A stretch of DNA of 64,000 nt, taken from NCBI GenBank assembly GCA_965231875.1, contig CBDDOM010000002.1, positions 4,690,487-4,754,486 of the forward strand, read 5' to 3'. This document shows positions 1 to 64,000 of this stretch, one piece after another. The notes under the pieces were generated by a model, which saw nothing but the letters and a program-made list of their open reading frames with translations, searched no databases and had not been told where the DNA came from. The position numbers and the translations under genes were made by a program. Each line of letters opens with the position of its first letter. Within the stretch, counting starts at the first letter, position 1. This stretch comes from Alphaproteobacteria bacterium (GTDB lineage: Bacteria; Pseudomonadota; Alphaproteobacteria; MPNO01).

Positions 1-39
1 CGTCCGTCGCCGGAAGAGCTGGCCTTTCTCCGCGGGATC

Positions 40-5757
<5,718 letters not shown>

Positions 5758-5763
5758 CGTCGC

Positions 5764-6591
5764 CTAGAACACCCAGTCGAAGGCCCGCTTCAGGAAACCG
5801 CGCTCGTCGGGCTTGGGCAGAGAACCGCCTCCGACCAGGGCGTAACTGTCGGCGTACCATTCACTGCCGGGATAATTGTGCCCCAGGACGGCCGCCGCCT
5901 TTGTCGCCTCGTGCTCGAGACCCAGTGCGAGGTAAGCCTCCGTCAGCCGGTGCAGCGCCTCGGGAATATGGGTCGTGGTCTCATAGGTCTCGACCACGCG
6001 ATGGAAGCGTCGGACAGCGGCGAGATAGTGACCGCGCGTCAGATAGTATCGGCCGACTTCCATCTCCTTGCCGGCAAGGTGGTCCCGGGTGAGGTCGACC
6101 TTGAGCCGCGCATCGCGGGCGTATTTGGTGTCCGGGAAGCGGCGAACCACGTCCTGCAGCGCGGTCAGAGCCTTTTCCGTGTTGAGTTGGTCCCGCACGA
6201 CGTCCGAAATCTGCTCATAAAAGCAAAGACCGCGCAGGTAGTAGGCGTATGCGATGTCGGAGTTGCCCGGATGGAGCTGGATGAAGCGGTCGAGCGCGAG
6301 GACCGCTTCGTCGTAATCGGTCGCCTGATAGTGCGAGAAGGCGGACATCAGCGACGCCTTGACGGCCCACACCGAGTACGGGTGCTGCCGCTCGACGTCG
6401 TCGAAACGCTCGGCGGCCTGGCCATATTGCTTGTTACGGAGCGCGTCGACGGCTTCGTTATAGAGCTCCTGGACCGGCCGTTCGACGTAGCGTTCCGCGT
6501 CCTTGTCGTCGTCGCTCGCGCAGGCCGAAATGGCCAAGGCCGCGAGCAACACCGCGGCAATCCGAGCTACACGATCCGGCAAGGGCGACAT
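5764..6591 (-). CDS. bamD: outer membrane protein assembly factor BamD (YfiO) lipoprotein
   Basis: 275 aa. Signal peptide plus lipobox (LAISAC), TPR-like repeats, and the conserved position downstream of lpxC. Confidence 0.85.
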   Translation of the reverse strand: MSPLPDRVARIAAVLLAALAISACASDDDKDAERYVERPVQELYNEAVDALRNKQYGQAAERFDDVERQHPYSVWAVKASLMSAFSHYQATDYDEAVLALDRFIQLHPGNSDIAYAYYLRGLCFYEQISDVVRDQLNTEKALTALQDVVRRFPDTKYARDARLKVDLTRDHLAGKEMEVGRYYLTRGHYLAAVRRFHRVVETYETTTHIPEALHRLTEAYLALGLEHEATKAAAVLGHNYPGSEWYADSYALVGGGSLPKPDERGFLKRAFDWVF

Positions 6592-6711
6592 TGGCGGCCG
6601 CGGACCCTCATTCTGGGCTGCGCGTTGCGCGCAACGGGCGCGCAGTCTAGAGCATTTTTGCGTGGTGTCGACCCGGCCCGCGGAGGCGCGAACGGCCGCC
6701 GGGAAAGGACT

Positions 6712-7671
6712 TCAGCCCGCCGCCGCGGCTACCGCGGGACAGGCCGTTCCGTTCGGTTCCGGCGGAATGTCCCACCACGTCCAGCTGTCCCGGTCGGCGA
6801 ACATCGCGCGCAGAAGGTCGTGGTTGGCGGAATGCCCGGACCTGACGGCCACGATACGGGCCAGGATCGGCGCGCCGGCAAGGTAGAGGTCGCCGACGCA
6901 GTCCAAAATCTTGTGGCGGACGAACTCGTCGTCGAACCGGAGGCCATTGCGGTTCACGACGCGATCGCGGTCGATGCCAATGGCATTGTCGACGGACGCG
7001 CCGAGCGCGAAGCCGGCCTCCCGCAGCCGGTCGACTTCGTCGACGAACCCGAAGGTTCGTGCCGGCGCGATGTCGTCGACAAAAGCGCCGTTCACCAGCG
7101 CAATAGACATTTCCTGGCGGGCGATGACGGACGAATCGAATTCGATCCGGAAATCGATGGAAAAGGCATCGGCGGGCATCATCGAGATGCAGGTCTCGCC
7201 ACGATCAACGGTAACCGCCTTGCGCAGCCGGATCGCGCGCCGGGGCGCGTCTTGTTCCTCGATGCCGGCCCGTTCGATGAGTTCCACGAACGGAGCCGCG
7301 CTGCCGTCCATCGCGGGGATCTCGGGTCCGTTCAATTTCACGATCGAGTTGTCGATACCCATGCCGGCGAGCGCGGCCATCAAGTGCTCGACCGTCGCAA
7401 CCGTAACGCCGTGGCGATTCCCCACCACGGTCGACAACCGGTCGTTCACCACATGTGCGAGATCGACGGGCACCTCGCCCGTTCCCAACGGTACGTCGGT
7501 ACGGCGGACCCGGATACCATGACCGGGAGGCGCCGGGAGCAGGGACATGGCGATATCGACGCCGCTATGGAGGCCGATCCCCCGGCAATGGACCGCACGC
7601 TCGACCGTCGCCTGGCTTGCCCGCACACACCCCTCCTCTTGACGCAGTTCCTTCGCTGCCGATCCGGGCAT
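6712..7671 (-). CDS. lpxC: UDP-3-O-acyl-N-acetylglucosamine deacetylase LpxC
   Basis: Aligns by eye to E. coli LpxC (QATVERAVHCRGIGLHSG; TVEHLMAALAGMGIDN; RTFGF; GLRFDDEFVRHKILD..GDL). The true start may be a few codons inside the track ORF. Confidence 0.9.
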   Translation of the reverse strand: MPGSAAKELRQEEGCVRASQATVERAVHCRGIGLHSGVDIAMSLLPAPPGHGIRVRRTDVPLGTGEVPVDLAHVVNDRLSTVVGNRHGVTVATVEHLMAALAGMGIDNSIVKLNGPEIPAMDGSAAPFVELIERAGIEEQDAPRRAIRLRKAVTVDRGETCISMMPADAFSIDFRIEFDSSVIARQEMSIALVNGAFVDDIAPARTFGFVDEVDRLREAGFALGASVDNAIGIDRDRVVNRNGLRFDDEFVRHKILDCVGDLYLAGAPILARIVAVRSGHSANHDLLRAMFADRDSWTWWDIPPEPNGTACPAVAAAAG

Positions 7672-7869
7672 CTCGGAACTCTACTCCACCCCGAGGCGGG
7701 CGCCATTCTAGGTTGTATTTTGCGGCGCCCACCGATCCGGTCGGACGAGGATGGTTTACCTTCTCCAGGCCCCCTCGGGCAAATCAACAATTGTTGCAGA
7801 TTGTTACCGTCCCGAGGGTAGAACTCCGCGAGCGATTTTCAAATCAAGGTCGAAGTCGGTTCAATCCCT

Positions 7870-9483
7870 TCAATTCGCCTGGCGCCGCAGAAAGGCGGGG
7901 ATGTCGAGCAGATCCTCATCGTTCACCGCGCCGGGCTCCACCGCCTCCGAGTCGACCCCCTCGAACTCCGGTTGCCGTGGCGGGGGAGACCCCGCCGCGA
8001 CGGCACCGCCCTGAGAGGCCGGTTTCGGCGCCACCGTCGGTTCACGGGGCGGAGCTTCCGCGGGCGCGGGTTGCGCATTCTCGGGATGACGCTGGTTCCG
8101 GGATTGGCCGACACCCGCCATTCTTTTCAGCAGGCTGGGGCGGCGGCGCAATTGCGGCGACCGCTGGGGCTGCTCAACCGCGCTGTCCGTATCGGCCCGC
8201 ATGCCGGAATCCGCCACGGGAGACTCGTCGACCGGCTCTTCTTCGAATTCCGGCTCTTCGCCCCCTTCGAAGAAGCTTTCCTGCGCCGCCGCGCTCTCCT
8301 CTTCCAGCACGGGCTCGTCCGTCCGTTCGATCGTCAATGCGTCCCCGCCGGGGGACGCATCGACGGCAGCCGGCGAAGGCAGGTCCTCGTACGGATGCGC
8401 GGGCAGCGCCGCTTCCGTGTGGATATCCGGTGCAAGCCCGGACATCGGCGCGGGCGGGAGCTCAGTCTCCGCGCCGGGCACGACGCTGAGAACGGGGCGC
8501 GGCTGCATGCCCACATCGGTATCGATCCCGGTGGCTACCACGGAAACCCTCATCTTGCCCTCAAGGACCGGATCGAGAGTGGAACCGAAGATTATGTGCG
8601 CCTCGGCATCCACCTCGTCACCGATGCGGTTGGCGACCAGATCGACCTCGAACAGGGTCATGTCGGGACCGCCGGTAATGTTGATCAGCACACCGCGCGC
8701 GCCCTTCATCGACACCTCATCGAGCAAGGGGTTGGAAATCGCCGCTTCGGCGGCGGCCATGGCTCGATCCTCGCCCTCCGCTTCGCCGGTCCCCATCATC
8801 GCCTTGCCCATCTCGCCCATCACTGTGCGGATATCGGCGAAATCGAGGTTGATGAGCCCGGGAACGACCATGAGGTCCGTGATTCCCCGCACGCCGCAGT
8901 GGAGCACCTCGTCGGCCTGGGAGAATGCGTCGGCGAACGTCGTCTTTTCGTTCGCCACGCGGAACAGGTTCTGGTTCGGGATCACGATAAGCGTATCGAC
9001 ATGCTTCTGCAGTTCCTCGATGCCCGCGTCGGCGACCCGGGCGCGCTTGCTTCCCTCGAACTGGAACGGCTTGGTGACCACACCGATCGCCAGGACCCCC
9101 TGCTCGCGCGCGAGGCGCGCAATGACCGGCGCGGCCCCCGTCCCGGTGCCTCCGCCCATACCGGCGGTGACGAACACCATGTTGGAGCCCGCGAGATGCT
9201 CGGCAATCTCGTCGATCGTTTCCTCGGCCGCGGCCCGCCCGATATCGGGCCTCGATCCGGCGCCGAGCCCATGCGTGATGTTGTGGCCAAGCTGGAGCTT
9301 GCGGTCGGCGAGGGACTGCACGAGCGACTGGGCGTCCGTGTTGGCGACGAGGAACTCGACGCCTCCCAGCTTCGCATCGATCATGTTGTTGACCGCGTTG
9401 CCGCCGGCGCCGCCAACGCCGACGACCATGATCTTCGGCTTGAGAGTGGCATCCGTCTCGGGTACCGAAAGATTGATAGTCAT
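7870..9483 (-). CDS. ftsZ: cell division GTPase FtsZ
   Basis: 537 aa. Tubulin signature GGGTGTG, an N-terminal GTPase core, and a long Pro/Glu/Ala-rich linker before the C-terminal peptide, as is typical of alphaproteobacteria. Confidence 0.97.
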
Positions 9484-9581
9484 GGGTGCCTCCTTGCTCC
9501 CGGGACACAGCGTCCCAAATGTTGCGTTCCGGCCGATCGCTTTCGGCTATGTCTCGGCCAGGTTTGAATTTCGTTCACGAC

Positions 9582-10823
9582 TCAGATGCTCTCCTTCAGC
9601 CATTGCCCCAGCCTGCCCAGCCGGCCGGTGCGCTCCGCGGTGCCGCGAATGGCGATATCCGTCTCGCCGCGGCGCTGCGCGGCGAACCGCAGGAGCCCGG
9701 CCGCGGTGGAGAAGGCGGGGCCGCTTACCGCATCGGCGAGCCCGTTGATGGAGATCGGACGACCGAGCCGGACCTTCTTGTTCATAATCAGCGCCGCGAC
9801 TTCCGGCGCTCCGGCCAGCTGGCTTGCGCCGCCCGTAAGCACCATGCGCCGGCCGGCGAGCTTTCCCATGGGGCTGGCGTCAAGACAGGCTTTAACCTGC
9901 TCGAAGATTTCCTCCAGTCGAGGGCGGATTATTCCCACGATCAACGAACGGGGCACGTGATTGGGCTGGTTGCGGTCTTCCTCACCGACCAACGGGACGT
10001 CGATCAGCGCATGTTCGTCCGACGCGGAGGGAAGTGCGGAGCCGTAGAGCACCTTGATCCGCTCCGCATGCACCAGGGATGTCGTCAGGCCCCGGGCAAT
10101 GTCTCGCGTCACATGGTCGCCGCCGATCTGCACGACCTGCGCATGGACCACCTGGCCGCCGTAGAACACCCCGACATTTGTGGTGCCGCCGCCCATGTCG
10201 ACCACGGTGGCACCGAGATCGATTTCGTCCTCGACGAGGCACGCCAGGCCCGCGGCATAGGGCGAGACCACGACATCCTCGACATCGAGATGACAGCGCG
10301 CGACGCAGGTAATCATGTTTCGCAGCGCGGCGGCTTCGGCGCTCACCAGATGCATGTCGACGCTGAGACGCTGGCCGTACATCCCGCGCGGGTCCTTGAT
10401 GCCGCTGCTGCCGTCGATGTGGTGGGCGACCGGGATACAGTGGATCAATTCCCGCTCGACATGGCCGTTGTGTTCGAGCCCCTGCCCGTAGATCCGGCGG
10501 AGGTCGGCGTCTCCGACCTCGTGGCCGTCGATTTCAACCTCCACGCTGAGGTTTCTGGAGTTCGGGCGGCCGGCGGATACGTTGATCACCACGCCGTGCA
10601 GCCGCTCCCCGACGCGCTCCTCCGCGGCGCTGACGGCCGTCAGGATCGCAGATTCCGCCGAATCCATGTTGACGATCGCACCGCCGCGGACCCCGCGGGA
10701 GGCGTGATGCCCCACGCCAAGCACCCTCACGTCTCCGGGGGCGCCTGACTCCGCGACCAGGCAGGCGATCTTGCTGGTGCCGATATCGAGCGCGGTCAGC
10801 ATGCCGCTTCCTGGCTTCGCCAT
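9582..10823 (-). CDS. ftsA: cell division protein FtsA
   Basis: 413 aa. Actin-like fold motifs (ALDIGTSKI, DMGGGTT). Its start shares 1 nt with the ftsQ stop. Confidence 0.95.
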   Translation of the reverse strand: MAKPGSGMLTALDIGTSKIACLVAESGAPGDVRVLGVGHHASRGVRGGAIVNMDSAESAILTAVSAAEERVGERLHGVVINVSAGRPNSRNLSVEVEIDGHEVGDADLRRIYGQGLEHNGHVERELIHCIPVAHHIDGSSGIKDPRGMYGQRLSVDMHLVSAEAAALRNMITCVARCHLDVEDVVVSPYAAGLACLVEDEIDLGATVVDMGGGTTNVGVFYGGQVVHAQVVQIGGDHVTRDIARGLTTSLVHAERIKVLYGSALPSASDEHALIDVPLVGEEDRNQPNHVPRSLIVGIIRPRLEEIFEQVKACLDASPMGKLAGRRMVLTGGASQLAGAPEVAALIMNKKVRLGRPISINGLADAVSGPAFSTAAGLLRFAAQRRGETDIAIRGTAERTGRLGRLGQWLKESI

Positions 10824-11656
10824 CAGCGCTCCTCCTTGTTCGAGCCGTTATCGGTGACGGCGTCATGGAAGGGGGTAACCACAATGCGGCTCGGAATGCG
10901 CAGATCGATGGTCGAAATCCGCCTTGCGAGCAGCGCATGTCGACGGTCGAGTTGAGCGAGCTCGCTCCATGCGGCCGCGGGTTCGGACTCCGGCAGGCGC
11001 ACGTCGATGCCGTTGTCGATGCGTATATTCCAGCGCCTGCCACCGACCTCGATCAACGCCCGCACCCGGCGCTTGAGATCCGGCTCGCGCCCGAGCATTT
11101 CGAGCATGGGCCTGGCGCGCGCGGGCTCCGACCGTGCCACGACCAACGGCAGGTGTGCATATCGATGCAGGTTCCGGTCGGTGATCACCTCGCCTTCTTC
11201 GTCGATCAACCGCAACCGGCCGTCGCGCTGCCAGAGCGCGAAGGGACGGCGCTCCTCGATCTCGATGAACACGGTGTCCGGCAATCGGGTCGTCACCCTG
11301 GCCCGTTTGATCCAGCGGTTGCGTTGCAGCCGCGCGCGCATGAGGTCGGCATCGATCCCGAGCGTGGGACTCCCCAGTTCGAGCGCCGAGGCGGCAAGCA
11401 CCGCTTCCCGCGAAACCTGCTCGCGCCCCGCGAGCAGAACTTCTCGAAGTCGGAAGCCGAGGTGCCCGGACGCCGCGATGACCGCCGTCCTGGCCTGCTC
11501 GACGTAGGCTTCAAGCAAGCCGGTCCGCCACATCCACCCGGCCCCGCCCAGGACGACGACCAGAAAGGCCGCTGCAAGGGCGGTTGTCCCGGCGCGCCCG
11601 GGGAAAGAGCGTCGGGCCGGAGTCCGTCGGTTGGAGTTACGGTCTACGCGTCGCAT
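10823..11656 (-). CDS. ftsQ: cell division protein FtsQ
   Basis: 277 aa. Single N-terminal transmembrane segment and a POTRA-like region. Its position between ddl and ftsA matches the expected order. Confidence 0.85.
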   Translation of the reverse strand: MRRVDRNSNRRTPARRSFPGRAGTTALAAAFLVVVLGGAGWMWRTGLLEAYVEQARTAVIAASGHLGFRLREVLLAGREQVSREAVLAASALELGSPTLGIDADLMRARLQRNRWIKRARVTTRLPDTVFIEIEERRPFALWQRDGRLRLIDEEGEVITDRNLHRYAHLPLVVARSEPARARPMLEMLGREPDLKRRVRALIEVGGRRWNIRIDNGIDVRLPESEPAAAWSELAQLDRRHALLARRISTIDLRIPSRIVVTPFHDAVTDNGSNKEER

Positions 11657-12561
11657 GCGGCGTGCTCCACCATCCAGCTCACCAATGAGGAGAAATCGAT
11701 TCCGGCATGGGCCGCGAGCTCGGGCACGAGAGACATCGGCGTCATCCCGGGCTGGGTGTTGACTTCGAGCAGAAAGACCCCCTCGGCGCCGCCGACCGCG
11801 TCGTCATATCTGAGGTCGGCGCGCGAAACTCCGCGGCAGCCGAGGGCCTTGTGGGCATCCACCGAGAACTGCATTGCGGTGGCGTAGGCGTCGGCCGGAA
11901 GCGGCGCGGGCACCAGATGTTCGGTGGCGCCCTCGGTGTACTTGGCGCGATAGTCGTAAAAGCCGGCGAGCGGGCGTATCTCCGTTACGCCCAGGGCGCG
12001 GTCGCCCATGACCGCCACGGTGATTTCCCGTCCCGGGACGTAGCGCTCGACCATTACGGTGTCGCCGAACGCCCAGCGATCTGTCGGGAAATGGGAATCG
12101 CACCCCTCGGTAACGATGATCACTCCGAGGCTCGATCCCTCGCTGAGCGGTTTGACCACGTAAGGGCGGGGCAGGGCGTCTCCCGAAGCCGCCGCCGACC
12201 GGCTGACGATGACGTGCTCGGCGCAGCGGATGCCGGCACAGCGGAACAGGCGTTTCGCCATCGGCTTGTCCATCGCGAGCGCCGAGGCCAGAACGCCGGA
12301 ATGGGTGTAGGGAATCTCCATGACATCCAGAATCCCCTGCACCCGGCCGTCTTCTCCGAACGGGCCGTGAAGCGCGTTGAATACGACATCCGGACGGGGA
12401 TCGAGGGCGGAGGCGATCGCGCGGATGTCGCGCCCGATGTCGACGGAGCGAGTGTCATATCCGGCATCGGCGAGCGCGGACGCAACGTTGCGTCCGCTGA
12501 CCAGCGAGACCTCGCGCTCGCCCGACCACCCGCCCATGAGCACTGTCACGGACTTACCCAT
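11644..12561 (-). CDS. ddl: D-alanine--D-alanine ligase
   Basis: 305 aa. ATP-grasp fold with the Ddl N-terminus (VLMGGWSGEREVSLVSG). Overlaps ftsQ by 13 bp. Confidence 0.9.
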   Translation of the reverse strand: MGKSVTVLMGGWSGEREVSLVSGRNVASALADAGYDTRSVDIGRDIRAIASALDPRPDVVFNALHGPFGEDGRVQGILDVMEIPYTHSGVLASALAMDKPMAKRLFRCAGIRCAEHVIVSRSAAASGDALPRPYVVKPLSEGSSLGVIIVTEGCDSHFPTDRWAFGDTVMVERYVPGREITVAVMGDRALGVTEIRPLAGFYDYRAKYTEGATEHLVPAPLPADAYATAMQFSVDAHKALGCRGVSRADLRYDDAVGGAEGVFLLEVNTQPGMTPMSLVPELAAHAGIDFSSLVSWMVEHAACDA

Positions 12562-13486
12562 AAGCCCGCCCCCGCGCGGTGCCGACGCGCTGGATTTCCC
12601 ATTCGAGCCGAATGCCGGTCGCGGCTTTCACCCTCTCGCGAACCTCCTCGCCGAGGTCTTCGAGATCGGCCGCGGTGGCACCGCCGGTGTTGATCAGGAA
12701 GTTGCAGTGGAGCGGCGAAACTTGCGCGCCGCCGCGGGTCAACCCTCGGCAGCCAGCCTCTTCGATCAATTCCCAGGCGCTTGCCTCCGGCGGGTTCTTG
12801 AACGTGCTGCCGCCGGTTCGTTCCCGGATGGGCTGGTCCTGGTTTCGGGCATCGGCGATCTCCGCCATTCGGGCGGCGACCTCCTCGTGCGTCCCGGGCA
12901 CGCCCCGCAGCGCCGTCTCGGTGAATATCCACCCCTCCGGCACCGCGCAGTTGCGGTATGAGAGACCGAGATCCGCCGCGCCCAGCCGATGCGTCCCCCC
13001 CGTCCTGTCGACTGCTTCGGCCGAGACGATGACGTCCCCGATCTCACGGCCGTACGCGCCGGCATTCATGCGCAGCGCGCCGCCGACGGTGCCCGGAATG
13101 CCGCTCAGAAACTCAAGACCCGAGACGCCGGCATCGCGCCCCTGGCGCGCCACCGTTACACCCATCGCAGCGGCGCCCGCCCGTATCTGCGTTCCGTTGC
13201 ACGCTATCGCCGCGAAAGGCCGGCCAAGACGGATCGCCACCCCCGGGATTCCGCCGTCCCGAACCAACAGGTTGGAGCCCACTCCGATCACGGTCACGGC
13301 GATGTCGAGGGGCAACGCTTCCAGAAATCGCGCCAGGTCCTCGCGGTCCGCGGGCTCGAACAGAAATTCCGCGGGCCCGCCGACGCGAAACCACAGCGAC
13401 CCGGCGAGCGGTACGTTCTGGCGCAGCGAACCGCGCACGGCCGGCAGGCGATCGATCGTCCGGGTCGGGGCGGCTGTCTCAATCAT
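12554..13486 (-). CDS. murB: UDP-N-acetylenolpyruvoylglucosamine reductase MurB
   Basis: FAD-binding PCMH domain ([16 protein letters not shown]). The true start MIETAAP at 13486 lies 2 nt after the murC stop. The track ORF (444 aa) is over-extended. Confidence 0.9.
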
Positions 13487-14936
13487 GGCCTGCCCCGGTG
13501 TTTCCCGCGGCGGCGACGGCGGGCTGCTCGTCCAGGATCGCCGACAGCCGGCCGGGCAGGGAATTGGCCCATGAGGTGATGTTGCCGGCGCCGAGACAGA
13601 CGACCATGTCGCCCGGAACGGCGAGCCCGGCGACCAGCGGGGCAAGCGCGTCCGGCGATTCGAGCGCTTGCACGTCGCGGTGCCCGCGTGCCTGCAGTCC
13701 GGCCGCCAGCGCGTCGCGGTCCACCCCCTGGATCGGCTCCTCGCCGGCCGGATAGACGTCGGCGACGACAACGGTGTCGGCGTCGTTGAAGCAGGTGCAG
13801 AACTCCTCGAACAGGTTCGCGAGCCGGGAATAGCGATGGGGTTGCACGACCGCGATGACATTGCGGCGACTGCTGGCCCGCGCGGCACCGAGCACGGCGG
13901 CGATCTCGACCGGATGGTGGCCGTAATCGTCGACGACCGTGATCCCGGCGACCTCCCCGGTCCTGGTGAAGCGTCGCTTGACCCCGCCGAAAGCCGCCAG
14001 CGCCCCTCGGATGGTGTCGTCCGCGATCTCCATCTCGATCGCTATCGCGATCGCCGCGAGCGCGTTCAGGACGTTGTAGGTCCCGACCATGGGCAGAACG
14101 AGACCGGAGAGGGTCCGGTGGCTTCCGCTCGTCCGGTCCGCGACTTCGACATCGAAGCGCGAACCGTCCGACAGGGTCTCGATCGCGGTGGCCCGGATAT
14201 CGGCCTGCGGACTGACGCCGTAGGTCACCAGGCGGCGGTCCGGCACGTCCCCGATCAGCCCCTGAACCTCCGGGTGGTCGATGCAGAGCGCGGCGAAACC
14301 GTAAAACGGGATGTTGGCGACGAAGGATTCGAACGCCCGGCGCAAATCGGCGAAGGAGCCGTAGAAGTCGAGATGTTCCGGGTCGATATTTGTCACGACC
14401 GCGACGGTGGCCGGAAGCTTGACGAAGGAACCGTCCGACTCGTCGGCCTCGACGACGATCCATTCTCCTTCGCCGAGGCGGGCGTTGGTGCCGTACGCGT
14501 TTATGATTCCGCCGTTGATGACGGTCGGGTCCAGATCGGCGGCTTCGAGTACGGCGGCGACGATAGAGGTTGTCGTCGTCTTTCCATGCGTCCCTCCGAC
14601 CGCGATCGACCATTTGAGACGCATGATCTCGGCCAGCATTTCAGCTCGGCGAACGACGGGAATCATCCGCGCGCGCGCAGCCGCGACTTCGGGATTGTCG
14701 GCGACGATCGCCGAGCTTGCGACGACGACCGATGCGTCGCCGAGATTTGCCGCGTCATGACCGACGCGGATCTCGATGCCGAGGGACCGCAGCCTGAGCA
14801 CATTCGCGCTATCGGCGATATCGCTCCCGCGAACCCGGTATCCGAGATTGTGCAACACCTCGGCGATGCCGCTCATACCGATTCCGCCAATGCCGACGAA
14901 ATGGATCGTTCCGACAGAGAGAGGGAGGGTTCTCAT
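13479..14936 (-). CDS. murC: UDP-N-acetylmuramate--L-alanine ligase MurC
   Basis: Mur ligase motifs ([25 protein letters not shown]). The start MRTLPL at 14936 overlaps the murG stop (ATGA). Confidence 0.9.
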
Positions 14937-16054
14937 GCCGCCCACCTCGGCGCGCCGCCATTGGCCCGGGCCAGCGCGTGAACCCGGTCGGCAAGGCGCG
15001 CGGCGGAATCGGGGATCGCCCAACGGAGCGCCGCCTGGGACGCGTCGGAGAGAAGGCCGGGAGTACGCAACAGGGTCTCGATCCGGCTGGCCAGGGTATC
15101 GGCGGCCAGATCCATCTCGGTCATCACCCATGCGGCGCCGTAACGCTCGATCTCACGGGCGTTCCGGTGCTGGTGACCCCCAGCCGCGCGCAGAAAAGGT
15201 ATGAGGATTGCCGGGCGCCCGATCGTGGCGAGCTCGGCGATTGTCGACGCACCCGCGCGCGAAATTACCAGCGACGCTTCGGCCATCCGCGCGGGCAGGT
15301 CACCGAAGAACGGTGCAACCTCGGCCGGGATATCGAGTTGACGATAGGCGGCGGTCACGCGCTCCACGTCCTCGGGCCGTGCCTGCTGGACGATGCGGAG
15401 GCGCTTCTTCAGCCCGGCCTCGACCGCAGCGATCGCCGGCGGCACCAGATCGGAGAGAATTCGCGCGCCCTGGCTGCCGCCGACCACCAGCAGTGAAATT
15501 GGCCCATCCGCGACAATGGGATCCGTATAGGGAGCCCCCGCAAGAGCCGCGACCGCGTCGCGAACGGGATTGCCGGTCCTGACCAGCTTGGAGAGATCCT
15601 CGACCCGTACGCCATGGACCTCGTCGAACGACGTGGCGATAGCGGATACCCTGGGCGCCAGCGCGGCGTTGGCCCGCCCCAGCATGGCGTTCTGCTCGTG
15701 GATCATGCTGGGTATGCCCGCCCGGAGCGCGGCAAACATGGTGGGCAGCGTGGGATAGCCGCCGAAGCCGACGACGGCTCTCGGCTGTATCCGCGCGAGC
15801 AGCCTGCGCGCCTGCAACCAGCCGTAGCAAAGCGTCATGACACCGCGCGCGGTGCCGCGAATACCGCCGCCCACCTGCCGGGCGGCGATGCAATGGACGA
15901 CGGCTCCGGCTCCGGCGTCGAAGCCGGCTCCACGGCCATCGGTGACGATCGCCACATGATGTCCGTGGCGGCCGAGTTCGCGGGCAAGCGCGGCGGCGGG
16001 GAACATGTGCCCTCCCGTGCCCCCGGCGGCCAGAACCACTGGACCTTCGATCAT
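14933..16054 (-). CDS. murG: UDP-GlcNAc:undecaprenyl-PP-MurNAc-pentapeptide GlcNAc transferase MurG
   Basis: GT28 motifs ([16 protein letters not shown]). The start MIEGPVV at 16054 overlaps the ftsW stop (ATGA). The track ORF (804 aa) is a fused artefact. Confidence 0.9.
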
Positions 16055-17172
16055 GGCCGTTCGTCCCCGATACGCCGCCTCGTGAGGGCGAGCAAAAGGC
16101 CCATCGCGAAAGCCACCGCGATCAACGACGACCCGCCATAGGAAATGAACGGCAGCGTCATCCCCTTGGCCGGCAGCAGCCTGAGCGAGGACCCCATGTG
16201 CACCACCGCCTGCAGGCCGAACTGGACCGCGAGCCCGGCGACGGCGACCATTACGAAGAGGTTGGTTTCGTGCAGTGCGTGGGCGAGGCCCCTGAGCACC
16301 ACGAACGCGAACAACCCCAGTATCACAAGGCAGGCGACGAGACCGAACTCCTCGCCTGCCACGGCGAAGATGAAGTCCGCGTGGCCGTCCGGCAGCACCC
16401 CCTTGATCGTGCCCTGACCGGGCCCACGGCCAAGCACGCCGCCGTTCATGAAGGCCTGGAGCGAGGTTTCGACCTGGAAGTTGTCGCCCAGGCTGGGATC
16501 GAGGAAACGGTTGACCCGGCTGGTCACGTGCGGAAGCAGCGAATAGGCCGCGACGGCCACGGCTCCGGCCCCCGCGGTGAGGGCGACGGCCCAGGGGAGC
16601 GACAGTCCGGCGATCAGCAGTTGCACGTACCAGGCGACCAGGACCACGGTCGCCATGCCGATATCCGGTTGCAGGAAGAGGAGCCCGAGGACGGACACCA
16701 CCAGAGCCGTCGCCATGAGGCCCATTCCCGCGCTGCCGGTCTCGCGATGCCGCGCGAGCAGCCAGGCGACCACGACGGCGCAGGAAGGCTTGACGAATTC
16801 GGAGGGCTGGATCGAGACCGGGCCGAGATCGATCCATCTCTGCGCGCCCTTGGTTTCGGTGCCGAGCAGGAGGGTTGCGGCCACCCCTGCCACGGAGAAG
16901 AGAAGGACCGCGGCGGAGAGCCAACGGGTAGGTGCCGGAGACAGCAGGGAAACGCCCAACAGGACCGCAACGGCAAGAGGCAGGTAGGAGATGTGGCGCC
17001 AGACCAGATGATACGGATCGAGTTGGAGGCGTTCGGCCACCGGCGGGCTGGCCGCAAGGACGAGAAGCACTCCGATCGCGAGCAGCATGGAGAGCGCCGT
17101 CACGGTCCATCGGTCGACAGTCCACCACCAGCGGCCCAGCGGGGATGTATCGTTGCGGGCGAACACCGTCAC
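16051..17172 (-). CDS. ftsW: peptidoglycan glycosyltransferase FtsW (SEDS family)
   Basis: Ten-transmembrane SEDS protein (PDGHADFIFAV, GGSSL). The GTG start at 17170-17172 overlaps the murD stop (GTGA). Confidence 0.9.
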   Translation of the reverse strand: MTVFARNDTSPLGRWWWTVDRWTVTALSMLLAIGVLLVLAASPPVAERLQLDPYHLVWRHISYLPLAVAVLLGVSLLSPAPTRWLSAAVLLFSVAGVAATLLLGTETKGAQRWIDLGPVSIQPSEFVKPSCAVVVAWLLARHRETGSAGMGLMATALVVSVLGLLFLQPDIGMATVVLVAWYVQLLIAGLSLPWAVALTAGAGAVAVAAYSLLPHVTSRVNRFLDPSLGDNFQVETSLQAFMNGGVLGRGPGQGTIKGVLPDGHADFIFAVAGEEFGLVACLVILGLFAFVVLRGLAHALHETNLFVMVAVAGLAVQFGLQAVVHMGSSLRLLPAKGMTLPFISYGGSSLIAVAFAMGLLLALTRRRIGDERP

Positions 17173-18542
17173 GGCCCGTCCTCCACCAGGCTCTCGGCCG
17201 CGGAGCGAAACGCGTCGCCGCGTGCAGCGAAGGACGGCCATTGATCGAATGAAGCGCAGGCGGGCGAGAGCAGGACGGTGGCCCCGGGGAGCCGCTCGCC
17301 TTGCGCATCGCGATGCGCGGCTTCGAGCGCGCAAGCGAGGTCGCCACAGCGCTCGACGGGCGCGCGCAAGCCGATCTCGTCCGCGAACGCGGCCTCGGCC
17401 TCGCCGATCAGATAAGCGCGCCGGACGCGATGCAGTTCCGGCAAGACAGCCTTGAGTCCGTCCGCCTTGGGCCGTCCGCCGGCAATCCAGTAGATCGCGC
17501 GATAACAGACCAGGGCGTTGCGGCTCGCTTCGCCGTTGGTGGCCTTGGAGTCGTTGACATAGCGGACCGCGTCGATGACGGCGACGGTCTCCTGGCGGTG
17601 CGGCAGGCCGGGATAGGTTGCGAGAGCCGCGGCGGCCTGCGCGCGGGAGAGCCCCAGGGATCGGGCGGCCGCGAAGGCGGCGGCGGCGTTCTGGTGGTTG
17701 TGAGCGCCGGGCAGGGTGTCGATGCCGGAGAGATCGGCGACCCGACACTTGTCCTCGAACAATGTGCCGCCGATGACGGAAACGCCGCCATCGATCGGGC
17801 GCCCCACGGCGATGGGGACCAGGCTCCACCCGGCGCGTTTCTCCAGGTCGGCGAGCACGGCGCGGCTGGCGGCATCGTCGGCCCCGACGATGGCAACCTG
17901 TCCCCCACCCGGCTTGTCGCGGAAAATCCGCCGTTTCGCGGCGACGTATCCGGCCAGATCGCCGTGCCGGTCGAGATGGTCGGGGCTGATGTTCAGGAGA
18001 ACGGCGGTGTCGAACCGCATCCTGTCGATCAGGTCGAGCTGGTAGGACGAGCACTCGACCACGTAGATACCCTCCGGTCCCAGGGCGGGAAGCGAAAGGG
18101 CGGGCGGTCCGAGATTGCCGCCGACGGCGACCGTCCGACCGGCCTCCGAAAGGAGGTGTCCCAGCAGCGCGGTGGTGGTCGATTTTCCGTTGGTCCCGGT
18201 GACGCCGACCATTCGCGCATCCGGCGCCGCCTCGCCCAGAAGCTCGATATCCCCGATGACCGGGCAGTCGGCCCGCCGGGCGCTGCGGACCACGGGGTGG
18301 GGCTCGGGATGGGTCAGCGGAACGCCGGGGCTCAACACGAGCGCGTCGAGACCGGGCCAGTCCCAGGCCGTGGGTTCGCACAACCTGATTCCGGCCGCGG
18401 CCGCGGCGCGGCGCGTTGCGGGGGCGTCGTCCCATCCGACGATCGCCGCGCCGCTGTTCCTGAGAGCGCCGGCGGTCGCCAGACCGGAACTGCCGAGGCC
18501 GAAGACGGCAAGGTTCTGGGTGCTGCGCGTGGGTAATTGCAT
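17169..18542 (-). CDS. murD: UDP-N-acetylmuramoylalanine--D-glutamate ligase MurD
   Basis: Mur ligase (GVTGTNGKSTTT). The start MQLPTRS at 18542 lies 4 nt after the mraY stop. Confidence 0.9.
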   Translation of the reverse strand: MQLPTRSTQNLAVFGLGSSGLATAGALRNSGAAIVGWDDAPATRRAAAAAGIRLCEPTAWDWPGLDALVLSPGVPLTHPEPHPVVRSARRADCPVIGDIELLGEAAPDARMVGVTGTNGKSTTTALLGHLLSEAGRTVAVGGNLGPPALSLPALGPEGIYVVECSSYQLDLIDRMRFDTAVLLNISPDHLDRHGDLAGYVAAKRRIFRDKPGGGQVAIVGADDAASRAVLADLEKRAGWSLVPIAVGRPIDGGVSVIGGTLFEDKCRVADLSGIDTLPGAHNHQNAAAAFAAARSLGLSRAQAAAALATYPGLPHRQETVAVIDAVRYVNDSKATNGEASRNALVCYRAIYWIAGGRPKADGLKAVLPELHRVRRAYLIGEAEAAFADEIGLRAPVERCGDLACALEAAHRDAQGERLPGATVLLSPACASFDQWPSFAARGDAFRSAAESLVEDGP

Positions 18543-18546
18543 CGGC

Positions 18547-19635
18547 CTAGCGCAGCTTGAGGGTGGACAGGCCGGCGAGCGCGAGCACCGCCGCGATGAT
18601 CCAGAACCGGATGACGACCGTCGATTCCGCCCATCCCTTCTGTTCGAAATGGTGGTGCAGCGGCGCCATCCGAAAGATCCGGCGCCCGGTGAGCCTGAAC
18701 GAGACCACCTGGACGATGACCGACACCGCTTCGAGAACGAACAGTCCGCCAATGATGACGAGCACGAGCTCGTGCTTGGTGATCAGGCTGACCGCGGCGA
18801 GCGCGCCTCCGACCGAGAGCGCGCCGGTGTCGCCCATGAACACCATCGCCGGCGGCGCGTTGAACCACAGGAAACCGAGCCCCGCGCCGACCAGCGCACC
18901 GCAAAACACCGCGAGCTCGCCCGCGCCCCGCACGAAATGGATTTGCAGGTAGTTGGAAAAAACCGCATTGCCCACGAGGTAGGCAATCATCGCGAAACAC
19001 CCGGCCGCGATCAGCGCCGGCATGATCGCGAGCCCGTCCAGGCCGTCGGTGAGATTGACCGCGTTGGACGTTCCGATCAGCACCAGCACCGCCCAGGGCA
19101 GGAAGAACCAACCGAGCGGAACGAGCACTTCCTTGAGGAACGGCACGGTGAGCCCCATCGCGAGCGGCCCCGCCGTGGCCTCGGTCATCCAGTACGCCGC
19201 GACCGTTCCGACCGCGATCTGGGCGAGCAGCTTCATGCGCGCCGACATCCCGCCGCTCGATCGTCGGCTCACCTTCAGATAGTCGTCGACGAAGCCGATC
19301 ACGCCGAAGCAAAGGGTCACGAACAACGCGATCCACACATACTGGTTGGCGAGGTCGGCCCAGAGCAGAGTCGCGATCAGAATGGTGGCCAGAATCAGCA
19401 CGCCACCCATGGTCGGCGTGCCCTTCTTGGTCAGAAGATGCGACGGCGGTCCGTCCTCGCGGATGGGCTGGCCGTCGCCCTGTTGCAGTTTGAGCCAGCG
19501 GATGAGCGAAGGGCCGAGGATCAGCGACAGGGCCAGGGCGGTGACCGCGGCGCCTCCTGTCCTGAGCGTGATGTACCGGATCAGGTTCAGAACGCCGCCA
19601 TCGTCGGCGAAGGGGAGGAGCGCATTGAATAACAT
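18547..19635 (-). CDS. mraY: phospho-N-acetylmuramoyl-pentapeptide transferase MraY
   Basis: 363 aa after trimming. Integral membrane protein with MraY motifs ([18 protein letters not shown]). The track ORF (556 aa) is over-extended. Confidence 0.92.
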
Positions 19636-19649
19636 GCCGACGGAACCCC

Positions 19650-21077
19650 TCAGCTTCCCACGGCCGCGGCTGGTGCCGGGTGGGGGATGCCGGCATCCAT
19701 CAGTCGCGCGACGACCGCATCCATCCGGCTCGCGTTGGAGCCCTTGACCATCACCACATCGTCCGGCCGGACCAGCGCCACGGCGGTATCGGCCAGCGCC
19801 GCGCCTGTCTCCGCGGCGGCTCCCCGCATGCCGACGGGCAGCCGATCCAGCACCGCCCGCATGTCGCCGGCCGCGAATACGGTGTGGATGCCGCTCTCCA
19901 CCAGCGGGTCCGCGAGGCCCTCGTGGAACGCGGCGGCCTCGGGCCCGAGCTCGAACATGGGGCCCAGGATGGCGATCCTGCGACCCTCGCCGCGCGGCGA
20001 AATCCGGCCCAGCGTCTCGATCGCCGCGCGCATCGAGGCGGGATTCGCGTTGTAGCTCTCGTCGATCAACGTGAAAGTCCCGCCGGCGCAGGCGACGCTG
20101 TGAGGCTTGCCGCGCCCCGCCATCGGAGCGAGGGTTCGCAGGCTCCCGGCAGCCTCCTCGGCATCCGCCCCGAGCGCCTCGACGGCGGCAAGTACGGCGA
20201 GTGAGTTGAGCACCCAATGCCGACCGGGAAGCCCGATCCGGTAGTCGATCCTGCGGCCGAGGAGGTCGGCGGTCACGTCGCTCCCGTCCGCGTCCAGGGA
20301 AACCGCGCGGGCGGTCACGTCGCCATTGCAGAGTCCGAAGGAAACGATCCGGGTGTCGGGTCTGCGCACCGCCGACGCGCGCAACCGATCGAAGAACATG
20401 TTGTCCCGATTGAGCACGCAGGCCCCGCCCGGATCCACGCCCTCGAAAATTTCAGCCTTCGCGTCGGCGACAGCTTCCAGAGAGGAAAAGAAAGCGAGAT
20501 GGGCGGCCTCGACATTCGTAACGACCGCGACATGCGGGCGGATGAGGCGCGAGAGCGGCGAGATTTCGCCGGCATGGTTCATGCCGACCTCGAACACGCC
20601 GAACGCGGAGCCGGGAGGCATGCGCGCGAGCGAGAGGGGAACCCCCCAGAGATTGTTGTAGCTTGCCGCGCTCGCGGAGGTACCGCCTTGACCGGCGAGC
20701 GCGTGGCGCAGCGCTTCCTTGGTCCCGGTCTTGCCGACGCTGCCGGTGACGGCAACCACGCGGGCCTTGCCGCGGTCCCGCCCACGGCGACCCAGGGCGG
20801 TGAGCGCGGCAAGGGTGTCTTCGACAAGCAGCAGCGGCGCGTCCGTTCCGATGCCGTCGGGCCGACGGTGGACCGCGGCGGCGACGGACCCGGCGGCGAG
20901 GGCGTCGCCGACATAGTCATGGCCGTCCTTCTCGGGGCCCTCGATGGCAACGAACAAATCGCCGGGTGCGGCGGTCCGGCTGTCGATCGATACGCCGCCG
21001 GCCTCCCACGCGCCGGTTGCGCTGCCGCCGGTGACCGCCGCTGCTTCGGTGGAAGTCCAGAGAGGGGTCGCGCTCAC
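19650..21077 (-). CDS. murF: UDP-MurNAc-tripeptide--D-alanyl-D-alanine ligase MurF
   Basis: Mur ligase ([12 protein letters not shown]). The GTG start at 21075-21077 overlaps the murE stop (GTGA). Confidence 0.85.
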
Positions 21078-22543
21078 GCTCGAACTCCCCCCAATGCCCG
21101 CACCGCCTCGCGCGCGGTTTCGACATCGTCGAAGGGGCGCGTGGTATTGCCCACGATCTGCCCGGTCTCGTGCCCCTTGCCCGCGACGATCAGCACATCG
21201 TCCGCCGCCAGCCCCGCGATAGCGGCGCGAATCGCTTCGCCCCGATCGCCGATCTCGACCGCGTCGGGACAACCGGAAAGAATTTCGCGTCGGATCGCGC
21301 CGGGATCTTCGCTGCGCGGGTTGTCATCGGTCACCACCGCCCGGTCGGCGAACCGGGCGGCTGCCTCGCCCATCAGGCGCCGCTTGCCGGAATCGCGGTC
21401 CCCGCCGCAGCCGAACACCACGACCAGTGCCCCCGCGGCGTGGAGCCTCAGGGCCTGCAACGCATGGACCAGCGCAACCGGGGTGTGGGCGTAGTCCACA
21501 AAGATCACCGCCCCGGTGGGGCCGCGGCCCACGGGCTGCATCCGCCCCGGCGGCGCCTCGAGCGTGCCCAGGGAGTCGATCGCGGCGCACCGGTCGTCCC
21601 CGCCGCCGACAACGAGACCGGCGGCGCAGAGGGCGTTGCCGATCTGGAATTCGCCGATCAGGCCGAAGCGCTGCCGCCGGGTTTCGCCGAACGCGACGAG
21701 CTCGGCGACCTGGCCGTCCATATCGGGCTCCACCGAGACCAGGCGCAGCTCCTGGGCGTTGCGGCCGTAATCGATAACCGGGCATCCGCGCGCCCGGCAG
21801 GTTTCGGCGAAGAGGTCGAACTCCGGGCTGTCGGCATTCAGCACGGCGGTGCCGCCCGGCGGGAGGAGCTCGCCAAAGAGGCGCAGCTTGGCGGCGCGAT
21901 AGGCATCGAACGAAACGTGGTAATCGAGATGATCGCGGGACAGGTTGGTGAAACCGGCGGCGGCAAGCGGGACACCGTCGAGACGGCACTGGGCCAGCCC
22001 GTGGCTGGAGGCCTCGAGCGCCGCGCGCTCGACCCCCGCATCGGCGAGCGCCGCGAGATCCCGATGCAGCGTGACGGGGTCGGGCGTCGTCAGGGCGCCG
22101 GCGCGCTTGCCGGACGGGCCGACGACACCGAGTGTGCCGACCGCGGCCGCCCGCAAGCCGGTCGCGCCCCAGATCTGACGCACGAAGGACACCACGGAGG
22201 TCTTGCCGTTGGTGCCGGTCACCGCCACGCAGCGCTCGGGCGGATCGGGGTAGAAGCGCGCGGAGAGCTCGGCCAGGCGAGCGCGCGGATCGGCATCGAC
22301 GACCGTTCGGACCCGGCCCTCGGCCGCGCCGAGGTCGATCGCTTCGGGAACCAGGATCGCCGCCGCGCCGCGCGCTACGGCATCGGCGACAAAATACCGG
22401 CCATCCGTTGCCAGGCCCGGCAGGGCCGCGAACAGGAAGCCGGGCCGGACCTGCCGCGAATCGCTGGCGATGCCCGTGATCTCGACATCGCCTTCCGGCG
22501 GTCGGCGGGGCATGTCCGGGCCAAGAAGATCAACGAGACGCAA
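21074..22543 (-). CDS. murE: UDP-MurNAc-L-Ala-D-Glu--2,6-diaminopimelate ligase MurE
   Basis: 489 aa. Mur ligase (VTGTNGKTS) and the DNPR motif typical of meso-DAP-adding MurE. Confidence 0.88.
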   Translation of the reverse strand: MRLVDLLGPDMPRRPPEGDVEITGIASDSRQVRPGFLFAALPGLATDGRYFVADAVARGAAAILVPEAIDLGAAEGRVRTVVDADPRARLAELSARFYPDPPERCVAVTGTNGKTSVVSFVRQIWGATGLRAAAVGTLGVVGPSGKRAGALTTPDPVTLHRDLAALADAGVERAALEASSHGLAQCRLDGVPLAAAGFTNLSRDHLDYHVSFDAYRAAKLRLFGELLPPGGTAVLNADSPEFDLFAETCRARGCPVIDYGRNAQELRLVSVEPDMDGQVAELVAFGETRRQRFGLIGEFQIGNALCAAGLVVGGGDDRCAAIDSLGTLEAPPGRMQPVGRGPTGAVIFVDYAHTPVALVHALQALRLHAAGALVVVFGCGGDRDSGKRRLMGEAAARFADRAVVTDDNPRSEDPGAIRREILSGCPDAVEIGDRGEAIRAAIAGLAADDVLIVAGKGHETGQIVGNTTRPFDDVETAREAVRALGGVRA

Positions 22544-24248
22544 GCCTCCCGCTCCCTTGCTGCGCCTTCACGACCTCGAGCCGCATTCGCTGCTCGATCT
22601 GCAACGACCGTTCGTCGACGGGCTTGACACCGAGCAGCGGGCCGATGCGCGCGACCGTCCTTCCGACCACCGGCGCGGCAACCCACCCGCCGGTGGCATA
22701 GCCATGGGTCTCGCGGGTGCCGCGCGGCTGGTCGACCAGCGCGAGCACGACATAGCGGGGCCGGTGCATGGGAAACGCGGCGACGAAGGAAGACAGGAGG
22801 CGCTTCTTCTTGTATCCGCCCCGTCCCGCCTGTTCGGCGGTGCCGGTCTTGCCGCCCACCAGATAACCGGCGGCCGCGGCCTTGGAGCCGGTTCCCTCCA
22901 CGACGACAAGCCGCATCAGCCGCCGCATCTTGTCCGACGTGGCCCGGGACAGCACCCGTTTGCCCTCCGGACTCGCCTGCGGCTCACGCTTCAACAGGGT
23001 CGGCGGGTGAAGGGTTCCTCCGTTCACCACCGCCGCGACGGCACTCGTGAGATGGAGCGGGGAGACGGCGACGCCGTGACCGAACGCCACCGTCATCGTG
23101 TTGATCTCGCGCCAGCGGCGGGGATACAGCGGCCAGCCGTTCTCGCTGATCTCGACCGGCGTCTTTCGGAACATTCCGAGATCGGCGAGGAAATGCCGCA
23201 TTCTCTTGCCGCCGACCGCCAGGCCCAGCTTGGCCGCGCCGATATTGGACGAATAGATGAAAACCTCGGGAACGGTCAGCACCCGGGCCTTGGCATGGAA
23301 ATCGCTGATCTTGTACCTGGCGACGCGGATCGGCCGGGTCGCGTCGATCCGGTCGGAGAGAGTCACGGCGCCGACGTCCAGCGCCAAGGCGGTGCTCAGG
23401 ATCTTGAAGGTCGAGCCCATCTCGTAGATGCCGAGGGTCGCCCGATTGAAGCGGAACCCGGCGTTTGCGGAATGCGCCCGGTTGGGATCGAAGTCGGGTA
23501 GCGACACCATGGCGAGCAACTCGCCATTCGCGGTGTCGAGCACGATGCCGGCCGCGCCGACCGCGCTGTGTTCGGTCATCGCCCGGAAGAGCTCGTTTCT
23601 CAGCACGTGCTGGACGCGAATATCGATGCTGAGAGACAGAGAGCCACTGCCTTCTCGAAGTTTGACATCGAATTGTCGTTCGATCCCGGCCAGCCCCTTT
23701 CCGTCGGGATCGGAAAATCCGACCACGTGAGCGGCGAGTCTTCCCATCGGGTAGACCCGGCGCTGGTCGGGCTCCAGTACGAGGCCGGGCATTCCCAGGC
23801 GGAGAATCGCGTATTGCTCGTTCGGGGTCAGATGCCGGCGCAGAGATACATAGCGCTTGGGAATGCGAAGCCGCTCGGAGATCCTTCCGCGGTCGAGATC
23901 GGGCAAGACTGTCGCCAGCGCCTCCAATGTCGCGTCGGCATCGGCGATCCATGCCGTATTCGCGTAGAGCGCGGCGGTTCCGAGGCTGACGGCCAGAACG
24001 ACGCCGTTCCGGTCCGTGATCTCGGTCTTGGCGGCCGCGCCGCGGGCGATCTGGGCCGGCGGCAAGTCTCTCGGCTCGACGCCCGCCTGCAATACGGTGA
24101 CATCGAAGAGCCGGACGCCGATCGCAACGAATGCGGCGGACAATACGGCGCCGGTCAGGAGAAGCCGGCCGCGACCGACTTCGATCGCCCGCTTTCGATC
24201 TCCCTCGATCCGCATGTTCGCTCCGTCGTAGCGTCCGCGATCGGTCAT
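22530..24248 (-). CDS. ftsI: peptidoglycan D,D-transpeptidase FtsI (PBP3)
   Basis: STFK, SSN-like and KTGT motifs with an N-terminal transmembrane segment. The start MTDRG at 24248 overlaps the ftsL stop (ATGA). The track ORF (741 aa) is over-extended. Confidence 0.9.
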   Translation of the reverse strand: MTDRGRYDGANMRIEGDRKRAIEVGRGRLLLTGAVLSAAFVAIGVRLFDVTVLQAGVEPRDLPPAQIARGAAAKTEITDRNGVVLAVSLGTAALYANTAWIADADATLEALATVLPDLDRGRISERLRIPKRYVSLRRHLTPNEQYAILRLGMPGLVLEPDQRRVYPMGRLAAHVVGFSDPDGKGLAGIERQFDVKLREGSGSLSLSIDIRVQHVLRNELFRAMTEHSAVGAAGIVLDTANGELLAMVSLPDFDPNRAHSANAGFRFNRATLGIYEMGSTFKILSTALALDVGAVTLSDRIDATRPIRVARYKISDFHAKARVLTVPEVFIYSSNIGAAKLGLAVGGKRMRHFLADLGMFRKTPVEISENGWPLYPRRWREINTMTVAFGHGVAVSPLHLTSAVAAVVNGGTLHPPTLLKREPQASPEGKRVLSRATSDKMRRLMRLVVVEGTGSKAAAAGYLVGGKTGTAEQAGRGGYKKKRLLSSFVAAFPMHRPRYVVLALVDQPRGTRETHGYATGGWVAAPVVGRTVARIGPLLGVKPVDERSLQIEQRMRLEVVKAQQGSGRLASR

Positions 24249-24598
24249 CGGGCGTCCCTCCCGGACGTCGCCGAGGCTTTCAGCGGGGCGGCCGAAGAGG
24301 GCGTCCAATCCGGATCCGGCCGCACGGCAAATGGGAGATCGGATACCTGCATCGTCTGCGCCGCCTCGGGCACCCGCAGATCGAGATGCCGGCGAGCCAG
24401 CGCCTCGAGCCGTTCCGGCCGGTTGAGATAGCTCCATTCCGCGCGCAGCACGTGCAGCGCCTCCTGTTCGCGCGCGATGTCCCGGTGGATGCCGGCGAGC
24501 CGGTCCTCGAGATCGTGGACCTCGGTCCCGATGACGATCGAGGCCGCGCCCATCACCACGGCAAGCAGCGCGAAAAGCACGGTCGAACTTCGTCTCAT
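24245..24598 (-). CDS. ftsL: cell division protein FtsL
   Basis: 117-aa bitopic protein with a transmembrane segment (VLFALLAVVMGAASIVIG) and a coiled coil, between rsmH and ftsI with ATGA overlaps at both ends. Confidence 0.7.
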   Translation of the reverse strand: MRRSSTVLFALLAVVMGAASIVIGTEVHDLEDRLAGIHRDIAREQEALHVLRAEWSYLNRPERLEALARRHLDLRVPEAAQTMQVSDLPFAVRPDPDWTPSSAAPLKASATSGRDAR

Positions 24599-25566
24599 CC
24601 CGTCCTCGCTTCCGCAACGGGGGCTTCGGTCCGCTCCGCGGCGCGCATGCGCGCCGAACGGGCACGCGGATTTGCGGCGATTTCGGCCGCGCTGGCACGA
24701 ACGACGCGGCGCCCGAGCAGGCGGAATCTTGCGGACCGGCCGGGCGCCTCGGCATCGGGCGCGTGGCGGGAGGGCCGCGGGCGCGCGGCGGAGCGTTCCA
24801 CCAGAAAGCGCTTGACCGTCCGGTCCTCGAGAGAGTGAAAGGTGACGACGGCCAGCCGCCCGCCGGGGCGCAGCAGGGCCTCGGCCGCGCTCAGTCCGCG
24901 CGCGAGCTCCCCAAGCTCGTCGTTCACGTAAACGCGAAGAGCCTGAAACGTGCGCGTGGCCGGGTCGATCCGATCGGTCGCGCCACCGCCGGCCTGCCCC
25001 ACCGCCCGGCGCACGATCGCGGCGAGCGCCGCGGTCCGGTCGATGCGCGCCTCGCGGCGCGCATGGACGATAGCCCGGGCGACCCGCCTGGCGCGCCGCT
25101 CCTCGCCATAATCTCGGATGATCCTCGCAAGGTCCCGCTCGGCCTCTTCGTTGACCACGTCGGCGGCGGTTCGCCCGGTCGAGGACATACGCATGTCCAG
25201 GGGGCCGTCGGCGCGAAACGAGAACCCGCGTTCGGCGGTGTCGAGCTGCATCGAGGAGACGCCGACATCGAGCGCCACGCCGTCCACTCCGTCGATCCCG
25301 TGCGCGGCGAGCAGCGGCGCCATGTCGCCATAGCGCCCGGCGACGAACAGGAACCGGTCGGCATAGCGGCGCCCGAGGGCCGCGGCGGCCGGCGCGGTCG
25401 CCGGATCGCGGTCTATGCCGCAGACCCTGCACCGGGCACTGCCGAGGATCGCCCGGCTGTACCCGCCGGCCCCGAATGTGCCGTCGACATAGATCGCCCC
25501 GTCGCGCGGAGCGATCGCGGCGAGCACCTGGTCCAGCATCACGGGCCTGTGGGCGGCTTCGGTCAT
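24595..25566 (-). CDS. rsmH: 16S rRNA (cytosine1402-N4)-methyltransferase RsmH (MraW)
   Basis: 323 aa. SAM-dependent methyltransferase with MraW motifs (DGTFGAGGYS, VTFHSLEDR). Confidence 0.92.
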   Translation of the reverse strand: MTEAAHRPVMLDQVLAAIAPRDGAIYVDGTFGAGGYSRAILGSARCRVCGIDRDPATAPAAAALGRRYADRFLFVAGRYGDMAPLLAAHGIDGVDGVALDVGVSSMQLDTAERGFSFRADGPLDMRMSSTGRTAADVVNEEAERDLARIIRDYGEERRARRVARAIVHARREARIDRTAALAAIVRRAVGQAGGGATDRIDPATRTFQALRVYVNDELGELARGLSAAEALLRPGGRLAVVTFHSLEDRTVKRFLVERSAARPRPSRHAPDAEAPGRSARFRLLGRRVVRASAAEIAANPRARSARMRAAERTEAPVAEARTG

Positions 25567-26033
25567 CCGCCGCCTCCGTTCCCTATACGCTGGCGCAGCG
25601 CGTCGATCGCCTGACCCTGATGGTCCTGGAACGCGTCCGGCGCCCAGATCTGGAACCGGTTGCCGCGCCCCACGAAGGTCGCCCGGTCCGAGATGCCGGC
25701 GTGATCGGCGAGCGCGGGCGGGATCACGATGCGGCCCTCGCTGTCGAAGGGCAGTTCGTGAACCAGGGCCATGATCGTTTCGACCAGGCTATCGCCGCCG
25801 CCGAGCAGGACCTGCTCGAAATCGTCGCCCTCCAGGGATCGGCTCATGCGCCGGCTGTTGAGCTGGTTGAGCACGTCGCGGCCGATCGCCTCGATGGCGG
25901 GTTCGCGAAAAGAGGGGTAGACGATCAGCGCGCTGGAACTCGATTCCGCGAGCACCGCGCGGAAGGGCGCCGGAACCGAAACGCGCTTCTTCCGGTCGAC
26001 CTTGTTCACATATGTCGACAGAAACGCGGTCAA
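25563..26033 (-). CDS. mraZ: transcriptional regulator MraZ
   Basis: 156 aa. Two MraZ/SpoVT-AbrB-like halves, and the N-terminus aligns to E. coli MraZ (VDRKKRVSVPAPFR). ATGA overlap with rsmH. Confidence 0.9.
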   Translation of the reverse strand: MTAFLSTYVNKVDRKKRVSVPAPFRAVLAESSSSALIVYPSFREPAIEAIGRDVLNQLNSRRMSRSLEGDDFEQVLLGGGDSLVETIMALVHELPFDSEGRIVIPPALADHAGISDRATFVGRGNRFQIWAPDAFQDHQGQAIDALRQRIGNGGGG

Positions 26034-26136
26034 ACCCTTCCCTCCAAGCCGTCCACGGTGCCGTCGTACCGGTCACCAACGGAGCCCCAAGCTCGTCCTG
26101 CCGAACCTTGGCAGGAATGGGACTAACTGCCTTAGC

Positions 26137-26161
26137 ATGGGAAATTATGGGGGTCAATGGG
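26137..26161 (+). promoter_or_regulatory. three direct TGGGN repeats at 10-bp phase (putative MraZ operator)
   Basis: ATGGGAaattATGGGGgtcaATGGGAcaaa, located 104-128 bp upstream of mraZ. The architecture (TGGGN with 5-nt spacers, three copies) matches the described E. coli MraZ operator. Orientation relative to mraZ is not resolved. Confidence 0.45.
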
Positions 26162-26289
26162 ACAAACAGCAAGACTTAAAGCAGAACTTTATTGTCATCG
26201 GGCATGAGAAAAAGGAGTTAGAGCGCACATTTTATGAGGCAAAGTCGGCGTTGGGACAGCTACGGTCGTCGTTGCCCTAACAGTGTGTC

Positions 26290-26330
26290 TCAATTATGTT
26301 CTTATTATGTTCTTTATTGGTCAATTGCCC
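26290..26330. promoter_or_regulatory. AT-rich tandem repeat TTATGTTCTT x2 flanked by CAATT/CAATTG
   Basis: caaTTATGTTCTTaTTATGTTCTTtattggtcaattg, within the 460-bp divergent intergenic region between mraZ and the oxidoreductase operon. This is the most AT-rich stretch seen in the window. Candidate regulator site or UP element. Confidence 0.3.
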
Positions 26331-26495
26331 GGCAACGCCTGCCAGGGATGGGCAACCCGCGGGCCAGTTAATAATGTCCACAGGTCGTTGCGAACTACGG
26401 CAATGCGGGTTGGTTGAGTCGCAAGAGGGACGGTAGGTTTCTCCGATACCCGCCCCGGCATCGGCTCGGGAGGGGCTTTCGATGAGGGAGACGTC

Positions 26496-27224
26496 ATGAC
26501 CGAGAACCGTCAGGACGAGGCGTTGGGGTTCGAAGCCTTCGAATTTCCCCCGGATCCGGCAGATGATTTCGAATGGGTTCCAGCGACGCCCGAAATTGCG
26601 GGCAATCTGACCGAACCGCGGGAGGCCGATTGGCGGACCGCCGGCACCAGCCGCCGGGCGTTCCTGCGCGGCGTCGTCTGTTCGGGTGTCGCCGTCTCGG
26701 CGTCCGCCTACATGTTCACCGTGCAATCGGGCGAGGCGCGCGCTGCGGTGCGCGGCGTCGAGCGTCTGATCTCGCTGAACATCAACGGGAAGACGCGTCG
26801 CGTCGATGTCCCGCCCAGCGAAACGCTGGCCCAGACGATCCGCTACCGGCTCGGCCTTACCGGCACCAAGATCGGCTGCAACCGCGCCGAATGCGGCGCC
26901 TGCACCGTCCTGGCCGACGACACCACGATCTATTCCTGCTCGACCCTGACCCACCAGGTTCGCGGCAGGAAGATCACGACGGTGGAAGGCGTCGCGGCGC
27001 CGGACGGCACGCTCCATCCGGTGCAGCAGGCGTTCATCGACGAGCTCGGACCGCAATGCGGCTTCTGCACGCCGGGCCAGGTGATGGCGGCGGTCAGCCT
27101 CCTGAAGAAAAACCCGAAGCCGACCGTGGACGAAGCGCGCCGCGCGATGTCCGGCAACCTGTGCAGATGCGGCGCTTACCCACATTACCTCGCCGGCGTC
27201 ATGCGCGCGGCAGGGAGGGCATAG
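26496..27224 (+). CDS. Tat-exported (2Fe-2S)-binding small subunit of a xanthine dehydrogenase/aldehyde oxidoreductase-family molybdoenzyme (PaoA-like)
   Basis: Twin-arginine signal SRRAFLRG, and two [2Fe-2S] cysteine clusters (CNRAECGACTV; CGFCTPG..CRCG). Confidence 0.85.
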   Translation: MTENRQDEALGFEAFEFPPDPADDFEWVPATPEIAGNLTEPREADWRTAGTSRRAFLRGVVCSGVAVSASAYMFTVQSGEARAAVRGVERLISLNINGKTRRVDVPPSETLAQTIRYRLGLTGTKIGCNRAECGACTVLADDTTIYSCSTLTHQVRGRKITTVEGVAAPDGTLHPVQQAFIDELGPQCGFCTPGQVMAAVSLLKKNPKPTVDEARRAMSGNLCRCGAYPHYLAGVMRAAGRA

Positions 27225-27227
27225 ATC

Positions 27228-29642
27228 ATGGCCTATACACTGCTCGGCAAGAACTTCACCCCGCCGGATATCCACGCCAAGGTCACCGGCGCCGCCAAAT
27301 ACGCCGAGGACTTCCGTGCCGACGGCATGGTGTTCCTCAAGACCTACCCCTCTCCGATGCCGCATGCCAGGGTCAAGGCGATCGACGTCGAGGCCGTCAA
27401 GAAGATGCCCGGCGTGGTGGGCGTGCTGCTGCCAAGCGAGCTGAAGCAGCCCAAGGACGCGGGCCACGCGATCCTGACCGCCTACCCGGTGTTCGTGGGC
27501 CAGCCGATCCTCGCGGTCGCGGCGAAGACCGAACAGCAGGCGGAAGACGCGATTCAGGCGGTCAAGGTCGATCTCGAACCGCTTCCCTTCGTCACCGATC
27601 CGCTGGAGAGCCTGAAGCCGGACGGGCCGAACGCCCTTGTCGGCGGCAATGTCGCCAACCGGCGCGGCGTCAAGCTGCAGCAGATCAAGTGGACCGGCAA
27701 AGACTTCGCCAAGGCCGGCGACGATACCCTGCCGATGGGCAAGCCAGCGAGCGAGTGGAGCTTCGGCGACATCGAGGCCGGTTTCGCCAAGTCCAAGGTC
27801 GTGGTCGAGGAATCCTTCGTCAGCGCGGCGAACGCGCATCACGCGATGGAGCCTCGCTCGGCGTCCGCGTACTGGGAGGGCGGCAAGTGTCATGTCTGGG
27901 GGTCGACCCAGTCCTCGTCCTTCGCGGTGCCTAGCCTCGCCAAGCTGATCGGCATCAAGCCGACCGACCTCAACCTGGTCAGCGAGTTCTGCGGCGGCGG
28001 CTTCGGCGGCAAGGCCTATTCCTACCCGTTGATGGCCCTGCCGGCGCTGATGTCGAAGAAGCTCAACGGCCGGCCCGTGCTGATGCGGGTAAGCCGCGCG
28101 GACGAGTTCATCAACGGCTCGGCGCGGGCCGCGTTCCAGGGCTGGGTCAAGATCGGCTTCGGCGCCGACGGAAGGGTGCTGGCGCTCGACAGCTACATCG
28201 TGCAGGACAACGGCTCCACCGCCGGGTTCTGGGACTTCCAGAATTTCGGCATGGCGTCGTCGGTGATCCTGCAGCCCGAGGCGATGCGGTTTCGCGGCAT
28301 CCCGGTGCTCACCAACACCCCGCCGAAGGGCGCGCAGCGCGGCCCGGGCGAGAACCAGACGGCCAACATCCTGGAGCCGATCCTCGACAGGGCGGCGCGC
28401 GAGCTGGGCATCGACCGGCTGGCGCTGCGTCTCGCGAACGCGCCGGGCGGCGGGCCGAACGGCAAGATCGGACCCAAGCAGGGGCCGCTCACCAGCGCCT
28501 TTCTCAAGGAAGGGCTGGAGCAGGCCGCCGCGAAGTGGGGCTATGCGGAGCGGATCAAGAAGACCGGCAAGCAGGCCAACGGCAAGATCAGGTCGGTCGG
28601 TATCGGTCAGGCTTATCACGCCGCCGGCTATAACGGCTTCGACGGCATGGTCCGCATCACGCCGGACGGCAAGCTTCACATTCACACCGGCGTCGGCAAT
28701 CTCGGCACCTACTCCTACGGGGCGACCTCCCGGGTCGCGGCCGAGGTGCTGGGCTATGACTGGAACAACACGGTCATAGAACGCGGCGGAACGCTGAAGG
28801 CGATGCCGTTCAATATCGGCCAGTTCGGGTCCAACACCTCGTTCACCATGACCCGGACGAACTATGCCGGGGCAATGGACGCCAAGCAGAAGCTGCTCGA
28901 AATCGGCGCGGCGATACTCGGCGGCAAGGCCGACGACTACAAGCTCGACAAGGAGCGGGTGGTTGCCAACAACGGCTCGGGATCGATCACTTTCGCCCAG
29001 GCGGCGAAAAAGGCGATCGAGCTCGGCGGCAAGTATTCCGGCCACGAGGTCGACCCGAAGCTCAACGGGCTGACCAAGGCGGCGGTCGGGATGATCAAGG
29101 GCACCGGCCTGATCGGCGTCGCCAAGGACAAGCTGCCCAAGAAGGGGACCGTCCCGGCGCTGGCGGCGGCGTTCATCGAGATCGAGCTCGATCCGGAGAC
29201 CGGCAAGGTCGAGATCCTCGACTATATGGGCGTCGCCGATGTCGGCCAGGTGCTGCACCCGCAGGGGCTCGACGCCCAGATCCGCGGCGGCGCGGTGATG
29301 GGGTTCGGTCTGGCGGCGATGGAGCGCTACATCTACGACCCCGCCTATGGCCGGCCCAACGCCATCGGATTCCACCAGGCGAAGCCGCCGACCTATCTCG
29401 ACGTTCCGGCCGAGCTTGGCTCGCTCGCTGTCGAGGGGGCGGTGGACGAGCAGAACCCGGTGGGGGCCAAGGGCATCGGCGAGCCGGTTCAGGGGTCGGC
29501 GTCATCCGCCTATCTGAGCGCGGTATCCGATGCGCTGGACGGTCACATGTTCAACCGGGTCCCCGTGGTCGCGGACATGATCGTCAACGTGGTCGCGAAA
29601 CGGCCGCAATCCTACAAGCCGTTGCAGGTCAACAATCAGTGA
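27228..29642 (+). CDS. molybdopterin-binding large subunit, xanthine dehydrogenase family (PaoC-like)
   Basis: 804 aa, starting 4 nt after the FeS subunit. Ald_Xan_dh hammerhead and Moco-binding motifs (GGGFGGK, the QGxGxxT-like QGLDAQIRGGAVMGFG). Confidence 0.85.
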   Translation: MAYTLLGKNFTPPDIHAKVTGAAKYAEDFRADGMVFLKTYPSPMPHARVKAIDVEAVKKMPGVVGVLLPSELKQPKDAGHAILTAYPVFVGQPILAVAAKTEQQAEDAIQAVKVDLEPLPFVTDPLESLKPDGPNALVGGNVANRRGVKLQQIKWTGKDFAKAGDDTLPMGKPASEWSFGDIEAGFAKSKVVVEESFVSAANAHHAMEPRSASAYWEGGKCHVWGSTQSSSFAVPSLAKLIGIKPTDLNLVSEFCGGGFGGKAYSYPLMALPALMSKKLNGRPVLMRVSRADEFINGSARAAFQGWVKIGFGADGRVLALDSYIVQDNGSTAGFWDFQNFGMASSVILQPEAMRFRGIPVLTNTPPKGAQRGPGENQTANILEPILDRAARELGIDRLALRLANAPGGGPNGKIGPKQGPLTSAFLKEGLEQAAAKWGYAERIKKTGKQANGKIRSVGIGQAYHAAGYNGFDGMVRITPDGKLHIHTGVGNLGTYSYGATSRVAAEVLGYDWNNTVIERGGTLKAMPFNIGQFGSNTSFTMTRTNYAGAMDAKQKLLEIGAAILGGKADDYKLDKERVVANNGSGSITFAQAAKKAIELGGKYSGHEVDPKLNGLTKAAVGMIKGTGLIGVAKDKLPKKGTVPALAAAFIEIELDPETGKVEILDYMGVADVGQVLHPQGLDAQIRGGAVMGFGLAAMERYIYDPAYGRPNAIGFHQAKPPTYLDVPAELGSLAVEGAVDEQNPVGAKGIGEPVQGSASSAYLSAVSDALDGHMFNRVPVVADMIVNVVAKRPQSYKPLQVNNQ

Positions 29643-29664
29643 CGGGCGGAACGGAGGCAGACCA

Positions 29665-30654
29665 ATGACCGACTATATGCACGCATTCGACCTCTACACG
29701 CCCGCGAGTCTGGCGGACGCGGCAAAGCTGCTGGACGAGCACGGCAAGGACGCCTGGATCGTGGCCGGCGGCAAGGACAGCTTCGACTGGTTCAAGGATC
29801 GGCACAAGCAGCCCAAGGCGGTCGTGGACGTCAGCGGGCTCAAGGAGCTTCGCGGGATCCGGGACGGCGGCGACCACATCGCCGTCGGCGCGGCGACCAC
29901 GCTGACCGAGATCGAGGAGAGCAAGCTGCTGCGGGACAATTTCCCGTTGCTGGTCCAGGCCGCCGCCAAGGTGGCAAGCCCGCAGATCCGCAATTCGGGA
30001 ACCATCGGCGGCAATGTCTCGCAGGACACGCGCTGTACCTATTACAGGGACGGCTTCCCCTGCTACCGCGCGGGCGGCAATACCTGCTACGCCAACACGC
30101 CGACGGCGATGAACCGGGAGCATGCTCTGTTCGAGGCGGTACGCTGCGTCGCGGTGACGCCGTCGGACACGGCGCCGGCGCTCGTCGCGCTGGACGCCCA
30201 GATGGCGATCTCGCGGGACGGCAAAATGCGGACCGTGCCGGCGGAGAAGTTCTTCATCGGCCCGGACGTCGACATCACGCGGATGACGGTCCTCGAAAAA
30301 GGCGACATCCTGACCGAGATCCGGCTTCCCAAGGCGTGGGCGGGCGCCAAGACGTATTTCGAGAAGGTCGCCGACCGCGAGACCTGGGACTTCGCCCTGG
30401 TCAATATCGCGATGGCGGCCAGGACCGACGGCGGCATGGTGAAGGACGTGCGGGTCGCGTGCGGCGGAGTTCAGTGCACGCCGAGGCGGCTGACCGAGGT
30501 CGAGGACCTGATGAAGGGGGAGAAGGCGGGGGCGGAGCTCGAAAAGCTCGCGCAGCGGGTTGCCGCGCGAGGCGCGAAGGCGCTCAACTTCAACCACTTC
30601 AAGATCCCGCTGATGGGGAACCTCGCGGCGCGCGCGGTCAGATCGCTCGCCTGA
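29665..30654 (+). CDS. FAD-binding subunit of the molybdopterin dehydrogenase (PaoB/CoxM-like)
   Basis: 329 aa. FAD_binding_5 pattern (AGGKDSFDW, AVGAATTLTEI, GTIGGNV). Confidence 0.8.
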   Translation: MTDYMHAFDLYTPASLADAAKLLDEHGKDAWIVAGGKDSFDWFKDRHKQPKAVVDVSGLKELRGIRDGGDHIAVGAATTLTEIEESKLLRDNFPLLVQAAAKVASPQIRNSGTIGGNVSQDTRCTYYRDGFPCYRAGGNTCYANTPTAMNREHALFEAVRCVAVTPSDTAPALVALDAQMAISRDGKMRTVPAEKFFIGPDVDITRMTVLEKGDILTEIRLPKAWAGAKTYFEKVADRETWDFALVNIAMAARTDGGMVKDVRVACGGVQCTPRRLTEVEDLMKGEKAGAELEKLAQRVAARGAKALNFNHFKIPLMGNLAARAVRSLA

Positions 30655-30658
30655 GGGT

Positions 30659-30805
30659 ATGGAGGTTTTCCGCTTCTCGAAGAACGTCTGGGGCCAGGAG
30701 ATACTGCTCGGGATGTCCTGGGATCTGCTCTGGGTCCCGGTCGCGGTGGCATTCGCCTGCATCGCGGCGCATCGACTCCTTCGGCTGGCCCTGCGGCGGA
30801 GCTGA
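30659..30805 (+). CDS. possible 48-aa hydrophobic small protein
   Basis: ATG at 30659, 5 nt after the FAD subunit stop. Encodes MEVFRFSKNVWGQEILLGMSWDLLWVPVAVAFACIAAHRLLRLALRRS, which has one predicted transmembrane helix. Below the track's length cut-off, no homology recognised. Speculative. Confidence 0.2.
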   Translation: MEVFRFSKNVWGQEILLGMSWDLLWVPVAVAFACIAAHRLLRLALRRS

Positions 30806-30820
30806 GTAACCCTCGCGGAC

Positions 30821-31414
30821 ATGTCGGGAAGCGCGGCTGAAGACATTCGGCACCGATGGCCGGACCGTTCGTTCCACTGGGCGATGGCGGCGCTGGTTGT
30901 CGTTCTCCTGGGGACCGCGTTCCTGCCTGTTCTCGGGGTTCGTTTCGACTGGGTTCCGATCCACTGGATTTCCGGTGTGTTGCTGACGATCGCGATCGTC
31001 TTCCACCTCTACCGGGCGTTTCTGGTGCACGGCATCCGGTCGATGATGCCGACGGGCCAGGACCTGCGGGTCGCCCTGAGGCGGGAGCCGGAGGACGGCA
31101 CGGTCAAGTACGACCTCAACCAGAAGCTCTACCACTGGTCGGTAGCGGCGGTGATGCTCGTCCTCGTGGTCTCCGGTTGCATCATGCTCGCCAAGATCGA
31201 CACGCCTCTCTGGCGGCGCGACCCGTCGATCCTCTCGGACGGGAATTGGGGCGTGGTTTATGTCTGCCACGGGGCGGCATCGCTGGCGCTGATCTTCTTC
31301 TTTATCCTGCATCTCTATTTCGCGTTCCTCCCGGAGCACCGGCGGCTGCTCGCGGCCATGGTGCTGGGCCGCGAAACCTGGAGGCCGGAACGAACGCCGG
31401 AGCGGCAATCATGA
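30821..31414 (+). CDS. membrane b-type cytochrome (Ni/Fe-hydrogenase / FdnI-like cytochrome b561 family)
   Basis: 197 aa. Four predicted transmembrane helices, each with a conserved His (SFHWAM, IVFHLY, LYHWSV, YVCHGA/ILHLYF). Likely the membrane anchor and quinone-reducing partner of the upstream periplasmic molybdoenzyme. Confidence 0.6.
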   Translation: MSGSAAEDIRHRWPDRSFHWAMAALVVVLLGTAFLPVLGVRFDWVPIHWISGVLLTIAIVFHLYRAFLVHGIRSMMPTGQDLRVALRREPEDGTVKYDLNQKLYHWSVAAVMLVLVVSGCIMLAKIDTPLWRRDPSILSDGNWGVVYVCHGAASLALIFFFILHLYFAFLPEHRRLLAAMVLGRETWRPERTPERQS

Positions 31415-31791
31415 GCAGTCCCGAAACCATCCGGACGCATATCGAGCGCGTCGAGGAAGCCTATGAGTTCATGCTCGCCTATGCCGCCCAGGGCCGCGGC
31501 GACGAAGGCGCGGGCCCGGACGGAACCCATATCAGGACTTTCCTGAATCAGTTCGACGCGGCGGTCGCCGCGATTGTCGGCGAACTCGACACGGTGCCCG
31601 GCGCCGGGGAGGAGGCCGCGGCGTTCCTGGCCGCGCTGAGGGCGGATTCGGAGATCGTGACATCGGTTCTCCGGGCCATGCTCGCGCGCGACCGGATCAC
31701 CTCCGAGGTGGTGGACAATGCGAACGGGCTGATCTCGGTCCGCTCTTACCTGACCGGGCTGTTCTTTCTCGACAAGGCGTTGCTCCCGTGA
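31411..31791 (+). CDS. hypothetical 126-aa protein translationally coupled to the cytochrome b gene
   Basis: The ATG at 31411 overlaps the TGA of the preceding gene (ATGA). In the track it is buried in the over-extended ORF 30856..31791. No recognisable motif. Confidence 0.45.
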   Translation: MSSPETIRTHIERVEEAYEFMLAYAAQGRGDEGAGPDGTHIRTFLNQFDAAVAAIVGELDTVPGAGEEAAAFLAALRADSEIVTSVLRAMLARDRITSEVVDNANGLISVRSYLTGLFFLDKALLP

Positions 31792-31821
31792 TCCGCCCCG
31801 TCGTCGAACCGTGCAAGGCTG

Positions 31822-32205
<384 letters not shown>

Positions 32206-32233
32206 GCTAACGTGGGTTCGCGACGGCTCGGCG

Positions 32234-32980
32234 TCAATCCAGTCCGCGCGCGACATCGTCGATCCGCGACATCGTCTCGCCGTCGAGCTTCCCGTCGCAG
32301 CGGGACGGGCGGAAGCGTCTCTGGAAGGCGGCGAGCACGGCGGCAAGTCCTCCCGACTCGTCGCAGAACCCGTAGCCGATACGGGTGAACGCCGCGCGGG
32401 CCCGGTCCTCGTCGGGCGATGCGGCGTCCCCGGTTTCACCGGGCCAGTATGCGTGCCCCTTCGCGGCCAACCGCCGCCAGGGGAAAAGCTCGCCCGGGTC
32501 CTGCTTGCGGAGCGGCGCCACGTCCGAATGCCCGACCACGCGGACCGGATCGATCCGCCAGCGCTCGCGGATACCGCCGAGCAGCCCTTCCAGCGCAACG
32601 AGCTGGGCATCGGGGAACGGGATGTAGCCGAACTCGTGCCCCGGATTGGCGAGCTCGACCCCGATCGACCGGCTGTTGACGTCCGGCTCCCCCGCCCAGG
32701 ACGAAACGCCGGCGTGCCAGGCGCGGCGATCCTCGTCGACAAGGCGGTAGACCGTGCCCGCCTCGTCGATCGCGTAGTGCGCGCTCACCCCCGAAGCCGG
32801 ATCGCACAACCGCGCGAGAGCCGCCTCCGCCGTGGGCATGCCGGTGTAGTGAAGAACGACGAGGTCGACCGGCACGCCGGCGGATCTCTTGCCGTGATTG
32901 GGCGACGGGCGCTCGATCACGTCCGGGCGGCTGTCGCCGGCAACGCGAAACGCCGCGCGCCGCTGACGGCGCGCGGGCAT
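32234..32980 (-). CDS. ampD: 1,6-anhydro-N-acetylmuramyl-L-alanine amidase AmpD (amidase_2 family)
   Basis: 248 aa. The HYTG..H..RAWHAGVS motif region aligns to E. coli AmpD, with Zn-ligand His/Asp positions present. Confidence 0.8.
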   Translation of the reverse strand: MPARRQRRAAFRVAGDSRPDVIERPSPNHGKRSAGVPVDLVVLHYTGMPTAEAALARLCDPASGVSAHYAIDEAGTVYRLVDEDRRAWHAGVSSWAGEPDVNSRSIGVELANPGHEFGYIPFPDAQLVALEGLLGGIRERWRIDPVRVVGHSDVAPLRKQDPGELFPWRRLAAKGHAYWPGETGDAASPDEDRARAAFTRIGYGFCDESGGLAAVLAAFQRRFRPSRCDGKLDGETMSRIDDVARGLD

Positions 32981-33014
32981 ACCGCGCTTCGATAGGCCTT
33001 TGGCGTTGTCTCGA

Positions 33015-33326
33015 TCAGGCGGCGCTGCGGCGCAGTGCCGCGTCGCGCCGGCTCTCGGGCTCGCGATAGGCCATCTTCACGTGGGCGGCGCAGTAGGAAA
33101 AGCCTTCCGAGGTCTTCCGACCGCAGAAATGGAAATCCTCCGTGCCGGGCTCGCCGTAGGGCCACTGGCACGTGCGGTACGGGGAGGTCTTGCTCACTCT
33201 CATCAGTGAGACGAGTTCGGATCGGTCCGACATTCTGGCGTGTCCTAAGATTGGAACGCGCGATAGATATGGTCGGCTCTTTCCAACGTCAAGATTCGCG
33301 ACCGGAATACTGGGCAACTGCGTCAA
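33015..33326 (-). CDS. GcrA-like protein containing only the GcrA C-terminal domain
   Basis: 103 aa. CQWPYGEPGTEDFHFCGRKTSEGFSYCAAHVKMAY matches the conserved GcrA C-terminal CKWPIGDP..F.FCG..PYC..H...AY block. The N-terminal DNA-binding domain (MSWTDE...) is absent, and only 45 bp separate the gene from the upstream ABC gene. Confidence 0.55.
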   Translation of the reverse strand: MTQLPSIPVANLDVGKSRPYLSRVPILGHARMSDRSELVSLMRVSKTSPYRTCQWPYGEPGTEDFHFCGRKTSEGFSYCAAHVKMAYREPESRRDAALRRSAA

Positions 33327-33371
33327 TTTGTTGCATGTGGACCGCCGAAACCGGCGTTGCGGGCGGCGATG

Positions 33372-34454
33372 TCAGTTGAGGCGGCCGCCATTCCCGGCAT
33401 CGAACAGATGCACGTTCGCGGTATCGAGCGTCACGTGGATGGCGTCGCCGGCGGCGGCCGGCAGGTCCGGATCGACCTTGGCGACCAGGCGGCGCGCGCC
33501 TCCGTGCTCGAAGAAGAGGAGCGTCGCGTCGCCGAGCGGCTCGATCAGGCTGACGGTCGCGGCGGTTGCGCCGGGCGTGTCGGCATCGACGACCAGGACG
33601 TGCTCCGAACGCACGCCGAGCACCGCGCCGCGCCCGGCGAGGCCGGAATCGACCGACGCGTCGAGCGCGGTCGTCAACCCGGCGCCGCGAAACTCCATCG
33701 CACCGTTCGCCTCCTCCACGGTGCCGTCGAGGAAATTCATCGTCGGCACCCCGAAGAAGCTGGCGACGAAATGCGACACGGGGCGCCGGTAGATTTCGAG
33801 CGGCCCGCCCACCTGCTCGATGCGTCCGGCATTCATCACCGCGATGCGGTCGGCCATGGTCATCGCCTCGGCCTGGTCGTGGGTGACGTAGACGAACGTG
33901 CCGCCGAGCTGTTCGTGCAGATGCTTGAGCTCGGTGCGCATGTCGACCCGCAGCTTGGCGTCGAGGCTGGAGAGCGGTTCGTCCATCAGATAGACGGACG
34001 GGTTGGTGACGATGGTGCGCGCGAGCGCGACGCGCTGCGCCTCGCCGCCGGAGCACTGGCCGGGCCGCTTGTCGAGTAGCGGGTCGATATGCATCGCCTC
34101 GGCGGCCTCCTGTACGCGGCGGCGGATCTCCTCGGCGTCGACGTTCTTGACCCTGAGGCCGAAGGCGATGTTCTCGAACACCGTCATGTGGGGGAACAGG
34201 GCGAGATCCTGGAACACCATGCCGAGCCCGCGCTCGCCGGCCTCGGTGTGGGTGACGATGCGATCGCCGATCACGATATCGCCGCCGGTCGGCTCGACGA
34301 GCCCGGAAATCATGTTGAGCGTCGTCGTCTTGCCGCAGCCCGACGGACCGACCAGGATCAGGAACTCGCCGTCGTGGATCTCCAGGTCGATTCCCTTGAC
34401 GGCGGCGAAGCTGCCGAATTCCTTCACCAGATCCTTGAGCACGATACCCGCCAC
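33372..34454 (-). CDS. ABC transporter ATP-binding protein (UgpC/MalK-like, carbohydrate uptake type)
   Basis: 360 aa. Walker A GPSGCGKTT, signature LSGGEAQRV, Walker B, and a C-terminal TOBE/MalK-like regulatory domain. Confidence 0.9.
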   Translation of the reverse strand: MAGIVLKDLVKEFGSFAAVKGIDLEIHDGEFLILVGPSGCGKTTTLNMISGLVEPTGGDIVIGDRIVTHTEAGERGLGMVFQDLALFPHMTVFENIAFGLRVKNVDAEEIRRRVQEAAEAMHIDPLLDKRPGQCSGGEAQRVALARTIVTNPSVYLMDEPLSSLDAKLRVDMRTELKHLHEQLGGTFVYVTHDQAEAMTMADRIAVMNAGRIEQVGGPLEIYRRPVSHFVASFFGVPTMNFLDGTVEEANGAMEFRGAGLTTALDASVDSGLAGRGAVLGVRSEHVLVVDADTPGATAATVSLIEPLGDATLLFFEHGGARRLVAKVDPDLPAAAGDAIHVTLDTANVHLFDAGNGGRLN

Positions 34455-34481
34455 GCGTCGCTCCTTTCTCGCCCGGCGCCG

Positions 34482-35429
34482 TCAGCGGCGCATCATGCCG
34501 AAGCTGAAACCCTTCACCAGGTGCTTCTGGATCAGGATACCCATGATCACCACGGGGACGGTGATAACCGTGCCGATCGCCGCCTGCGGGCCGTAGAGCC
34601 GTCCTTCCGACGCGCTCTGGTACTTGTTCAGCAGCACCGGCAGGGTCGACACGTCGGGATGGGTCAGCGTCAGCGCCAGCAGGAACTCCCCCCAGCTCAG
34701 GATGAACACGAACAGGAAAGTGACCACCATGCCGGAGGCAACCAGCGGCAGCACCACCTTGCGCAAGGTATAGATGCGCCCCGCCCCCATCAGCCGGGCG
34801 GCGTGTTCGAGGGTGTAAGGCACCTCGTCGATAAAGCTCAGCATCATCCAGATGACGAAGGGGAGCGTCACCGTGGTGTAGAGCGCACTGACCCCGGTGC
34901 GCGTGTCGAACAGGCTGATCCGCGTGTCCAGCAGCGTCTCGGTCGCGAAGGGCACCATGATCGCGTAGTACATCAACAACGGGATCGCGATGACGATGGG
35001 TGGGATCATGCGGATCATCAGCACCATGTGGCGGAAGGTCGAGCCGCCGACATTGAAGCGCGAGATGGCATAGGCGAGGAAGGTGCCCATGAAGAGCGCG
35101 ATCAGCGAGGAGATGGTGCAGATCAGCATCGAATCGAGCAGCGAGCCCCAGATGTTGAACGGCTGCTCGGTCGCCTCGCGCGCGACGCCGGCCTGCTGCA
35201 CGTCGAAGGTGAAGACCTGCTCGTAGTTTTTCAGCGTCGGGTCCTGCGGAAGCCAGTTCGGCGGCCAGGTCACCCACTCGCCGGAATCCTTGAACGACGT
35301 CTGGATCATCCAGTAGATCGGGAACATGATGATCGCGCCCCAGCCGATCAGCACGGCGTGGCGGAAGGCCGCCCGACGCCGGCGCAGCCGGCCCGCCGCG
35401 GCCCTGCTCGCGGAGTCGACGGGGTTCAC
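34482..35429 (-). CDS. ABC transporter permease (UgpE/MalG-like)
   Basis: The GTG at 35427-35429 overlaps the upstream permease stop (GTGA). EAA-like loop present. The track ORF (617 aa) is fused with the antisense frame of the neighbouring gene. Confidence 0.85.
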   Translation of the reverse strand: MNPVDSASRAAAGRLRRRRAAFRHAVLIGWGAIIMFPIYWMIQTSFKDSGEWVTWPPNWLPQDPTLKNYEQVFTFDVQQAGVAREATEQPFNIWGSLLDSMLICTISSLIALFMGTFLAYAISRFNVGGSTFRHMVLMIRMIPPIVIAIPLLMYYAIMVPFATETLLDTRISLFDTRTGVSALYTTVTLPFVIWMMLSFIDEVPYTLEHAARLMGAGRIYTLRKVVLPLVASGMVVTFLFVFILSWGEFLLALTLTHPDVSTLPVLLNKYQSASEGRLYGPQAAIGTVITVPVVIMGILIQKHLVKGFSFGMMRR

Positions 35430-36397
35430 GACGCGCGCTCCCGGTCGAGCCGCGTGCGCTCGCGCATCATGAACCAGATGCCGGTGAAGATCAGCGTCGA
35501 GAACAGGATCAGCAGCAGCATCGACGCCGCCGCGCCGAAGGCGAACTTGTTGAACTGCCAGACCTGCTCCCACAGGTAATAGGCGACCGTCTGGGTCGAG
35601 GTGCCCGGGCCGCCGAAGGTCAGCAGCACCACGGGGTCGAACAGCTTCAACGCCTCCATCGAACGGACCACCACCGCGATCACGATCGCCGGCTTGAGCA
35701 ACGGCAGCTCCACCCACCAGAAGGTCTGCCAACGCGAGGCGCCCATCACCCGCGCGGCGTTGATCAGCTGCGGCGGGAGCGCCGCGAAGCCGGACAGGAA
35801 GATCAGGAAGGTGAGCGAGGTCCACTGCCAGACATCGGCCAGGATGATCGCCCACTGCGCGGCCAGCGGGTCGGACAGCCAGCGGATGCGCGGGTCGATG
35901 CCGAGCAGCGTCGTCAGCGGCGACAGCAGCTGGTTCAGCGGCCCGTGGTCGATATAGATCATCGAAAAGTTGTATCCGACCACCACCGGCACGACCATCA
36001 TCGGGATCAGGAAGACGGTGATGTAGATCCGGCGCCCGCGTACCACCCGGTGCACCAGCATCGCCAGCACGAAGCCGATCGCGAGCTCGAACACCACGGC
36101 GAAGCCGGCGAAGTAGAAGGTGCGTCCGAGCGCCGCCCAGAAGCCGGTGTCGGACAGCACCGCCTCGTAGTTCCTGAAGCCCGACAGATAGGCCTGCTCG
36201 AACGGCCGGTTGGCGCGCCAGCGCAGGAAGCTGATGTAGATGGTCAGCAGGAACGGGATGATGATGACCAGGATGAACGTGCCCTCGACGAGCACGAACG
36301 GGATCCAGCGGAACACCCGCTCCTGCGACAGCCACGCGCCCAGCCGGGCGAGCGGGCCGTTGCGTGCGCGCACCTCTACTCCGCTGAGCGCGGTCAT
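35426..36397 (-). CDS. ABC transporter permease (UgpA/MalF-like)
   Basis: 323 aa, six transmembrane segments, BPD_transp_1 pattern (EAA motif region ...AARVMGASRWQTFWWVELP). Confidence 0.85.
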   Translation of the reverse strand: MTALSGVEVRARNGPLARLGAWLSQERVFRWIPFVLVEGTFILVIIIPFLLTIYISFLRWRANRPFEQAYLSGFRNYEAVLSDTGFWAALGRTFYFAGFAVVFELAIGFVLAMLVHRVVRGRRIYITVFLIPMMVVPVVVGYNFSMIYIDHGPLNQLLSPLTTLLGIDPRIRWLSDPLAAQWAIILADVWQWTSLTFLIFLSGFAALPPQLINAARVMGASRWQTFWWVELPLLKPAIVIAVVVRSMEALKLFDPVVLLTFGGPGTSTQTVAYYLWEQVWQFNKFAFGAAASMLLLILFSTLIFTGIWFMMRERTRLDRERAS

Positions 36398-36477
36398 CGT
36401 CGACTATGCTTCCTCGGCGGGCGGTTGCCCGGACGACGGATTGCCGCCGTCCGGGCCGCCGCTGGACGAGATACGGA

Positions 36478-37950
36478 CTACAGCTTGTCTATGTAGAGAC
36501 CTGCCGCGACGCCCTTGCGCCACGCCTCGATCTGCTCCTTGCGGCCGATATCCTCGGTCACGCGGTTCCAGCCCTTTTCGACCCGCTTGGCGGCCTCTTC
36601 GGGCTTGATATTGCCGTTCATCACGTCGGCGAGGTTGTTGTCGAGAATCTTCATGTACTCGTAGTGACCCTCGATATAGAGCAGCGACGTGGTGTACTGC
36701 GCGTTCTCCAGCGTGGTGTCGAGGAACTCCTGCGAGAACTTCTTGAGGATGCCCGCGTCGCCCTTGTTGGCCTCGCGGAACGGGTCCCAGAAGCCCTTCG
36801 GATGGGCGATCGCCCGATTGCCCACCGACGGGCTGGTCAGCCACTGGATGAACAGATAGGCGAGCTCGGGATGGTCGCTATAGGCGTTGACCATGTAGCT
36901 CGTGCCGGCGGCTTCCGCGGCGCGCCGCACCGGCTTCCCGCCCGCATTCGTCGCCGGAATGACGCAGGGAAGCTGCTTGCCCTTGACCATGCTCTTCGGG
37001 TTGGCGTTGCCGTAGCCGAAGATCGACGGGAACGACATCACCGAATAGGCCTGGCCCGAGCCCCAGAACGGGTAGATCTGCGGCGTGCCCCAGCCCTGGA
37101 TGTCCTTGGCCATGTACTGGACGATCGAGGAGAACGCCGCGATCGCCTTGGTCCCCTGGGCCGAGTTGATCCGGGGGTTCATGTCCTTGTCGAACAGGAG
37201 CCCGCCGAAATAGGCCGGGAAGTGGCGGTGCGAGAAGTTCACCGACCGGTAGCCCATCGCGCCGTAGAGAGGCTTGTCGAACTTGACGCCCCAGCGCGTC
37301 TGGCCGGCCTCGGTGTGGAAGAACTTCGCCTGCTCTTCCCAATCCGCCATGTTGGCCGGGCAGCCGAGCTCCTTGCCGGTCGCCTTCTTGAACTCCGCCC
37401 GCGCCTTCGGGTTTTGGACGATGTCCTTGCGCAGCACCAGGATGATGTGGTCGCCGTCCAGCACGAAGGAATACTGCTTGCCGTTGTAGAACTGCTGGGC
37501 GATGAAGGCCTCCGGTACGCCGGAGAAGTCGGGCTTGTACTTCGCCGCGTACTCGTCGAGCGGCTTGAGCACGCCGGCGCTCGCGGCGTCGGGCTGGGTG
37601 TAGGGGAAATCGTTGAACATGTCGAAGGCGCCGGTCTTGGCCACCGCCTCGCCCATCACCTTGCTCGGAATGTCGGTGTAGCCGAGCGGCTCGGCCTTGA
37701 TCGAGACGCCGGTCAGCCCCTGCCACTCCTTCGCGAAGTCGGGGAAGGAGTTGCGGTAAAGCGAGTTCAGAAGAATGTCGAGCTCGGGATCCTTCAGCCC
37801 CTTGGCCTTGACATAGGCCTTGGCGCCGTCGATCGCACGCTGGGCCACCGGCCCGTACTCGGCCGCGGTCGCCGCGCCGGCGGCCAGCAGCAACCCGGCG
37901 GCGCACGCGGCGGCGATCGGCGCGCGCAACAGTACACGGTCAATTCGCAT
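36478..37950 (-). CDS. ABC transporter periplasmic substrate-binding protein (SBP family 1, sugar-type)
   Basis: 490 aa with a signal peptide (AAACAAGLLLAAGAATA). First gene of a four-gene SBP-permease-permease-ATPase operon. Confidence 0.85.
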   Translation of the reverse strand: MRIDRVLLRAPIAAACAAGLLLAAGAATAAEYGPVAQRAIDGAKAYVKAKGLKDPELDILLNSLYRNSFPDFAKEWQGLTGVSIKAEPLGYTDIPSKVMGEAVAKTGAFDMFNDFPYTQPDAASAGVLKPLDEYAAKYKPDFSGVPEAFIAQQFYNGKQYSFVLDGDHIILVLRKDIVQNPKARAEFKKATGKELGCPANMADWEEQAKFFHTEAGQTRWGVKFDKPLYGAMGYRSVNFSHRHFPAYFGGLLFDKDMNPRINSAQGTKAIAAFSSIVQYMAKDIQGWGTPQIYPFWGSGQAYSVMSFPSIFGYGNANPKSMVKGKQLPCVIPATNAGGKPVRRAAEAAGTSYMVNAYSDHPELAYLFIQWLTSPSVGNRAIAHPKGFWDPFREANKGDAGILKKFSQEFLDTTLENAQYTTSLLYIEGHYEYMKILDNNLADVMNGNIKPEEAAKRVEKGWNRVTEDIGRKEQIEAWRKGVAAGLYIDKL

Positions 37951-38069
37951 GATCGTTTCCCCCTTCGGTTATCGGAACGGGCTTCGGCCCTTGTTCTTGT
38001 TCTCCCGATTGTCGGCGTTGCGCACAACCGTTGTCAAAATATATCGCGCGCCCCGATGGGCACGGCGGC

Positions 38070-38807
38070 TCAGCGCAGGCCGCGCTGCTTCCTGATCGTG
38101 TCCCAGGCCGCGTTGATCGCCGCCATCCGCTCTGTCGCGATCTGGACGAAATCCTCCGGCATGCCCTGCGCGGTCAGGCGGTCGGGATGGTTCTCCCGGG
38201 TGAGCTTCAGCCACGCCGCGCGCACCGTCTCGTCGTCGGCATCGCGGTCGACGCCCAGCACGGCATAGGGATCGGACTTGCTGTCGCCCTCGTGGTTCGC
38301 CCGGATTCGCCGGTAAGTGGTCTCGTCGAAGCCGAAGATTCCGGCGACCCGCTCGAGATAGTCGAGCTCGGCCGGATGGAGCACGCCGTCCGCGTTGGCG
38401 ATATAGAACAGCGCGTCGAGCAGCTCCTCGAGCACTGCCGGGTTGGCCGCGAACATCGCAGCGACCTGGCGGGCATAGGGCTCGAAGCCGCGCGCGTCCT
38501 TGCGCGCCTGGTCGAACACGCGACCGACGTTCTTCATCTCCTCCGGGGGCACGTGGAAGATACGGCGGAAGGCCGCGATCTCGTCCCGCGTCACCTTGCC
38601 GTCGGCCTTGGCCATCTTGGCGCAGAGCGCGATCACCGCGATGGTGAAGGCGATCTCGCGGGTGGCGGCCCGTCCGTCCCCGGCACCCTGGGGGGACCGC
38701 ATCCGGTCGACGGCATGGCCCGCCACCGCGCCGAGCAGCGCGCCGATCGGCCCGCCGAGCGCGAACCCGGCGGCGCCGCCGATGATCTTTCCCCAGATGC
38801 CGGCCAT
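38070..38807 (-). CDS. djlA: DjlA-like co-chaperone (TerB-like domain plus C-terminal J domain)
   Basis: 245 aa. Gly-rich N-terminal transmembrane segment, a TerB-like middle region, and a C-terminal J domain with HPD (DPYAVLGV...LTRENHPDR). Confidence 0.6.
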   Translation of the reverse strand: MAGIWGKIIGGAAGFALGGPIGALLGAVAGHAVDRMRSPQGAGDGRAATREIAFTIAVIALCAKMAKADGKVTRDEIAAFRRIFHVPPEEMKNVGRVFDQARKDARGFEPYARQVAAMFAANPAVLEELLDALFYIANADGVLHPAELDYLERVAGIFGFDETTYRRIRANHEGDSKSDPYAVLGVDRDADDETVRAAWLKLTRENHPDRLTAQGMPEDFVQIATERMAAINAAWDTIRKQRGLR

Positions 38808-38925
38808 TGGGTGCTCCTCCGCGCGGGCAATCTAGCACCCGGCAGGCCGCGGCGGAATCGCATCGACCGGGATGGGATTGCGGGAATACCAATATTTGGT
38901 ATCGTCGGCGGAAAGGGGCTGTTCG

Positions 38926-39162
38926 ATGCCACGAAACACTTCGGTTTCTCTCGGCGACCACTTCGCCGGGTTCATCGACGAACGGATCGCGTCGGGACGG
39001 TACAACTCGGCCAGCGACGTGGTGCGGGCCGGGTTGCGGTTACTCGAAGAGCACGAGGCCAGTGTGGAGGCCCTGCGTGAGGCGCTGATCGAGGGCGAGC
39101 GATCGGGCCCCGCCGAACCGTTCGATTTCGACACGTTCATTGCGGGCAAGAAGTCCGGCTGA
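38926..39162 (+). CDS. parD: ParD-type (COG3609/CC2985-family) type II antitoxin, no cognate toxin downstream
   Basis: 78 aa, [42 protein letters not shown]..., a ribbon-helix-helix antitoxin pattern. SD GAAAGGGG lies upstream. It resembles the ParD of the intact pair at 57121..57387. A hairpin repeat follows it instead of a parE. Confidence 0.7.
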
Positions 39163-39191
39163 GGGAAATGTCGGGCGTATCCCCCTCCCCC

Positions 39192-39287
39192 GTCATGCTC
39201 GGCGAAGGCCGAGCATCCACGAGTTTTTCGCTGTGTAAGGGCTACGAAAAAACAAAACGCGGATGGTCGGCCTCCGCCGACCATGAC
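39192..39287. repeat. intergenic hairpin repeat, family 1 (copy A, imperfect arms)
   Basis: GTCATGCTCGGCGAAGGCCGAGCATCCACGAG-TTTTT...AAAAAACAAAA-CGCGGATGGTCGGCCTCCGCCGACCATGAC. Same family as the perfect 31-bp inverted repeat at 43486..43578. Confidence 0.6.
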
Positions 39288-39375
39288 GGGCTACAAGAGA
39301 GGTGCCCAATTCGGATTGACCTGCGGGATCGGGGCGCTTCCGCGCCGCGCGGGCCACGGCTATTCTGATCCGCGT

Positions 39376-40191
39376 ATGGAACGGAGCCAGGCCGCTTTGA
39401 GCAAGGCCATCGAACCCATCGCCGATCCGGCGGAGCTGCGCCGGCTGTGCCGCGAGGGGGCCTATGCCGGCCCGACCTCGGGCCACGCGGCGGGCTACGT
39501 CCAGGCGAATATGGTGATCCTGCCGGCCGCCGAGGCGGAGGATTTCGCCGCCTATTGCGAGCGCAACCCCCGCCCCTGCCCGGTGCTGGAGATACTGGAC
39601 CGGGGCGATCCGGTGCCGCGCCGGACGGCCCCCGGCGCCGACATCCGCACCGACCTGCCGCGCTACCGCGTATTCCGCAACGGCGAATGCGTCGCCGAGC
39701 CGACGGACATAACCGGCCTCTGGCGCGACGACCTGGTGACCTTCCTGCTCGGCTGCTCGTTCATCGCGGAAGAAGCGCTGCAAGGCGCGGGGCTCGAAAT
39801 TCGCCACATTGCCGAGACCGGCTATGTCTCGATGTACCGGACCGGCCGGCGGACCGTTCCGGTGGGTGCCTTCGCGGGGCCGATGGTGGTCTCGATGCGC
39901 CCGTTCACGCCGGACGACGCCGACCGCGCGGAAGAGATCACCGCGCGCTACCCGATGGCGCATGGCGGGCCGGTCCATCGCGGCGATCCGGCGGCGATCG
40001 GCATCCGCGACATCGCCGAGCCGGAATACGGCCGGCCGGTAACCGTCGACGACGACCAGATCCCGGTATTCTGGGCCTGCGGGGTGACGCCGCAGGAGGC
40101 GATCCTCAACGCCCGGCCCTCGCTCGCGATCACCCACATGCCGGGCTGCATGTTCGTCGGCGACCGCACCGCCGAATCGACCCGGGTCTGA
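39376..40191 (+). CDS. DUF1445 / D-glutamate cyclase-like (UPF0317 putative hydro-lyase) protein
   Basis: About 271 aa from the internal ATG at 39376; the track start at 39283 lies inside the repeat. The family assignment is made from memory of its conserved GYVQAN..ILP and NPRPCP-type blocks. Medium confidence. Confidence 0.5.
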   Translation: MERSQAALSKAIEPIADPAELRRLCREGAYAGPTSGHAAGYVQANMVILPAAEAEDFAAYCERNPRPCPVLEILDRGDPVPRRTAPGADIRTDLPRYRVFRNGECVAEPTDITGLWRDDLVTFLLGCSFIAEEALQGAGLEIRHIAETGYVSMYRTGRRTVPVGAFAGPMVVSMRPFTPDDADRAEEITARYPMAHGGPVHRGDPAAIGIRDIAEPEYGRPVTVDDDQIPVFWACGVTPQEAILNARPSLAITHMPGCMFVGDRTAESTRV

Positions 40192-40204
40192 CTGGAGAAC
40201 GCCC

Positions 40205-41608
40205 ATGACCGCGACCCTGACCGCCGACGGCCTCGCCGACCGGCTTCGCGGATTTCTCGGAGAACGGGTCTCGACCTCGGCGGTCGTGCGCGAGGGGCAC
40301 GGGCGCGACGAATCGCACCACCCGCCCTTCCCGCCCGACATCGTCGTGTTCCCCGAATCGGTCGACGAGACGGTCGCCGTCGTCGGGCTCTGCCGCGAGC
40401 ACGACACGCCGATGATCCCCTTCGGCGTCGGAACCTCGCTCGAAGGCCATGTCGCCGCGCTTGAGGGCGGGGTGTCGATCGACATGTCGCGGATGAACCG
40501 GGTGCTCGAAGTCAACGCCGCCGACCTCGACGTCCGGGTCGAGCCCGGCGTGACCCGCAAGCAGCTGAACGCGCATCTTCGCGACACCGGGCTGTTCTTC
40601 CCGATCGACCCGGGCGCGGACGCGACCCTCGGCGGCATGACCGCGACCCGGGCCTCGGGAACCAACGCGGTGCGCTACGGCACGATGCGCGACAACGTGC
40701 TGGGGCTCACCGTAGTGCTCGCCGACGGCCGGGTCATCCGGACCGGCACCCGGGCACGGAAATCCTCGGCGGGGTACGACCTCACGCGCCTCTTCGTCGG
40801 ATCGGAGGGGACGCTCGGCGTGATCGTCGAGGTGACGCTCCGGCTCTCCGGCATTCCGGAGGCGATCTCGGCCGCGGTCTGCGCCTTCCCGAGCGTCGAC
40901 GACGCCGTCGAGACTTCCATCGCGATCATCCAGTCGGGCGTGCCCGTCGCGCGGATTGAGCTCGCCGACGAGGTGCAGATCACCGCGATCAACCGCTGGT
41001 CGAGGACCGAGCTCCCCGAGCGCCCGGTGCTGTTCTTCGAGTTTCACGGAAGCGAGGCCTCGGTCGCCGAGCAGGCGGAGACCGCGCAGGCGATCGCCGC
41101 CGACAACGGCGGCACCGGGTTCGAATGGTCGACCCGGCAGGAGGACCGCAACGTCCTATGGCAGGCGCGTCATGACGCGCATTACGCCAATATGGGGCTC
41201 CGTCCCGGCCGCCGCGCCTGGCCCACCGATGTCTGCGTGCCGATCTCCAGGCTCGCGGAATGCATCGCCGAAACGCAGCGGGACATCGCCGCCACCGACC
41301 TGCTCGCCCCCATCGTGGGCCATGTCGGCGACGGGAATTTCCACATCGATTTCGTGATCGACCCCGACGACGAGGCCGAGCTCGCCGCCGCCACCGGGGT
41401 GAACGAACGCCTGATCGGGCGCGCGCTCGCGATGGGCGGCACCTGCACCGGCGAGCACGGCGTCGGTTACGGCAAGAAGAAATACCTCGCCGCCGAGCAC
41501 GGCGAGGGGGTCTCGGTGATGCGTGCGATCAAGCAGGCGCTCGATCCCGCCAACCTGATGAATCCGGGAAAGATCGTCGATCCGCCTCCGGCGGCCGCGG
41601 CGGAGTAA
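40205..41608 (+). CDS. FAD-linked oxidase, GlcD/D-lactate dehydrogenase (cytochrome) family
   Basis: 467 aa. FAD_binding_4 (PCMH) N-terminal domain (GVGTSLEGH, GSEGTLGV) and a C-terminal FAD-oxidase_C domain (TGEHGVG...K). Confidence 0.85.
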   Translation: MTATLTADGLADRLRGFLGERVSTSAVVREGHGRDESHHPPFPPDIVVFPESVDETVAVVGLCREHDTPMIPFGVGTSLEGHVAALEGGVSIDMSRMNRVLEVNAADLDVRVEPGVTRKQLNAHLRDTGLFFPIDPGADATLGGMTATRASGTNAVRYGTMRDNVLGLTVVLADGRVIRTGTRARKSSAGYDLTRLFVGSEGTLGVIVEVTLRLSGIPEAISAAVCAFPSVDDAVETSIAIIQSGVPVARIELADEVQITAINRWSRTELPERPVLFFEFHGSEASVAEQAETAQAIAADNGGTGFEWSTRQEDRNVLWQARHDAHYANMGLRPGRRAWPTDVCVPISRLAECIAETQRDIAATDLLAPIVGHVGDGNFHIDFVIDPDDEAELAAATGVNERLIGRALAMGGTCTGEHGVGYGKKKYLAAEHGEGVSVMRAIKQALDPANLMNPGKIVDPPPAAAAE

Positions 41609-41627
41609 GGCGCGCGATACGGCATCC

Positions 41628-41731
41628 GCCCTCCCCCGGCCCCTCCCGCAAGCGGGAGGGGAGAAGGCGGGGAGCGCTCGGCGGGCGAGCCTCCCTCTCC
41701 CCCGCGGGGAGAGGGTCGGGGTGAGGGGGCT
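41628..41731. repeat. GC-rich palindromic mosaic repeat, family 2 (copy 1)
   Basis: Contains nested hairpins CCTCCCGCAAGCGGGAGG and CTCTCCCCCGCGGGGAGAG. An inverted copy at about 88% identity lies at 46341..46445. It sits between the convergent genes FAD oxidase and DUF4169. Confidence 0.6.
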
Positions 41732-41791
41732 GAAACCGTCCCCTACGAACCGCGCGCCTCGGCGTCCCCCGAGCGCCTGCCCATACCCTTG

Positions 41792-41827
41792 GTCAAGCTA
41801 TCTATATAAGCCCCTGTCGAAGGGCGG
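41792..41827. repeat. short repeat module, family 4 (GTCAAGCTATCTATATAAGCCCCTGTCGAAGGGCGG)
   Basis: Near-identical copies at 43634..43669 (same orientation) and 43386..43414 (reverse complement). Confidence 0.55.
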
Positions 41828-41836
41828 AACCGGCCC

Positions 41837-42046
41837 TCAGCTCTGCTTGGGTCCGCCCTCGCGGTCGGTCTTGTCTTCGAGCAGCCTGGCGTCGAGGCGC
41901 AGCGCGTCCCGCTCCTTCTGTCGACGGGCGGCTTCCTTGTCCTGCTTGCCGCGCCCATGTCTGGCGCGGTTTTCCGCCGCTTCGTTCTTGCGGGCGAGCC
42001 GTGTCCGCTTCTTCCGGTACTGGTTGAGCTGGATCACGTCGCCCAT
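41837..42046 (-). CDS. small basic protein, DUF4169-like
   Basis: 69 aa from the internal ATG, MGDVIQLNQYRKKRTRLARKNEAAENRARHGRGKQ.... Lys/Arg-rich, and its N-terminus resembles the MxDVINL..RK.RE DUF4169 pattern. Family assignment made from memory. Confidence 0.4.
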   Translation of the reverse strand: MGDVIQLNQYRKKRTRLARKNEAAENRARHGRGKQDKEAARRQKERDALRLDARLLEDKTDREGGPKQS

Positions 42047-42154
42047 CGGATACCCCTCCACGCCGGGTGAGCCGGGGTTGCAGCGGCCTCACGAACCCTA
42101 GCACCCGCCCCGTGGCCGCGCCAACCGCGTAGGGAGAGTCCGGCCCGAAAACCG

Positions 42155-43237
42155 CTACTCCGCGGCCGACCTCAGCTCGGCGGCCGACATGCGGTGGAGC
42201 GCGCGGCGGGCGAGCGCCACCGCCTCGTCGTGGCGGCGGTAGTGCAGCCCGCGTCCGGGATCGCGCGAGATCGCCCGCTGCTGGGCCTCGATCGTCGCCT
42301 TGTCCTCCAGGAACGCCTCGGAGACGTCCTTGTAGAACCGCTCTCCCTCCGGCGAGTCGACGGCGCGGTTGCGGTTGGCGACCGACCAGAAATAGTGGCA
42401 GGTCGTCTCCGTCTCGGGCGTCGCGTGGTGGAACAGACGGAGCGAGAGCCCGCCCTCGCGGTTTCGGTCCTGCCTGGCGCCGCGTCCGACCGCATGCGCC
42501 CCGCCCCATTGCAGCACCGAGGCCGGCGCGACGTACTCGAACTCCGACCAGCGGTCGACCGGCCCCTCGAAGCCGCCGATGGCGACGAAGGACGGCGGCG
42601 GCGGCGAAGCCATCATCCAGCGGACGAACCTGGCGCCGTTCGCGGTAGCGGTCGTGTCCATCTCGGCGTCGACATGGGATTGCGGGAACCCGCCGATGGT
42701 CGAGCCGTGGACGTAGCCGAGATGAGTGAGGTCCATCAGGTTGTCCATCACGAACATGAAGTTCGCCTCGAAGCGGTAGCGGCCGAACCGGAACGGCCAC
42801 TCGGCGCCCGCGTCGTGGAACGGGAAGTCGACGATCCGGGACTCGTCCGCCAGCGCGGGATCGCCCATCCAGGCCCAGACGAAGTTCTGCCGTTCGACGG
42901 CGGGGAAGGACCGCACGCCGTAGAGGCCGCGATCCTCTTCTTCGCCCGGATTGCCGGTGCACGCGCCGTCCGCGCCGAAGACCATCCCGTGATAGCCGCA
43001 CTGCAGCCCGGCTTCCACCACGGTACCGAGGCTGAGCGGCGCGGCCCGGTGGCAGCACCTGTCCTCCAGGATGCCGACCCGCCCGGCGGCATCGCGGAAC
43101 AGCACCGCCTCCTCGCCCAGCAGCGTCCGCGCCAGCGGCTCGTCGCCGACCTCATGCCCCCAGGCCGCGATGTACCACGCATTGCGGACCATCGGCTCGA
43201 TCGGATTGTCGGACATGGGCGGCCCCGTCATCGTCAT
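42155..43237 (-). CDS. Rieske [2Fe-2S] non-heme-iron oxygenase alpha subunit (VanA/phthalate-dioxygenase-like class)
   Basis: 360 aa. Rieske motif CCHRAAPLS..(17)..CGYHG, and a mononuclear Fe site in the catalytic domain (HLGYVHG...). Its size matches single-subunit oxygenases that use a separate reductase. Confidence 0.85.
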   Translation of the reverse strand: MTMTGPPMSDNPIEPMVRNAWYIAAWGHEVGDEPLARTLLGEEAVLFRDAAGRVGILEDRCCHRAAPLSLGTVVEAGLQCGYHGMVFGADGACTGNPGEEEDRGLYGVRSFPAVERQNFVWAWMGDPALADESRIVDFPFHDAGAEWPFRFGRYRFEANFMFVMDNLMDLTHLGYVHGSTIGGFPQSHVDAEMDTTATANGARFVRWMMASPPPPSFVAIGGFEGPVDRWSEFEYVAPASVLQWGGAHAVGRGARQDRNREGGLSLRLFHHATPETETTCHYFWSVANRNRAVDSPEGERFYKDVSEAFLEDKATIEAQQRAISRDPGRGLHYRRHDEAVALARRALHRMSAAELRSAAE

Positions 43238-43290
43238 TCGCGTTCCCTCAAACCTATCAGCGCGAAGAGGTCCGATCCATCGCGACCGGT

Positions 43291-43393
43291 CCCTCGATAC
43301 GCCGCTTCGCGGCTACTCGGGATGAGGGAGAATTCTCGCTACTCCCACGGCAATCCCTCACCCTGAGTAGCGGCGAAGCCGCGTATCGAAGGG
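43291..43393. repeat. palindromic repeat, family 3 (copy 1)
   Basis: CCCTCGATACGCCGCTTCGCGGCTACTCGGGATGAGGGAG with a roughly 25-nt loop and an inverted arm. Second copy at 56719..56810. Confidence 0.6.
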
Positions 43394-43414
43394 GGCTTAT
43401 ATAGATAGTTTGAC
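43386..43414. repeat. family 4 module, reverse orientation
   Basis: CGAAGGGGGCTTATATAGATAGTTTGAC is the reverse complement of the family 4 core. Confidence 0.5.
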
Positions 43415-43485
43415 GAGCGGGAGGTCGACAGACGTTCCGGGAGGCGCCGGGGCATACCCCTTTCGCGCCAGACCGTTCCTCTGTC

Positions 43486-43578
43486 GTCATGGTCGGCGCA
43501 GGCCGACCATCCACGAGTTTTTGCGGCGCCGGAAACAAAAAAACAAATCGTGGATGGTCGGCCTGCGCCGACCATGAC
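43486..43578. repeat. hairpin repeat, family 1 (copy B, perfect 31-bp inverted repeat)
   Basis: GTCATGGTCGGCGCAGGCCGACCATCCACGA-[31-nt T/A-rich loop]-TCGTGGATGGTCGGCCTGCGCCGACCATGAC, with perfect arms. It lies in the P450/Rieske intergenic region. Confidence 0.7.
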
Positions 43579-43633
43579 GGAGGAGGCGGGACAAGTCCCG
43601 CGCCCGCCGGCACCGGGCGCCGGGCCGGTCACC

Positions 43634-43669
43634 GTCAAGCTATCTTTATAAGCCCCTATCGAAGGGCGG
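43634..43669. repeat. family 4 module (copy 2)
   Basis: GTCAAGCTATCTTTATAAGCCCCTATCGAAGGGCGG. Confidence 0.55.
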
Positions 43670-43881
43670 CGGGCCCCCCGCTCCCCCGCAACCGCCCCGC
43701 CTGTCACTCCGAAACACGTCCGGGGTGACATCGGGGTGGGCGGTCTCGTGGTCGATTCGACGAAAATTTGTCCTGTTACGATATTTTTAATTGACCCGGG
43801 ACACGTTTTGAGGTATATTTACCATAGTGGAGAAGTGGGGGCGCCGGAGATTTCGGCGTCCCTTTCCGTTGCCAAGCCTGA

Positions 43882-45207
43882 CTACGCTGGCGGCGTCTTC
43901 GCCGTGTCCCACTCGACCCTGAGCTGCTGCACGCCGCGGAAGGTGAGCGTCGGGATGTATTTCCAGTCCTGGCCCTCGACGAGTTGCATGTGGGGAAGGC
44001 GGCGGGTCAGCTCTTCCAGGATTATGCGCATCTCGAGCCGGGCGAGCGGCGCGCCCATGCAGAAATGCGCGCCGTTGCCGAAGGCGAGGTGGCGCTTGGC
44101 GCCGGAGCGGGCAATGTCGAACGTCCCGCCGTCTGGAAATGTTGCGTCGTCGCGGTTGCCGGAGCCGAGCAACAGCAGGATCTTCGCCCCGGCGGGGACC
44201 GGCACGCCGCCGATCTCCGCGTCCCGCGTCGCGATCCGGCGCCAGGCGAAGATCGAGGCGTCGTAGCGGAGGATTTCCTCCACCGCGCCCGGGATCAGGC
44301 CGGGGTCGTCGCACAGAAGCTGCCACTGCGCGCGGTCCGACAGCAGCGCCTTCAGCCCGTTGGCCGAGGCCTGGGTGGTGGTCTCGTGGCCGGCGAACTG
44401 CATCAGGAACATGACGTTGTAGAGGTAGTTCACCGTGAAGCGCGACGGGTCCTCGCGGTGCAGCCGCACCATGTCGCCGAGATAGTTGTCGCCGGGGTTC
44501 TCCAGCGCGGCGTCGACGAGTTCTTTCGTGAACGCCCAGTGCTCGCCCATGTCGCTCATCATCGCGACCTGCTCGGCCTCGCCGGGCTTGCCCCAGTTGA
44601 CCACCGCCCGGGCCGAGCCGAGGCGTTTGACGAACACCGCGTCGTCGTCCCGCGCGCCGAGGAAGATGAAAATCGCGAGCGCCGGGACCTCGTAGAGCAT
44701 CCGCGACACCAGCTCGGCCTCGCCGTCGCCGGCGAAGCGGTCGATGTAGCGGGTGACGATGGCCCGGATGCGCGGCTCGATCTCGTTGACTCGCCGGGGG
44801 GTGAAGGCATCGCCGAAGATCTTGCGGTGCTTGAGATGCGTCTCCGGGTCCTCGTCGACCAGCGAGGGCTCGATGGCAATGTCGAGGCTGTCGCGCACCT
44901 TCGCCGCGGCCGGGCAGAGCGGCGTCACCGGATGGCGGGCGAGCGCGGCGGAAAACGTCTTCGGGTCGCGGAAGACGGCGACGATGTCGTCATGGCGCGC
45001 GACCGCCCAGTAGCCGGTCTCGGGGCTGTAGAACACCGGCTCTTCCCCGCGCGCGCGCTCGAAAAACGGGTAGGGGTCGGCGAGATAGGCCTCGGAGAAC
45101 GGCCGGAAGCCGGCGCCGAGCGCGCTCGCCGGGCACGCTCGCGGAGCGGCGGCGTCGGTGGCTTCCGGCTCCGACTGGAACATGCCGAGCTGCCCGATCG
45201 TAGACAT
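43882..45207 (-). CDS. cytochrome P450 monooxygenase
   Basis: Heme-binding loop FGNGAHFCMGAPLARLE, I-helix AGHETT, and a K-helix ExxR. About 441 aa from the ATG at 45207 (alternative ATG at 45282). The track ORF begins further upstream. Confidence 0.85.
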   Translation of the reverse strand: MSTIGQLGMFQSEPEATDAAAPRACPASALGAGFRPFSEAYLADPYPFFERARGEEPVFYSPETGYWAVARHDDIVAVFRDPKTFSAALARHPVTPLCPAAAKVRDSLDIAIEPSLVDEDPETHLKHRKIFGDAFTPRRVNEIEPRIRAIVTRYIDRFAGDGEAELVSRMLYEVPALAIFIFLGARDDDAVFVKRLGSARAVVNWGKPGEAEQVAMMSDMGEHWAFTKELVDAALENPGDNYLGDMVRLHREDPSRFTVNYLYNVMFLMQFAGHETTTQASANGLKALLSDRAQWQLLCDDPGLIPGAVEEILRYDASIFAWRRIATRDAEIGGVPVPAGAKILLLLGSGNRDDATFPDGGTFDIARSGAKRHLAFGNGAHFCMGAPLARLEMRIILEELTRRLPHMQLVEGQDWKYIPTLTFRGVQQLRVEWDTAKTPPA

Positions 45208-45365
45208 TTCCCTGTCCCCTTCCGCGCCGCCGCCATCTTGGCGGATCGCCGCCGCGGCCGCCACCGGGGGCTCGATAGACATTTGCACCGCCGGATCGAC
45301 CCGCGTCGGCACGATCCGGCATCGACGCGCCGATAAATGCCGAACCCAACCGAAGGAGAAACGAC

Positions 45366-46304
45366 ATGCAGACAGCGAATGCCTACAGGAATGACGACAC
45401 GCCGGATGCGGCCGGCGCCGGCTGCATCGACCCGAAGGCGCTCAAGGACGCCCGCGAGCGCCGGGGCCTGACCCAGTCGCAGCTCGCCGATGAAGTCGGA
45501 TGCGGCAAGGACACCGTGAGCCGGTGGGAACGGGGCCATTCCCACCGGCTGCAACCGCGTCACCGCGAGTCGCTGTGCGCCGCGCTCGGGGTCCGCTGGC
45601 ATGCTCTGGCGGGGTCCGGTTCCGGCGGGCCGAACGACATTTCCCGCGACACCTGGGTCGGATCGGCGGCCGGAGAAGACATCCGGACGGCATTCCGTCT
45701 TGCGGCCGAACGCTACGACATCGGCGTGCACGACGTGATGAAGACCGCGCCGCTGCTTTTCGTCATCGCCGCCGAGCGGAGCCTGATCGAGCGCAGGCGG
45801 CAGCTCGAAGCGGCCCGCGCGGAGGTCGACGGGACCGCGCGGGCGCTGGCGGACAACGCGCCCTGTCTCGGCCGGGCGGTCGAGGAAGCGGTCCGAAAGG
45901 AGGAAAAATCGATCGCCGAAAACGACATTTTCGGACGCCTCGTCCGGTCCGAAGGGGATGAGGAAGACGACGAAGGGCCGTTCGCGCGCTTCCTCCGCGG
46001 CCTCGCGAGCGACCTTCCGGAGAGCGCGACGCGCGGCTTCCTTCCGGCCCCGGAAAACGCTGTCGGGTCCCCCGCGACCGCGGAGGACGCAAGCCGCGAC
46101 ACCGCGGAAGCCTGGGACGGGAATAGCGTTCTGCGGCGGCTTTTTCCGCATTTCCGCGCGGGCCGGATCGCCATTGGGGAGTATCTCAGGGCGAAACGCG
46201 AGCGCGACGAAGCCGGCTTCCGGCAATGGGTGACCGACGCGCTCGCCCGGGCCGAAGAGCAAGCGCGCAACGCCTCGCGCGCCGGCAAGGAATCGGGGGA
46301 GTAG
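45366..46304 (+). CDS. XRE-family helix-turn-helix transcriptional regulator with a long uncharacterised C-terminal domain
   Basis: 312 aa. HTH_3 region (LTQSQLADEVGCGKDTVSRWERG). Strong SD AAGGAG. Divergent from the P450, with about 160 bp between them. Confidence 0.7.
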   Translation: MQTANAYRNDDTPDAAGAGCIDPKALKDARERRGLTQSQLADEVGCGKDTVSRWERGHSHRLQPRHRESLCAALGVRWHALAGSGSGGPNDISRDTWVGSAAGEDIRTAFRLAAERYDIGVHDVMKTAPLLFVIAAERSLIERRRQLEAARAEVDGTARALADNAPCLGRAVEEAVRKEEKSIAENDIFGRLVRSEGDEEDDEGPFARFLRGLASDLPESATRGFLPAPENAVGSPATAEDASRDTAEAWDGNSVLRRLFPHFRAGRIAIGEYLRAKRERDEAGFRQWVTDALARAEEQARNASRAGKESGE

Positions 46305-46340
46305 GGAATCCATACCGGATCCCGGGCCGGATCGCTTCGG

Positions 46341-46445
46341 CCCCCCTCACCCCGACCCTCTCCCCGCCGGGGAGAGGGTGCTCGCTCGCCGGGCGCTCCC
46401 TGCCGTCTCCCCTCCCGCTTGCGGGAGGGGTTGGGGGAGGGCGGG
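46341..46445. repeat. family 2 mosaic repeat (copy 2, inverted relative to 41628..41731)
   Basis: Reverse complement of copy 1 at about 88% identity. It sits between the convergent genes XRE and MBL hydrolase. Confidence 0.6.
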
Positions 46446-46451
46446 CGTCCC

Positions 46452-47354
46452 TCAGGGCAGGCTGTAGCGGGACTCGGCGGTCGGGGGGCCGTCGCACGCT
46501 ATGCGGCCGGTCTCGACCATGTGCTCCAGATGGGCGAGCGTCGACCTTCCGGCGGCCCAGTGCATGCGCTCCGGCAGATGCGCGTACATGCGCCCGACCA
46601 TCGCGGGCAGCGTCGCGAGCCCGTCGTCGAGGCAGCGCAGGATCTGGCTCTCGCGCATCCGCCGGTGGCCGAGATAGGCGCGGACGAACGGCGCGGGCCG
46701 GTCGATCGGCGGGCCGTGGCCGGGGAGGTAGAGCGCGTCCTTGCGGGCCATGCAGATGTCAAGCGAGCGCAGGTAATCGCCCATATTGCCGTCGGGCGGC
46801 GAAACGATGGTGGTGTTCCACCCCATCACATGGTCGCCTGAGAACAATATCCCGCCCTCGGCCAGCGCGAAGCAGTGGTGGTTCGACATGTGGCCCGGCG
46901 TGAACACCGGCGTCAGCGTCCAGCCGGGCCCCGCGATGGCGTCTCCGTCGGCGAGGTGGATGTCGGGCTCGAAGTCGTGGTCGGTGGCCTCCAGCGGGGG
47001 CTCGCCGTCGCCCGGCGGGGCCGGCAGGGCGCCGACGATGGGGGCCCCGACCGCGCGGGCGAAGGCGCGCGCCGCCGGGGAATGGTCGATATGGGTATGG
47101 GTGACGATGACATGGCTGACCGTCTCGCCCGCCACGGCGCGCGTCAGCGCCTCGACATGGTCCGCGTCGTCGGGGCCGGGATCGATCACCGCGACCTCGC
47201 CCTCGCCCTCGCCCACCACGTAGGAGTTGGTGCCGTGGAAGGTGAAGGGGCTCGGGTTGTTGCAGACGACGCGCCGGACGCCGGGCGCCACGGTTTCGGC
47301 CCGCCCGTATTCGAACGCCATCTGTTTGCGGAACGGAATGTCGGCTTGGGCCAT
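46452..47354 (-). CDS. MBL-fold metallo-hydrolase
   Basis: HxHxDH motif THTHIDH plus downstream His/Asp ligands. About 300 aa from the ATG at 47354. The track ORF (390 aa) is over-extended. Confidence 0.8.
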   Translation of the reverse strand: MAQADIPFRKQMAFEYGRAETVAPGVRRVVCNNPSPFTFHGTNSYVVGEGEGEVAVIDPGPDDADHVEALTRAVAGETVSHVIVTHTHIDHSPAARAFARAVGAPIVGALPAPPGDGEPPLEATDHDFEPDIHLADGDAIAGPGWTLTPVFTPGHMSNHHCFALAEGGILFSGDHVMGWNTTIVSPPDGNMGDYLRSLDICMARKDALYLPGHGPPIDRPAPFVRAYLGHRRMRESQILRCLDDGLATLPAMVGRMYAHLPERMHWAAGRSTLAHLEHMVETGRIACDGPPTAESRYSLP

Positions 47355-47374
47355 CGGGGGCTTCCGGGGAATGT

Positions 47375-48481
47375 CTACTGGATGACGATGCTGGGCGCGG
47401 GCTTCACCGCCCCGCCGGAAACCTTCGCCCAGACCGCGTCGGCGATCGCCCGGTAGGCGTCGGCGTGCATGCCCTGGGGGTCGGTGGCGACGATCGGCCG
47501 GCCGGCGTCGGCGCCCTCGCGGATCGCCATGTCGAGCGGCAGCTCGCCGAGGAAGTCGACCTCCATCGCTTCGGCCGCGCGCCGCGCGCCGCCATGGGTG
47601 AAGACGTCCGACCGACCGCCGCAATGGGGGCAGATGAAATAGCTCATGTTCTCGATCACGCCGAGCACCGGTATGTCGACCTTGCGGAACATGTTGAGCC
47701 CCTTGCGCGCGTCGATCAGGGCCAGGTCCTGCGGCGTCGACACGATCACCGCGCCGGCCAGCGGCACGCGCTGCGCCATGGTGAGCTGCACGTCGCCGGT
47801 GCCGGGCGGCATGTCGACGACGAGAATGTCGAGCTCGCCCCAGGCGACGTCGCGCATCAGCTGCTCCAACGCGCCCATCACCATCGGGCCGCGCCAGATG
47901 GTCGGCGAATCGGCCGGGATCAGGAAGCCGATCGACATCGCCTTCAGCCCCCAGGCGAGCATGGGGTCGAGCACCTTGCCGTCGGGCGAGGTCGGGCGGT
48001 CGGTAATGCCGAGCATCAGCGGCAGGGACGGCCCGTAGATGTCGGCATCGAGAATGCCGACCGAATGCCCGGCGGCGGACAGCGAAAGCGCGAGATTGAC
48101 CGCGGTGGTCGACTTGCCCACCCCGCCCTTGCCGGAGGCGACGGCGACGATCCGCTTCACGCTCGGCATGAGCGGCTGCTGGGGCGCCTGCCGCTCGGCG
48201 GGACGCGGGGCCTCGGGCGGCGGCGCCTGTTCGCTGTGCGCGGTGAGCACGGCGGTCACCGACAGGACGCCCGGCACGGCGGCGACGGCGCGTTCGGCCT
48301 CCTTCCTGAGCGGCTCCAGGGCGGGCCCGCGCTCGGGCGCCACCTCGATCGAGAAGCCGACATTGCCCTGCTTGAGAACCAGGCCCGAGATCATCCCGAG
48401 CGACACGATATCCTCGCCCCGGCCGGGGTCGCGGACCGATTTCAGCGCCTCGAGGATGGCGGTCTCGTTCAACTGCGGCAT
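47375..48481 (-). CDS. apbC: iron-sulfur cluster carrier ATPase ApbC/Mrp
   Basis: 368 aa. N-terminal DUF59-like region, deviant Walker A SGKGGVGKST, and a CPHC motif. Confidence 0.9.
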   Translation of the reverse strand: MPQLNETAILEALKSVRDPGRGEDIVSLGMISGLVLKQGNVGFSIEVAPERGPALEPLRKEAERAVAAVPGVLSVTAVLTAHSEQAPPPEAPRPAERQAPQQPLMPSVKRIVAVASGKGGVGKSTTAVNLALSLSAAGHSVGILDADIYGPSLPLMLGITDRPTSPDGKVLDPMLAWGLKAMSIGFLIPADSPTIWRGPMVMGALEQLMRDVAWGELDILVVDMPPGTGDVQLTMAQRVPLAGAVIVSTPQDLALIDARKGLNMFRKVDIPVLGVIENMSYFICPHCGGRSDVFTHGGARRAAEAMEVDFLGELPLDMAIREGADAGRPIVATDPQGMHADAYRAIADAVWAKVSGGAVKPAPSIVIQ

Positions 48482-48642
48482 TGTCTATTGTCCGATTTGC
48501 AACATATATGCGGGAGTCCGGTCGCGGCGGCTGCGCGGACGCGCCGCCTGCCCTATCATAGCGGGAGCGGGCGTCCGGGACATCCTGTAGGGTGCGGGGC
48601 GCCCGGAGCCGTGTCCGGCGCGCAACAAGACGGTGATCCGAT

Positions 48643-49800
48643 ATGCCATGGAAACAGCAGGGTGGTGGGGGCGGCAGCCCCTTCGGCGGAGGTCAGGGCC
48701 CGTGGGGCCGTCCCGGCGGCGGCGGAGGCGGCGGGGGCGGAGGACGCGGGCCGGGCGGTCCGCCGCCCGACTTCGAGGACATGCTGCGGCGCGGCCAGGA
48801 CCGGTTCCGGCGCCTGGTGCCGGGCGGCCTGCGCGGCGGGCGCGGCCTGATCCTGCTGGTCGTGGGCGCGATCGCCCTGTGGCTGCTGAGCGGGTTCTAC
48901 CGGGTGCAGCCGGACGAGCAGGGCGTGGTCCTGCGCTTCGGCGAATGGACCCGGACCACCCCGCCGGGGCTGAACTACCACCTGCCGGGGCCGATCGAAT
49001 CGGTACTGACGCCCAAGGTCACGAGGGTCAACCGGATCGAGGTCGGCTTGCGCAGCGTCGGAGAAACCACCCGCGGCGTGCCGGTGCGCGACATCCAGGA
49101 AGAGAGCCTGATGCTGACCGGCGACGAGAACATCGTCGACATCGACTTCACCGTGTTCTGGGTGATCAAGGAGGCCGGCAAGTTCCTGTTCAACATCCGT
49201 AACCCGGAAGCGACGGTGAAGCTGACCGCCGAGAGCGCGATGCGCGAGGTGATCGGCCAGACGCCGATCCAGTCGGCCCTCACCGAAGGCCGGAACGAGA
49301 TCGAACAAGGCACCCGGACCCGGGTGCAGGAGCTGCTCGACAGCTACGGCGCGGGCATCGAGGTGCGCCGCGTGCAGCTCCTCAAGGTCGACCCGCCGGG
49401 CCCGGTCATCGACGCCTTCGTCGACGTCCAGCGCGCGCGCGCCGATCTGGAGCGGCTCAGGAACGAGGCCGAGGCTTACCGCAACGACATCCTGCCGAGG
49501 GCGCGCGGCGAGGCTGAGAAGATGATCCAGGACGCCAGCGCCTATCGCGAGGAGATCACCAACCGGGCGAAGGGCGAGGCCGAGCGCTTCATCAAGGTTC
49601 TGGAGTCGTATCAGGCATCCAAGGCGGTGACGACGCAGCGGATCTATCTGGAGACGATCGAGGAGGTGTTCCGCGGCATGAACAAGATCATCATCGACTC
49701 CTCGGCCCAGGGCGGTCCGGGGGTGGTGCCCTATCTGCCGCTGCCCGAGATCCAGAGACGCTCGCAACAGCAATCCACCCAGGAGGAGGCGACGCAATGA
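48643..49800 (+). CDS. hflK: FtsH protease modulator HflK
   Basis: 385 aa. SPFH/band-7 domain with a Gly-rich N-terminal tail before the transmembrane segment. Confidence 0.9.
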   Translation: MPWKQQGGGGGSPFGGGQGPWGRPGGGGGGGGGGRGPGGPPPDFEDMLRRGQDRFRRLVPGGLRGGRGLILLVVGAIALWLLSGFYRVQPDEQGVVLRFGEWTRTTPPGLNYHLPGPIESVLTPKVTRVNRIEVGLRSVGETTRGVPVRDIQEESLMLTGDENIVDIDFTVFWVIKEAGKFLFNIRNPEATVKLTAESAMREVIGQTPIQSALTEGRNEIEQGTRTRVQELLDSYGAGIEVRRVQLLKVDPPGPVIDAFVDVQRARADLERLRNEAEAYRNDILPRARGEAEKMIQDASAYREEITNRAKGEAERFIKVLESYQASKAVTTQRIYLETIEEVFRGMNKIIIDSSAQGGPGVVPYLPLPEIQRRSQQQSTQEEATQ

Positions 49801-50681
49801 ACCGCACCCGCCTTACGATCCTCGGGATCGCGATCATCGTGCTCGGCATCGTCCTGTTCAGCTCGCTGTTCACCGTCCACCAGACCCGCCAGGTGCTGGT
49901 GCTCCAGTTCGGCGAGCCGAAGCGCGTGATCCAGGACCCCGGACTGCAGTTCAAATGGCCGTTCATCCAGAACATCGTCGAGTACGAACGCCGGGTTCTC
50001 GAATTCGACCCGCCGGCCGAACAGGTGATCCTGTCGGACCAGAAGCGGCTGGTGGCGGACGCCTATGTCCGCTACCGGATCGCCGACCCGCTCAAGTTCT
50101 TCCAGACCGTCCTGTCAGAGTCGGTGGCGCGGTCGCGGCTCTCGTCGGTGGTCAATTCGAGCCTGAGGCGGGCGCTCGGCAACGTGACGCTGCTGGCGGT
50201 GCTTTCGGACGAGCGCGAGCAGATCATGTCCAATATCCAGAACGACGTGAATGTCGCCGCCCAGCGGCTCGGGCTGGAGATCGTCGACGTCAGGCTCAGG
50301 CGCGCCGACCTGCCGCCGGAAGCGGCTCAGGCGATCTACGCCCGGATGCGCTCCGAACGCGAGCGCGAGGCCCGCGAGGCCCGCGCGCAGGGCTTCGAGA
50401 AGGCACAGCAGATCCGCGCCGCCGCCGACCGCGAACGCACGGTGCTGATCGCCGAGGCGCAACGCACCTCGGAGATCACCCGCGGCGAAGGCGACCAGGA
50501 AGCGACGCTGATCTGGGCCGACGGGTTCGGCCGGGACCCCGAATTCTTCCGGTTCTACCGGTCGATGCAGGCCTACCGCGAGGCGCTCAAGGCCGACGAC
50601 ACGACGATGATCCTGTCGCCGGACAGCGATTTCTTCCGGTTCTTCGGCAATATCAGCGAGCGCAGGGATCTGGAAGAATAG
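49797..50681 (+). CDS. hflC: FtsH protease modulator HflC
   Basis: 294 aa. SPFH domain, and an ATGA overlap with hflK. Confidence 0.9.
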   Translation: MNRTRLTILGIAIIVLGIVLFSSLFTVHQTRQVLVLQFGEPKRVIQDPGLQFKWPFIQNIVEYERRVLEFDPPAEQVILSDQKRLVADAYVRYRIADPLKFFQTVLSESVARSRLSSVVNSSLRRALGNVTLLAVLSDEREQIMSNIQNDVNVAAQRLGLEIVDVRLRRADLPPEAAQAIYARMRSEREREAREARAQGFEKAQQIRAAADRERTVLIAEAQRTSEITRGEGDQEATLIWADGFGRDPEFFRFYRSMQAYREALKADDTTMILSPDSDFFRFFGNISERRDLEE

Positions 50682-50688
50682 GCGGGCG

Positions 50689-50880
50689 ATGCTGGGCGCC
50701 GACCTGCTGGCCGCGATCGCGGTGGCGCTGGCGATCGAGGGCGCGCTCTACGCCCTGTTTCCCGACGCGATGAAGCGGTTCATCCTGCGCGTCGCGGACC
50801 AACCGGCGAACGCGTTGCGCACCGCAGGTCTGGTCGCGACGGTTGTCGGCGTCGGGCTCGCTTGGCTGGTGCGGGGCTGA
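50689..50880 (+). CDS. small membrane protein, DUF2065-like
   Basis: 63 aa with two hydrophobic helices, located immediately downstream of hflC as in many alphaproteobacteria. Confidence 0.5.
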   Translation: MLGADLLAAIAVALAIEGALYALFPDAMKRFILRVADQPANALRTAGLVATVVGVGLAWLVRG

Positions 50881-50899
50881 GGTCCCGCCGGGCGACCGA

Positions 50900-52408
50900 A
50901 TGAGGAGACATTCCGTGACCGCGAACGACAACGCACACCGGCGCCGGGAAGGGCGCAGGACGGTGCGGCGCATCCTTCCGCTCACCCTCGTTTTGATTCT
51001 CGCGGGGACGCCGCCGGCGCTCGCCAAGGCGCCGCCGGCGAGCTTCGCCGACCTTGCCGCGAGGCTGCTTCCCTCGGTCGTCAACATCTCCACCACCCAG
51101 ACGGCGCGGCCGGACAGCGGTCCCCGCCCGGAAATGCCCCGCCTGCCGCCCGGGTCGCCTTTCGAGCGTTTCTTCCGCGACTTCTTCGACCGCCAGCAGC
51201 AGAACCCCATGCCGCGGCAGGGGGTGACCTCGCTGGGCTCCGGTTTCGTCATCGACGCTTCGGGGGTGATCGTCACCAACAACCACGTCATCGCGGAGGC
51301 GGACAAGATCGCCGTCATCCTGTCCGACAAGACCCGGCTGGAAGCGAAGGTGATCGGGCGCGACGCGAAGACCGATATCGCGCTGCTTCGGATCGATCCC
51401 GGAGACAAGAAGCTGAAGGCGCTCAAGCTGGGCGATTCGGACGGCACGCGGGTGGGGGACTGGGTGCTCGCGATCGGCAACCCGTTCGGGCTCGGCGGCA
51501 CGGTCACCGCGGGCATCGTGTCGGCCCGCCAGCGCGACATCAATGCCGGCCCCTATGACGACTTCATCCAGACCGACGCGTCGATCAACCGCGGGAATTC
51601 GGGCGGTCCGATGTTCAACCTCGCGGGCGAGGTCATCGGCATCAACACCGCGATCTTCTCGCCGACCGGCGGCAGCGTGGGAATCGGCTTCGCGATCCCG
51701 TCGAACCTCGCCGGGCCGATCGTCGACCAATTGCTGAAATACGGCCGCGCGCGGCGCGGCTATCTGGGCGTGCGGATCCAGACCGTCACCGACGAAATCG
51801 CGCAAGGCCTCGACCTGCCCTCCGCGTCGGGCGCCCTGGTGACGAGCCTCTCCGACGGCGGTCCCGCGGCCAGGGCGAAGATCGAGGTGGGCGACGTCAT
51901 CCTGACCTTCGACGGCAAGCCGATCTCCGAGATGCGGAGCCTGCCCCGGATCGTCGCCGAGACCGCGGTCGGGCGCGAGGTCGACGTCGTCGTCTGGCGA
52001 AAGGGCAGCAAGGAGTCCCTGAAGGTCACGCTCGGCGAGTTTCCCGAGGATGAGCCGAAATTCGCTTCTCGGACCCCGACCCAGCAGCCCAAAGACGCGA
52101 CGGTCGAGTCGCTGGGGCTCGCCCTCGCCGCCATCACGCCGGATCTCCGCAAGCGTTTCAACCTGGCGGACGACGCGGAAGGCGTCGTCGTCACGAACGT
52201 CAAGCCGGACAGCCCGGCGGCGGAGAAGCAGATCCGCCCGGGCGACATCATCCGCAAGATCGGGCCCGGGCAATCGGACATCACCGAGCCCTCCCAGGTG
52301 GGAGAGGCCGTGGAGAGCGCCAGGAAGGCGAAACGGGAAACGCTGCTGGTCCTTGTCGAGCGGGAGCGCGGCCAGCACTTCATCGCGCTCAAACTCGCCA
52401 AGGGCTGA
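50900..52408 (+). CDS. degP: periplasmic serine endoprotease DegP/DegQ (HtrA family)
   Basis: Catalytic triad context (TNNHV, DIALL, GNSGGP), two PDZ domains and a signal peptide. The start is taken at the ATG at 50900. Confidence 0.88.
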   Translation: MRRHSVTANDNAHRRREGRRTVRRILPLTLVLILAGTPPALAKAPPASFADLAARLLPSVVNISTTQTARPDSGPRPEMPRLPPGSPFERFFRDFFDRQQQNPMPRQGVTSLGSGFVIDASGVIVTNNHVIAEADKIAVILSDKTRLEAKVIGRDAKTDIALLRIDPGDKKLKALKLGDSDGTRVGDWVLAIGNPFGLGGTVTAGIVSARQRDINAGPYDDFIQTDASINRGNSGGPMFNLAGEVIGINTAIFSPTGGSVGIGFAIPSNLAGPIVDQLLKYGRARRGYLGVRIQTVTDEIAQGLDLPSASGALVTSLSDGGPAARAKIEVGDVILTFDGKPISEMRSLPRIVAETAVGREVDVVVWRKGSKESLKVTLGEFPEDEPKFASRTPTQQPKDATVESLGLALAAITPDLRKRFNLADDAEGVVVTNVKPDSPAAEKQIRPGDIIRKIGPGQSDITEPSQVGEAVESARKAKRETLLVLVERERGQHFIALKLAKG

Positions 52409-52536
52409 GCGTCGCGGAAGCGCGGCCGCTGCGCATCCCACGAGGCCGCGCCGGATCGCGGGCGGCGTCAAGATTGACCGGAAGCGGGGCGGTTTGCCAT
52501 ACAGGCGCCTGACCCGCGCGCCGGCAACGCGGAAGG

Positions 52537-52827
52537 ATGGGGATGCATCCGCTGATCGAGAAACGCCGTGCCGAGATTCTGGCGCTCGCCGAACGGCACG
52601 GCGTCCGCGACGTGCGGGTGTTCGGTTCCATGGCCCGGGGCGACGCCAACGCGGCGAGCGATATCGATCTGCTGGTTTCGCTGCCGCCCGGCAAGACGGG
52701 ACTGGCGCTCGGCGCTCTCCTGGCGGATGTGGAACACCTGCTTGGCCGCCGGGTCGACATCGTGACGGAGGGCGCCCTCCACCCCGGCATCCGGGACCGC
52801 GTATTGAAGGAGGCGCGGCCGCTGTGA
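52537..52827 (+). CDS. MNT-type nucleotidyltransferase (type VII antitoxin MntA-like)
   Basis: 96 aa. GSxxRG...DxD minimal NTase motif (FGSMARGD...DIDLLV). Confidence 0.8.
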   Translation: MGMHPLIEKRRAEILALAERHGVRDVRVFGSMARGDANAASDIDLLVSLPPGKTGLALGALLADVEHLLGRRVDIVTEGALHPGIRDRVLKEARPL

Positions 52828-53189
52828 CGCCGGACGCCAAGTCCGATCGGCTCCTTTTGGAGCACATCCGGCAGTGTATCGGGCGAATCCGGGAATACAC
52901 CGGGGAACGGCGGGCGACCTTCCACGGTTCGCAACTGGTGCAGGATGCAGTCATACGGAACCTGCAAACGCTCGCGGAGTCGACGCAACGGCTGAGCGGG
53001 GCCGTCAAGGCGACCGAGCCGGGCGTCCCTTGGCGCGCGATCTCCGGTTTCCGCAACGTTCTGACTCACAACTATCTCGGGATCGATCCGGCGGTCGTCT
53101 GGAGCGTGGTCGAGAAAGACCTGCCGCCCCTGGAGGCCGCGATCGGGCGGATGCTACGGACGATCGACGCTCCCGAAGACCGTTCCTGA
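52824..53189 (+). CDS. HepT-like (DUF86) RNase toxin
   Basis: 121 aa. The GTG start overlaps the MNT stop (GTGA). Rx4HxY motif FRNVLTHNY near the C-terminus. Confidence 0.75.
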   Translation: MTPDAKSDRLLLEHIRQCIGRIREYTGERRATFHGSQLVQDAVIRNLQTLAESTQRLSGAVKATEPGVPWRAISGFRNVLTHNYLGIDPAVVWSVVEKDLPPLEAAIGRMLRTIDAPEDRS

Positions 53190-53291
53190 GCGGATGACGG
53201 AATCGAGGTTCGACCGGGGTACAGGTGTTTCGACCGGGAAAGACCCGCCGGGCCGCGCCACCGCGCCACCGCGCCGACCGCCTCCACCGCC

Positions 53292-54242
53292 ATGGCCGCC
53301 GCGGCGCCGCTGATCGTCATCGGGGGGCCGACCGCGAGCGGGAAATCGGCCCTGGCGGCGGCGCTGGCCGAGCGCGCCGGCGGCGTCGTGATCAATGCCG
53401 ATTCGATGCAGACCTACCGCGCGCTCTCGATCCTCACCGCGCGGCCCGACGCCGAGACGCTCGCGCGGGCGCCGCATGTCCTGTTCGGTGTCGCCGAGCC
53501 CGACGACATCTGGTCGGCGGGCCGCTGGCGCCGGCGCGCGGCGGACGAGATCGAGGCCGCCCATGGAAGGGGATCGCTGCCGATCGCGGTTGGCGGAACG
53601 GGGCTTTACCTCCAGGCGCTGACCGACGGCATCGCCGAGGTGCCGTCAATCGACCCGGCGATCCGCGCCCGCCTGCGCGGCCTGCTCGCCGAACGCGGCG
53701 GCATGGCGATGCACCGCATGCTTTCCGAACGCGACCCGGAAGGCGCTGCGGCGATCCGGCCGAGCGATCCGCAGCGCATCCTGCGCGCGCTCGAAGTGGT
53801 CGAGACGACGGGCGTGCCGCTCCACGCCTGGCACGCGCGCCAGACTTCGCCGCCGGAGGAAAGCTGGGCGGCGCTGCGGATTCTGCTGATGCCGGACCGC
53901 GATACCGTCTACACCGCCTGCGACGCCCGGTTCGACGGGATGATGGCGAACGGCGCGCTGGAGGAGGCGCGGGAGGTGGGGTCGATGGGGCTCGATCCCG
54001 GATTGCCGATGATGAAGGCCGTCGGCCTCGTCCCCCTGCTCGCCCATTGCCGGGGAGAGCTCGACCTGGATGACGCCGTCGCCGCGGCCAAGCGCGACAC
54101 ACGGCGCTACGCGCGCCGCCAGATGACCTGGTTTCGTAACCGGATGCAGCCGGACCGCGTTATCGAAGCGCAATATTCGGAAAGTATGTTCGCCGAAATC
54201 TTTTCATTTGTTAGCGATTTTCGGTTGACCCTGTCCGAATGA
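53292..54242 (+). CDS. miaA: tRNA dimethylallyltransferase MiaA
   Basis: 316 aa. P-loop GPTASGKS, and IPT-family motifs throughout. Confidence 0.9.
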   Translation: MAAAAPLIVIGGPTASGKSALAAALAERAGGVVINADSMQTYRALSILTARPDAETLARAPHVLFGVAEPDDIWSAGRWRRRAADEIEAAHGRGSLPIAVGGTGLYLQALTDGIAEVPSIDPAIRARLRGLLAERGGMAMHRMLSERDPEGAAAIRPSDPQRILRALEVVETTGVPLHAWHARQTSPPEESWAALRILLMPDRDTVYTACDARFDGMMANGALEEAREVGSMGLDPGLPMMKAVGLVPLLAHCRGELDLDDAVAAAKRDTRRYARRQMTWFRNRMQPDRVIEAQYSESMFAEIFSFVSDFRLTLSE

Positions 54243-54322
54243 CTCATTAGTTTTGCGCACCCTCATCGAGGGACCGACGCCCTGCCCGGCGGCTGTTTCC
54301 GGGCTCGGGCGGCAAGCATTCC

Positions 54323-54350
54323 GCCGGCCTCGACAGGCCGGTTTCGTTTT
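54323..54350 (+). terminator. stem-loop plus T-tract (miaA terminator or ilvB leader structure)
   Basis: GCCGGCC-TCGACA-GGCCGGT followed by TTCGTTTT, between miaA and ilvB. Confidence 0.4.
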
Positions 54351-54413
54351 GCCCACGCGCCGGGCGACGGGTCGATGCAGGACCCGGGCGGCGAACCGCG
54401 AAGGAGTAGCGTG

Positions 54414-56174
<1,761 letters not shown>

Positions 56175-56184
56175 TGGACGGGGT

Positions 56185-56694
56185 TTGGCGGTGAGCGACA
56201 CCGAACGGCATACGATCTCGGTCCTGGTCGACAACGAGGCGGGCGTTCTCGCCCGCGTGATCGGCCTTTTTTCGGGGCGCGGCTACAATATCGAGAGCCT
56301 GACCGTGGCCGAGGTGGACGCCGCGAACGCGCTGTCGCGGATCACCGTGGTGACCACCGGAACGCCGATGATCATCGAGCAGATCAAGGCCCAGCTGGAC
56401 CGGCTGGTGCCGGTCCACAAGGTGGTGGACCTGACCAACGAGGGACCCTATGTCGAGCGCGAGCTGGCGCTGGTGAAGGTCAAGGCGAGCGGCAACCGGC
56501 GGGTGGAATCGCTCCGCATCGCCGACATTTTCAGGGCGCGCGCGATCGACAGCACGGGCGGGTCGTTCGTCTTCGAGATTTCCGGATCGACCGAGAAGCT
56601 CGACGCTTTCATCGGCCTGATGGAGCCGCTCGGCCTGGTCGACGTATCGCGCACCGGGGTCGCCGCGATCGCGCGCGGAATGTCGGCGATTTAG
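56185..56694 (+). CDS. ilvN: acetolactate synthase small (regulatory) subunit
   Basis: 169 aa. N-terminal ACT domain (HTISVLVDNEAGVLARVIGLFSGRGYNIESL). Non-ATG start (TTG or GTG). Confidence 0.9.
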   Translation: MAVSDTERHTISVLVDNEAGVLARVIGLFSGRGYNIESLTVAEVDAANALSRITVVTTGTPMIIEQIKAQLDRLVPVHKVVDLTNEGPYVERELALVKVKASGNRRVESLRIADIFRARAIDSTGGSFVFEISGSTEKLDAFIGLMEPLGLVDVSRTGVAAIARGMSAI

Positions 56695-56718
56695 GGCAAT
56701 ATGCCTTACGGTGCGCCG

Positions 56719-56810
56719 CCCTTCGATACGCGGCTGCGCCGCTACTCAGGGTGAGGGAGCCGGACGTTAGTCCCTCATCCCGAGTAGGCGCGCCAGCGCC
56801 GTATCGAGGG
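56719..56810. repeat. palindromic repeat, family 3 (copy 2)
   Basis: CCCTTCGATACGCGGCTGCGCCGCTACTCAGGGTGAGGGAG...CTCCCTCATCCCGAGTAGGCGCGCCAGCGCCGTATCGAGGG. It ends 5 nt before the parE stop, at the convergent ilvN/parE junction. Confidence 0.6.
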
Positions 56811-56815
56811 ACGCG

Positions 56816-57124
56816 CTATAGATCCTCCCGGAGCCGGCCGATCTGGTGCATGCGCTCGTGCAGCACGGTGACGATGCCGATGTCTCCGTTGCCCAGCCGT
56901 TTCCAGTAGACGAAATGCCTCTCGTACCGGAAGACGTAGCCGTCAACCTCGAACTGGGCCGGAATCGGACGCGAGACTACCTCTCCCGTTGCGATCCCCT
57001 CGAAGGCCTCGAACAGGCCGGTGACGTACGCATCCGCCCGCGCTTCTCCCCAACGCTCCAGCGAGTACCGGTAGATCTCGTCAATACGGAGAGCGGCCGC
57101 TTCCTGTACGCGGACCGACGTCAT
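56816..57124 (-). CDS. parE: ParE/RelE-family type II toxin
   Basis: 103 aa. ParE-like hydrophobic/aromatic pattern (YRYSLERWGEARADAY...YVFRYERHFVYW). ATGA overlap with the upstream antitoxin. Confidence 0.75.
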   Translation of the reverse strand: MTSVRVQEAAALRIDEIYRYSLERWGEARADAYVTGLFEAFEGIATGEVVSRPIPAQFEVDGYVFRYERHFVYWKRLGNGDIGIVTVLHERMHQIGRLREDL

Positions 57125-57387
57125 GGGTCGGCGCGCGTCGCGTTCCTCGCAATGACGTCCGATGCCGATAGCGGACGATACGAGGCGTCCGGCGCAGCGA
57201 AGGCGCGTTCCAGCTCGGCCTTCAGGCGCTCGAACGCCTCGGTCTCCGAACGCTCCTTGTCGCGACGGATCAGATCGCGAATGTACTCGCTGACGTTTTC
57301 GTAGGAGCCGTTCTCGCCGACATTGGCCGACACGAAATCGCTGAGCGCGCCGCTGAGGCGAACCGTCATCGTCGTGGTGCGGCGCAT
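57121..57387 (-). CDS. parD: ParD-type (COG3609) type II antitoxin
   Basis: 88 aa. RHH-like N-terminus (MTVRLSGALSDFVSANVGENGSYENVSEYIRDLIRRDKE), paralogous to the antitoxin at 38926. Confidence 0.7.
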   Translation of the reverse strand: MRRTTTMTVRLSGALSDFVSANVGENGSYENVSEYIRDLIRRDKERSETEAFERLKAELERAFAAPDASYRPLSASDVIARNATRADP

Positions 57388-57543
57388 CGGCCGGTCTCCC
57401 GCAAACAATGCGTACAATATAAACAATATCGAATACAGCAGGCAAGCAGCGGAGCGGCGGCGCTCCGGTTGACCGAAGGCTTGCGGCGCTGGTACAGGTG
57501 GCGGAGAAAACGAGCGCCACGGGGGGATGCGAAGCGTCCCTGA

Positions 57544-58593
<1,050 letters not shown>

Positions 58594-58959
58594 AATCCGG
58601 TGGCGCGCAGCGACATGCCGCGACATATGGATTGAGTAGTTGAGAAAGTCGGCGTAAAGGTGGATTATTAAAGGCTCACGAGACCGCCGGGGCACGCGAA
58701 TCGGTGTCCGCGGCGGGAGCCGTGCGAAGAGGATAGTGGCGCGACGATGCAGCCGGCAATCGGATCGAACCGGAAGATCGCCAGGGCGGCGTCCCTGCGG
58801 GGGCCGCGGCACGGCCTCGCGCGCGTCCACGCCCGCGTCGCGTCGACGGCCGGCGAGGTTGGGCGACTTAGCAGCCCCTGAACGGCGATCGCCGCGAACG
58901 GCACGCCGGGCAGGGGACTTCATAGCCAAGTCCGAGAACCGCGTCACAGGAGCTGCGGG

Positions 58960-60513
58960 ATGAGCCTGAATTCCGAACCCAACCGCGTCATAATCTTCGA
59001 CACAACGCTGCGCGACGGCGAGCAGTCGCCGGGCGCCTCGATGAACCTCGACGAGAAGCTGCGCATCTCCGAGTTCCTCGCCGAGCTCGGCGTCGACGTG
59101 ATCGAAGCCGGCTTCCCGATCGCCTCGAACGGCGATTTCGAGGCGGTGCAGGAAGTCTCGAAACTGGTCAAGGGGCCGATCATCTGCGGCCTCGCCCGCT
59201 CCGGCCGGCCCGATATCGAACGCGCGGCGGAAGCGCTGAAGCCGGCCGAGCGGCGGCGCATCCACACCTTCATCGCGACCAGCCCGCTGCACATGAAGTT
59301 CAAGCTCCAGATGGAGCCCGAAGACGTTTACGCGGCGGTCATCGACAGCGTGACCCACGCACGCCGGTTCACCGACGACGTGGACTGGTCGCCCGAGGAC
59401 GGCTCGCGCACGGAAGCCGACTTCCTGTGCCGCTGCGTCGAGGCGGCGATCCGGGCGGGCGCCACCTGCATCAACCTGCCGGACACGGTGGGCTACGCGC
59501 TGCCCGAGGAGTTCGGCGGCCTCATCCGGATGCTGCGCGAACGCGTACCGAACAGCGACAAGGCGATCTTCTCCGCCCATTGCCACAACGATCTCGGGCT
59601 TGCCGTCGCCAACTCGCTGGCCGCGGTCGAGGCGGGCGCCCGCCAGGTCGAGTGCACCGTCAACGGGCTCGGCGAGCGCGCCGGCAACGCGGCGCTGGAA
59701 GAGATCGTCATGGCGCTCAGGACGCGCCACGACCGGATGCCCTACTCCACCGGCATCGACACCGCCGTGATCACCCGGATTTCCAAGTTGGTCTCGACCA
59801 TCACCGGCTTCACGGTCCAGCCCAACAAGGCGATCGTCGGCGCCAACGCTTTCGCGCACGAGGCCGGCATTCACCAGGACGGAGTGCTCAAGCACGCCGG
59901 GACCTACGAGATCATGACGCCCGAATCGGTCGGTCTGGCGCGCTCGACCCTGGTCATGGGCAAGCACTCGGGACGCCACGCCTTCCGCGAGAAGATCAGG
60001 GAGCTCGGCTACAATCTCGGCGAGAACGCGATACAGGACGCGTTCCGGCGCTTCAAGGATCTCGCCGACAAGAAGAAGGACATCTTCGACGAGGATATCG
60101 AGGCCCTGGTCGACGACGCGGTGATCCGGCGCAACGACAGGATCCGCTTCGTATCGCTCCAGGTGATCTGCGGCTCGGTCGGACCCCAGACCGCGACGCT
60201 CGAACTCGACATCGACGGCGACCGCAGCGGGACCGAGGCGACGGGCGACGGCCCGGTCGATGCGACATTCAACGCGATCAAGGGGCTGTTCCCCCATACC
60301 GCCCAGCTGAAGCTCTACCAGGTGCATGCGGTGACGGAGGGCACCGACGCGCAGGCGGAGGTCACCGTCAGGCTGGAGGAGGACGGAAAGACGGTAAACG
60401 GCCAGGGAGCCGACACGGACACGCTCGTCGCGTCGGCACGCGCCTATGTCAATGCGCTGAACAAGCTGCTGGTCAAGCGGGAAAAGACCGCGCCCCAGGC
60501 ACTTATCGCCTGA
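58960..60513 (+). CDS. leuA: 2-isopropylmalate synthase
   Basis: 517 aa. TIM-barrel HMGL-like domain ([16 protein letters not shown]) and a C-terminal LeuA dimerisation/regulatory domain. Confidence 0.93.
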
Positions 60514-60566
60514 TGGAACGGCGCGCGATCGCGGCGGGCGGCGGCGCTCAACGAGGTATCGAATAG

Positions 60567-61613
<1,047 letters not shown>

Positions 61614-61704
61614 GGCGAATCCGGAAACCCCTGTATTGATTGAAAGACGGGGAAGCGCACCGCTCGAACTCGGGAGCCGAACAGCATAAGGGAGCTTCGC
61701 GTCG

Positions 61705-62583
61705 GTGAAGTACCGGCCGGGATCCATCGTCCGCCTGGCGGTCCCCTCCGGATCGTTCAGCCAGCGTGTCGTGCTCGCCACGCTGATCATGGCGGCGTTC
61801 GGCATCACGCTGCTGGGCAAGGCGGAGACGGCTCTTTACGAGAGGCTGCGCGCGGGCGTGGTCGACTTCGTCGCCCCCATCATGAACGTCATGGCGCGTC
61901 CGGCGGCTACGGTGGCGGACGCCATCGAAGGCATCAACGAGCTGGGCCGGCTGCGCGAGGAAAACGCGAAGCTCCGCGCCCAGAACGAGCGGCTGCTTCG
62001 CTGGCAGGCGGCCGGGCTGAAGCTCACGGGGGAAAACGACCGCCTGCGCGGACTGCTCCGCTTCGTGCCCGAGACCGGGATCGATTTCGTCACCGCCCGC
62101 GTGGTCGGCGATTCCGGGGGCGTGTTCGTGCGTTCGATCGTCGTGGTGGCCGGCGCGCGGGACGGAGTCGCCAAGGGTCAGGCCGCGATGACCGGGGACG
62201 GGCTGGCCGGACGCGTGGTTTCGGTCGGTTCCCGGTCCGCCCGCATCCTCTTGGTCACCGATCTCAACTCGCGGATCCCGGTCATCTTCGCGGAGTCGCG
62301 CGAGCGCGCGATCCTCGCCGGCGACAACACCGCCGCGCTCAAGATCTCGTTCCTGCGCCACGGCGCGCGGGTCAATACAGGCGACCGGATCGTGACGTCG
62401 GGACATGGCGGGGTACTCCCGCCGGGGCTGCCCATCGGGATCGTATCCAGCGTCGCGGGCGAAGAAATCCACGTCCGGCCCTTCGCGTCGCTCGACCGGC
62501 TCGAATTCGTCCGCGTAATCGTCTATCCCGACACGGTCTTGGGCTCGCTCGAGGGATCCGCCCGCGGCGGGACCGGGCGGTGA
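61705..62583 (+). CDS. mreC: rod shape-determining protein MreC
   Basis: 292 aa. GTG start, N-terminal transmembrane segment plus coiled coil, and a C-terminal beta domain. Confidence 0.85.
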   Translation: MKYRPGSIVRLAVPSGSFSQRVVLATLIMAAFGITLLGKAETALYERLRAGVVDFVAPIMNVMARPAATVADAIEGINELGRLREENAKLRAQNERLLRWQAAGLKLTGENDRLRGLLRFVPETGIDFVTARVVGDSGGVFVRSIVVVAGARDGVAKGQAAMTGDGLAGRVVSVGSRSARILLVTDLNSRIPVIFAESRERAILAGDNTAALKISFLRHGARVNTGDRIVTSGHGGVLPPGLPIGIVSSVAGEEIHVRPFASLDRLEFVRVIVYPDTVLGSLEGSARGGTGR

Positions 62584-63092
62584 GCGGACTGCGCAGGCGG
62601 CTCGACGGGCTCGCGACCGACCTCACGCCGTTCATCGTCTCGCTGGTGTTGATCATGTTCTCGGCGATGCCGATCAACGTGTCGTCGATCGGGTCGGTCG
62701 CCCCCAATCTCGGCCTGATCGCGGTGTTCTACTGGACGATTTACCGGCCCGATCTCATGCCAGCCATCGCCGTCCTGCCGCTCGGCCTCTGGCAGGACCT
62801 GATGAACGCGGGACCGATCGGGCTGAACGCGCTGACGCTGCTGATCGTCTACGGCGCGATCGTCTTCCAGCGCGTCTTCTTCCGCGGCAAGTCCTTCCTC
62901 GTCGTCTGGTGGGCTTTCGGTCTGACGGCGGCATTCGCCGCGGTCGTGTTCTGGCTCGCGGTCATGGCCTGGCACCTGCGATACGTCGATCCGGGGCCGC
63001 TGACGTTACAGTTCGGGCTGACTCTCGCGGTCTTCCCGTTTCTCTACTGGGTGCTGTTGCGGATACACCGTTCCCTCACCCGCCGCGCATAG
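62580..63092 (+). CDS. mreD: rod shape-determining protein MreD
   Basis: 170 aa. Polytopic membrane protein. The GTG start overlaps the mreC stop (GTGA). Confidence 0.8.
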   Translation: MSGLRRRLDGLATDLTPFIVSLVLIMFSAMPINVSSIGSVAPNLGLIAVFYWTIYRPDLMPAIAVLPLGLWQDLMNAGPIGLNALTLLIVYGAIVFQRVFFRGKSFLVVWWAFGLTAAFAAVVFWLAVMAWHLRYVDPGPLTLQFGLTLAVFPFLYWVLLRIHRSLTRRA

Positions 63093-63162
63093 CCCGGAGG
63101 GCGGGAACCCCGACGCGACGCAAGCCGTGACCGCGGCGGGACTTCCGCGCTAGGATCGGCCG

Positions 63163-64000
63163 ATGTACCGGGACAACGAACGGCAAAGGCTCTTCACCCG
63201 CCGGGCGGCGGTTCTCGGCGGCGTTCAGCTCGCCGGCGCCGCGTTGCTGGCGGGCCGGATGTATCAGATCCAGGTGGTCGAATCCGACCGCTACAAGATG
63301 CTGGCGGAAGACAACCGGATCAACATGCGCCTGGTCGCGCCGGCGCGGGGCCGCATCCTCGACCGGTTCTCGTCCCCGCTCGCGGTCAACCGCGAGAGCT
63401 ATCGCGTCCTGCTGATCGCGGAACAAACGAGAGATGTCGACCGGACGCTCGACATGCTGGACCGGGTGATCGGGCTCACCGAGGCGGAACGGGCGCGCGT
63501 GCTGCGCGAAGTCAAGCGGCGGCGCGGCTTCGTCCCCGTGACGGTGCGCGAGGGTCTGGACTGGCGTGAGGTCGCGAAGATCGAGGTCAACGCCCCGGAC
63601 CTGCCCGGCATCGCCATCGACGCGGACCTGGTGCGCGACTATCCCCATTCGATGAAGTCGGTCCACGTGCTGGGCTATGTCGCGGCGGTCTCGGAAGCCG
63701 AGTTCGGCGACGATCCGCTGCTTCAACTGCCCGGATTTCGCATCGGCAAGGCCGGGATCGAGAAGACCCGCGACCTCGCGCTCCGCGGCAAGGCGGGCGC
63801 GAGTCAGGTGGAGGTCAACGCGCTGGGGCGGGTCATCCGGGAAGTCGGCAGGGTGGAGGGAGAGCCGGGGAACGATGTCCACCTCACGCTCGACATCGCG
63901 CTCCAGGCTTTCGCCCAGGACCGGCTCGCCGGGCACCAGAGCGCATCGGCGGTGCTGGTGGGGGTGGAGACCGGCGAAGTGCTCGCCATGGCGTCGACGC
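63163..64000 (+). CDS. mrdA: penicillin-binding protein 2 (MrdA), 3'-truncated by the window edge
   Basis: ATG at 63163, and the frame stays open to the window end. The PBP dimer domain pattern follows mreD. Confidence 0.85.
   Translation, partial: MYRDNERQRLFTRRAAVLGGVQLAGAALLAGRMYQIQVVESDRYKMLAEDNRINMRLVAPARGRILDRFSSPLAVNRESYRVLLIAEQTRDVDRTLDMLDRVIGLTEAERARVLREVKRRRGFVPVTVREGLDWREVAKIEVNAPDLPGIAIDADLVRDYPHSMKSVHVLGYVAAVSEAEFGDDPLLQLPGFRIGKAGIEKTRDLALRGKAGASQVEVNALGRVIREVGRVEGEPGNDVHLTLDIALQAFAQDRLAGHQSASAVLVGVETGEVLAMAST

Follow-up and report, generated by a model that had tools for sequence, protein, structure and literature searches.

MraZ is among the most conserved bacterial regulators, and to our knowledge E. 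coli, Bacillus and Mycoplasma are the only bacteria whose MraZ operator has been characterised. The E. coli mraZ operator was reportedly described by Eraso et al. 2014 as three TGGGN direct repeats at Pmra. In M. genitalium (PMC12957436) and B. subtilis (10.1101/2022.02.09.479790), the MraZ repeats are boxes one helical turn apart, with the letters GTG(T/G) or GTGG(A/T)G. A cryo-EM structure places MraZ residues in contact with the GTG(G/T) box, and each box is read by one MraZ subunit via Lys13, Arg15 and Arg86 (PMC12957436). For alphaproteobacteria, mraZ leaders of 170 nt in S. meliloti and 268 nt in R. sphaeroides have been published, and Rhodobacteraceae produce the sRNA UpsM from the mraZ leader; the UpsM paper makes no mention of MraZ boxes (PMC5089854). 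A direct repeat, GTTC-N7-GTTC, is the published LexA motif of alphaproteobacteria (PMC7987155; 10.1101/2025.01.26.634973).

Here, we analysed the 462-bp region upstream of mraZ in a 64,000-nucleotide stretch of DNA (the window), and it is likely that this region holds two separate control elements, both on the mraZ/dcw side. The mraZ gene (25563..26033, minus strand; Pfam MraZ, PF02381) is followed by rsmH (24595..25566; Pfam MraW methylase) and then by ftsI, which is marked by a PBP transpeptidase Pfam match on an ORF further along the mraZ/dcw side. The start codon of mraZ is a TTG at 26033, which is kept in relatives, and a Shine-Dalgarno sequence GGAGG (26041..26045, minus strand), read directly, stands 8 nt before it and is invariant in the alignment. 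The comparison of promoters also gave a pointer that mis-annotation of the mraZ start codon appears to be widespread. On the other side, the 2Fe-2S subunit gene of a divergent Tat-type molybdenum oxidoreductase operon is located at 26496, and the plus-strand oxidoreductase block (26496..31791) now stands between mraZ and rnpB, the RNase P RNA gene (31823..32200, minus strand; Rfam RF00010, 290 bits). The rnpB gene is the ancestral co-directional upstream neighbour of mraZ; it lies directly upstream of the LexA-type box discussed below, or of mraZ, in 14 scanned loci as well as in Rhizobium and Sinorhizobium. Using the Rfam gathering threshold, only rnpB was detected in the whole window, and a search at E ≤ 1 gave no relevant match in 25000..27500. 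The window contains no tRNAs. When the intergenic region was scanned for the CtrA-type motif TTAA-N7-TTAA, DnaA boxes and GANTC, the first two had no match and a GANTC at 26416 was the sole match.

The first element is an array of TGGG boxes. An earlier note on this DNA had described three TGGGN repeats at 26137..26161, and the coordinates of this sequence (ATGGGAaattATGGGGgtcaATGGGA, plus strand) are exact. The TGGG cores, the 5-nt spacers and the 10-bp phase stand as described, but the array has four boxes rather than three, the fourth having been missed (AATGGGAC at 26116..26123). The TGGG boxes begin at 26118, 26138, 26148 and 26158 on the plus strand with spacings of 20, 10 and 10, which corresponds to a 10-bp period with one empty phase position. 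Because the fourth box is 20 bp from the third, it has the same helical phase, and it shares its flanking letters with the first box (AATGGGAC(T/A)AAC(T/A)GC, repeat family D1). The mraZ TTG is 105-128 nt downstream of the three-box set, which agrees with the previous estimate of about 100-130 bp, and 85-128 nt downstream of the whole array. In the 64 kb window, TGGG-N6-TGGG-N6-TGGG has a single occurrence on both strands taken together, and 0 of 100 dinucleotide-preserving shuffles had a match. The pattern ATGGG-N5-ATGGG is likewise found in the window at this site only (2 overlapping matches; 0.14 expected). Two-box matches to TGGG-N6-TGGG at 20781 and 42864 were at chance level and were rejected.

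In the sense direction of mraZ, the boxes appear as CCCAT and interleave with a predicted promoter, TTGACC-N17-TAAGGC, which we call P_mra. Its coding strand is CCCA-TTGACC-CCCAT-aattt-CCCATG-c-TAAGGC-agttagt-CCCA. The -35 hexamer TTGACC (26152..26157, minus strand) is located between box 1 (26158..26161, plus strand, at -38..-35) and box 2 (26148..26151, plus strand, at -28..-25, within the promoter spacer), and its TTGA is invariant or nearly so in the alignment. The flank of box 3 (26138..26141, plus strand, at -18..-15) gives the TG of an extended -10 element, TG-c-TAAGGC (26129..26137, minus strand), in which TG and TA are invariant alignment columns. Box 4 (26118..26121, plus strand; CCCA when read along mraZ), which all 12 aligned relatives keep unchanged, covers about +2..+5 of the transcription start predicted from the -10 position (26123..26124, minus strand), which would give a leader of ~90 nt. 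Within this predicted 5' UTR, a hairpin CCUGCC-aagguuc-GGCAGG (26097..26115, minus strand) was obtained with RNAalifold; across 10 relatives, its 6-bp stem is kept and two pairs are changed on both sides, so covariation gives modest support to the structure. Just upstream of the -35, an AT-rich, partly conserved block (GACAATAAAGTTCTGCTTTAAGT..., 26162..26200, minus strand) is conserved in close relatives, and AT-rich equivalents of it occur in other clades; it is possibly an UP-like element. A simple sigma-70 promoter and terminator scan of 25900..26600 gave no promoter and no terminator. We did not count this miss against P_mra, since the scan accepts as a -10 only hexamers with T at position 6, and the -10 conserved in alphaproteobacteria (TAAGGC or TATCCC) has none there. 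In addition, the predicted start is supported by the orthologous promoters, because their predicted starts, ~171 nt upstream of mraZ in Sinorhizobium and ~266 nt in roseobacters, match the published leaders of S. meliloti and R. sphaeroides.

When orthologous mraZ leaders were compared, as the note had proposed, both the boxes and their phasing were found to be conserved. Together with the location in the mraZ promoter and the intact DNA-binding motif of MraZ, every test that was run supports the note's proposal of a MraZ operator. At least three CCCA boxes in 10-bp phase are present on the mraZ sense strand in 68 of the 81 Rhodospirillales-type mraZ loci, and phased TGGG on that strand in none of the 81. 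TTGAC was found in 78 of these loci and TTGAYN-N14-TGnTA in 62 of 81. In a 12-species alignment, the boxes and the promoter elements are invariant columns and other columns drift. Lineage variants also stay in phase. For example, locus L018 has five boxes at 10 bp, and loci L014, L016 and L020 have the spacing 21-10-10; box gain or loss among lineages is seen only at positions in 10-bp phase. The same array is carried by R. etli CFN42 and a Sinorhizobium (CCCATTGACGCCCATATGGTCCCATGyTATCCCA), and a degenerate form by four roseobacters (TTGATTTCCATGAATTCCCATGGCATCCC). In all sampled alphaproteobacteria, the boxes are antisense to mraZ and overlap the region from -35 to +5. The orientation opposite to expectation, about which the earlier note had been cautious, is therefore real, and as the conserved state in all three orders sampled it is no argument against the assignment to MraZ.

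The protein encoded at this locus fits such an operator as well. The window MraZ keeps D13, K15, R17 and D97, G100, R101, and its two DNA-binding motifs of the DXXXR type, D13-x-K15-x-R17 and D97-x-x-G100-R101, do not vary among six MraZ sequences, that of E. coli among them (alignment A3). These residues are the equivalents of those contacting GTG(G/T) in the cryo-EM structure; K15, R17 and R101, all invariant, correspond to Lys13, Arg15 and Arg86. Given the conservation and phasing in orthologous loci and the retention of the base-contacting residues, the TGGG boxes with their embedded promoter are very probably the alphaproteobacterial MraZ operator at P_mra, and we infer that MraZ binds to these boxes. 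We also considered that the phased CCCAT might be intrinsic to the promoter, as phased bends or as -35 and extended -10 context, or might represent sites of another alphaproteobacterial factor. The T of CCCAT indeed begins TTGAC and CCCATG supplies the TG of the extended -10, yet boxes 2 and 4 serve no promoter element and are still invariant. As for another factor, the base 5' of TGGG is A instead of the G of the published consensus, and the wider GTG(G/T) is matched at 3 of 4 positions. However, extra boxes come and go only in 10-bp phase, the MraZ base-contacting residues are kept, and a TGGG core, a 10-bp period, 3-5 copies and a location at mraZ's own promoter are the defining traits of MraZ operators in E. 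coli, B. subtilis and Mycoplasma. This alternative in either form is thus very unlikely.

Compared with the known operators, the array at P_mra is ordinary in kind and new in detail, being inverted and embedded in the promoter. It shares with E. coli the TGGGN boxes, 5-nt spacers, 10-bp period and position at mraZ's own promoter, and the box strings are nearly alike (TGGGAaattgTGGGGcaaagTGGGA in E. coli and TGGGAaattaTGGGGgtcaaTGGGA in the window); autorepression of the dcw genes is presumed to be the common logic. The placement is different. In E. coli, the boxes follow the -10 of the promoter TTGACA-N17-TAAACT and are written on the coding strand, whereas those of the window occupy the other strand, where they overlap the start site as well as the -35 and the spacer; moreover, the window has four boxes with one empty phase position, and A in place of G before TGGG. 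The spacing of one helical turn agrees with M. genitalium and B. subtilis, and the four-box format agrees with M. genitalium, in which the start site is inside a box, as predicted for box 4 here. The box letters of those two species differ from the ATGGG of the window. With boxes at about -38, -28, -18 and +2, all on one helix face, a MraZ oligomer bound head-to-tail would lie across the -35, the promoter spacer and the start site. Bound MraZ would then keep RNA polymerase out, resulting in negative autoregulation of mraZ-rsmH-ftsL-ftsI and the genes downstream. For repression by occlusion, the orientation opposite to that of E. coli should be irrelevant; a further, more speculative reading of the reversed array shared by three orders is that a MraZ filament can repress in either polarity.

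The UpsM system offers a further comparison. At the position orthologous to the R. sphaeroides UpsM promoter (PMC5089854), the four roseobacters have the box-in-promoter sequence given above, and the start predicted from it at ~-266 matches the UpsM start. Both the UpsM system and the window have rnpB-mraZ synteny and a leader with multiple elements. In contrast, the UpsM type combines a ~270-nt leader and a strong intrinsic terminator, placed 60-90 nt ahead of mraZ, with the absence of a closer promoter; in the window the predicted leader is only ~90 nt long, and neither a strong terminator nor an UpsM-like sRNA was found. The UpsM-type terminator is present in R. pomeroyi (L164).

The second element is an AT-rich direct repeat, for which the distance and base composition given in the earlier note (about 135 bp further on, AT-rich against its background) hold: it is 133 bp beyond the TGGG array, with a local G+C content of 45-52% vs ~67-70% in the flanks. 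It consists of the 11-mer ATTATGTTCTT in perfect tandem duplication (26293..26314), which reads AAGAACATAAT x 2 on the minus (mraZ) strand. Its core GTTCTTATTATGTTC at 26298..26312 fits the direct repeat GTTC-N7-GTTC, or GAAC-N7-GAAC on the mraZ strand. The bare core is not rare in the window (2 vs 2.05 expected), so the significance of the repeat comes from conservation across species. An exact GAAC-N7-GAAC was found in 37 of the 81 mraZ loci at -220..-380, always in the mraZ sense orientation and in none of the 81 in the opposite one. The information content reaches 2 bits at GAAC/GAAC and ~0-0.9 bits in the variable 7-nt spacer. When the extended form GAAC[AT]-N6-GAAC[AT] was used, 38 matches were obtained in 538 kb, and 32 of them were at the mraZ-upstream position; the other 6 proved to be one homologous, conserved signal-peptide coding sequence and were discarded. 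The box is missing from about half of the 81 loci, mainly those of Stellaceae-like MAGs, and also from Rhizobiales and three of the four roseobacters. An exact GTTC-N7-GTTC located 49 nt upstream of the R. pomeroyi promoter was regarded as chance, since the three other roseobacters have no match.

The same motif is found upstream of lexA itself, with GAAC-N7-GAAC or GTTC-N7-GTTC in 77 of the 78 lexA loci. From 72 non-redundant lexA promoters we obtained the consensus GAACA-N6-GAACAt (gGAACAcAantgGAACAtaTA), and the window sequence aGAACATAATAAGAACATAAT matches all consensus positions of GAACA-N6-GAACAT, although this consensus comes from Rhizobiales-type lexA loci and not from this lineage. 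The window repeat shares with known alphaproteobacterial LexA boxes (lexA promoters and Caulobacter sidA) the core, the GAACA/GAACAT extension, the AT-rich spacer and the direct-repeat geometry. Its setting is different: in lexA promoters the box is located between a -35 TTGCGG and a -10 TAGTGT, 60-80 nt from the gene, whereas in the window it lies ~280 nt from mraZ, the recognisable promoter is ~150 bp downstream of it, and no -35 could be identified for it. Taken together, the AT-rich repeat is probably a LexA-type SOS box, though with less assurance than the operator, and this putative LexA link to mraZ is proposed as a new lead for testing. Among the papers that we found on Alphaproteobacteria, none names mraZ or dcw as being under LexA control.

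The earlier note had instead suggested that the repeat serves the divergent Tat-type oxidoreductase operon as its control site. The repeat is ~180 bp upstream of the 2Fe-2S subunit gene, and in the Defluviicoccus-type clade (the window and L001-L009) box and operon always occur together. However, loci that lack the operon and have rnpB as their co-directional neighbour also carry the box, with its orientation unchanged and its distance to mraZ similar (L010-L014, L017-L019, L040, L065, L068, L072, L077 and L079). In the window, the operon is inserted between rnpB and the box, and the latter has kept its place beside mraZ. Synteny, together with the match to LexA boxes, leaves the oxidoreductase suggestion largely refuted and its probability very slight indeed. 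Since the box is conserved upstream of mraZ even where the RNase P RNA is the neighbour, it belongs to the mraZ side.

The LexA-type box lies ~190 bp upstream of the predicted P_mra start. When 34 non-redundant sequences were inspected for a -35 or -10 at constant distance from the box, the sole conserved feature was a -10-like CATAaT (CATAAT in the window) overlapping the promoter-proximal half-site, and no convincing -35 was found in any lineage. In several loci, no more than 13-30 nt separate the end of rnpB from the box downstream of it. As the likeliest reading, we tentatively suggest that the box may gate a second, mraZ-directed promoter; LexA would repress this weak promoter reading towards mraZ, and transcription of the dcw leader would be coupled to DNA damage.

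Another regulator that recognises direct repeats spaced by one helical turn, such as an OmpR/PhoB-type protein of a cell-cycle or envelope network, might activate or repress mraZ with LexA uninvolved. No promoter overlapping the box was identified, direct repeats with an 11-bp period are typical of winged-helix response regulators as well, a CenR ChIP signal was reported upstream of R. sphaeroides mraZ without CenR's own motif (PMC9275681), S. meliloti mraZ has CtrA motifs (PMC3616915), and agrobacteria have secondary mraZ start sites (PMC10469942). Nevertheless, the invariant letters are exactly the GAAC...GAAC with A(T) extension of autoregulated lexA promoters, the repeat is unlike the CenR motif TGA-N8-TGA when compared by eye (PMC9275681), and the CtrA motif TTAA-N7-TTAA has no match with ≤1 mismatch in the region. 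We therefore consider such a regulator unlikely and LexA the better candidate.

Alternatively, the box could act as promoter and operator for a short transcript of its own ahead of P_mra, either an SOS-induced sRNA or a SidA-like micro-peptide. The gap of ~100-160 nt between box and P_mra in all lineages would leave room for it, a GC hairpin and then UUUCCUC come ~100 nt after the box in L008 and L009, the mraZ leader is the source of UpsM in Rhodobacteraceae (PMC5089854), and SOS-induced small division inhibitors are usual elsewhere (sidA, Caulobacter; 10.1101/2025.01.26.634973). But this stretch is the least conserved part of the region. Small ORFs were sought on both of its strands in 30 loci, and none was conserved in frame or in amino acids, the best candidate lacking third-position bias; the stretch has no Rfam match. 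Single-sequence folds of it show no hairpin, U-tract or terminator conserved across lineages. ORFs ending in ...SH* were rejected because their substitutions had no synonymous bias; they recur because the stop codon falls within the conserved CCCATTGA. A separate transcript is thus quite unlikely, and control of a second mraZ promoter by LexA remains our tentative preference.

If neither the operator nor the LexA reading holds, the region is an ordinary autoregulated promoter. For the MraZ operator, the boxes embedded in the promoter would explain where the published mraZ transcripts of S. meliloti and Rhodobacter (UpsM) start, and the inverted, promoter-fused array is a natural experiment on whether repression depends on the direction in which the MraZ filament runs. 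For the LexA-type box, links between the SOS response and cell division are well precedented, and an excess of MraZ is known to block division in E. coli and B. subtilis. It is conceivable, but rather doubtful, that the division operon of the Defluviicoccus/Azospirillum type is served by two promoters, one gated by MraZ and another, further upstream, gated by LexA, so that damage raises the leader and MraZ, and MraZ joins the SOS checkpoint. If this is true, the conserved LexA-type box would wire the division and cell-wall operon directly to the SOS response, a connection not listed before, and MraZ would be part of an SOS division checkpoint in lineages without a recognised SulA/SidA-type inhibitor.

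The array described in the earlier note as a putative MraZ operator of three TGGGN repeats, ATGGGAaattATGGGGgtcaATGGGA, is present on the + strand at 26137..26161, but a fourth box, AATGGGAC at 26116..26123, had been overlooked. Its distance of 20 bp from the third box puts the fourth box in phase with the array, and it shares its flanking sequences with the first box (repeat family D1). TGGG-N6-TGGG-N6-TGGG has a single occurrence on the two strands of the 64-kb window, 100 dinucleotide-preserving shuffles gave no match, and a window search for ATGGG-N5-ATGGG returned no site other than this array. Read 5' to 3' towards mraZ (25563..26033, - strand; Pfam PF02381; followed by rsmH and then ftsI), the array is gtCCCA-TTGACC-CCCAT-aattt-CCCATG-c-TAAGGC-agttagt-CCCAtt, in which a -35 hexamer TTGACC (26157..26152, -) and an extended -10, TG-c-TAAGGC (26137..26129, -), are separated by a 17-nt spacer. 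From these elements, transcription at this predicted promoter, P_mra, would be expected to start near 26123/26124 with a leader of about 90 nt, which places the boxes at about -38, -28, -18 and +2. The leader contains, in order, a conserved hairpin with some compensatory changes (CCUGCC-N7-GGCAGG, 26097..26115, -), GGAGG and the TTG start. Also conserved is a sense-strand TGGGG (26085..26089, -) some 50 nt ahead of the start codon; RNAalifold pairs it with the CCCA of box 4, but the pairs are invariant and speak neither for nor against pairing, and a possible alternative reading of the TGGGG is a single box oriented as in E. coli. Just 5' of the -35, the block GACAATAAAGTTCTGCTTTAAGTCTTGC (26162..26200, -) is kept among close relatives, and this position is AT-rich in other clades; the block may act as an UP-like element or bind another regulator. 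A CtrA motif has been reported upstream of mraZ in S. meliloti (PMC3616915).

As the earlier note had proposed, the mraZ leaders of relatives were compared for conservation and phasing of the boxes. An MraZ protein scan with one genome per species gave 80 loci (85% down to 41% protein identity) from Defluviicoccus, other Rhodospirillales-type MAGs, Stellaceae and Azospirillum, or 81 sequences with the window. At least three CCCA boxes in 10-bp phase were found on the mraZ sense strand in 68/81, and phased TGGG on that strand in 0/81. TTGAC was present in 78 of the 81 and TTGAYN-N14-TGnTA in 62. The box consensus over these loci is (t/a)CCCAT(g), and box variants keep phase across lineages. In an alignment of 12 species, the invariant columns are the boxes and promoter elements, and the remaining sequence drifts. 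Most lineages outside the Defluviicoccus clade carry a further box over the -10 (TATCCCA), one locus (L018) has five boxes with a 10-bp period, and three others (L014, L016, L020) have a box spacing of 21-10-10. Using MraZ query sequences whose best database matches were 94% and 88% identical, we also found gtCCCATTGACGCCCATATGGTCCCATG(c/t)TATCCCAaa, with rnpB directly upstream, in Rhizobium etli CFN42 and a Sinorhizobium, and a degenerate array, TTGATTTCCATGAATTCCCATGGCATCCC, in four roseobacters. The embedded promoter would place the starts about 171 nt before mraZ in Sinorhizobium and about 266 nt before it in roseobacters. The reported mraZ leaders are 170 nt in S. meliloti and 268 nt, from the UpsM start, in R. 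sphaeroides, where no promoter lies nearer mraZ than the UpsM start; MraZ boxes are not mentioned in that paper (PMC5089854). This agreement in other species gives indirect support to the box-embedded hexamers as a probable real promoter. In roseobacters L164 (-451, -586), L165 (-657, -633, -610) and L167 (-625), there are extra TGGGA box arrays in 10-bp phase, 300-350 nt before the mraZ promoter, in the sense (opposite) orientation and adjoining a divergent YjiS-like gene; they may form a second site for MraZ or belong to a divergent promoter as its operator. Many Rhizobium MraZ database entries have 209-211 aa versus 146 aa, e.g. that of R. etli CFN42 (CP000133.1, 1201..1830; L162); their start codon is set too early by 63 codons, which makes the annotated ORF take in the MraZ boxes, the 5' UTR and the promoter.

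D13-x-K15-x-R17 and D97-x-x-G100-R101 are invariant among the MraZ proteins of the window, a Defluviicoccus relative, Azospirillum, Rhizobium, Ruegeria and E. coli. These residues are the counterparts of Asp11/Lys13/Arg15 and Asp82/Arg86 of M. genitalium MraZ, a protein whose Lys13, Arg15 and Arg86 recognise the box through the DNA major groove, with one subunit per box (PMC12957436). The box string is nearly identical to that of E. coli MG1655, but there the order is TTGACA-N17-TAAACT-cctttcaG-TGGGAaattgTGGGGcaaagTGGGA-...-ATG, with the boxes following the -10 on the coding strand, whereas the window boxes are on the other strand, further upstream, and overlap the polymerase contacts. The earlier note was correct in observing an orientation opposite to naive expectation. 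Since the reversed state is conserved in three alphaproteobacterial orders, it is no reason to doubt the assignment, and the array appears to be a genuine if unsurprising operator of a known kind, to which MraZ would bind.

The AT-rich direct repeat does stand out, as had been claimed. The 11-mer ATTATGTTCTT is perfectly duplicated in tandem at 26293..26314, in an island of 45-52% G+C versus surroundings of about 67-70%. In the mraZ direction its sequence is AAGAACATAAT-AAGAACATAAT, with the pattern GAAC-N7-GAAC, the published LexA motif of Alphaproteobacteria (PMC7987155; 10.1101/2025.01.26.634973). As a positive control for the motif, 80 lexA loci were collected from metagenomes with a LexA query sequence (97% identity to its best match), and GAAC-N7-GAAC or GTTC-N7-GTTC was found upstream of lexA in 77/78 loci. 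The consensus of 72 non-redundant lexA promoters is TTGCgGAACAcAnntgGAACAtATAGTG, and the window box matches its core, GAACA-N6-GAACAt, at every consensus position, although these lexA loci are Rhizobiales-type and not of the window's lineage. The exact core lies 220-380 nt upstream of mraZ in 37/81 loci, including cultured Azospirillum lipoferum, in the same orientation in all 37 and never the opposite, with a spacer free to vary. In the 538 kb of loci scanned, GAAC[AT]-N6-GAAC[AT] has 38 matches, 32 of them at the mraZ-upstream position; the other six, all from one homologous signal-peptide coding sequence, were rejected. Among the loci compared, Stellaceae-like MAGs, Rhizobiales and the majority of roseobacters lack the box. 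The repeat is best described as a putative LexA-type box, a new regulatory lead.

The suggestion that this repeat serves the divergent Tat-oxidoreductase operon did not hold. In the window, this operon encodes the 2Fe-2S (26496..27224, +), molybdopterin (MoCo; 27228..29642, +) and FAD (29665..30654, +) subunits of a xanthine-dehydrogenase-family enzyme, followed by two more + strand ORFs (a membrane protein and a 126-aa ORF, the last ending at 31791). Beyond it lies rnpB (RNase P RNA; 31823..32200, -), which in many Rhodospirillales-type loci, as in Rhizobium/Sinorhizobium, is conserved as the gene preceding mraZ on the same strand. The box is kept at mraZ in loci where co-directional rnpB is the upstream neighbour and the oxidoreductase operon is missing (L010-L014, L017-L019, L040, L065, L068, L072, L077 and L079), sometimes with the rnpB end only 13-30 nt before it. 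In the window and its closest relatives (L001-L009), the five-gene + strand block (26496..31791) separates rnpB from the mraZ control region as an insertion, and the box remained with mraZ. Because the box is present where the operon is missing, we consider synteny decisive, and the repeat is reassigned to the mraZ side. Other elements were seen nearby. Six Azospirillum loci (L068, L073-L075, L077, L078) all have a DnaA-box-like sequence 3-10 nt past the LexA-type box (at about -296 to -277 from mraZ in L077), which is a perfect inverted pair, TGTGGATAA-nn-TTATCCACA, in L073, L077 and L078, has a degenerate first arm in L068 and L075 (TGTGGACAA and TGTGGCCAC, respectively) and retains the TTATCCACA arm alone in L074; this suggests that in Azospirillum the region upstream of mraZ receives input from DnaA. 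In the window, a DnaA-box-like element, GTTCGCAAC-N4-TGTGGA(C/T)ATTAT (26367..26395, -), is located about 100 nt ahead of the oxidoreductase start and also occurs in L001, L002 and L006, but not in L003-L005 or L007. Several Stellaceae-like and related loci have a conserved CTACATGATGTGG element about 70 nt upstream of the -35, among them loci without the LexA-type box (L024, L047, L048) and with it (L040, L065, L072, L079).

Across the lineages compared, no conserved -35 adjoins the LexA-type box, and the only promoter-like element conserved there is a -10-like CATAaT at the promoter-proximal half-site; between the box and P_mra, no conserved ORF, Rfam family or terminator was found. Secondary start sites have been reported for agrobacterial mraZ genes (PMC10469942), so a second, differently regulated mraZ promoter would have precedent. 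The likeliest role of the box, which we propose only tentatively, is that LexA represses a weak upstream promoter directed towards mraZ. In the proposed mechanism, sigma-70 polymerase would initiate at P_mra, and MraZ oligomers would line up head-to-tail on the four in-phase boxes, running counter to transcription. Bound MraZ, spanning -38 to +5, would shut out polymerase and thereby place the dcw operon under negative feedback. As a separate input, LexA would sit on its box, about 190 bp before the P_mra start, until DNA damage releases it. The operator literature found by our search concerns E. coli, Firmicutes and Mollicutes, with no paper on an inverted, promoter-embedded arrangement. Compared with the known kind, this type of operator is inverted, embedded in the promoter, built of four to five boxes, and has A rather than G before TGGG. 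This variant architecture seems to be undescribed and is common to at least three alphaproteobacterial orders.

What the first reader, a model, noticed from the sequence alone, without database searches (positions are those of the whole stretch)
26496..31791. Tat-exported PaoABC-like molybdoenzyme with a dedicated cytochrome b, a 48-aa peptide and an unknown 126-aa protein
The FeS (Tat signal), Moco and FAD subunits are followed 5 nt later by a possible 48-aa single-transmembrane peptide, then a four-helix cytochrome b561-like protein, then a translationally coupled 126-aa protein of unknown function. Periplasmic aldehyde or heteroaromatic oxidoreductases of this family usually lack a dedicated membrane cytochrome. 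This arrangement suggests a respiratory-chain-linked dehydrogenase. The gene order A-C-B differs from E. coli paoABC.
Basis: partly seen in the sequence, partly recalled or inferred. Interest (0 to 1): 0.5.

Follow-up and report, generated by a model that had tools for sequence, protein, structure and literature searches.

The report
Membrane-wired periplasmic molybdenum hydroxylase operon
This is a real six-gene operon, conserved in hundreds of bacterial species. It appears to connect an exported molybdenum enzyme to the respiratory quinone pool through a formate-dehydrogenase-type two-haem cytochrome b. It also encodes two small proteins (48 and 126 residues) that belong to no described family.

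Summary
Six tightly packed + strand genes encode:
- a Tat-signal 2x[2Fe-2S] subunit;
- an 804-aa Moco subunit;
- an FAD subunit with four invariant Cys, a PaoB/HcrB-type [4Fe-4S] loop;
- a 48-aa single-TM peptide (p48);
- a PF01292 cytochrome b;
- an overlapping 126-aa ORF (p126).

- The cytochrome keeps all four FdnI haem-ligand His and the FdnI quinone-site loop.
- Relatives of p126 occur at 550 or more places in GTDB species genomes. Of the 80 loci fetched, 67 have enough upstream DNA; 47 of those carry all six genes in this order, and no other gene is conserved nearby.

p48 is a real subunit. It is conserved across phyla, has an invariant His, and is fused to the N-terminus of the cytochrome in Acidobacteriota, Gemmatimonadota, Limnochordales and Ca. 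Entotheonella.

p126 is a confidently modelled four-helix bundle without a signal peptide and with no Pfam, NCBIfam or PDB relative. It stays with the enzyme genes even where p48 and the cytochrome are absent.

Best reading: a periplasmic Mo-hydroxylase:quinone oxidoreductase working as an Fdh-N-like redox loop, with p126 as a maturation or Tat-proofreading factor. That role for p126 is inferred. The substrate is unknown. This is a new variant of a known kind, and I found no description of it in the searchable literature.

The parts
26496..27224 (+). Small subunit with 2x[2Fe-2S] and a Tat signal peptide. The signal peptide covers about 26496-26744. RR is at residues 53-54 and the predicted AxA cleavage follows residue 83. 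The N-region is unusually long and carries a conserved PPDPADDF.W.PAT motif.
   Evidence: Pfam Fer2 and Fer2_2. The motif [ST]RRxF[LI][KR] is present in 56/56 homologues. The NCBIfam PaoA score is 149 against a cut-off of 322.
27228..29642 (+). Molybdenum-cofactor (large) subunit of a xanthine-oxidase-family hydroxylase. Key residues are catalytic Glu E752, Gln Q228, Arg R371 and His H464; H464 sits at the PaoC R440 position.
   Evidence: Pfam Ald_Xan_dh_C, MoCoBD_1 and MoCoBD_2. PDB matches are HcrA, 4zoh_A, PaoC and QorL, all at E 1e-45 to 1e-42. Conservation in homologues: E752 61/61, Q228 61/61, R371 60/61, H464 58/61.
29665..30654 (+). FAD subunit with an inserted four-Cys loop (C124, C133, C141, C161; nt about 30034-30147) of the kind that binds a [4Fe-4S] cluster in HcrB, PaoB and the Methylobacillus aldehyde oxidase.
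   Evidence: Pfam FAD_binding_5 has an insert of about 50 aa; CO_deh_flav_C also matches. Best PDB match is 5y6q_B (1e-43), followed by 1rm6_B and 5g5g_B, with the Cys aligned. All four Cys are invariant in 73/73 homologues.
30659..30805 (+). p48, a 48-aa single-pass membrane subunit. It has a conserved N-terminal periplasmic beta-hairpin (ME.FR....WGQE.L.G.SWD), a TM helix with invariant His38, and a basic cytoplasmic tail.
   Evidence: It is conserved in 66 loci and is fused to the N-terminus of the cytochrome b in 5 of them. Many fused proteins of 270-300 aa exist in the protein collection. The AF2 model of the fused protein P0192 shows a hairpin at residues 4-19 and a TM helix at 21-46. 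In split operons p48 stays next to the FAD gene.
30821..31414 (+). FdnI-type two-haem cytochrome b with four TM helices. The haem ligands are H19, H48, H150 and H164. The GKY..QK loop corresponds to the FdnI quinone/HQNO site. Three further His are invariant: H11, H62 and H105.
31411..31791 (+). p126, a 126-aa cytoplasmic four-helix-bundle protein of an undescribed family. Its signatures are EE.YEFMLAYAAQG and SS...DN.N.....R.LLT..F..D. Its start overlaps the cytochrome stop codon (ATGA).
   Evidence: It has 311 relatives and 609 representatives at 50% identity, all small single-domain proteins. The AF2 model has pLDDT 88.5 and pTM 0.84. It has no Pfam, NCBIfam or PDB relative. It is always found in the module.

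Best explanation
The six genes encode one membrane-associated respiratory enzyme.

Assembly and export (inferred by analogy). The FeS, Moco and FAD subunits are loaded with cofactors and assembled in the cytoplasm. They are then exported together through Tat on the signal peptide of the FeS subunit, as in PaoABC.

Docking at the membrane (inferred). On the periplasmic face the trimer docks onto a five-helix membrane module. This module consists of the four-helix FdnI-type cytochrome b plus the single helix of p48. The periplasmic beta-hairpin of p48 is the likely docking element. p48 plays the part that the C-terminal anchor helix of FdnH, or of the hydrogenase small subunit, plays in the known PF01292 complexes.

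Electron path (inferred).
1. The substrate, an aldehyde or a heteroaromatic compound whose identity is unknown, is hydroxylated at Mo.
2. Electrons pass through the two [2Fe-2S] clusters, FAD and the extra [4Fe-4S] cluster to the periplasmic haem (H48/H150).
3. They cross the membrane to the cytoplasmic haem (H19/H164).
4. They reduce quinone at a site homologous to the FdnI menaquinone site on the cytoplasmic side.

Protons would be released outside and taken up inside, so the complex would work as a redox loop that conserves energy.

p126 stays in the cytoplasm. It most likely acts as a system-specific maturation or Tat-proofreading factor for the enzyme.

What is shown and what is inferred.
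- Shown: gene content, domain identities, ligand conservation, the gene fusion and gene linkage.
- Inferred: physical association, the direction of electron flow, the position of the quinone site and the role of p126.
For: - Domains and the Tat motif.
- Four invariant Cys in the FAD subunit align with the [4Fe-4S] loops of 5y6q_B and HcrB.
- The catalytic Glu, Gln and Arg are invariant.
- p48 is fused to the cytochrome in five fetched loci and in many database proteins.
- None of the three enzyme subunits has a TM helix (read).
- In 9 of 56 homologues the FeS subunit carries a lipobox after the Tat signal. That places the enzyme at the membrane surface.
- Linkage: 550 or more loci encode a relative of p126. 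Of the 67 fetched loci with enough flank, 47 carry all six genes in canonical order. In 7 more the enzyme genes plus p48 are divergent from the cytochrome plus p126. In 4 the genes are in another order.
- No other gene is conserved nearby, and no XdhC/PaoD-type gene is present.
- p126 persists in the Desulfobacterota loci. These keep the Tat signal but lack p48 and the cytochrome.
- A distant p126 representative still sits in the module.
- The terminal acceptor of PaoABC itself is reported as unidentified (PMC3958847).
Against: - There is no biochemical evidence of any kind.
- There is no complex model, so the distance from the [4Fe-4S] cluster to haem bP and the p48-enzyme contact are untested.
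- Four additional invariant His (cytochrome H11, H62 and H105, and p48 H38) are not explained by the FdnI template. They may mean a different cofactor content or quinone site.
- The p126 fold is a generic four-helix bundle. It has no similarity to TorD, DmsD, NarJ or XdhC chaperones, so the chaperone role rests only on analogy and on gene context.
- p126 could instead be a fourth subunit that is co-exported with the enzyme.
- The closest structurally known FAD and Moco relatives include a reductase, 4-hydroxybenzoyl-CoA reductase, so reverse electron flow is not excluded.
Confidence: 0.6

Rival explanations
1. The complex is the same but runs in reverse. The cytochrome b/p48 module oxidises quinol and feeds electrons through the [4Fe-4S] cluster and FAD to the Mo centre, which reduces a periplasmic substrate. 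This would be the inverted electron flow known from 4-hydroxybenzoyl-CoA reductase.
For: - The top NCBIfam and PDB matches of the subunits include the HcrC/A/B proteins of 4-hydroxybenzoyl-CoA reductase.
- The gene order FeS-Moco-FAD is, from my own knowledge and not checked here, that of hcrCAB.
- The extra [4Fe-4S] cluster was first described in that reductase.
Against: - PaoB and the Methylobacillus aldehyde oxidase also carry the [4Fe-4S] loop, and both belong to oxidising enzymes.
- From established knowledge: HcrABC needs a low-potential ferredoxin. Quinol is too weak a reductant for the known reductive reactions of this family.
- The catalytic Glu, Gln and Arg set is that of hydroxylases.
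- FdnI-type cytochromes in characterised complexes accept electrons from the periplasmic enzyme.
Confidence: 0.1
2. p126 is not a chaperone. It is a fourth structural subunit that hitch-hikes through Tat with the enzyme and sits in the periplasmic holoenzyme, for example as a stabilising or docking subunit.
For: - p126 follows the enzyme genes even where the cytochrome and p48 are missing.
- The Moco and FAD subunits also lack signal peptides yet are presumed to be exported by hitch-hiking.
- Its very strong conservation (invariant E15, Y18, E19, Y24, S98, D102, N105) would fit a permanent interface.
Against: - In Tat-exported molybdoenzyme operons, the signal-less last gene is typically a cytoplasmic chaperone that is absent from the mature enzyme. 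Examples are NarJ, TorD, DmsD and PaoD (established knowledge; PMC10609526).
- In split operons p126 goes with the cytochrome gene and not with the enzyme genes.
- Solved PaoABC-type and related enzymes have three subunits.
Confidence: 0.2
3. The enzyme is an ordinary soluble PaoABC-type detoxifying aldehyde oxidoreductase, and the cytochrome b, p48 and p126 are unrelated neighbours.
For: The Tat-exported three-subunit architecture with a [4Fe-4S] loop resembles PaoABC.
Against: - Linkage of all six genes holds across phyla and in many different genomic contexts.
- A distant p126 representative is still in the module.
- NCBIfam PaoA and PaoC scores are far below the cut-offs.
- There is no paoD-like gene.
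Confidence: 0.03

Closest known systems
E. coli periplasmic aldehyde oxidoreductase PaoABC (YagTSR) with its chaperone PaoD
   Same: - Three separate subunits: 2x[2Fe-2S] with a Tat signal, FAD with a [4Fe-4S] loop, and Moco.
- Export of the folded trimer to the periplasm.
- The hydroxylase catalytic residues are kept.
   Different: - It is not an orthologue. NCBIfam scores are 149/322 for PaoA and 215/1180 for PaoC.
- The gene order is FeS-Moco-FAD.
- There is no XdhC-type paoD gene.
- His replaces PaoC R440.
- It has a dedicated cytochrome b, p48 and p126. The terminal acceptor of PaoABC has not been identified (PMC3958847).
E. coli formate dehydrogenase-N (FdnGHI) redox loop
   Same: - The membrane subunit is a homologue of FdnI, with the same four haem ligands and the same quinone-site loop.
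- One extra N-out/C-in anchor helix lies next to the cytochrome.
- The catalytic part is periplasmic and Tat-exported.
   Different: - The catalytic enzyme is a xanthine-oxidase-family Mo-hydroxylase with FAD, not a Mo-bisPGD enzyme with a four-cluster FeS subunit.
- The anchor helix is a free 48-aa peptide, or is fused to the cytochrome, instead of being the C-terminus of the FeS subunit.
- Four additional invariant His are present.
- The NCBIfam FDH-gamma score is 35 against a cut-off of 116.
Membrane-bound aldehyde dehydrogenase of acetic acid bacteria (PDB 8gy3) and other xanthine-oxidase-family enzymes with cytochrome c partners (from my own knowledge: NicAB)
   Same: A xanthine-oxidase-family enzyme on the periplasmic face is coupled to the respiratory chain and quinone.
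   Different: - Those enzymes use multi-haem cytochrome c subunits or domains and lack the FAD subunit.
- Here the partner is a transmembrane two-haem cytochrome b, which allows charge separation across the membrane.
4-hydroxybenzoyl-CoA reductase HcrCAB and Methylobacillus aldehyde oxidase (5y6q)
   Same: These are the best sequence matches of the subunits, and they share the [4Fe-4S] loop in the FAD subunit. From my own knowledge and not checked here, hcrCAB has the same gene order.
   Different: - Identity is low, with E-values around 1e-36 to 1e-45.
- Hcr is cytoplasmic and depends on ferredoxin.
- Neither has a cytochrome b, p48 or p126.

Membership tests
Xanthine oxidase family molybdenum hydroxylase (three-subunit bacterial type) | The set of Pfam domains: Fer2/Fer2_2; Ald_Xan_dh_C + MoCoBD_1 + MoCoBD_2; FAD_binding_5 + CO_deh_flav_C. 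| tested here: met
   all are above the gathering scores.
Xanthine oxidase family molybdenum hydroxylase (three-subunit bacterial type) | The catalytic Glu (PaoC E692, bovine E1261) and the active-site Gln and Arg. | tested here: met
   E752 aligns with PaoC E692. Conservation: E752 61/61, Q228 61/61, R371 60/61. There is no CODH-type Cys loop. Ala or Gly occupies the XDH E802 position, so it is not a purine XDH type.
Xanthine oxidase family molybdenum hydroxylase (three-subunit bacterial type) | A sulfurated Moco (MCD or MPT) and hydroxylase activity. | not testable with these tools
   This needs biochemistry.
PaoABC (E. coli periplasmic aldehyde oxidoreductase) orthologue | A Tat signal on the FeS subunit and a [4Fe-4S] Cys loop in the FAD subunit. 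| tested here: met
PaoABC (E. coli periplasmic aldehyde oxidoreductase) orthologue | Scores above the NCBIfam equivalog cut-offs for PaoA (NF008514) and PaoC (NF041671). | tested here: not met
   149 against 322 bits, and 215 against 1180 bits. HcrA, XdhA and the glyceraldehyde-DH models score higher than PaoC.
PaoABC (E. coli periplasmic aldehyde oxidoreductase) orthologue | An XdhC-type chaperone gene (paoD) in the operon. | tested here: not met
   No further conserved gene was found in the 80 loci. p126 is a four-helix bundle, not a Rossmann-like XdhC (PMC10609526).
FdnI-type two-haem cytochrome b (Pfam PF01292) | A Pfam match above the gathering score. | tested here: met
   65.2 bits against 30.1.
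FdnI-type two-haem cytochrome b (Pfam PF01292) | Four bis-His haem ligands on TM1, TM2 and TM4 (H-x13-H on TM4). | tested here: met
   H19, H48, H150 and H164 align with FdnI H18, H57, H155 and H169. They are invariant in 71-72 of 72 sequences.
FdnI-type two-haem cytochrome b (Pfam PF01292) | The fold. | tested here: met
FdnI-type two-haem cytochrome b (Pfam PF01292) | A quinone reduction site at the cytoplasmic haem. | tested here: inconclusive
   The GKY..QK loop aligns with FdnI K108-K114. I assign the FdnI HQNO-site residues from memory, and function is not testable here.
Formate dehydrogenase gamma subunit (the name some sources give to homologues of the cytochrome) | The NCBIfam equivalog score, and a neighbouring FdnG/FdnH. 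| tested here: not met
   TIGR01583 scores 35 bits against a cut-off of 116. The neighbours are xanthine-oxidase-family genes.
Tat redox-enzyme maturation proteins (TorD/DmsD/NarJ) or XdhC, considered for p126 | Sequence or fold similarity to those families. | tested here: not met

The most novel reading that the evidence does not exclude
This is an undescribed, widespread class of energy-conserving periplasmic Mo-hydroxylase:quinone oxidoreductase that contains two new protein families.

1. A His-bearing single-TM subunit, p48. Together with three extra invariant His of the cytochrome (H11, H62, H105) it forms something absent from FdnI on the cytoplasmic side. This could be a third haem or a novel quinone/proton site.

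2. A 126-aa four-helix protein, p126. It would be a new kind of system-specific maturation or Tat-proofreading chaperone, replacing the XdhC/PaoD chaperone thought to be required for this enzyme family.
Probability: 0.3. Interest if true: 0.75.

Novelty: new variant of a known kind. Interest (0 to 1): 0.6.

Why it matters
- The physiological electron acceptor of periplasmic PaoABC-type molybdoenzymes is an open question (PMC3958847). This clade points to a concrete, testable answer: a dedicated FdnI-type cytochrome b that would make substrate oxidation proton-motive.
- The module occurs in at least several hundred species, including abundant marine groups (SAR86, SAR324, Paracoccaceae, sponge symbionts). 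An unknown periplasmic substrate may therefore feed respiration in many environments.
- The finding defines two protein families with no annotation.
- It flags a systematic misannotation: homologues of the cytochrome are named 'formate dehydrogenase gamma'.

Tried and rejected
- Pfam and NCBIfam scans of p126 found nothing consistent. I scanned the window protein, 23 close members and 43 diverse members.
- A profile search of p126 against PDB sequences gave nothing significant.
- The library-wide profile search for p126 found 609 representatives. All are small single-domain proteins. The longer ones are low-complexity extensions or merged ORFs, not domain fusions.
- The AFDB Foldseek library was unavailable.
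- p126 has no relative on PLSDB plasmids.
- The exact-sequence contig look-up for the window's p126 found nothing on record.
- The exact p48 and cytochrome sequences are not in the protein collection.
- Seven literature searches combined xanthine-oxidase-family or PaoABC terms with cytochrome b, Tat or quinone terms. None found a paper describing this arrangement.
- The promoter and terminator scan of the operon was uninformative.
- I rejected a CODH identity: there is no active-site Cys loop.
- I rejected a purine XDH identity: Ala or Gly occupies the E802 position.
- I rejected chance co-location of the genes.

Full report
OBSERVATION

- FeS subunit, 26496-27224, 242 aa.
- Moco subunit, 27228-29642, 804 aa.
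- FAD subunit, 29665-30654, 329 aa.
- p48, 30659-30805.
- Cytochrome b, 30821-31414, 197 aa.
- p126, 31411-31791.

The intergenic gaps are 3, 22, 4 and 15 nt. The cytochrome stop and the p126 start overlap as ATGA.

Pfam assigns these domains:
- FeS subunit: Fer2 + Fer2_2.
- Moco subunit: Ald_Xan_dh_C + MoCoBD_1 + MoCoBD_2.
- FAD subunit: FAD_binding_5 (with an insert of about 50 residues) + CO_deh_flav_C.
- Cytochrome: PF01292, E 8e-18.
- p48 and p126: nothing.

The FeS subunit carries TSRRAFLRG at residues 51-59, after a 50-residue N-region, and an ARA cleavage motif at residues 81-83.

The operon is flanked by a divergent mraZ-rsmH-ftsI cluster upstream. A convergent RNase P RNA gene lies 31 nt downstream.

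THE ENZYME

The Moco subunit is about equally distant from several solved enzymes, all at E 1e-45 to 1e-40. These are 4-hydroxybenzoyl-CoA reductase HcrA, the Sulfolobus enzyme 4zoh, PaoC, quinoline oxidoreductase, 7dqx and the Methylobacillus aldehyde oxidase.

No NCBIfam equivalog cut-off is approached by any subunit. The enzyme therefore forms its own clade in the xanthine oxidase family and is not a PaoABC orthologue.

The pairwise alignment to PaoC identifies these active-site residues:
- The catalytic Glu, E752, matches PaoC E692.
- The active-site Gln is Q228.
- The Arg of the xxRGPGE motif is R371.
- A His, H464, sits where PaoC has R440.

Across 61 homologues, E752 and Q228 are invariant, R371 is kept in 60 and H464 in 58. 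The position of XDH E802 is Ala or Gly, and there is no CODH Cys loop. This is a conserved hydroxylase site of unknown specificity.

The FAD subunit matches best the medium subunit of the Methylobacillus aldehyde oxidase (5y6q_B, 1e-43). CutM, HcrB and PaoB follow. Four Cys (C124, C133, C141, C161) align with the Cys of the [4Fe-4S] loops of 5y6q_B and HcrB. They are invariant in 73/73 homologues.

THE CYTOCHROME

A profile of 19 diverse homologues hits E. coli FdnI (1kqf_C) at E 2.5e-10.
- H19, H48, H150 and H164 fall on FdnI H18, H57, H155 and H169. I assign these as the four haem ligands from the published Fdh-N structure, from memory.
- The invariant GKY..QK loop falls on FdnI K108-K114, the region of the HQNO/menaquinone site.

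In 72 homologues these four His are invariant. So are three more His that FdnI lacks: H11, H62 and H105.

The distribution of basic residues, read from the sequence, fits the FdnI topology with both the N- and C-termini inside.

p48 IS A SUBUNIT OF THE CYTOCHROME

tblastn finds p48 in most related loci, down to about 40% identity.

In an alignment of 66 sequences:
- H38 is kept in 66/66, G12 in 65/66, W21 in 65/66 and R5 in 62/66.
- The length is nearly always 46-54 residues.

Differences from the window sequence are in excess at the third codon position: 472/370/680 at positions 1/2/3.

In five fetched loci the p48 sequence is the N-terminus of the cytochrome b polypeptide. These are from Limnochordales, Acidobacteriota, Gemmatimonadota and one contig of doubtful binning.

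The protein collection holds many such fused proteins of 270-300 residues, for example from Ca. Entotheonella factor.

In the AF2 model:
- Residues 4-19 form a beta-hairpin.
- Residues 21-46 form a TM helix.
- The four cytochrome helices follow.

p48 has an acidic N-terminus and a tail with four Arg. The fusion joins it to the cytoplasmic N-terminus of the cytochrome. Together these place the hairpin in the periplasm.

None of the three enzyme subunits has a TM helix. In Fdh-N and in hydrogenase-1, by contrast, the FeS subunit supplies a C-terminal anchor helix next to the cytochrome (established knowledge). p48 looks like that anchor helix made free-standing.

When the operon is split, p48 stays next to the FAD gene.

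p126

The family has 311 members in the 90%-clustered collection and 609 representatives at 50% identity. All are small and single-domain.

A set of polar residues is invariant: E15, Y18, E19, Y24, S98, D102 and N105.

The AF2 model is a confident up-down four-helix bundle (pLDDT 88.5, pTM 0.84).

Nothing in Pfam, NCBIfam or the PDB is related to it. It has no signal peptide and no TM segment.

LINKAGE

Eighty were fetched.

Of the 67 loci with enough upstream DNA:
- 47 carry all six genes in the window's order.
- 7 have FeS-Moco-FAD-p48 divergent from cytochrome-p126.
- 4 have the order Moco-FeS-FAD-p48-cytochrome-p126.
- 5 lack a detectable p48. One of these, L012, has decayed DNA there.
- 2 are odd cases.
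- 2 have FeS-Moco-FAD-p126 with neither p48 nor the cytochrome. A third such locus, L074, was counted among the short contigs. These loci keep a Tat signal.

The three loci in the last group come from Desulfobacterales, Syntrophobacterales and Desulfobulbus.

No other gene is conserved around the module, and in particular there is no XdhC/PaoD-type gene.

A distant p126 representative (E 9e-12 to the profile) again sits behind FeS-Moco-FAD and a fused 282-aa cytochrome.

So p48 goes with the cytochrome, and p126 goes with the enzyme.

In 9 of 56 FeS subunits the Tat signal ends in a lipobox. This is a second way of holding the enzyme at the membrane.

MECHANISM

The best-supported reading is a periplasmic Mo-hydroxylase:quinone oxidoreductase. 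The electron path would run in this order:
1. Mo.
2. The two [2Fe-2S] clusters.
3. FAD.
4. The [4Fe-4S] cluster.
5. The outer haem (H48/H150).
6. The inner haem (H19/H164).
7. Quinone, at the cytoplasmic side.

That is the charge-separating redox loop known from Fdh-N. The steps beyond gene content and conserved ligands are inferences.

p126 is most simply a cytoplasmic, system-specific maturation or Tat-proofreading factor.
- This is by analogy with the signal-less accessory genes of other Tat molybdoenzyme operons (PMC10609526).
- XO-family enzymes normally need an XdhC-type chaperone, which is missing here.
- A co-exported fourth subunit is the main rival.

Reverse, reductase-type electron flow is possible but thermodynamically unattractive.

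The four extra invariant His at the cytoplasmic leaflet are unexplained. A third haem or a different quinone/proton site are the obvious candidates.

COMPARISON AND NOVELTY

The parts are known kinds: an XO-family enzyme with PaoB/HcrB-type extra cluster, and an FdnI-type cytochrome. I did not find their combination described in seven full-text searches. The library does not cover most subscription journals, so absence there is not proof.

The PaoABC literature states that the enzyme's terminal acceptor has not been identified (PMC3958847).

Known membrane-linked XO-family enzymes use cytochrome c partners, for example 8gy3, which appears.

p48 and p126 have no family assignment. Homologues of the cytochrome are auto-named 'formate dehydrogenase subunit gamma', which their neighbours contradict.

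I rate this a new variant of a known kind and of moderate-to-good interest. It offers a direct, testable answer for how this class of periplasmic molybdoenzyme is wired into respiration. It also raises two well-defined unknowns: the role of p126 and the extra His cluster.

Noticed in passing
window 31823-32200 (-): A bacterial class A RNase P RNA gene (290 bits). It is convergent with the operon and starts 31 nt after the p126 stop codon. The + strand ORFs listed there (for example 31871-32200) are therefore spurious.
   Followed up: yes
window 30821-31414 and 30659-30805: Four invariant His lie beyond the four FdnI-type haem ligands: cytochrome H11, H62 and H105, and p48 H38. All are predicted at the cytoplasmic leaflet. 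FdnI has no His at the aligned positions. They could mark a third haem or a distinct quinone/proton site.
   Followed up: partly
window 26496-26650 (FeS subunit residues 1-52): The N-region before the twin-arginine motif is unusually long. In alphaproteobacterial homologues it carries a conserved acidic, proline-rich motif (PPDPADDF.W.PAT, or PYDPT.DY in Paracoccaceae). It is absent in gammaproteobacterial and other members. It may be a chaperone-binding or regulatory element.
   Followed up: partly
L048, L051, L058, L060, L061, L068, L069, L071, L077 (FeS genes): In 9 of 56 homologues the Tat signal of the FeS subunit ends in a lipobox (for example LAGCS or LSGCS). In those lineages the enzyme would be a Tat-exported lipoprotein.
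   Followed up: partly
L063 3789-8387, L070 3781-8426, L074 441-5181: The Desulfobacterota versions have only FeS(Tat)-Moco-FAD-p126, with no p48 and no cytochrome b. This suggests a soluble periplasmic form with a different electron acceptor.
   Followed up: partly
L012 7247-8000: A close relative (enzyme subunits about 80% identical) has no intact p48 or cytochrome ORF between the FAD gene and p126. The region is either decayed or badly assembled.
   Followed up: partly
window 33015-33326 (-): A 103-aa ORF matches only the C-terminal third of the GcrA cell-cycle regulator profile (positions 96-153 of 155). It is a short GcrA-like protein lacking the N-terminal DNA-binding part.
   Followed up: no
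window 22530-26033 (-): Genes of the cell-division (dcw) cluster are divergent from the operon: MraZ (25563-26033), RsmH/MraW (24595-25566) and an FtsI-type PBP (within 22530-24755). The close relative L001 shares ORFs at the corresponding upstream position. More distant carriers have the module in other contexts, which suggests the module moves as a unit.
   Followed up: partly
proteins P0129, P0135 and others: Public sources name homologues of this cytochrome 'formate dehydrogenase subunit gamma' or 'cytochrome b subunit of formate dehydrogenase'. The fetched loci and a distant contig (L081) show xanthine-oxidase-family neighbours instead, so the names are probably wrong.
   Followed up: partly

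Follow-up and report, generated by a model that had tools for sequence, protein, structure and literature searches.

On the minus strand of the window (the whole stretch of DNA that was analysed, 64 kb) lies a short gene that encodes the sigma-70-interacting domain (SID) of the GcrA family and nothing else of that protein, with an ABC ATPase gene upstream (stop at 33372) and an AmpD-like amidase gene downstream. The chromosomal context, comprising a sugar ABC transporter, the amidase and RNase P RNA, is syntenic across species. RNase P RNA is also the sole Rfam match in the window; the 5' region of the short gene gave none. The features of the locus are listed in the table.

Table. Features of the SID-only locus, in coordinates of the window.
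Feature	Position	Strand	Details
AmpD-like N-acetylmuramoyl-L-alanine amidase gene (Amidase_2)	32234..32980	-	34 nt downstream of the SID-only gene
SID-only GcrA-family CDS, 72 aa	33015..33233	-	ATG 33233-33231; last codon 33020-33018; TGA 33017-33015
C-terminal tail RRSAA	33018..33032	-	candidate ClpXP-type degron
R62-R63	33045..33050	-	aligns with K157-K158 in the basic patch of GcrA
Short C-terminal helix (predicted), residues 51-56 (HVKMAY)	33066..33083	-	M54, A55, Y56 = V149, A150, Y151
CCCH zinc-finger core, residues 22-51	33081..33170	-	C22-X14-C37-X10-C48-X2-H51; carries W24, P29, F34, F36, Y47
N-terminal hydrophobic segment, residues 6-13 (ELVSLMRV)	33195..33218	-	aligns with Caulobacter GcrA 109-113 (TVLTL)
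Shine-Dalgarno-like element AGGA	33243..33246	-	9 nt 5' of the ATG; read from the sequence
Promoter-like element	33264..33292	-	-35 TTGACG (33292-33287), 17-nt spacer, -10 TATCTA (33269-33264); cross-species conservation
GANTC (CcrM-type methylation) site	33293..33297	.	abuts the -35; plus strand AGATTCG
Imperfect palindrome, 18 nt, TGCAACAAATTGACGCAG	33318..33335	-	conserved; 5' of the promoter; putative

The longest reading frame here is a 103-aa ORF that opens with TTG (33015..33326), and the motifs CQWPYGEP, FHFCG and YCAAHVKMAY quoted in the sequence-only reading are all present in it. This ORF is a mechanical maximum; the true start is almost certainly the ATG at 33233, which gives a product of 72 aa. 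Databases already contain this exact protein (P0001), its relatives are annotated at 70-74 aa, and orthologous loci have in-frame stops 10-20 codons 5' of the equivalent ATG. The DNA 5' of the ATG is conserved at the nucleotide level but carries 1-nt indels among relatives and is therefore non-coding, and the AGGAC around the Shine-Dalgarno-like element is kept in the closest relatives. Because the gene begins at this ATG, its spacer to the ABC ATPase gene is 138 nt, so the 45 bp given earlier holds for the TTG ORF only.

The similarity to the GcrA C-terminus noticed by eye is borne out by profile alignment. The ORF matches Pfam GcrA (PF07750) with 62.6 bits (E 7.2e-17) against a cut-off of 26.9 bits, and the alignment pairs residues 34-95 of the 103-aa ORF with profile positions 96-153 of 155 only; the missing N-terminal DNA-binding domain is likewise confirmed. 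A phmmer search of the PDB matched the SID chain 5yix_B of GcrA (E 6e-11) and residues 116-159 of the full-length protein (7ye1_G). The N-terminus of the 72-aa protein corresponds to about GcrA residue 104, five residues before the hydrophobic SID segment, and the linker of about 60 residues is absent. The NCBIfam model sig70cofacGcrA (NF050816) gave 47 bits against an equivalog cut-off of 280 bits, again over a C-terminal part only (profile 113-156 of 173). The gene product is a member of the Pfam GcrA family made of the SID alone, and it falls outside the GcrA equivalog as defined by the curated score, the helix-turn-helix (HTH, residues 1-45) that reads m6A-GANTC (YGAKTCG), and the unstructured linker that connects this domain to the SID.

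Could a full-length gcrA have been broken by a sequencing or assembly frameshift, or its start have been mis-called? None of the frames in the 138 nt that separate the ATG from the ABC gene encodes an HTH, and tblastn with the GcrA N-terminal HTH found none anywhere in the 64-kb window. The earlier statement that the DNA-binding domain has no source in a missing exon or frame therefore stands, and the orthologous loci carry stop codons shortly before the ATG. At least eight independent contigs from different samples encode the identical 72-aa protein, and independent genomes have the same architecture. We regard an error of this kind as exceedingly improbable.

A pattern-based genome scan yielded 56 confirmed loci, of which 55 code for proteins of 69-79 aa and one for a full-length protein, so the short form is conserved in relatives and the full-length homologues that would have pointed to a frameshift are the exception. 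The SID-only proteins fall into three clades and come from no fewer than 55 species of Alphaproteobacteria. An unbiased search of 1.84 billion representatives by HMM agreed with this picture: the best nine matches were all 69-86 aa long, and a gap in score separated them from the full-length GcrAs that came next. Carriers include Defluviicoccus and abundant marine Rhodospirillaceae-type MAGs; Defluviicoccus are glycogen-accumulating bacteria of wastewater treatment plants.

The sequence-only reading had also allowed for a decaying gcrA paralogue, which would be a pseudogene fragment whose ORF has survived by chance. GcrA has three parts, of which two are indeed absent, and the 103-aa ORF has a non-canonical TTG start, but orthologues of the same length occupy 55 of the 56 loci across all three clades, dN/dS against Defluviicoccus orthologues is 0.03-0.13, and the start codon, the promoter and the C-terminus are all conserved. 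Decay is thus very improbable, and the SID-only gene is a real, conserved gene under purifying selection. One further value, a dN/dS of 2.4 for locus L058, was set aside as an artefact of sequences that are equally long but differently gapped.

A host-takeover gene of phage or mobile-element origin, comparable to the GcrA homologues of the phiCbK type, is a further explanation that we considered. There is a weak PHROG match (phrog_12262, E 4e-10) and tblastn found matches to Caulobacter phage GcrA-like genes, but all of these are to full-length phage GcrA-like genes, and we rejected a phage origin as a very remote prospect. The gene sits in a chromosomal context that is syntenic across species, a single weak relative was found among 2.9 million viral contigs, and the phiCbK homologue has 182 aa and is not SID-only.

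Conservation within the family extends to key residues of the SID of Caulobacter crescentus GcrA (173 aa; structures 5YIX, 5YIV, 7YE1 and 7YE2; SID 105-155), whose zinc finger is homologous with about 49% core identity. The zinc ligands C22, C37, C48 and H51 are kept in all 56 family sequences, with a spacing of C-X14-C-X10-C-X2-H where the Caulobacter protein has C-X14-C-X9-C-X2-H. We mapped the contact residues onto the GcrA interface and mutagenesis data (PMC5887438) and obtained the equivalences W24=W120, P29=P125, F34=F130, F36=F132, Y47=Y142, A55=A150 and Y56=Y151. W24, P29, Y47, A55 and Y56 are invariant (56/56), F34 is kept in 55 sequences and position 36 is F or Y in 55; M54 occurs in 48/56. 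The TVLTL segment of Caulobacter GcrA (109-113) inserts into a groove of sigma-70 (interface residues in PMC5887438); in the corresponding segment of the short proteins L10 is kept in 55/56 and position 7 is I, L or V in 53/56.

The AlphaFold2 (AF2) model predicts a helix at 49-55 and is confident over the core (pLDDT 85-89); confidence is low over the N-terminal 20 residues, with pLDDT 55-59 in the residue 6-13 segment. Foldseek placed 5yix_B first (rmsd 0.7 Å over 37 columns, probability 1.00), followed by 7ye2_G and 7ye1_G; owing to the very small size of the domain, the E-value for 5yix_B is no better than 3e-3. As modelled, the 72-aa protein adopts the GcrA SID fold. It shares with the Caulobacter SID this predicted fold, the four zinc ligands and the hydrophobic sigma-70-contact residues, and may retain part of the basic patch. 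That patch (K157-K159 in GcrA) contacts the non-template discriminator strand (PMC9976885). Of its counterparts R63 is present in 56/56 and R62 in 43/56, with E in its place in clade C; the 72-aa protein has Asp at the 159 position. The tail of clade C is acidic, so an activity of the basic patch would not be family-wide.

Other positions set the family apart from Caulobacter GcrA. All 56 members have Gln at the position of Lys119, where K119A impairs sigma binding in Caulobacter GcrA, and the family has four extra residues (T/A-S-P-F/Y) ahead of the first Cys and one ahead of Tyr47, insertions that could both alter partner specificity. The 72-aa protein also has Asp at the position of Gly129. 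G129D disrupts sigma binding in Caulobacter GcrA, but we rejected this residue as an argument against sigma binding, as D or N is also common there in bona fide full-length GcrAs.

These changes bear on whether the SID fold has been repurposed for another partner, which might be an RpoH-type or other group 1-3 sigma factor, another surface of RNA polymerase or a non-transcriptional protein; its function would then have nothing to do with the GcrA site on sigma-70. Several family-specific changes that fall in the interface or close to it favour such a shift: K119 is replaced by Q, V149 by M and Q152 by R, an SP(F/Y)R motif is inserted, and an extra residue precedes Y47. So do the score gap between the SID-only family and canonical GcrAs and an RpoH-like promoter (see below), a hint that the setting is stress and not the cell cycle. 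Yet the residues whose mutation abolishes hydrophobic binding to sigma-70 (W120, F130, F132, Y142, Y151) are all kept, the sigma-70 groove is reported to be extremely conserved in Alphaproteobacteria (PMC5887438), and Q at the K119 position is also found in a full-length GcrA-like protein (P0020). We consider a change of partner unlikely.

The promoter proposed upstream of the gene rests on cross-species conservation and not on a generic scanner: a promoter and terminator scan of 31700-33500 returned no sigma-70 consensus promoter and no terminator. Across 13 aligned loci the TTGA of the -35 is invariant, the next C is present in 12, and ATATC is nearly invariant; similar CTTGAC or CTTGAA boxes lie upstream in other clades. 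The element can alternatively be read as CTTGAC-N16-CATATCT, which resembles the published RpoH-type consensus sequences CTTGCC-N15-16-CCTATCT and CTTGAA-N15-16-CCTATAT (PMC4843759), and this candidate promoter appears to fit the sigma-70 pattern (TTGACG-N17-TATCTA) and the RpoH-type consensus equally, and reasonably, well. The conserved palindrome 5' of it is a possible regulator binding site. TGCAAC-containing boxes are also conserved upstream of the SID-only gene. Inspection of the upstream region by eye gave no convincing match to the CtrA box (TTAA-N7-TTAA), to the LexA box of Alphaproteobacteria (GTTC-N7-GTTC) or to a sigma-54 or EcfG site.

Downstream, an AmpD-like amidase gene comes next in 23 of the genome-scan loci (L007-L028, L030), a synteny that persists at short-protein identities down to about 56% and recurs on metagenome contigs that carry the identical 72-aa protein. 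The scan of 31700-33500 placed no terminator between the two genes, and they are probably co-transcribed.

Of the short proteins, 36 end in AA and 19 in VA (55/55), compared with 1 of 120 full-length GcrAs. ClpXP substrates of the ssrA or CtrA-like type carry a non-polar degron of the Ala-Ala type at the extreme C-terminus. The resemblance of the family-wide -AA/-VA end to such a degron suggests a role in degradation.

The upstream region also bears on a possible connection with the CcrM/GcrA methylation system. GANTC is under-represented (123 observed, 155-191 expected), only an indirect hint that the genome has such a system. The GANTC site that abuts the -35 lies in AGATTCG, which agrees with the GcrA box YGAKTCG at 6 of 7 positions; it is kept only in the closest relatives and in L012, L022 and L028 (8/23 clade A loci), and with such patchy conservation is suggestive only. 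Across the family, GANTC sites occur in or near the gene's own promoter or 5' UTR in 8/23 clade A and 16/19 clade B loci, an enrichment that is confounded by relatedness and is not seen in clade C. tblastn with two GcrA HTH queries, one of them taken from L062, found a match in L062 only among the window and all fetched loci.

From the same docking domain, stripped of DNA-binding domain and linker, one might expect a purely dominant-negative anti-GcrA factor that has no activity of its own on RNA polymerase, displaces full-length GcrA from sigma-70 at certain cell-cycle or stress stages and thereby shuts down the methylation-dependent regulon. The degron-like tail would suit a timed antagonist, and the GANTC sites near the promoters of clades A and B suggest CcrM/GcrA feedback. 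Set against this are the HTH search, in which L062 was the only match, the confounding of the GANTC enrichment by relatedness and its absence from clade C, and the retained RR patch, which suggests some activity on promoter DNA. We think a purely negative role rather unlikely. The broader proposal of the sequence-only reading, an anti-GcrA factor, is plausible as competition for the GcrA docking site and would need a full-length GcrA in the same cell. Its other proposal, titration of sigma-70, appears unlikely in the sense of sequestration because the GcrA SID binds sigma-70 in its functional state within the holoenzyme (PMC4647560, PMC9976885).

Our preferred reading, which we hold to be probable though by no means secure, is that the 72-aa protein acts as a DNA-blind cofactor of RNA polymerase and sigma-70 that occupies the GcrA docking site. 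As the Caulobacter SID does, the protein would form a 1:1 complex with the housekeeping sigma factor, either free or in holoenzyme, by docking on the coiled-coil groove of its domain 2. Lacking the HTH and linker, it would be unable to read methylated GANTC and would be carried by RNA polymerase to sigma-70 promoters regardless of their sequence. Its RR patch may give a weak boost to open-complex formation that is independent of DNA binding. Where full-length GcrA is present, the two would be rivals for one sigma surface, and methylation-dependent activation would be damped. The level of the protein may be set by ClpXP-type proteolysis through its C-terminal end, and in Defluviicoccus and relatives it would be made from the conserved promoter, probably together with the cell-wall amidase.

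Engineered proteins offer the closest precedent for such a cofactor, as GcrA-deltaN (PMC4647560) and GcrA-deltaDBD (residues 46-173; PMC5887438) likewise present the SID without the DNA-binding domain. In vivo, GcrA without its N-terminal domain is still found with sigma-70 at promoters (PMC4647560), and GcrA without the DNA-binding domain slightly speeds promoter melting (PMC5887438), an effect attributed to contacts between the basic patch and the discriminator (PMC9976885). By analogy, the natural protein is predicted to behave in the same way, with recruitment to promoters and a slight acceleration of open-complex formation. The engineered truncations, however, retain the full basic patch as well as the linker, which in 7YE1 follows the minor groove of the DNA, whereas the natural protein has only RR and begins exactly at the start of the ordered SID.

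Caulobacter GcrB (CCNA_01269) and proteins of the phiCbK gp222 type are also members of Pfam GcrA, and such paralogues and phage homologues have been proposed to interact with RNA polymerase (PMC4647560, PMC3885167, PMC3556154); gcrB is a reported gcrA paralogue and partially complements the loss of gcrA. As far as described or checked, both GcrB and the phiCbK homologue are longer than the SID alone. Crl, which binds sigma-S in E. coli, and RbpA, which binds actinobacterial sigma-A, are small monomeric activators that bind sigma domain 2 and work without sequence-specific DNA recognition (PMC7403470). They share neither sequence nor fold with the 72-aa protein and differ in sigma target and lineage, so the analogy is functional only. 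Our literature searches found no description of SID-only GcrA proteins, and the family is hitherto uncharacterised. Its genes are at present annotated as 'GcrA cell cycle regulator' or 'hypothetical protein', and the former label is to be corrected where it covers SID-only genes that are unable to read DNA methylation.

GcrA serves as the model of a methylation-reading transcription factor that comes pre-loaded on sigma-70, and a natural SID-only protein would show that cells use the sigma-docking module on its own. It might serve as a competitor that tunes the share of RNA polymerase 'armed' with GcrA or as a general cofactor in the manner of Crl and RbpA. With 72 aa, one zinc finger and a candidate degron, it offers a small, testable handle on competition among sigma-70 cofactors in Alphaproteobacteria. 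More tentatively, mini-GcrAs may form an unrecognised, widespread class of proteolytically timed ligands of sigma-70 domain 2 in these bacteria, as endogenous GcrA antagonists or DNA-blind substitutes. If so, they would add a layer of competition to the CcrM/GcrA cell-cycle circuit, or replace that circuit in lineages without canonical GcrA, and the class may be under stress (RpoH-type) control.

The minus-strand ORF at 33015..33326 is present in the window, and its translation contains the motifs quoted in the sequence-only reading, which had taken it for GcrA's C-terminal domain alone. Profile and structure database searches bear this out. The Pfam GcrA profile matched the ORF at 62.6 bits (threshold 26.9, E 7e-17) across positions 96-153 of 155, its last third only, and the NCBI GcrA equivalog model reached 47 bits against a 280-bit cut-off, aligning solely over 113-156 of 173. 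Among PDB sequences, phmmer matched the ORF to the crystal structure of the GcrA sigma-interacting domain (5yix_B, E 6e-11) and, in the activation complexes solved by cryo-EM (7ye1 and 7ye2), to residues 116-159 of full-length GcrA. No tblastn match to the GcrA helix-turn-helix (HTH) was found within the 64-kb window. The short protein is a Pfam GcrA member at the domain level, homologous to the sigma-70-interacting domain (SID) of GcrA. Orthology to GcrA itself was rejected after testing the DNA-binding domain, linker and equivalog score, none of which it matches; compared with full-length GcrA, it lacks the methyl-DNA-reading HTH and a linker of ~60 residues.

In the GcrA SID, a CCCH zinc finger (C118, C133, C143 and H146 in Caulobacter numbering; Wu et al., PMC5887438) holds the loops of which the domain consists. 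A groove in domain 2 of sigma-70 takes up residues L110, L113, W120, P125, F130, F132, Y142, V149, A150 and Y151, and W120A, G129D, F130A, F132A, Y142A, Y151A, K119A and D124A disrupt or impair sigma-70 binding (PMC5887438). When 56 short proteins were aligned to Caulobacter residues 103-173, the four zinc ligands (C22, C37, C48 and H51 in the window protein) and the counterparts of W120 (W24), P125 (P29), Y142 (Y47), A150 (A55) and Y151 (Y56) were conserved in 56/56. The positions of F130 (F34), L113 (L10), F132 (F36; Phe or Tyr) and D124 (E28; Glu or Asp) were each kept in 55/56, and that of V149 (M54) is Met in 48/56. Relative to Caulobacter GcrA, the short family has Gln for Lys119 (56/56), a four-residue insertion (T/A-S-P-F/Y) before the first Cys and one extra residue before Tyr47, giving C-X14-C-X10-C-X2-H. 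The window protein carries Asp at the Gly129 position, which is no argument against binding because canonical full-length GcrAs often have Asp or Asn at this site. An AlphaFold2 model reached pLDDT 85-89 over residues 21-50, with both tails at low confidence and the N-terminal 20 residues poorly modelled. Of the Foldseek matches in the PDB, only three GcrA SID chains were credible (probability 1.00 each; 5yix_B, 0.7 Å over 37 columns), and the N-terminus falls near the start of the ordered SID, around Caulobacter residue 105.

The ORF reaches 103 aa only when read at its greatest possible length. Public protein sets contain the exact 72-aa product that begins at ATG 33233, relatives are 70-74 aa, and orthologous loci have an in-frame stop 10-20 codons 5' of the equivalent ATG (e.g. 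L013, L017, L019 and L021). DNA 5' of the ATG is conserved at the nucleotide level yet carries single-base indels between loci, and is therefore regulatory rather than coding. The neighbour is an ABC gene as first read, encoding the ATPase, but the spacer is 138 nt from this start and not the 45 bp initially given.

Features at and around the short gene (window coordinates)
Feature	Position	Strand	Remark
Short-gene CDS	33018..33233	-	start ATG 33233
Short-gene stop TGA	33015-33017	-	
AGGA		-	9 nt 5' of the ATG
-10 TATCTA	33269-33264	-	17-nt spacer to -35
-35 TTGACG	33292-33287	-	conserved across loci
GANTC	33293-33297		abuts the -35
18-nt imperfect palindrome TGCAACAAATTGACGCAG	33318..33335	-	conserved in Defluviicoccus-clade loci L007-L017 and L020
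ABC ATPase gene	33372..34454		138 nt from short-gene CDS
RNase P RNA, class A (RF00010)	31823..32200	-	290 bits, full-length model match; directly 3' of amidase gene

We weighed whether the gene is a decaying paralogue or a sequencing frameshift. One genome per species was scanned by pattern with family-specific peptides, which defines the family and is not a sample of GcrA-like proteins at large; the scan returned 56 loci, of which 55 encode proteins of 69-79 aa with stops upstream, and L062 is the sole full-length locus with an HTH. Searched without such bias, 1.84 billion representatives yielded 6480 HMMER matches, of which the best nine (74-120 bits) are all 69-86 aa; full-length GcrAs start at 67 bits, below a score gap. 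Compared with its Defluviicoccus-clade orthologues, the window gene shows a Nei-Gojobori dN/dS of 0.03-0.13 (dS 0.18-0.80), which together with the scan speaks against decay. The closest genomes are Defluviicoccus MAGs (97-99% protein identity). Relatives carry the short form, and at least eight independent contigs, drawn from different samples, encode an identical protein, placed between the ABC ATPase and an amidase in every case with available flanks; this disposes of a frameshift. The window gene is a genuine GcrA-family member that is conserved and consists of the SID only.

Its context is ordinary chromosome, with no phage-like features in the neighbourhood. On the 5' side lies a sugar-type ABC transporter (binding protein, two permeases, MalK-like ATPase). 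An Amidase_2/AmpD-like gene follows 34 nt 3' on the same strand, with no terminator found between the two in the window, and beyond it lie RNase P RNA, a cytochrome b561-like protein and a molybdopterin dehydrogenase cluster. This cluster (26277..30654) comprises Ald_Xan_dh_C/MoCoBD large, FAD_binding_5/CO_deh_flav_C and Fer2_2 subunits, assignments taken from Pfam annotations precomputed for the syntenic contig L001; the region's numerous long, overlapping antisense ORFs are typical high-GC artefacts. In 23 clade A loci (Defluviicoccus and relatives) the amidase gene lies 3' of the short gene, and the neighbours in clades B (marine) and C differ. In the clade C locus L053, a convergent gene (8189..10258, minus strand) encodes a long Ala/Pro-rich protein whose C-terminal segment was judged by eye from the translation to be LysM-like and peptidoglycan-binding; this second cell-wall-related neighbour besides the clade A amidase may be coincidence.

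Alignment of the intergenic region from 13 Defluviicoccus-clade loci revealed an invariant TTGA in the -35 element (followed by C in 12/13) and a nearly invariant ATATC at the -10. The element also reads CTTGAC-N16-CATATCT, close to the Sinorhizobium RpoH consensus (CTTGCC-N15-16-CCTATCT, CTTGAA-N15-16-CCTATAT; quoted in PMC4843759), and the promoter could be of sigma-70 or RpoH type. The palindrome, situated 37 nt past the stop codon of the ABC ATPase gene and ~25 nt 5' of the -35, looks like a regulator binding site. In L012, a Defluviicoccus-related MAG, the -10 region is tandemly duplicated (~20 nt, GGGCCGACCATATCTA twice) ~40-80 nt 5' of the gene, near 7920-7960. About 20-80 nt 5' of the gene, clade C promoters (L049-L061) carry direct repeats CTGCAAYGCAAC ~21 nt apart flanking the -10, and clade B promoters (L029-L048) carry GCTGCAGCGCAC and GTGCAATGCAGC around it; no known regulator motif could be matched to these elements.

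The GANTC abutting the -35 reads AGATTCG on the plus strand, agreeing with YGAKTCG at 6/7 positions, and is kept in only 8/23 clade A loci. Most clade B loci have GANTC at -16/-15 and/or -5 from the ATG, and in 16/19 one or more lie within 100 nt (26 sites in total against 0.24 expected per locus, a comparison inflated by kinship); near the clade C genes it is essentially absent. Across the window (1..64000) we counted 123 GANTC, where a third-order Markov model predicts 155 and base composition 191; this scarcity is compatible with, though not proof of, CcrM-type methylation.

Full-text literature searches turned up no account of GcrA proteins made of the SID only; in databases such proteins go by 'GcrA cell cycle regulator' or 'hypothetical protein'. 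The Caulobacter paralogue gcrB (PMC3885167) and phage homologues are, as far as checked, longer than the SID alone, that of phiCbK being 182 aa. The full-length GcrA-like proteins L062 (3..698, plus strand) and P0020, paralogues with a divergent HTH, have the SP(F/Y)RTCQW signature and AA/VA terminus in common with the short family, and their lineage may be ancestral to it through loss of the N-terminus. The nearest functional analogues are Crl and RbpA, small binders of sigma domain 2 (PMC7403470) unrelated to the mini-protein in sequence.

The short orthologues all end in -AA (36) or -VA (19; total 55/55), compared with 1/120 full-length GcrAs among the database matches listed. ClpX recognizes the ssrA tag and the terminal Ala-Ala of CtrA, and the resemblance of the tail to both suggests that the mini-protein may undergo regulated proteolysis.

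GcrA without its N-terminal domain still co-localises with sigma-70 at promoters in vivo (PMC4647560), and GcrA 46-173 melts promoters slightly faster in vitro (PMC5887438); this residual activity has been ascribed to a basic patch, K157-K159, contacting the non-template discriminator strand (PMC9976885). R62 and R63 of the mini-protein correspond in the alignment to K157 and K158; R63 does not vary within the short family, and clade C has Glu for R62 and an acidic tail. Because of the truncated-GcrA results and this alignment, the best explanation is that the mini-protein would act as a DNA-blind cofactor of sigma-70 and RNA polymerase. Sequestration ('titration') of sigma-70, one possibility raised in the sequence-only reading, is not expected since SID-bound sigma is active in the holoenzyme. 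As a DNA-blind cofactor, the mini-protein would occupy the GcrA docking site on sigma-70 and may exert a weak general effect on open-complex formation. A SID-only mini-protein is readily testable, and where full-length GcrA exists it may compete with it, affecting the methylation-dependent regulon.

Follow-up and report, generated by a model that had tools for sequence, protein, structure and literature searches.

Introduction

In type II toxin-antitoxin systems, loss of the antitoxin before the toxin is lethal, so that decay of a pair is expected to start with the toxin. Antitoxins of the ribbon-helix-helix type act as repressors that bind DNA. Orphan antitoxins have been recognised as a class, for which anti-addiction has been proposed as a role, and most of those found in Klebsiella derive from degraded canonical pairs (PMC7354431). 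The chromosomal ccd module of Erwinia chrysanthemi acts against the CcdB toxin of the F plasmid, and is an anti-addiction module (PMC7354431).

The locus described here lies within a 64,000-nucleotide stretch of an alphaproteobacterial genome (GCA_965231875.1, CBDDOM010000002.1:4690487-4754486), hereafter the window, and it compares with the described systems as follows. By sequence, its ParD belongs with the Caulobacter ParD1-ParE1 system (3KXE; PF03693/TIGR02606 family), well above the HMM cut-offs, and the orthologous loci show the usual bicistronic parD-parE organisation, with a gap of 5-8 nt and a PF05016 toxin. Unlike these pairs, the window lacks the toxin gene, and it does not encode a functional toxin-antitoxin pair. 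Similarly to the Klebsiella orphans, it carries an intact antitoxin gene without a toxin, which clearly stems from a degraded canonical pair. Homologous modules occur on plasmids, with a ParD identity of no more than 74%, and cross-neutralisation by the window ParD is putative; the Erwinia ccd is a complete chromosomal pair, whereas the window parD is an orphan. The window locus thus adds to a known kind, that of orphan antitoxins surviving from degraded parDE pairs.

The place of the toxin gene is taken by a palindromic repeat. Bacterial MITEs, such as the Correia, ERIC and RUP elements, are small, palindromic and multi-copy. REPINs are REP doublets that form hairpins and are mobilised by RAYT transposases (PMC3116915, PMC3337134), and REPIN populations are described as mostly vertically inherited. 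The window element resembles REPINs in its architecture (two inverted REP-like units of ~30 nt, a short variable spacer and a hairpin of ~100 bp), as well as in being intergenic and multi-copy (two copies in the 64 kb, and at least 120 metagenome stretches), with stems kept by compensatory changes. It differs from the REPIN/RAYT system in that a GIY-YIG domain (PF01541), not a Y1 transposase, is encoded between the arms in several metagenome loci, and from REPINs in that its family spans many environmental lineages. Like MITEs, it is small, non-coding, palindromic and multi-copy, has terminal inverted repeats and lies next to or inside genes; on the other hand, no target-site duplication was seen at its two window copies, and it has not been linked to a classical IS transposase.

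Results and Discussion

An intact parD gene without an adjacent parE

The parD gene (38926..39162, plus strand) is intact, encodes a ribbon-helix-helix antitoxin of 78 aa and has no adjacent toxin partner. The protein reaches 121.1 bits with PF03693 (Pfam cut-off 21) and 101.5 bits with TIGR02606 (NCBIfam cut-off 46.2), in keeping with the first-pass annotation, which had read the gene as ParD-like. Its nearest solved structure is that of the Caulobacter crescentus ParD1 (PDB 3KXE chain C, E=4.4e-27, residues 3-74), and 8C24 and 7B22 were matched as well. A longer reading frame starting at 38872 was rejected as the real parD, because almost every one of the closest homologues listed has a length of 78 aa. 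There is no space for a toxin gene upstream of parD, because the djlA-like gene (TerB + DnaJ; 38070..38807, minus strand; Pfam TerB 112.7 bits, DnaJ 35 bits), which served as the left syntenic anchor, is only 118 bp away. The orphan status is read here within the 64-kb window, and a cognate parE could exist elsewhere in the genome.

The ParD subfamily comprises more than 120 clusters (clustered at 90% identity), some of which carry the source names Defluviicoccus, Nitrospinae or Rhodospirillales. Its members are 76-93 aa long (most of them 78 aa) and show 83-94% amino-acid identity; judged from these alignments, the subfamily is unusually conserved. Pairwise dN/dS values of the window parD against the other loci range from 0.02 to 0.15, for instance 0.05 against both L022 and L013, and 0.02 against L002 (6001-6237; dN 0.04, dS 1.88, which is saturated). 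These low values may stem from the time that ParD spent as a paired antitoxin, rather than from selection on the orphan. The C-terminal tail, which binds ParE, is almost identical in the alignment to the tails of the ParD proteins still paired with a ParE. Homologues with 91-94% identity stand in non-syntenic chromosomal or metagenomic contexts (such as L001, where the gene adjoins a transposase, and L209-L211), and L002 is non-syntenic as well. Plasmids contribute 855 records, none of them above 74% identity, and phages contribute one, at 53.5%.

A conserved motif at 38878..38905 (plus strand) is the putative promoter and operator of parD. It combines a -35-like hexamer, TTGCGG (38878-38883), a -10-like hexamer, TATCGT (38900-38905), and, between them, the near-palindrome ATACCAA-TAT-TTGGTAT (38886-38902); it is followed by a putative ribosome-binding site, GGAAAGGGG, at 38910-38918. 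The match to the sigma-70 consensus is weak (7/12), and a scan for this consensus called no promoter upstream of parD. The motif TTGC..(A/T)TACCA-N4-5-TGG(T/C)A is kept in all eight loci that were aligned, the non-syntenic L002 included, as are a -10-like part of the form TA(T/C)NNT and a ribosome-binding site of the GGAAAGG type. Motif and ribosome-binding site thus move together with the parD cassette, even to the non-syntenic L002. By this layout, ParD would bind the TACCA-N5-TGGTA palindrome through its ribbon-helix-helix N-terminus, thereby repressing its own promoter.

The parE remnant and the borders of the scar

No ParE reading frame or protein-level remnant occurs in 39140-39400, in agreement with the first-pass statement that no parE follows parD. 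The reading frames of 39163..39375 are just one of 66 aa (39168..39368) and one of 32 aa, with no toxin in any frame, and the 66-aa frame matches no Pfam or NCBIfam family. The parD-cyclase interval yielded only noise in TBLASTN searches (no score above 16.5 bits, and no consistency of strand or position), whether the query was one of three cognate-type ParE proteins or the ParE of the window itself (56816..57124). The latter protein, which the first-pass annotation had put forward as the probe, thus revealed no toxin remnant; it is a probe of the wrong subfamily, sharing just 32% identity with the cognate-type ParE of L002.

At the nucleotide level, a 5' stub of parE was found at 39168..39192 (plus strand), which consists of the start codon, 5 nt past the parD stop, and of ~4-8 codons, of which ATGTCGGGCGTAT is certain. 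The stub reads ATGTCGGGCGTATCCCCCTCCCCCG and its L022 counterpart ATGCCGGGCTATGCCCTCTCGCCCG; their local alignment scores 25, a value equalled in one of 500 shuffles. In a multiple alignment, the stub aligns with the start of parE in L022, L017, L003, L013, L016 and L002. It leads directly into the hairpin, and its C-rich end (39181-39192) could be part of the repeat element. Since C-rich left flanks occur at many copies of the repeat family, the certain remnant of parE amounts to just ~13 nt.

On the other side of the hairpin, the right flank of the scar (39291..39325) contains the 10-mer TTCGGATTGA (39310-39319), which matches a site lying 12 nt past the parE stop in L212 and L213. This match scores 20, which ~40 of 1000 shuffles equal, and is therefore marginal and suggestive only. 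No remnant of the parE 3' end was found in 39291-39326 at the DNA or the protein level. The blastn homology to the relatives ends at 39163-39192 and restarts at 39327-39335 in L003, L012, L013, L014, L016, L017, L022 and L212, i.e. at the upstream region of the D-glutamate cyclase gene (39326..40191 with this region, plus strand; PF07286, 197.9 bits), the right syntenic anchor, whose start is the ATG at 39376 or the TTG at 39397. On the evidence of these alignments, the hairpin in effect replaces the parE coding region.

The 66-aa reading frame is a chimera (39168..39368, plus strand), which opens at the surviving ATG of parE, continues across the hairpin and stops shortly before the ATG of the cyclase gene. 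With the parE ATG standing 5 nt past the parD stop, the chimeric peptide may arise by translational coupling, and it is probably a junk product.

A second, distantly related pair in the window

The window also carries an intact parDE-like pair of a different subfamily (56816..57387, minus strand), in which the genes for ParE (56816-57124; PF05016, 31.7 bits) and for the antitoxin (57121-57387) overlap by 4 nt. This antitoxin has no Pfam ParD match, and its TIGR02606 score of 39 bits (E=6e-10) lies below the cut-off of 46.2. The first-pass annotation had taken it for a paralogue of the orphan ParD. Remote homology, as seen in the TIGR02606 match, and the intactness of the pair stand; close paralogy was rejected, the two proteins matching each other in BLASTP with E=0.087. 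Cross-talk between the orphan ParD and the second pair is conceivable, but not expected. The latter is flanked by reading frames that we take, from their translations read by eye, to encode the large and small subunits of acetolactate synthase (54375-56174 and 56185-56694) and ketol-acid reductoisomerase (57574-58593). If these identities are correct, the second pair is inserted inside an ilv gene cluster (region 54375-58593).

States of the orthologous slot in Defluviicoccus

A genome scan with the DjlA protein identified Defluviicoccus MAGs as the closest relatives (best JAPPIT010000115, with 97% DjlA identity), djlA being 76-97% identical in Defluviicoccus genomes. We mapped DjlA, ParD, ParE and the cyclase in the loci of these relatives, compared the loci by blastn, and built a neighbour-joining tree from djlA and the cyclase gene.

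In L019-L021, the three relatives furthest from the window, djlA and the cyclase gene lie 130-185 bp apart with an empty slot between them. This slot harbours an intact parD-parE pair in L017 and L022, and likewise in the metagenome contigs L212 and L213; in these loci, the 96-aa ParE (PF05016, 72-75 bits) begins 5-8 nt past parD. The comparison with orthologous loci that the first-pass annotation had proposed thus uncovers intact parDE pairs, and, as parE is kept there at the same djlA-cyclase site, its reading of a toxin loss with a repeat now in the place of the toxin is borne out. In L003-L005, L007 and L008, parD is followed by a parE frame that is open over 95 codons and in which GGG replaces the start codon; in L006, the same locus has a disrupted parE frame. 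Only parD is left in the window and in L013, L014 and L016. L016 retains the first ~24 nt of parE, and its parD is two codons short; L014 retains the last ~24 nt of parE; L013 has a 5' stub of parE followed by 1.1 kb of unrelated DNA. Finally, parD is absent from L010, L012 and L015, and none of the loci compared has parE alone.

The start-less parE (e.g. L003 4243-4533) still reaches 74.7 bits with PF05016 and is skipped by gene callers. It was met in one Defluviicoccus species, on several contigs from different samples, and it is either a very recent pseudogene or a gene translated from a non-canonical start.

From these states of the slot, we propose that the window locus is very probably what remains of a former parDE pair, in which parE was deleted and a hairpin now stands at the scar. 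First, the nucleotide identities of the window parD to its orthologues (0.90 for L022, 0.89 for L013 and 0.81-0.84 for the others) parallel those of the flanking genes, from which it follows that parD descended vertically, as part of the locus, from a clade ancestor bearing parDE. Second, the window retains the start of parE at the very site where the intact loci have the gene. Third, toxin-first decay recurs in the series: read from the alignments, at least five independent toxin inactivations have occurred, the window included (four deletions and one loss of the start codon), with parD kept each time. A single deletion common to the window, L016 and L014 is contradicted by their differing end points and was rejected.

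Several observations concern the slot itself. In L009 (L009rc 4789-8735, i.e. JAPPIT010000115), the match to the window breaks off at 38860, shortly before the promoter of parD, and unrelated genes follow, with neither parD nor the cyclase gene within 4 kb; the rearrangement of this closest sampled relative thus falls exactly on the slot. A second two-gene cassette also occurs between djlA and the cyclase gene, which encodes a ~200-aa protein without a Pfam family and then one of 96 aa whose ParE_like and HigB-like matches are weak and stay below the threshold. The cassette was found (in reverse-complement coordinates) at L010rc 4893-5793, L012rc 5044-5944, L013rc 5238-6135, L014rc 1181-2228, L017rc 5953-6844 and L022rc 5772-6636, and depending on the lineage it stands upstream of parD, downstream of parD or alone. 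This cassette may be another toxin-antitoxin-like module. Together with the IS insertions present in L008 and L017, it identifies the slot as an integration hot spot.

Is the orphan parD kept by selection?

The persistence of parD raises the question of whether it is selectively kept to neutralise the ParE of an incoming plasmid or mobile parDE, thereby averting post-segregational killing, the role that has been proposed for orphan antitoxins (PMC7354431). The conservation of the family (83-94% identity in more than 120 clusters, and a dS of 1.88 for a dN of 0.04 against L002) makes cross-neutralisation of foreign members plausible. Suitable targets may circulate, since the family is found in non-syntenic contexts, next to a transposase in L001 and also in L209-L211, and has homologues with up to 74% identity on the 855 plasmid records. 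The ParE-binding C-terminus is unchanged, and parD has outlived parE repeatedly: four lineages, including the window, keep it after independent parE deletions (intact in three of them and two codons short in L016), and a fifth keeps it after the loss of the parE start codon.

However, the other orphans each have a close relative that retains parE or a parE frame (dS 0.13 for L013 and L022, 0.33 for L014 and L017, and 0.07 for L016 and L003). With distances of just 0.07-0.33, these orphan states are young and can be explained without selection. Moreover, parD is missing from three lineages, plasmid homologues reach just 74% identity with no Defluviicoccus plasmid in these data, and anti-addiction through orphans 'remains to be demonstrated as a common usage' (PMC7354431). 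We therefore regard selected anti-addiction as unlikely here; a neutral relic with incidental cross-protection is the more likely of the two.

A REP-like hairpin at the place of parE

The palindromic element spans 39189..39290 (102 bp), and its core, GTCATG...CATGAC (39192..39287), is 96 bp long and starts 30 nt past the parD stop, as the first-pass annotation had it. With 40 nt each, the arms (39189-39228 and 39251-39290) show 83% complementarity, and each of them holds a perfect 9-bp hairpin of its own, so that the element consists of two inverted REP-like units of ~30 nt with a 22-nt spacer between them. Its RNA would fold with -73.5 kcal/mol (z=-6.1), and none of 200 shuffles folded equally well. 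A second copy occurs at 43478..43586 (arms of 45 nt, 89% complementary), and the hairpin therefore belongs to a repeat family. A scan of 38000-40500 against Rfam (E<=1) returned no RNA family.

The scan for intrinsic terminators found none in the parD-hairpin-cyclase interval, and the hairpin is not a canonical one, because no T-run follows it. This bears on another possible fate of ParD, namely that it was re-purposed as a stand-alone transcription factor, for instance of the D-glutamate cyclase/FAD-oxidase genes, with the hairpin stabilising the RNA or acting as an insulator. The parD gene, the hairpin and the cyclase gene are indeed co-stranded, with 213 nt from parD to the ATG of the cyclase gene and no intrinsic terminator in between, and ribbon-helix-helix antitoxins repress genes by binding DNA. 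Yet, the operator-like palindrome is limited to parD's own promoter and moves with the cassette (e.g. in L002), the outgroups L019-L021 express the cyclase without parD, and the toxin-binding tail bears no sign of decay. Such a re-purposing is consequently highly improbable.

Turning to the origin of the hairpin, neither copy had a match in blastn against 88 related loci, the orthologous ones included. The element is thus absent from every orthologous locus among these, and its arrival was lineage-specific. It lies exactly between the 5' stub of parE and what, in the relatives, comes after the parE stop. Among the relatives with an intact parDE, L212 (~675-720) and L022 (L022rc ~5410-5480) carry a different REP-like hairpin, CGTCATGCCCGG...CCGGGCACGACGG, ~30 nt past the parE stop. 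Palindromic repeats of related design hence recur around the slot, and such sequences have been active there.

These data could mean that the hairpin was the cause of the toxin loss, i.e. that a mobile element inserted into parE, and that the rest of the gene was then lost by deletion or by element-promoted recombination. The exact position of the element, its absence from all orthologous loci and the related hairpins just past the parE stop of L212 and L022 speak for this scenario. On the other hand, L016, L014 and L013 lost parE by clean deletions without any such element, so that deleting parE needs no repeat. In addition, no parE is left to the right of the element, where a simple insertion would have spared some, and no direct-repeat target-site duplication is visible at either window copy (in other members of the family, the flanks are often inverted-complementary rather than direct). 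We consider a causal role of the hairpin possible but rather doubtful.

The repeat family and a small GIY-YIG gene

The repeat arm, GGATGGTCGGCCTNCGCCGACCATGAC, occurs in at least 120 metagenome stretches. Full elements mostly measure 80-110 bp and consist of two inverted REP-like units and a variable spacer, each unit having the layout GTCATG-[9-bp stem with a GAAG-type loop]-CCACG. Several pairs of the stems show compensatory changes (GC to CG and AT to GC, in either direction), and in 31 distinct arms pairing is kept at 94-100%.

Among the matches listed, a gene for a GIY-YIG nuclease of ~95 aa (PF01541, 52 bits) was found between or beside the arms in 6 of 120 loci. It is enclosed by two perfect inverted arms of 30 nt at L108 344-828, L183 343-827, L194 5-489 and L200 4491-4868, and adjoins arms at L122 6924-7373 and L123 3590-4189. 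The four enclosing loci correspond to three independent elements, L108 and L183 being near-identical. Mutual identity of the enclosed proteins is only 67-78%, yet their arms are perfect. This association suggests a tiny GIY-YIG element, of which the hairpins would be non-autonomous relatives. The window itself contains no GIY-YIG match, and the literature searched, subscription journals aside, nowhere connects GIY-YIG with palindromic repeats or MITEs of bacteria.

A more far-reaching reading holds that the window hairpin is the non-autonomous form of this arm-enclosed ~95-aa GIY-YIG element, a counterpart of REPIN/RAYT widespread in environmental metagenomes, whose arrival disrupted parE; and that, separately, the Defluviicoccus series, with its at least five parE inactivations and parD kept, could reflect anti-addiction selection. 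We view it as speculative and quite unlikely.

Proposed history of the locus

Returning to the decay of a chromosomal parDE module in a Defluviicoccus genome, which we favour, the history is very probably as follows. The clade ancestor gained a parD-parE cassette, which settled between djlA and the gene for D-glutamate cyclase. The window lineage then lost parE from about codon 5-9 through the stop codon, and the 102-bp palindromic element now stands exactly at the deletion scar. Two orders of events are conceivable: the hairpin went into parE and the rest was then deleted, or the hairpin came later onto the scar. The parD reading frame is undamaged, and the palindrome of its putative promoter and operator is conserved. 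ParD is presumably still made, and its C-terminal ParE-binding tail would now lack an adjacently encoded partner. The orphan parD is most likely a transitional relic, sister lineages having apparently gone on to lose parD too. As long as it is kept, ParD could neutralise in trans an incoming ParE of the same conserved family, thereby providing anti-addiction.

Conclusions

Taken alone, the window locus is a textbook outcome, in which a chromosomal toxin-antitoxin pair decays toxin-first and leaves an orphan antitoxin. What the relatives add is that one orthologous slot, within one genus, displays all the stages: empty, intact parDE, start-less parE, four parE deletions with parD retained, and loss of both genes. 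The arm-enclosed GIY-YIG gene, found in unrelated metagenome contigs, could point to an undescribed mobilisation system. The slot series forms a compact natural experiment on whether orphan antitoxins are under selection, as in anti-addiction, or are short-lived relics, and it also bears on the cross-neutralisation of foreign ParE toxins by a highly conserved ParD family.

Follow-up and report, generated by a model that had tools for sequence, protein, structure and literature searches.

The window, a stretch of 64,000 nucleotides (contig CBDDOM010000002.1), belongs to a Defluviicoccus-like alphaproteobacterium and includes genes for ParD, a D-Glu cyclase, an FAD oxidase, DUF4169, a Rieske protein, a P450, an XRE protein and an MBL protein, for which the labels of a first-pass annotation proved correct by Pfam. 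The same annotation had placed four families of palindromic repeats among these genes. We found all four at those positions, far above chance, with two to four core matches per family in the window and none expected in shuffles. When the whole window was compared by BLAST with 119 non-orthologous loci, precisely these segments gave matches, plus a single element that had been overlooked (43784–43873). Four of the five repeat-bearing spacers lie inside 7.2 kb (P about 0.012, crude permutation). An Rfam search of the repeats gave nothing at the gathering score, and below threshold only microRNA-hairpin noise. The repeats had been likened to RIME/BIME elements, and they are indeed dispersed REP/BIME-like palindromic intergenic repeats with copies beyond the locus: rather than being unique to this site, they recur at many unrelated loci of related genomes, with 84–100% identity over 90–280 nt across loci and genomes.

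The members of family 1 are paired REPs of the known CGTC-tagged superfamily (Di Nocera, De Gregorio and Rocco 2013, BMC Genomics 14:522, PMC3733652). A unit opens with a CGTC head, continues with a covarying 9-bp stem that begins A-T/T-A and encloses a GNAG loop, and ends in a CCA tail with CG behind it; in the dimer, both heads point outward and a conserved T-rich spacer separates the units. The 30-nt units match GTCATGsTCGGCGnAGGCCGAsCATCCrCG four times in the window, at 39192–39221(+), 39258–39287(-), 43486–43515(+) and 43549–43578(-) (none expected, 100 shuffles), and form two inverted dimers. The first (39184–39290), an HH heterodimer with a T-rich inner spacer, begins 22 nt after the ParD stop codon. 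Its left unit, 39191–39221(+), has the stem CTCGGC/GCCGAG and its right unit, 39258–39288(-), the stem GTCGGC/GCCGAC; the whole folds at -63 to -69 kcal/mol (z about -8), and in the left unit a compensatory change preserves the local hairpin but disrupts the long inter-unit one. The second (43478–43586), an HH homodimer of units 43485–43515(+) and 43549–43579(-), lies in the centre of a MITE and folds at -81 to -85 kcal/mol (z -12 to -14). The 31-bp arms first assigned to this family do not hold, as the long-hairpin arms measure 40–45 nt (83–89% complementary) and about 31 nt is the size of a single unit; the real unit is a 30–31-nt hairpin present as an inverted dimer.

Base pairing in family 1 is conserved across copies. 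Both unconstrained stem positions pair in 132 of 150 exact units, and among 52 distinct units 98.1% of cells pair, with double changes at five pairs, a result equalled in 0 of 500 shuffles; U-G pairs are tolerated. A degenerate pattern matched at least 119 stretches in species-representative genomes, and nearly all of the matches listed were in alphaproteobacterial MAGs. On OZ220750.1, the closest complete chromosome, at least seven of these loci are scattered between 0.78 and 4.73 Mb. About 41% of copies lie between convergent genes, against a background of 18%, and divergent (promoter) spacers are avoided, being nearly empty.

Family 2 is a separate element of 105–130 bp in which an outer inverted repeat encloses two invariant GC hairpins, much as the earlier description of a GC-rich nested palindrome of about 105 bp had it. 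Copy a (41626–41729(+)) begins 17 nt after the FAD-oxidase stop codon; its outer repeat, CCCTCCCCC...GGGGTGAGGG, surrounds two different 10-bp GC hairpins, CCCCTCCCGC-AA-GCGGGAGGGG and CCCTCTCCCC-CGC-GGGGAGAGGG. Copy b (46342–46444(-)), 91% identical to it over 104 nt, lies between the convergent XRE and MBL genes. Because the hairpins are invariant, covariation is uninformative on their structure, and the fold z-score is only -2 to -4. The family is abundant in the closest complete genome and the clade, where it sits within tens of bases of stop codons, and at least ten further copies occur among the sampled loci of the clade.

In family 3, two imperfect, REP-like palindromes tagged with GTAG form a dimer, their GTAG motifs turned inward. 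The Rieske start codon is 52 nt downstream of copy a (43289–43391), a TT heterodimer with two arms of some 40 nt that folds at -70 kcal/mol (z about -9). Insertion of the MITE has displaced the final 5 bp of this copy (GGCGG) to 43665–43669. Near 56.7 kb the annotated second copy was confirmed as a full palindrome, an intact TT heterodimer at 56717–56813 flanked by the gene for the acetolactate-synthase small subunit and one for a ParE-like protein. Small stems follow GTAG in the arms and show covariation of six types, and six further dimers were found among the sampled loci of the clade.

Family 4 had been described as an independent 36-bp module, but it resolves into a 23-bp MITE terminal repeat, an 8-bp target duplication and 5 bp of family-3 end. 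Its 23-nt core, GGGGCTTATATAGATAGCTTGAC, occurs at 41792–41814(-), 43392–43414(+) and 43634–43656(-), with none expected by chance, and the last two are the terminal inverted repeats of a 265-bp MITE (43392–43656). The inner arms of this MITE are unrelated to each other (93 and 77 nt including the terminal repeat), and its central cargo is the second family-1 dimer. It is flanked by direct copies of the 8-bp duplication TATCGAAG at 43384–43391 and 43657–43664, the latter followed by the displaced family-3 end. Deleting the MITE and one duplicate gives CCGCCCTTCGATACGCGG, which is exactly the intact family-3 end at 56717–56734. Thus the repeats at 43.3–43.7 kb are real, but what had been read as a mosaic of modules in different orders is a nested insertion and not free module combination. 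The third family-4 copy is a MITE remnant (41730–41827(-)): its terminal repeat has no partner end, about 62 nt of MITE-interior-like sequence runs inward from it to family-2 copy a, and its flank (41815–41827) is the family-3-end-like TGTCGAAGGGCGG.

Related MITEs show that this target was not struck only once. Complete copies of 239–287 bp are present at L003, L059 (two), L087, L011, L108 and L128, with a further match at L124 (97% identity over 202 nt, different flank), and about ten MITE ends or copies occur among the sampled loci of the clade. The target duplications are CTTCGATA at L003 and L011, AAAAATTT at the second L059 copy (L059b), AAAACAAA at L087 and TATCGAAG/CATCGAAG at L108. 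L059b and L087, on separate contigs of the same genome, are 287 bp long and nearly identical, and at L108, a non-orthologous locus, the MITE occupies the same family-3 position in the opposite orientation. The MITE prefers CTTCGATA at the end of family-3 elements, a target struck independently in at least two genomes besides the window.

Compared between relatives, the stretch is variable in gene content, yet about half of its genes are conserved. The view that its genes are accessory held for Rieske, ParD and the repeat-bearing spacers, which vary, but not for the D-Glu cyclase, FAD oxidase, DUF4169, P450, XRE and MBL genes, which are syntenic in relatives at 80–90% nucleotide identity; in relatives the same junctions are occupied by other genes. 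Presence of the repeats differs as well. L001 (ApbC 93% identical) is without every repeat element, including family-3b, and has a different spacer at the site of family-2b, although its orthologous spacers are too diverged for clean empty sites of families 2 and 3. L002 (ApbC 91%) has both family-2 copies (19587–19691 for a, 12033–12133 for b) and family-3b (2056–2164) at orthologous sites, with no family 1 and no MITE; its DUF4169/family-2 spacer lacks the MITE-remnant segment of about 100 nt. L003 (ApbC 95%) carries family 3 and a MITE with a different REP subtype.

Most copies of families 1 and 2 are 6–50 nt away from a stop codon, and both families are over-represented between convergent genes. 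A family-1 unit is a GC hairpin, then ACG, then a T-rich run (T at +6/+7 in about 130 of 150 units), with U-G pairs allowed in the stem, and in the dimer the T-runs face inward, so that either transcription direction meets a hairpin and then T's. Together with the retention of family-2 and family-3b copies, with invariant hairpins, at orthologous sites of L002, these features would suit elements that are mainly selected transcript-end signals and not mobile, family 1 acting as two-way terminators or mRNA-stabilising hairpins and family 2 as a convergent-gene terminator. We consider this rather unlikely. Single family-1 units show no orientation preference, either in same-direction spacers (21 in the sense of the upstream gene, 16 opposite) or in convergent ones (15 versus 12); a simple terminator scan called none of the elements; L001 is without all of them at the same gene junctions; and in-place selection does not explain recurrence at unrelated loci or the MITE target duplications. 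A transcript-end role does not compete with mobility and can be secondary to it; the elements may serve as transcript-end hairpins behind genes.

It is considerably less probable that the repeats are recombination sites bounding exchangeable gene cassettes, integron- or hot-spot-like, a reading that would account for gene content differing between relatives right at the repeat-bearing junctions. Synteny with L001, L002 and L003 does break at or beside the repeat-bearing spacers (39.3, 41.6–41.8, 42.1–43.7 and 46.3–46.45 kb), which are clustered (P about 0.012), and two inverted family-2 copies bracket 4.6 kb. However, integrase and recombinase genes are missing from the stretch and its flanks, gene orientations are mixed, the same families occupy ordinary spacers throughout OZ220750.1, and no repeat marks the left end of the Rieske insertion/deletion (42115/42116). 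Homologous recombination among the scattered copies may be an occasional side effect. Chance palindromes of a GC-rich genome, which would fit the G+C content of 65–72% and the strong folding of GC-rich family-2 shuffles that keeps that family's z-score low, were rejected as having almost no probability, since the shuffles held no match to any of the four cores and long copies of 84–100% identity exist at other loci and genomes.

The stretch is thus very probably a variable piece of chromosome in which small, non-coding, structured dispersed repeats of known kind have piled up in 3'-side spacers. The inventory comprises two described REP kinds, a separate hairpin repeat, and a MITE bearing one of the REP kinds and sitting in the end of the other. 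The repeats themselves are ordinary; the neat part is the history of nested insertion. In that history the MITE landed in family-3a within the window, making the 8-bp target duplication, and a second copy near 41.8 kb was truncated later. The MITE may be mobilised in trans by a DDE-type transposase encoded elsewhere; no full-length element with MITE ends was found, and plasmids were without a match. It is not the general vehicle of family-1 spread, because 40 of 45 dimers are without MITE arms, and CGTC units probably spread by a route other than MITE carriage alone. No target duplication was seen around families 1, 2 or 3. For the GTAG-type units the mover could be a RAYT-type tyrosine transposase, as it is in other bacteria; no transposase was seen, and a search with E. 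coli RayT over the window and 925 kb of loci gave no homologue. Elements presumably persist behind genes because insertions there are tolerated.

CGTC-tagged REPs include Rickettsia RPE-4/RPE-6 and Neisseria dRS3 repeats, and their four families have either 8-bp stems and loops of 4 nt or 9-bp stems and loops of 5 nt (PMC3733652). Family 1 shares with them the terminal CGTC/TGTC, a stem starting A-T then T-A, a 4-nt loop, an unpaired CCA tail and a mostly dimeric form with CGTC ends outside and a conserved spacer, as well as an alphaproteobacterial location between convergent or same-direction genes with no adjacent transposase gene seen. Unlike the four families it joins a 9-bp stem to a 4-nt loop; its hairpin is lengthened past the tail by three pairs (CGT with ACG), a few of its dimers (the minority) are enclosed in a MITE that has terminal inverted repeats, and its host clade, Defluviicoccus-like Rhodospirillales, lies outside the survey of PMC3733652.

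GTAG-tagged repeats include the REPs/BIMEs of E. coli and the REPINs of Pseudomonas, moved by RAYT transposases (PMC3733652, PMC5581495). Family 3 resembles them in having GTAG beside a short GC stem-loop whose stem covaries between copies, and in forming an inverted two-arm dimer of about 100 bp, foldable as one long hairpin, with systematically different arms (a heterodimer). It differs in its inward GTAG motifs (TT type), in the last G of GTAG being already paired, and in long conserved arm extensions (CCCTCAYCCYGA inner, TATCGARGG outer). The comparison draws on eight dimers and on a RAYT search of the window and loci.

PMC3733652 reports that mobile elements insert into REPs in Pseudomonas, Neisseria and Sinorhizobium, and its section 7 notes REP dimers within longer palindromes in Halothiobacillus neapolitanus and Anabaena variabilis; like the latter, the window MITE has a REP dimer in its centre. 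With known MITEs, such as the Neisseria Correia elements, this MITE and its relatives have in common a length of 240–290 bp, 23-bp terminal inverted repeats, no coding capacity, locus-specific 8-bp direct repeats, several subtypes and near-identical copies at different sites; they depart from known MITEs in their mosaic inner arms (at least four arm types) and their preferred target, the end of another repeat family. The ends (GGGGCTTAT...) and 8-bp duplication may resemble those of the IS1595 family. IS1397 is an example of an insertion sequence that targets REPs/BIMEs. Like such sequences, the MITE repeatedly enters REP-type palindromes at one defined position (three or more independent loci, both orientations), but here the inserter is a MITE carrying another REP type, and it goes into the palindrome's outer end, not the loop. 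By description, the locus is also like the Sinorhizobium RIMEs (Rhizobium-specific intergenic mosaic elements), palindromic repeat combinations in alphaproteobacterial spacers, but here the mosaic is explained by nested insertion and truncation.

The first-pass annotation had described four repeat families in the window, and pattern searches, a repeat finder, shuffled sequences and BLAST all agree that they are real. Searching the 64-kb window at up to three mismatches returned four family-1 units, two family-2 cores, three family-4 cores and two family-3 arms of the type searched for, with which the repeat finder agreed; dinucleotide-preserving shuffles gave an expectation of zero matches for any of the four family patterns. 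BLAST comparison of the window with 119 non-orthologous loci matched exactly the repeat segments together with one further element at 43784–43873, which the earlier inventory had overlooked. Four of the five repeat-bearing spacers fall inside 7.2 kb (P ~0.012, crude permutation). Window G+C is 65–72%, and the ApbC homologues (best 95% identity; a 90% match named Defluviicoccus sp.) point to a Defluviicoccus-like member of the Rhodospirillales as host. Three fetched loci are syntenic with the window: L001 (ApbC 93% identity), L002 (91%, within the complete 4.79-Mb chromosome OZ220750.1) and L003 (95%, a 7.6-kb contig). For 38800–46600, Rfam gave nothing relevant at gathering or E-value thresholds, and the sub-threshold matches were just to eukaryotic microRNA precursors (23–34 bits against thresholds of 70–99). 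The sole gathering-score pass was a full-length match (290 bits) to bacterial class A RNase P RNA at 31823–32200 (−). A literature search by repeat sequence strings recovered unrelated primer matches alone.

The family-1 unit reads CGTC-ATGGTCGGC-GNAG-GCCGACCAT-CCA-CG followed by a T-rich run, with ATGGTCGGC and GCCGACCAT forming a 9-bp stem, in which the A-U and U-A pairs are invariant, around a GNAG loop. The two elements in the window, a (39184–39290) and b (43478–43586), each consist of two inverted units whose CGTC ends point outward. All four window units start with CGTC; among 52 distinct 31-mers the counts were CGTC 39, TGTC 12 and AGTC 1, where GTC was preset in the search patterns, so that the first base alone was free, and that base is able to pair with the 3' end. 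The free base after the CC of the tail, itself preset by the search pattern, is A in 143 of 150 units. In most of the 48 head-outward dimers the unit starts are 50–70 nt apart; units are rarely arranged in any other way, and the spacer ends ACGAGTTTTT and AAAAACAAAACGT recur from locus to locus.

The hairpin of the unit covaries. Both free stem positions are Watson–Crick paired in 132 of 150 exact units, with five covarying stem types, and many more complementary stem types appeared when the stem was left wholly free in the search. In the set of 52 distinct units, pairing holds in 98.1% of cells and both sides have changed in five pairs, a result equalled by none of 500 shuffles. One unit of element a carries a compensatory change (CTCGGC/GCCGAG) that spares its own hairpin and introduces mismatches into the long inter-unit hairpin, so the unit hairpin is the conserved structure.

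Dispersal beyond this locus was shown. A degenerate family-1 pattern, with two stem positions and the loop free, matched at least 119 stretches in species-representative genomes, almost all of them alphaproteobacterial MAGs, and at least seven loci are spread along OZ220750.1; density in the window is two dimers in 64 kb. Hosts among the matches listed are Defluviicoccus, other Rhodospirillales, Dongiaceae, Azospirillum, Acetobacteraceae, Xanthobacteraceae and Bradyrhizobium. In the fetched loci, convergent spacers hold ~41% of the copies that could be classified, compared with a background of 18%, and divergent spacers are almost devoid of single units: promoter-side spacers are avoided. The terminator-like shape of the unit (hairpin, ACG, T-run) is suggestive, with no sign of selection for that shape. 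A terminator role was tested by the orientation of single units relative to the upstream gene, which showed no bias (21 versus 16; 15 versus 12), and a simple terminator scan called no repeat unit.

Family 3, represented by copies a (43289–43391) and b (56717–56813), has arms with the layout CCCTCAYCCYGA-GTAG-stem-loop-stem-TATCGARGG. In 17 of 19 arms GAGTAG is followed by a stem of 5–8 bp and a loop of 3–5 nt (the remaining two have GGGCAG and GAGCAG), the last G of GTAG serving as the first stem base, and the small stem covaries, with six types between copies. All eight complete dimers have GTAG inside (TT) and combine two constant arm types, with fold z-scores of −6 to −9. Compared with the GTAG-tagged REP superfamily, for which we required a terminal GTAG beside a stem of 5–13 bp with a loop of 2–20 nt and inverted dimers folding as a long hairpin, family 3 fits as a putative new member in the form of a TT heterodimer. 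Two copies occur in the 64-kb window and two in ~77 kb of OZ220750.1, the closest genome, to be read against the tens to hundreds per genome taken as the mark of GTAG REPs. Copy b has an ortholog in L002 and none in L001, and further copies lie at the unrelated loci L011, L042, L108 and L129. RAYT is a single-copy gene; with RayT of E. coli as query, neither tblastn nor phmmer gave a hit below E = 1 across the window and a further 925 kb of loci. A probable toxin–antitoxin pair at ~56816–57530 (−) adjoins copy b; this segment aligns at 87% to L001 1–707, in which the calls are a ParE_toxin (PF05016) gene with a small ORF upstream of it.

Family 4, originally listed as a module in its own right, loses that status: in a metagenome scan and a mismatch search its 23-nt core always formed the outer ends of ~240–290-bp elements with a central CGTC-REP dimer. 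The inverted 23-bp ends GGGGCTTATAWAGATARYTTGAC bound 239–287 bp in eight complete copies, and the 8-bp direct repeats flanking them vary from locus to locus: TATCGAAG in the window (43384–43391 and 43657–43664), CTTCGATA at L003 and L011, AAAAATTT at L059b, AAAACAAA at L087 and TATCGAAG / CATCGAAG at L108. The exceptions are L059a, which has no matching flanks, and an 87-bp mini-element at L125 239–325, made of two MITE ends and a 41-nt centre, whose flanks are inverted (CTTTCGACA / TGTCGAAAG). One genome carries near-identical 287-bp copies, L059b and L087, on two of its contigs, and the copy at L124 is 97% identical to that of the window over 202 nt with a different flank. Given the inverted ends, the 8-bp duplications and the copies at other sites, 43392–43656 is one MITE, with family-4 copies b (43392–43414) and c (43634–43656) as its ends and family-1 element b as its cargo.

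Removing this MITE and one duplicate from the window leaves CCGCCCTTCGATACGCGG, identical to the intact end of family-3 copy b. L011 and L108, two non-orthologous loci, also have this 8-bp site at the family-3 end occupied, the MITE of L108 running the other way, and the orthologous site in L003 holds a MITE of another subtype (dimer stem CCCGGA/TCCGGG). Because the site is occupied at several loci, the MITE has a target preference for it, and family 3 is indicated to have been there first. Family-4 copy a (41792–41814) is a lone end, accompanied by the family-3-end flank and by ~62 nt resembling the MITE interior; its ~100-nt segment is absent from the orthologous L002 spacer, so it is a truncated MITE. 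A second CGTC-REP subtype (GTCATGCCCGGACTTGTTCCGGGCATCCACG, 5-nt loop) is central in other MITE copies with the same ends (L003 5848–6086; L059 2261–2498; L075 4837–4932), and a remnant of it, GGGACAAGTCCCG, lies at 43589–43601, just right of the family-1 dimer of the window MITE. An AT-rich metagenome contig (L126 880–1110; JGI12627J18819_10000283) has GC-rich palindromic clusters (CCCCGGGGCTGG...CCAGCCCCGGGG) and one 23-nt MITE-end match; it looks unrelated to the alphaproteobacterial elements, and its MITE-end match may have arisen by chance or belong to a GC-cluster element.

The TIR-bounded MITE might be a vehicle that copies CGTC REP dimers round alphaproteobacterial genomes, 'solo' dimers then being decayed MITEs or products of a second route. 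If so, its homing to GTAG-type dimer ends would couple the spread of both REP superfamilies. We consider this very improbable. MITE arms are found on just 5 of 45 family-1-type dimers with readable flanks, which makes the MITE a minority carrier, and the 40 dimers without arms rule it out as the general one. No transposase turned up in the sequences sampled. A full-length autonomous element with these ends and a transposase gene was not found in the loci, 72,556 plasmids, viral contigs or six metagenome matches, a small search space, which lowers certainty about the source of the MITE and leaves its anatomy unaffected. Nor did the family-3-plus-MITE segment have a BLAST match among the same plasmids, and the viral contig scan contained no MITE end. 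The ends may resemble those of the IS1595 family.

Like the MITE, family 2 (copy a, 41626–41729 (+); copy b, 46342–46444 (−)) is a new family of ordinary type. Across 12 aligned copies the outer inverted repeat and two 10-bp GC hairpins are invariant and the linker is variable. Four OZ220750.1 copies (L007 2286–2417; L037 290–422 and 5932–6061; L064 2798–2929) have a 24-nt nested hairpin (CCCCGGACTGCGATCCGGGG plus CAAG) within the loop of the first hairpin, a shared feature that defines a putative subfamily. L002 holds orthologs of both window copies, at ~86% identity, similar to the neighbouring genes, and L001 has unrelated spacers at these junctions; for families 2 and 3 the L001 spacers have diverged too far to offer clean empty sites. 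Copies lie 6–40 nt from stop codons, between convergent genes in 7 of 11 cases and divergent genes in none, and those examined had no tag, terminal repeat or target duplication.

The fifth repeated element, at 43784–43873 (+), has an AT-rich stretch followed by a site that looks like a strong promoter (TTGACC, 17 nt, TATATT), and no other was called in the region. The hairpin GGGGGCGCCGGAGATTTCGGCGTCCC and then TTTCC follow ~15 nt further on, ending 12 nt before the stop codon of the P450 gene on the other strand; a transcript of ~45 nt could result. L001, L002 and L003 have orthologs downstream of P450, and L037 (OZ220750.1 near 784 kb) has two paralogs, one split by a family-2 insertion. The element had no Rfam match.

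Pfam upheld the first-pass gene labels: ParD, D-Glu cyclase (DUF1445), FAD oxidase, DUF4169, XRE, MBL and ApbC, as well as TerB/DnaJ, VanA-like Rieske oxygenase and P450. The accompanying description of an accessory stretch stands as far as variability goes, but D-Glu cyclase, FAD oxidase, DUF4169, P450, XRE and MBL are kept at 80–90% nucleotide identity in relatives, and the stretch as a whole varies around a conserved backbone and is not a purely accessory island. Synteny with L001–L003 breaks at or beside repeat-bearing spacers, and repeats differ in presence between relatives: L003 has the Rieske gene together with family 3 and the MITE, L001 lacks this segment, and L002 retains a fragment of it. 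L001 also carries two copies of the MBL gene separated by a Fic-domain gene, and in L002 five other genes separate P450 from DUF4169. An integron-like cassette reading was set aside, there being no recombinase and a mixed gene orientation. The MBL ORF at 46452–47624 (−; 390 aa) overlaps the apbC 3' end by 250 nt; since the protein called in relatives has 298 aa, the true start probably lies ~90 codons downstream. The ParD antitoxin gene (38872–39162) is followed by no toxin gene, and family-1 element a fills the spot, within 39184–39447; in L001 the D-Glu cyclase gene has a ParE-like gene (20651–20857) immediately upstream, synteny with the window beginning only at 39334. Element a may mark a place where a toxin gene was lost or replaced.

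As to mechanism, the MITE would be moved in trans by a DDE transposase encoded elsewhere, and GTAG-type units by a RAYT-type transposase, by analogy with described systems (PMC5581495, PMC3733652). The GTAG-type dimer would have inserted first, then the MITE with its CGTC-type dimer, with truncation last; hairpins may be tolerated, and perhaps used, at transcript ends. Nested, target-specific insertion is a tidy detail, and the case at 43.3–43.7 kb offers a clean, datable example. Repeated, orientation-independent MITE hits on one 8-bp repeat-end site mean that 'mosaic' spacers can arise without a special assembly mechanism. For annotation, several spurious ORFs and odd palindromes in Defluviicoccus-like genomes are explained away, and the consensus sequences could be used for masking or strain typing in wastewater metagenomes.

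Taken together, the findings are well explained by known kinds of element and do not describe a new kind of system; they add one more clade to the CGTC and GTAG REP superfamilies. The CGTC-tagged REPs of Di Nocera and colleagues have a CGTC head, a stem starting A-T/T-A, a 4–5-nt loop and a CCA tail; they form mostly head-outward dimers with conserved spacers, are mainly alphaproteobacterial and sit between convergent and same-direction genes, with 'apparently no dedicated transposase' (PMC3733652). For comparison we required an unpaired terminal CGTC (TGTC/CCTC tolerated), an unpaired 3-nt tail fitting CCA, and predominantly HH dimers with a conserved spacer of 20–100 bp. Family 1 shares the head, stem, CCA tail, HH dimers, conserved spacer and location bias, and on this match in anatomy we assign it to the CGTC-tagged superfamily as a predicted new member.
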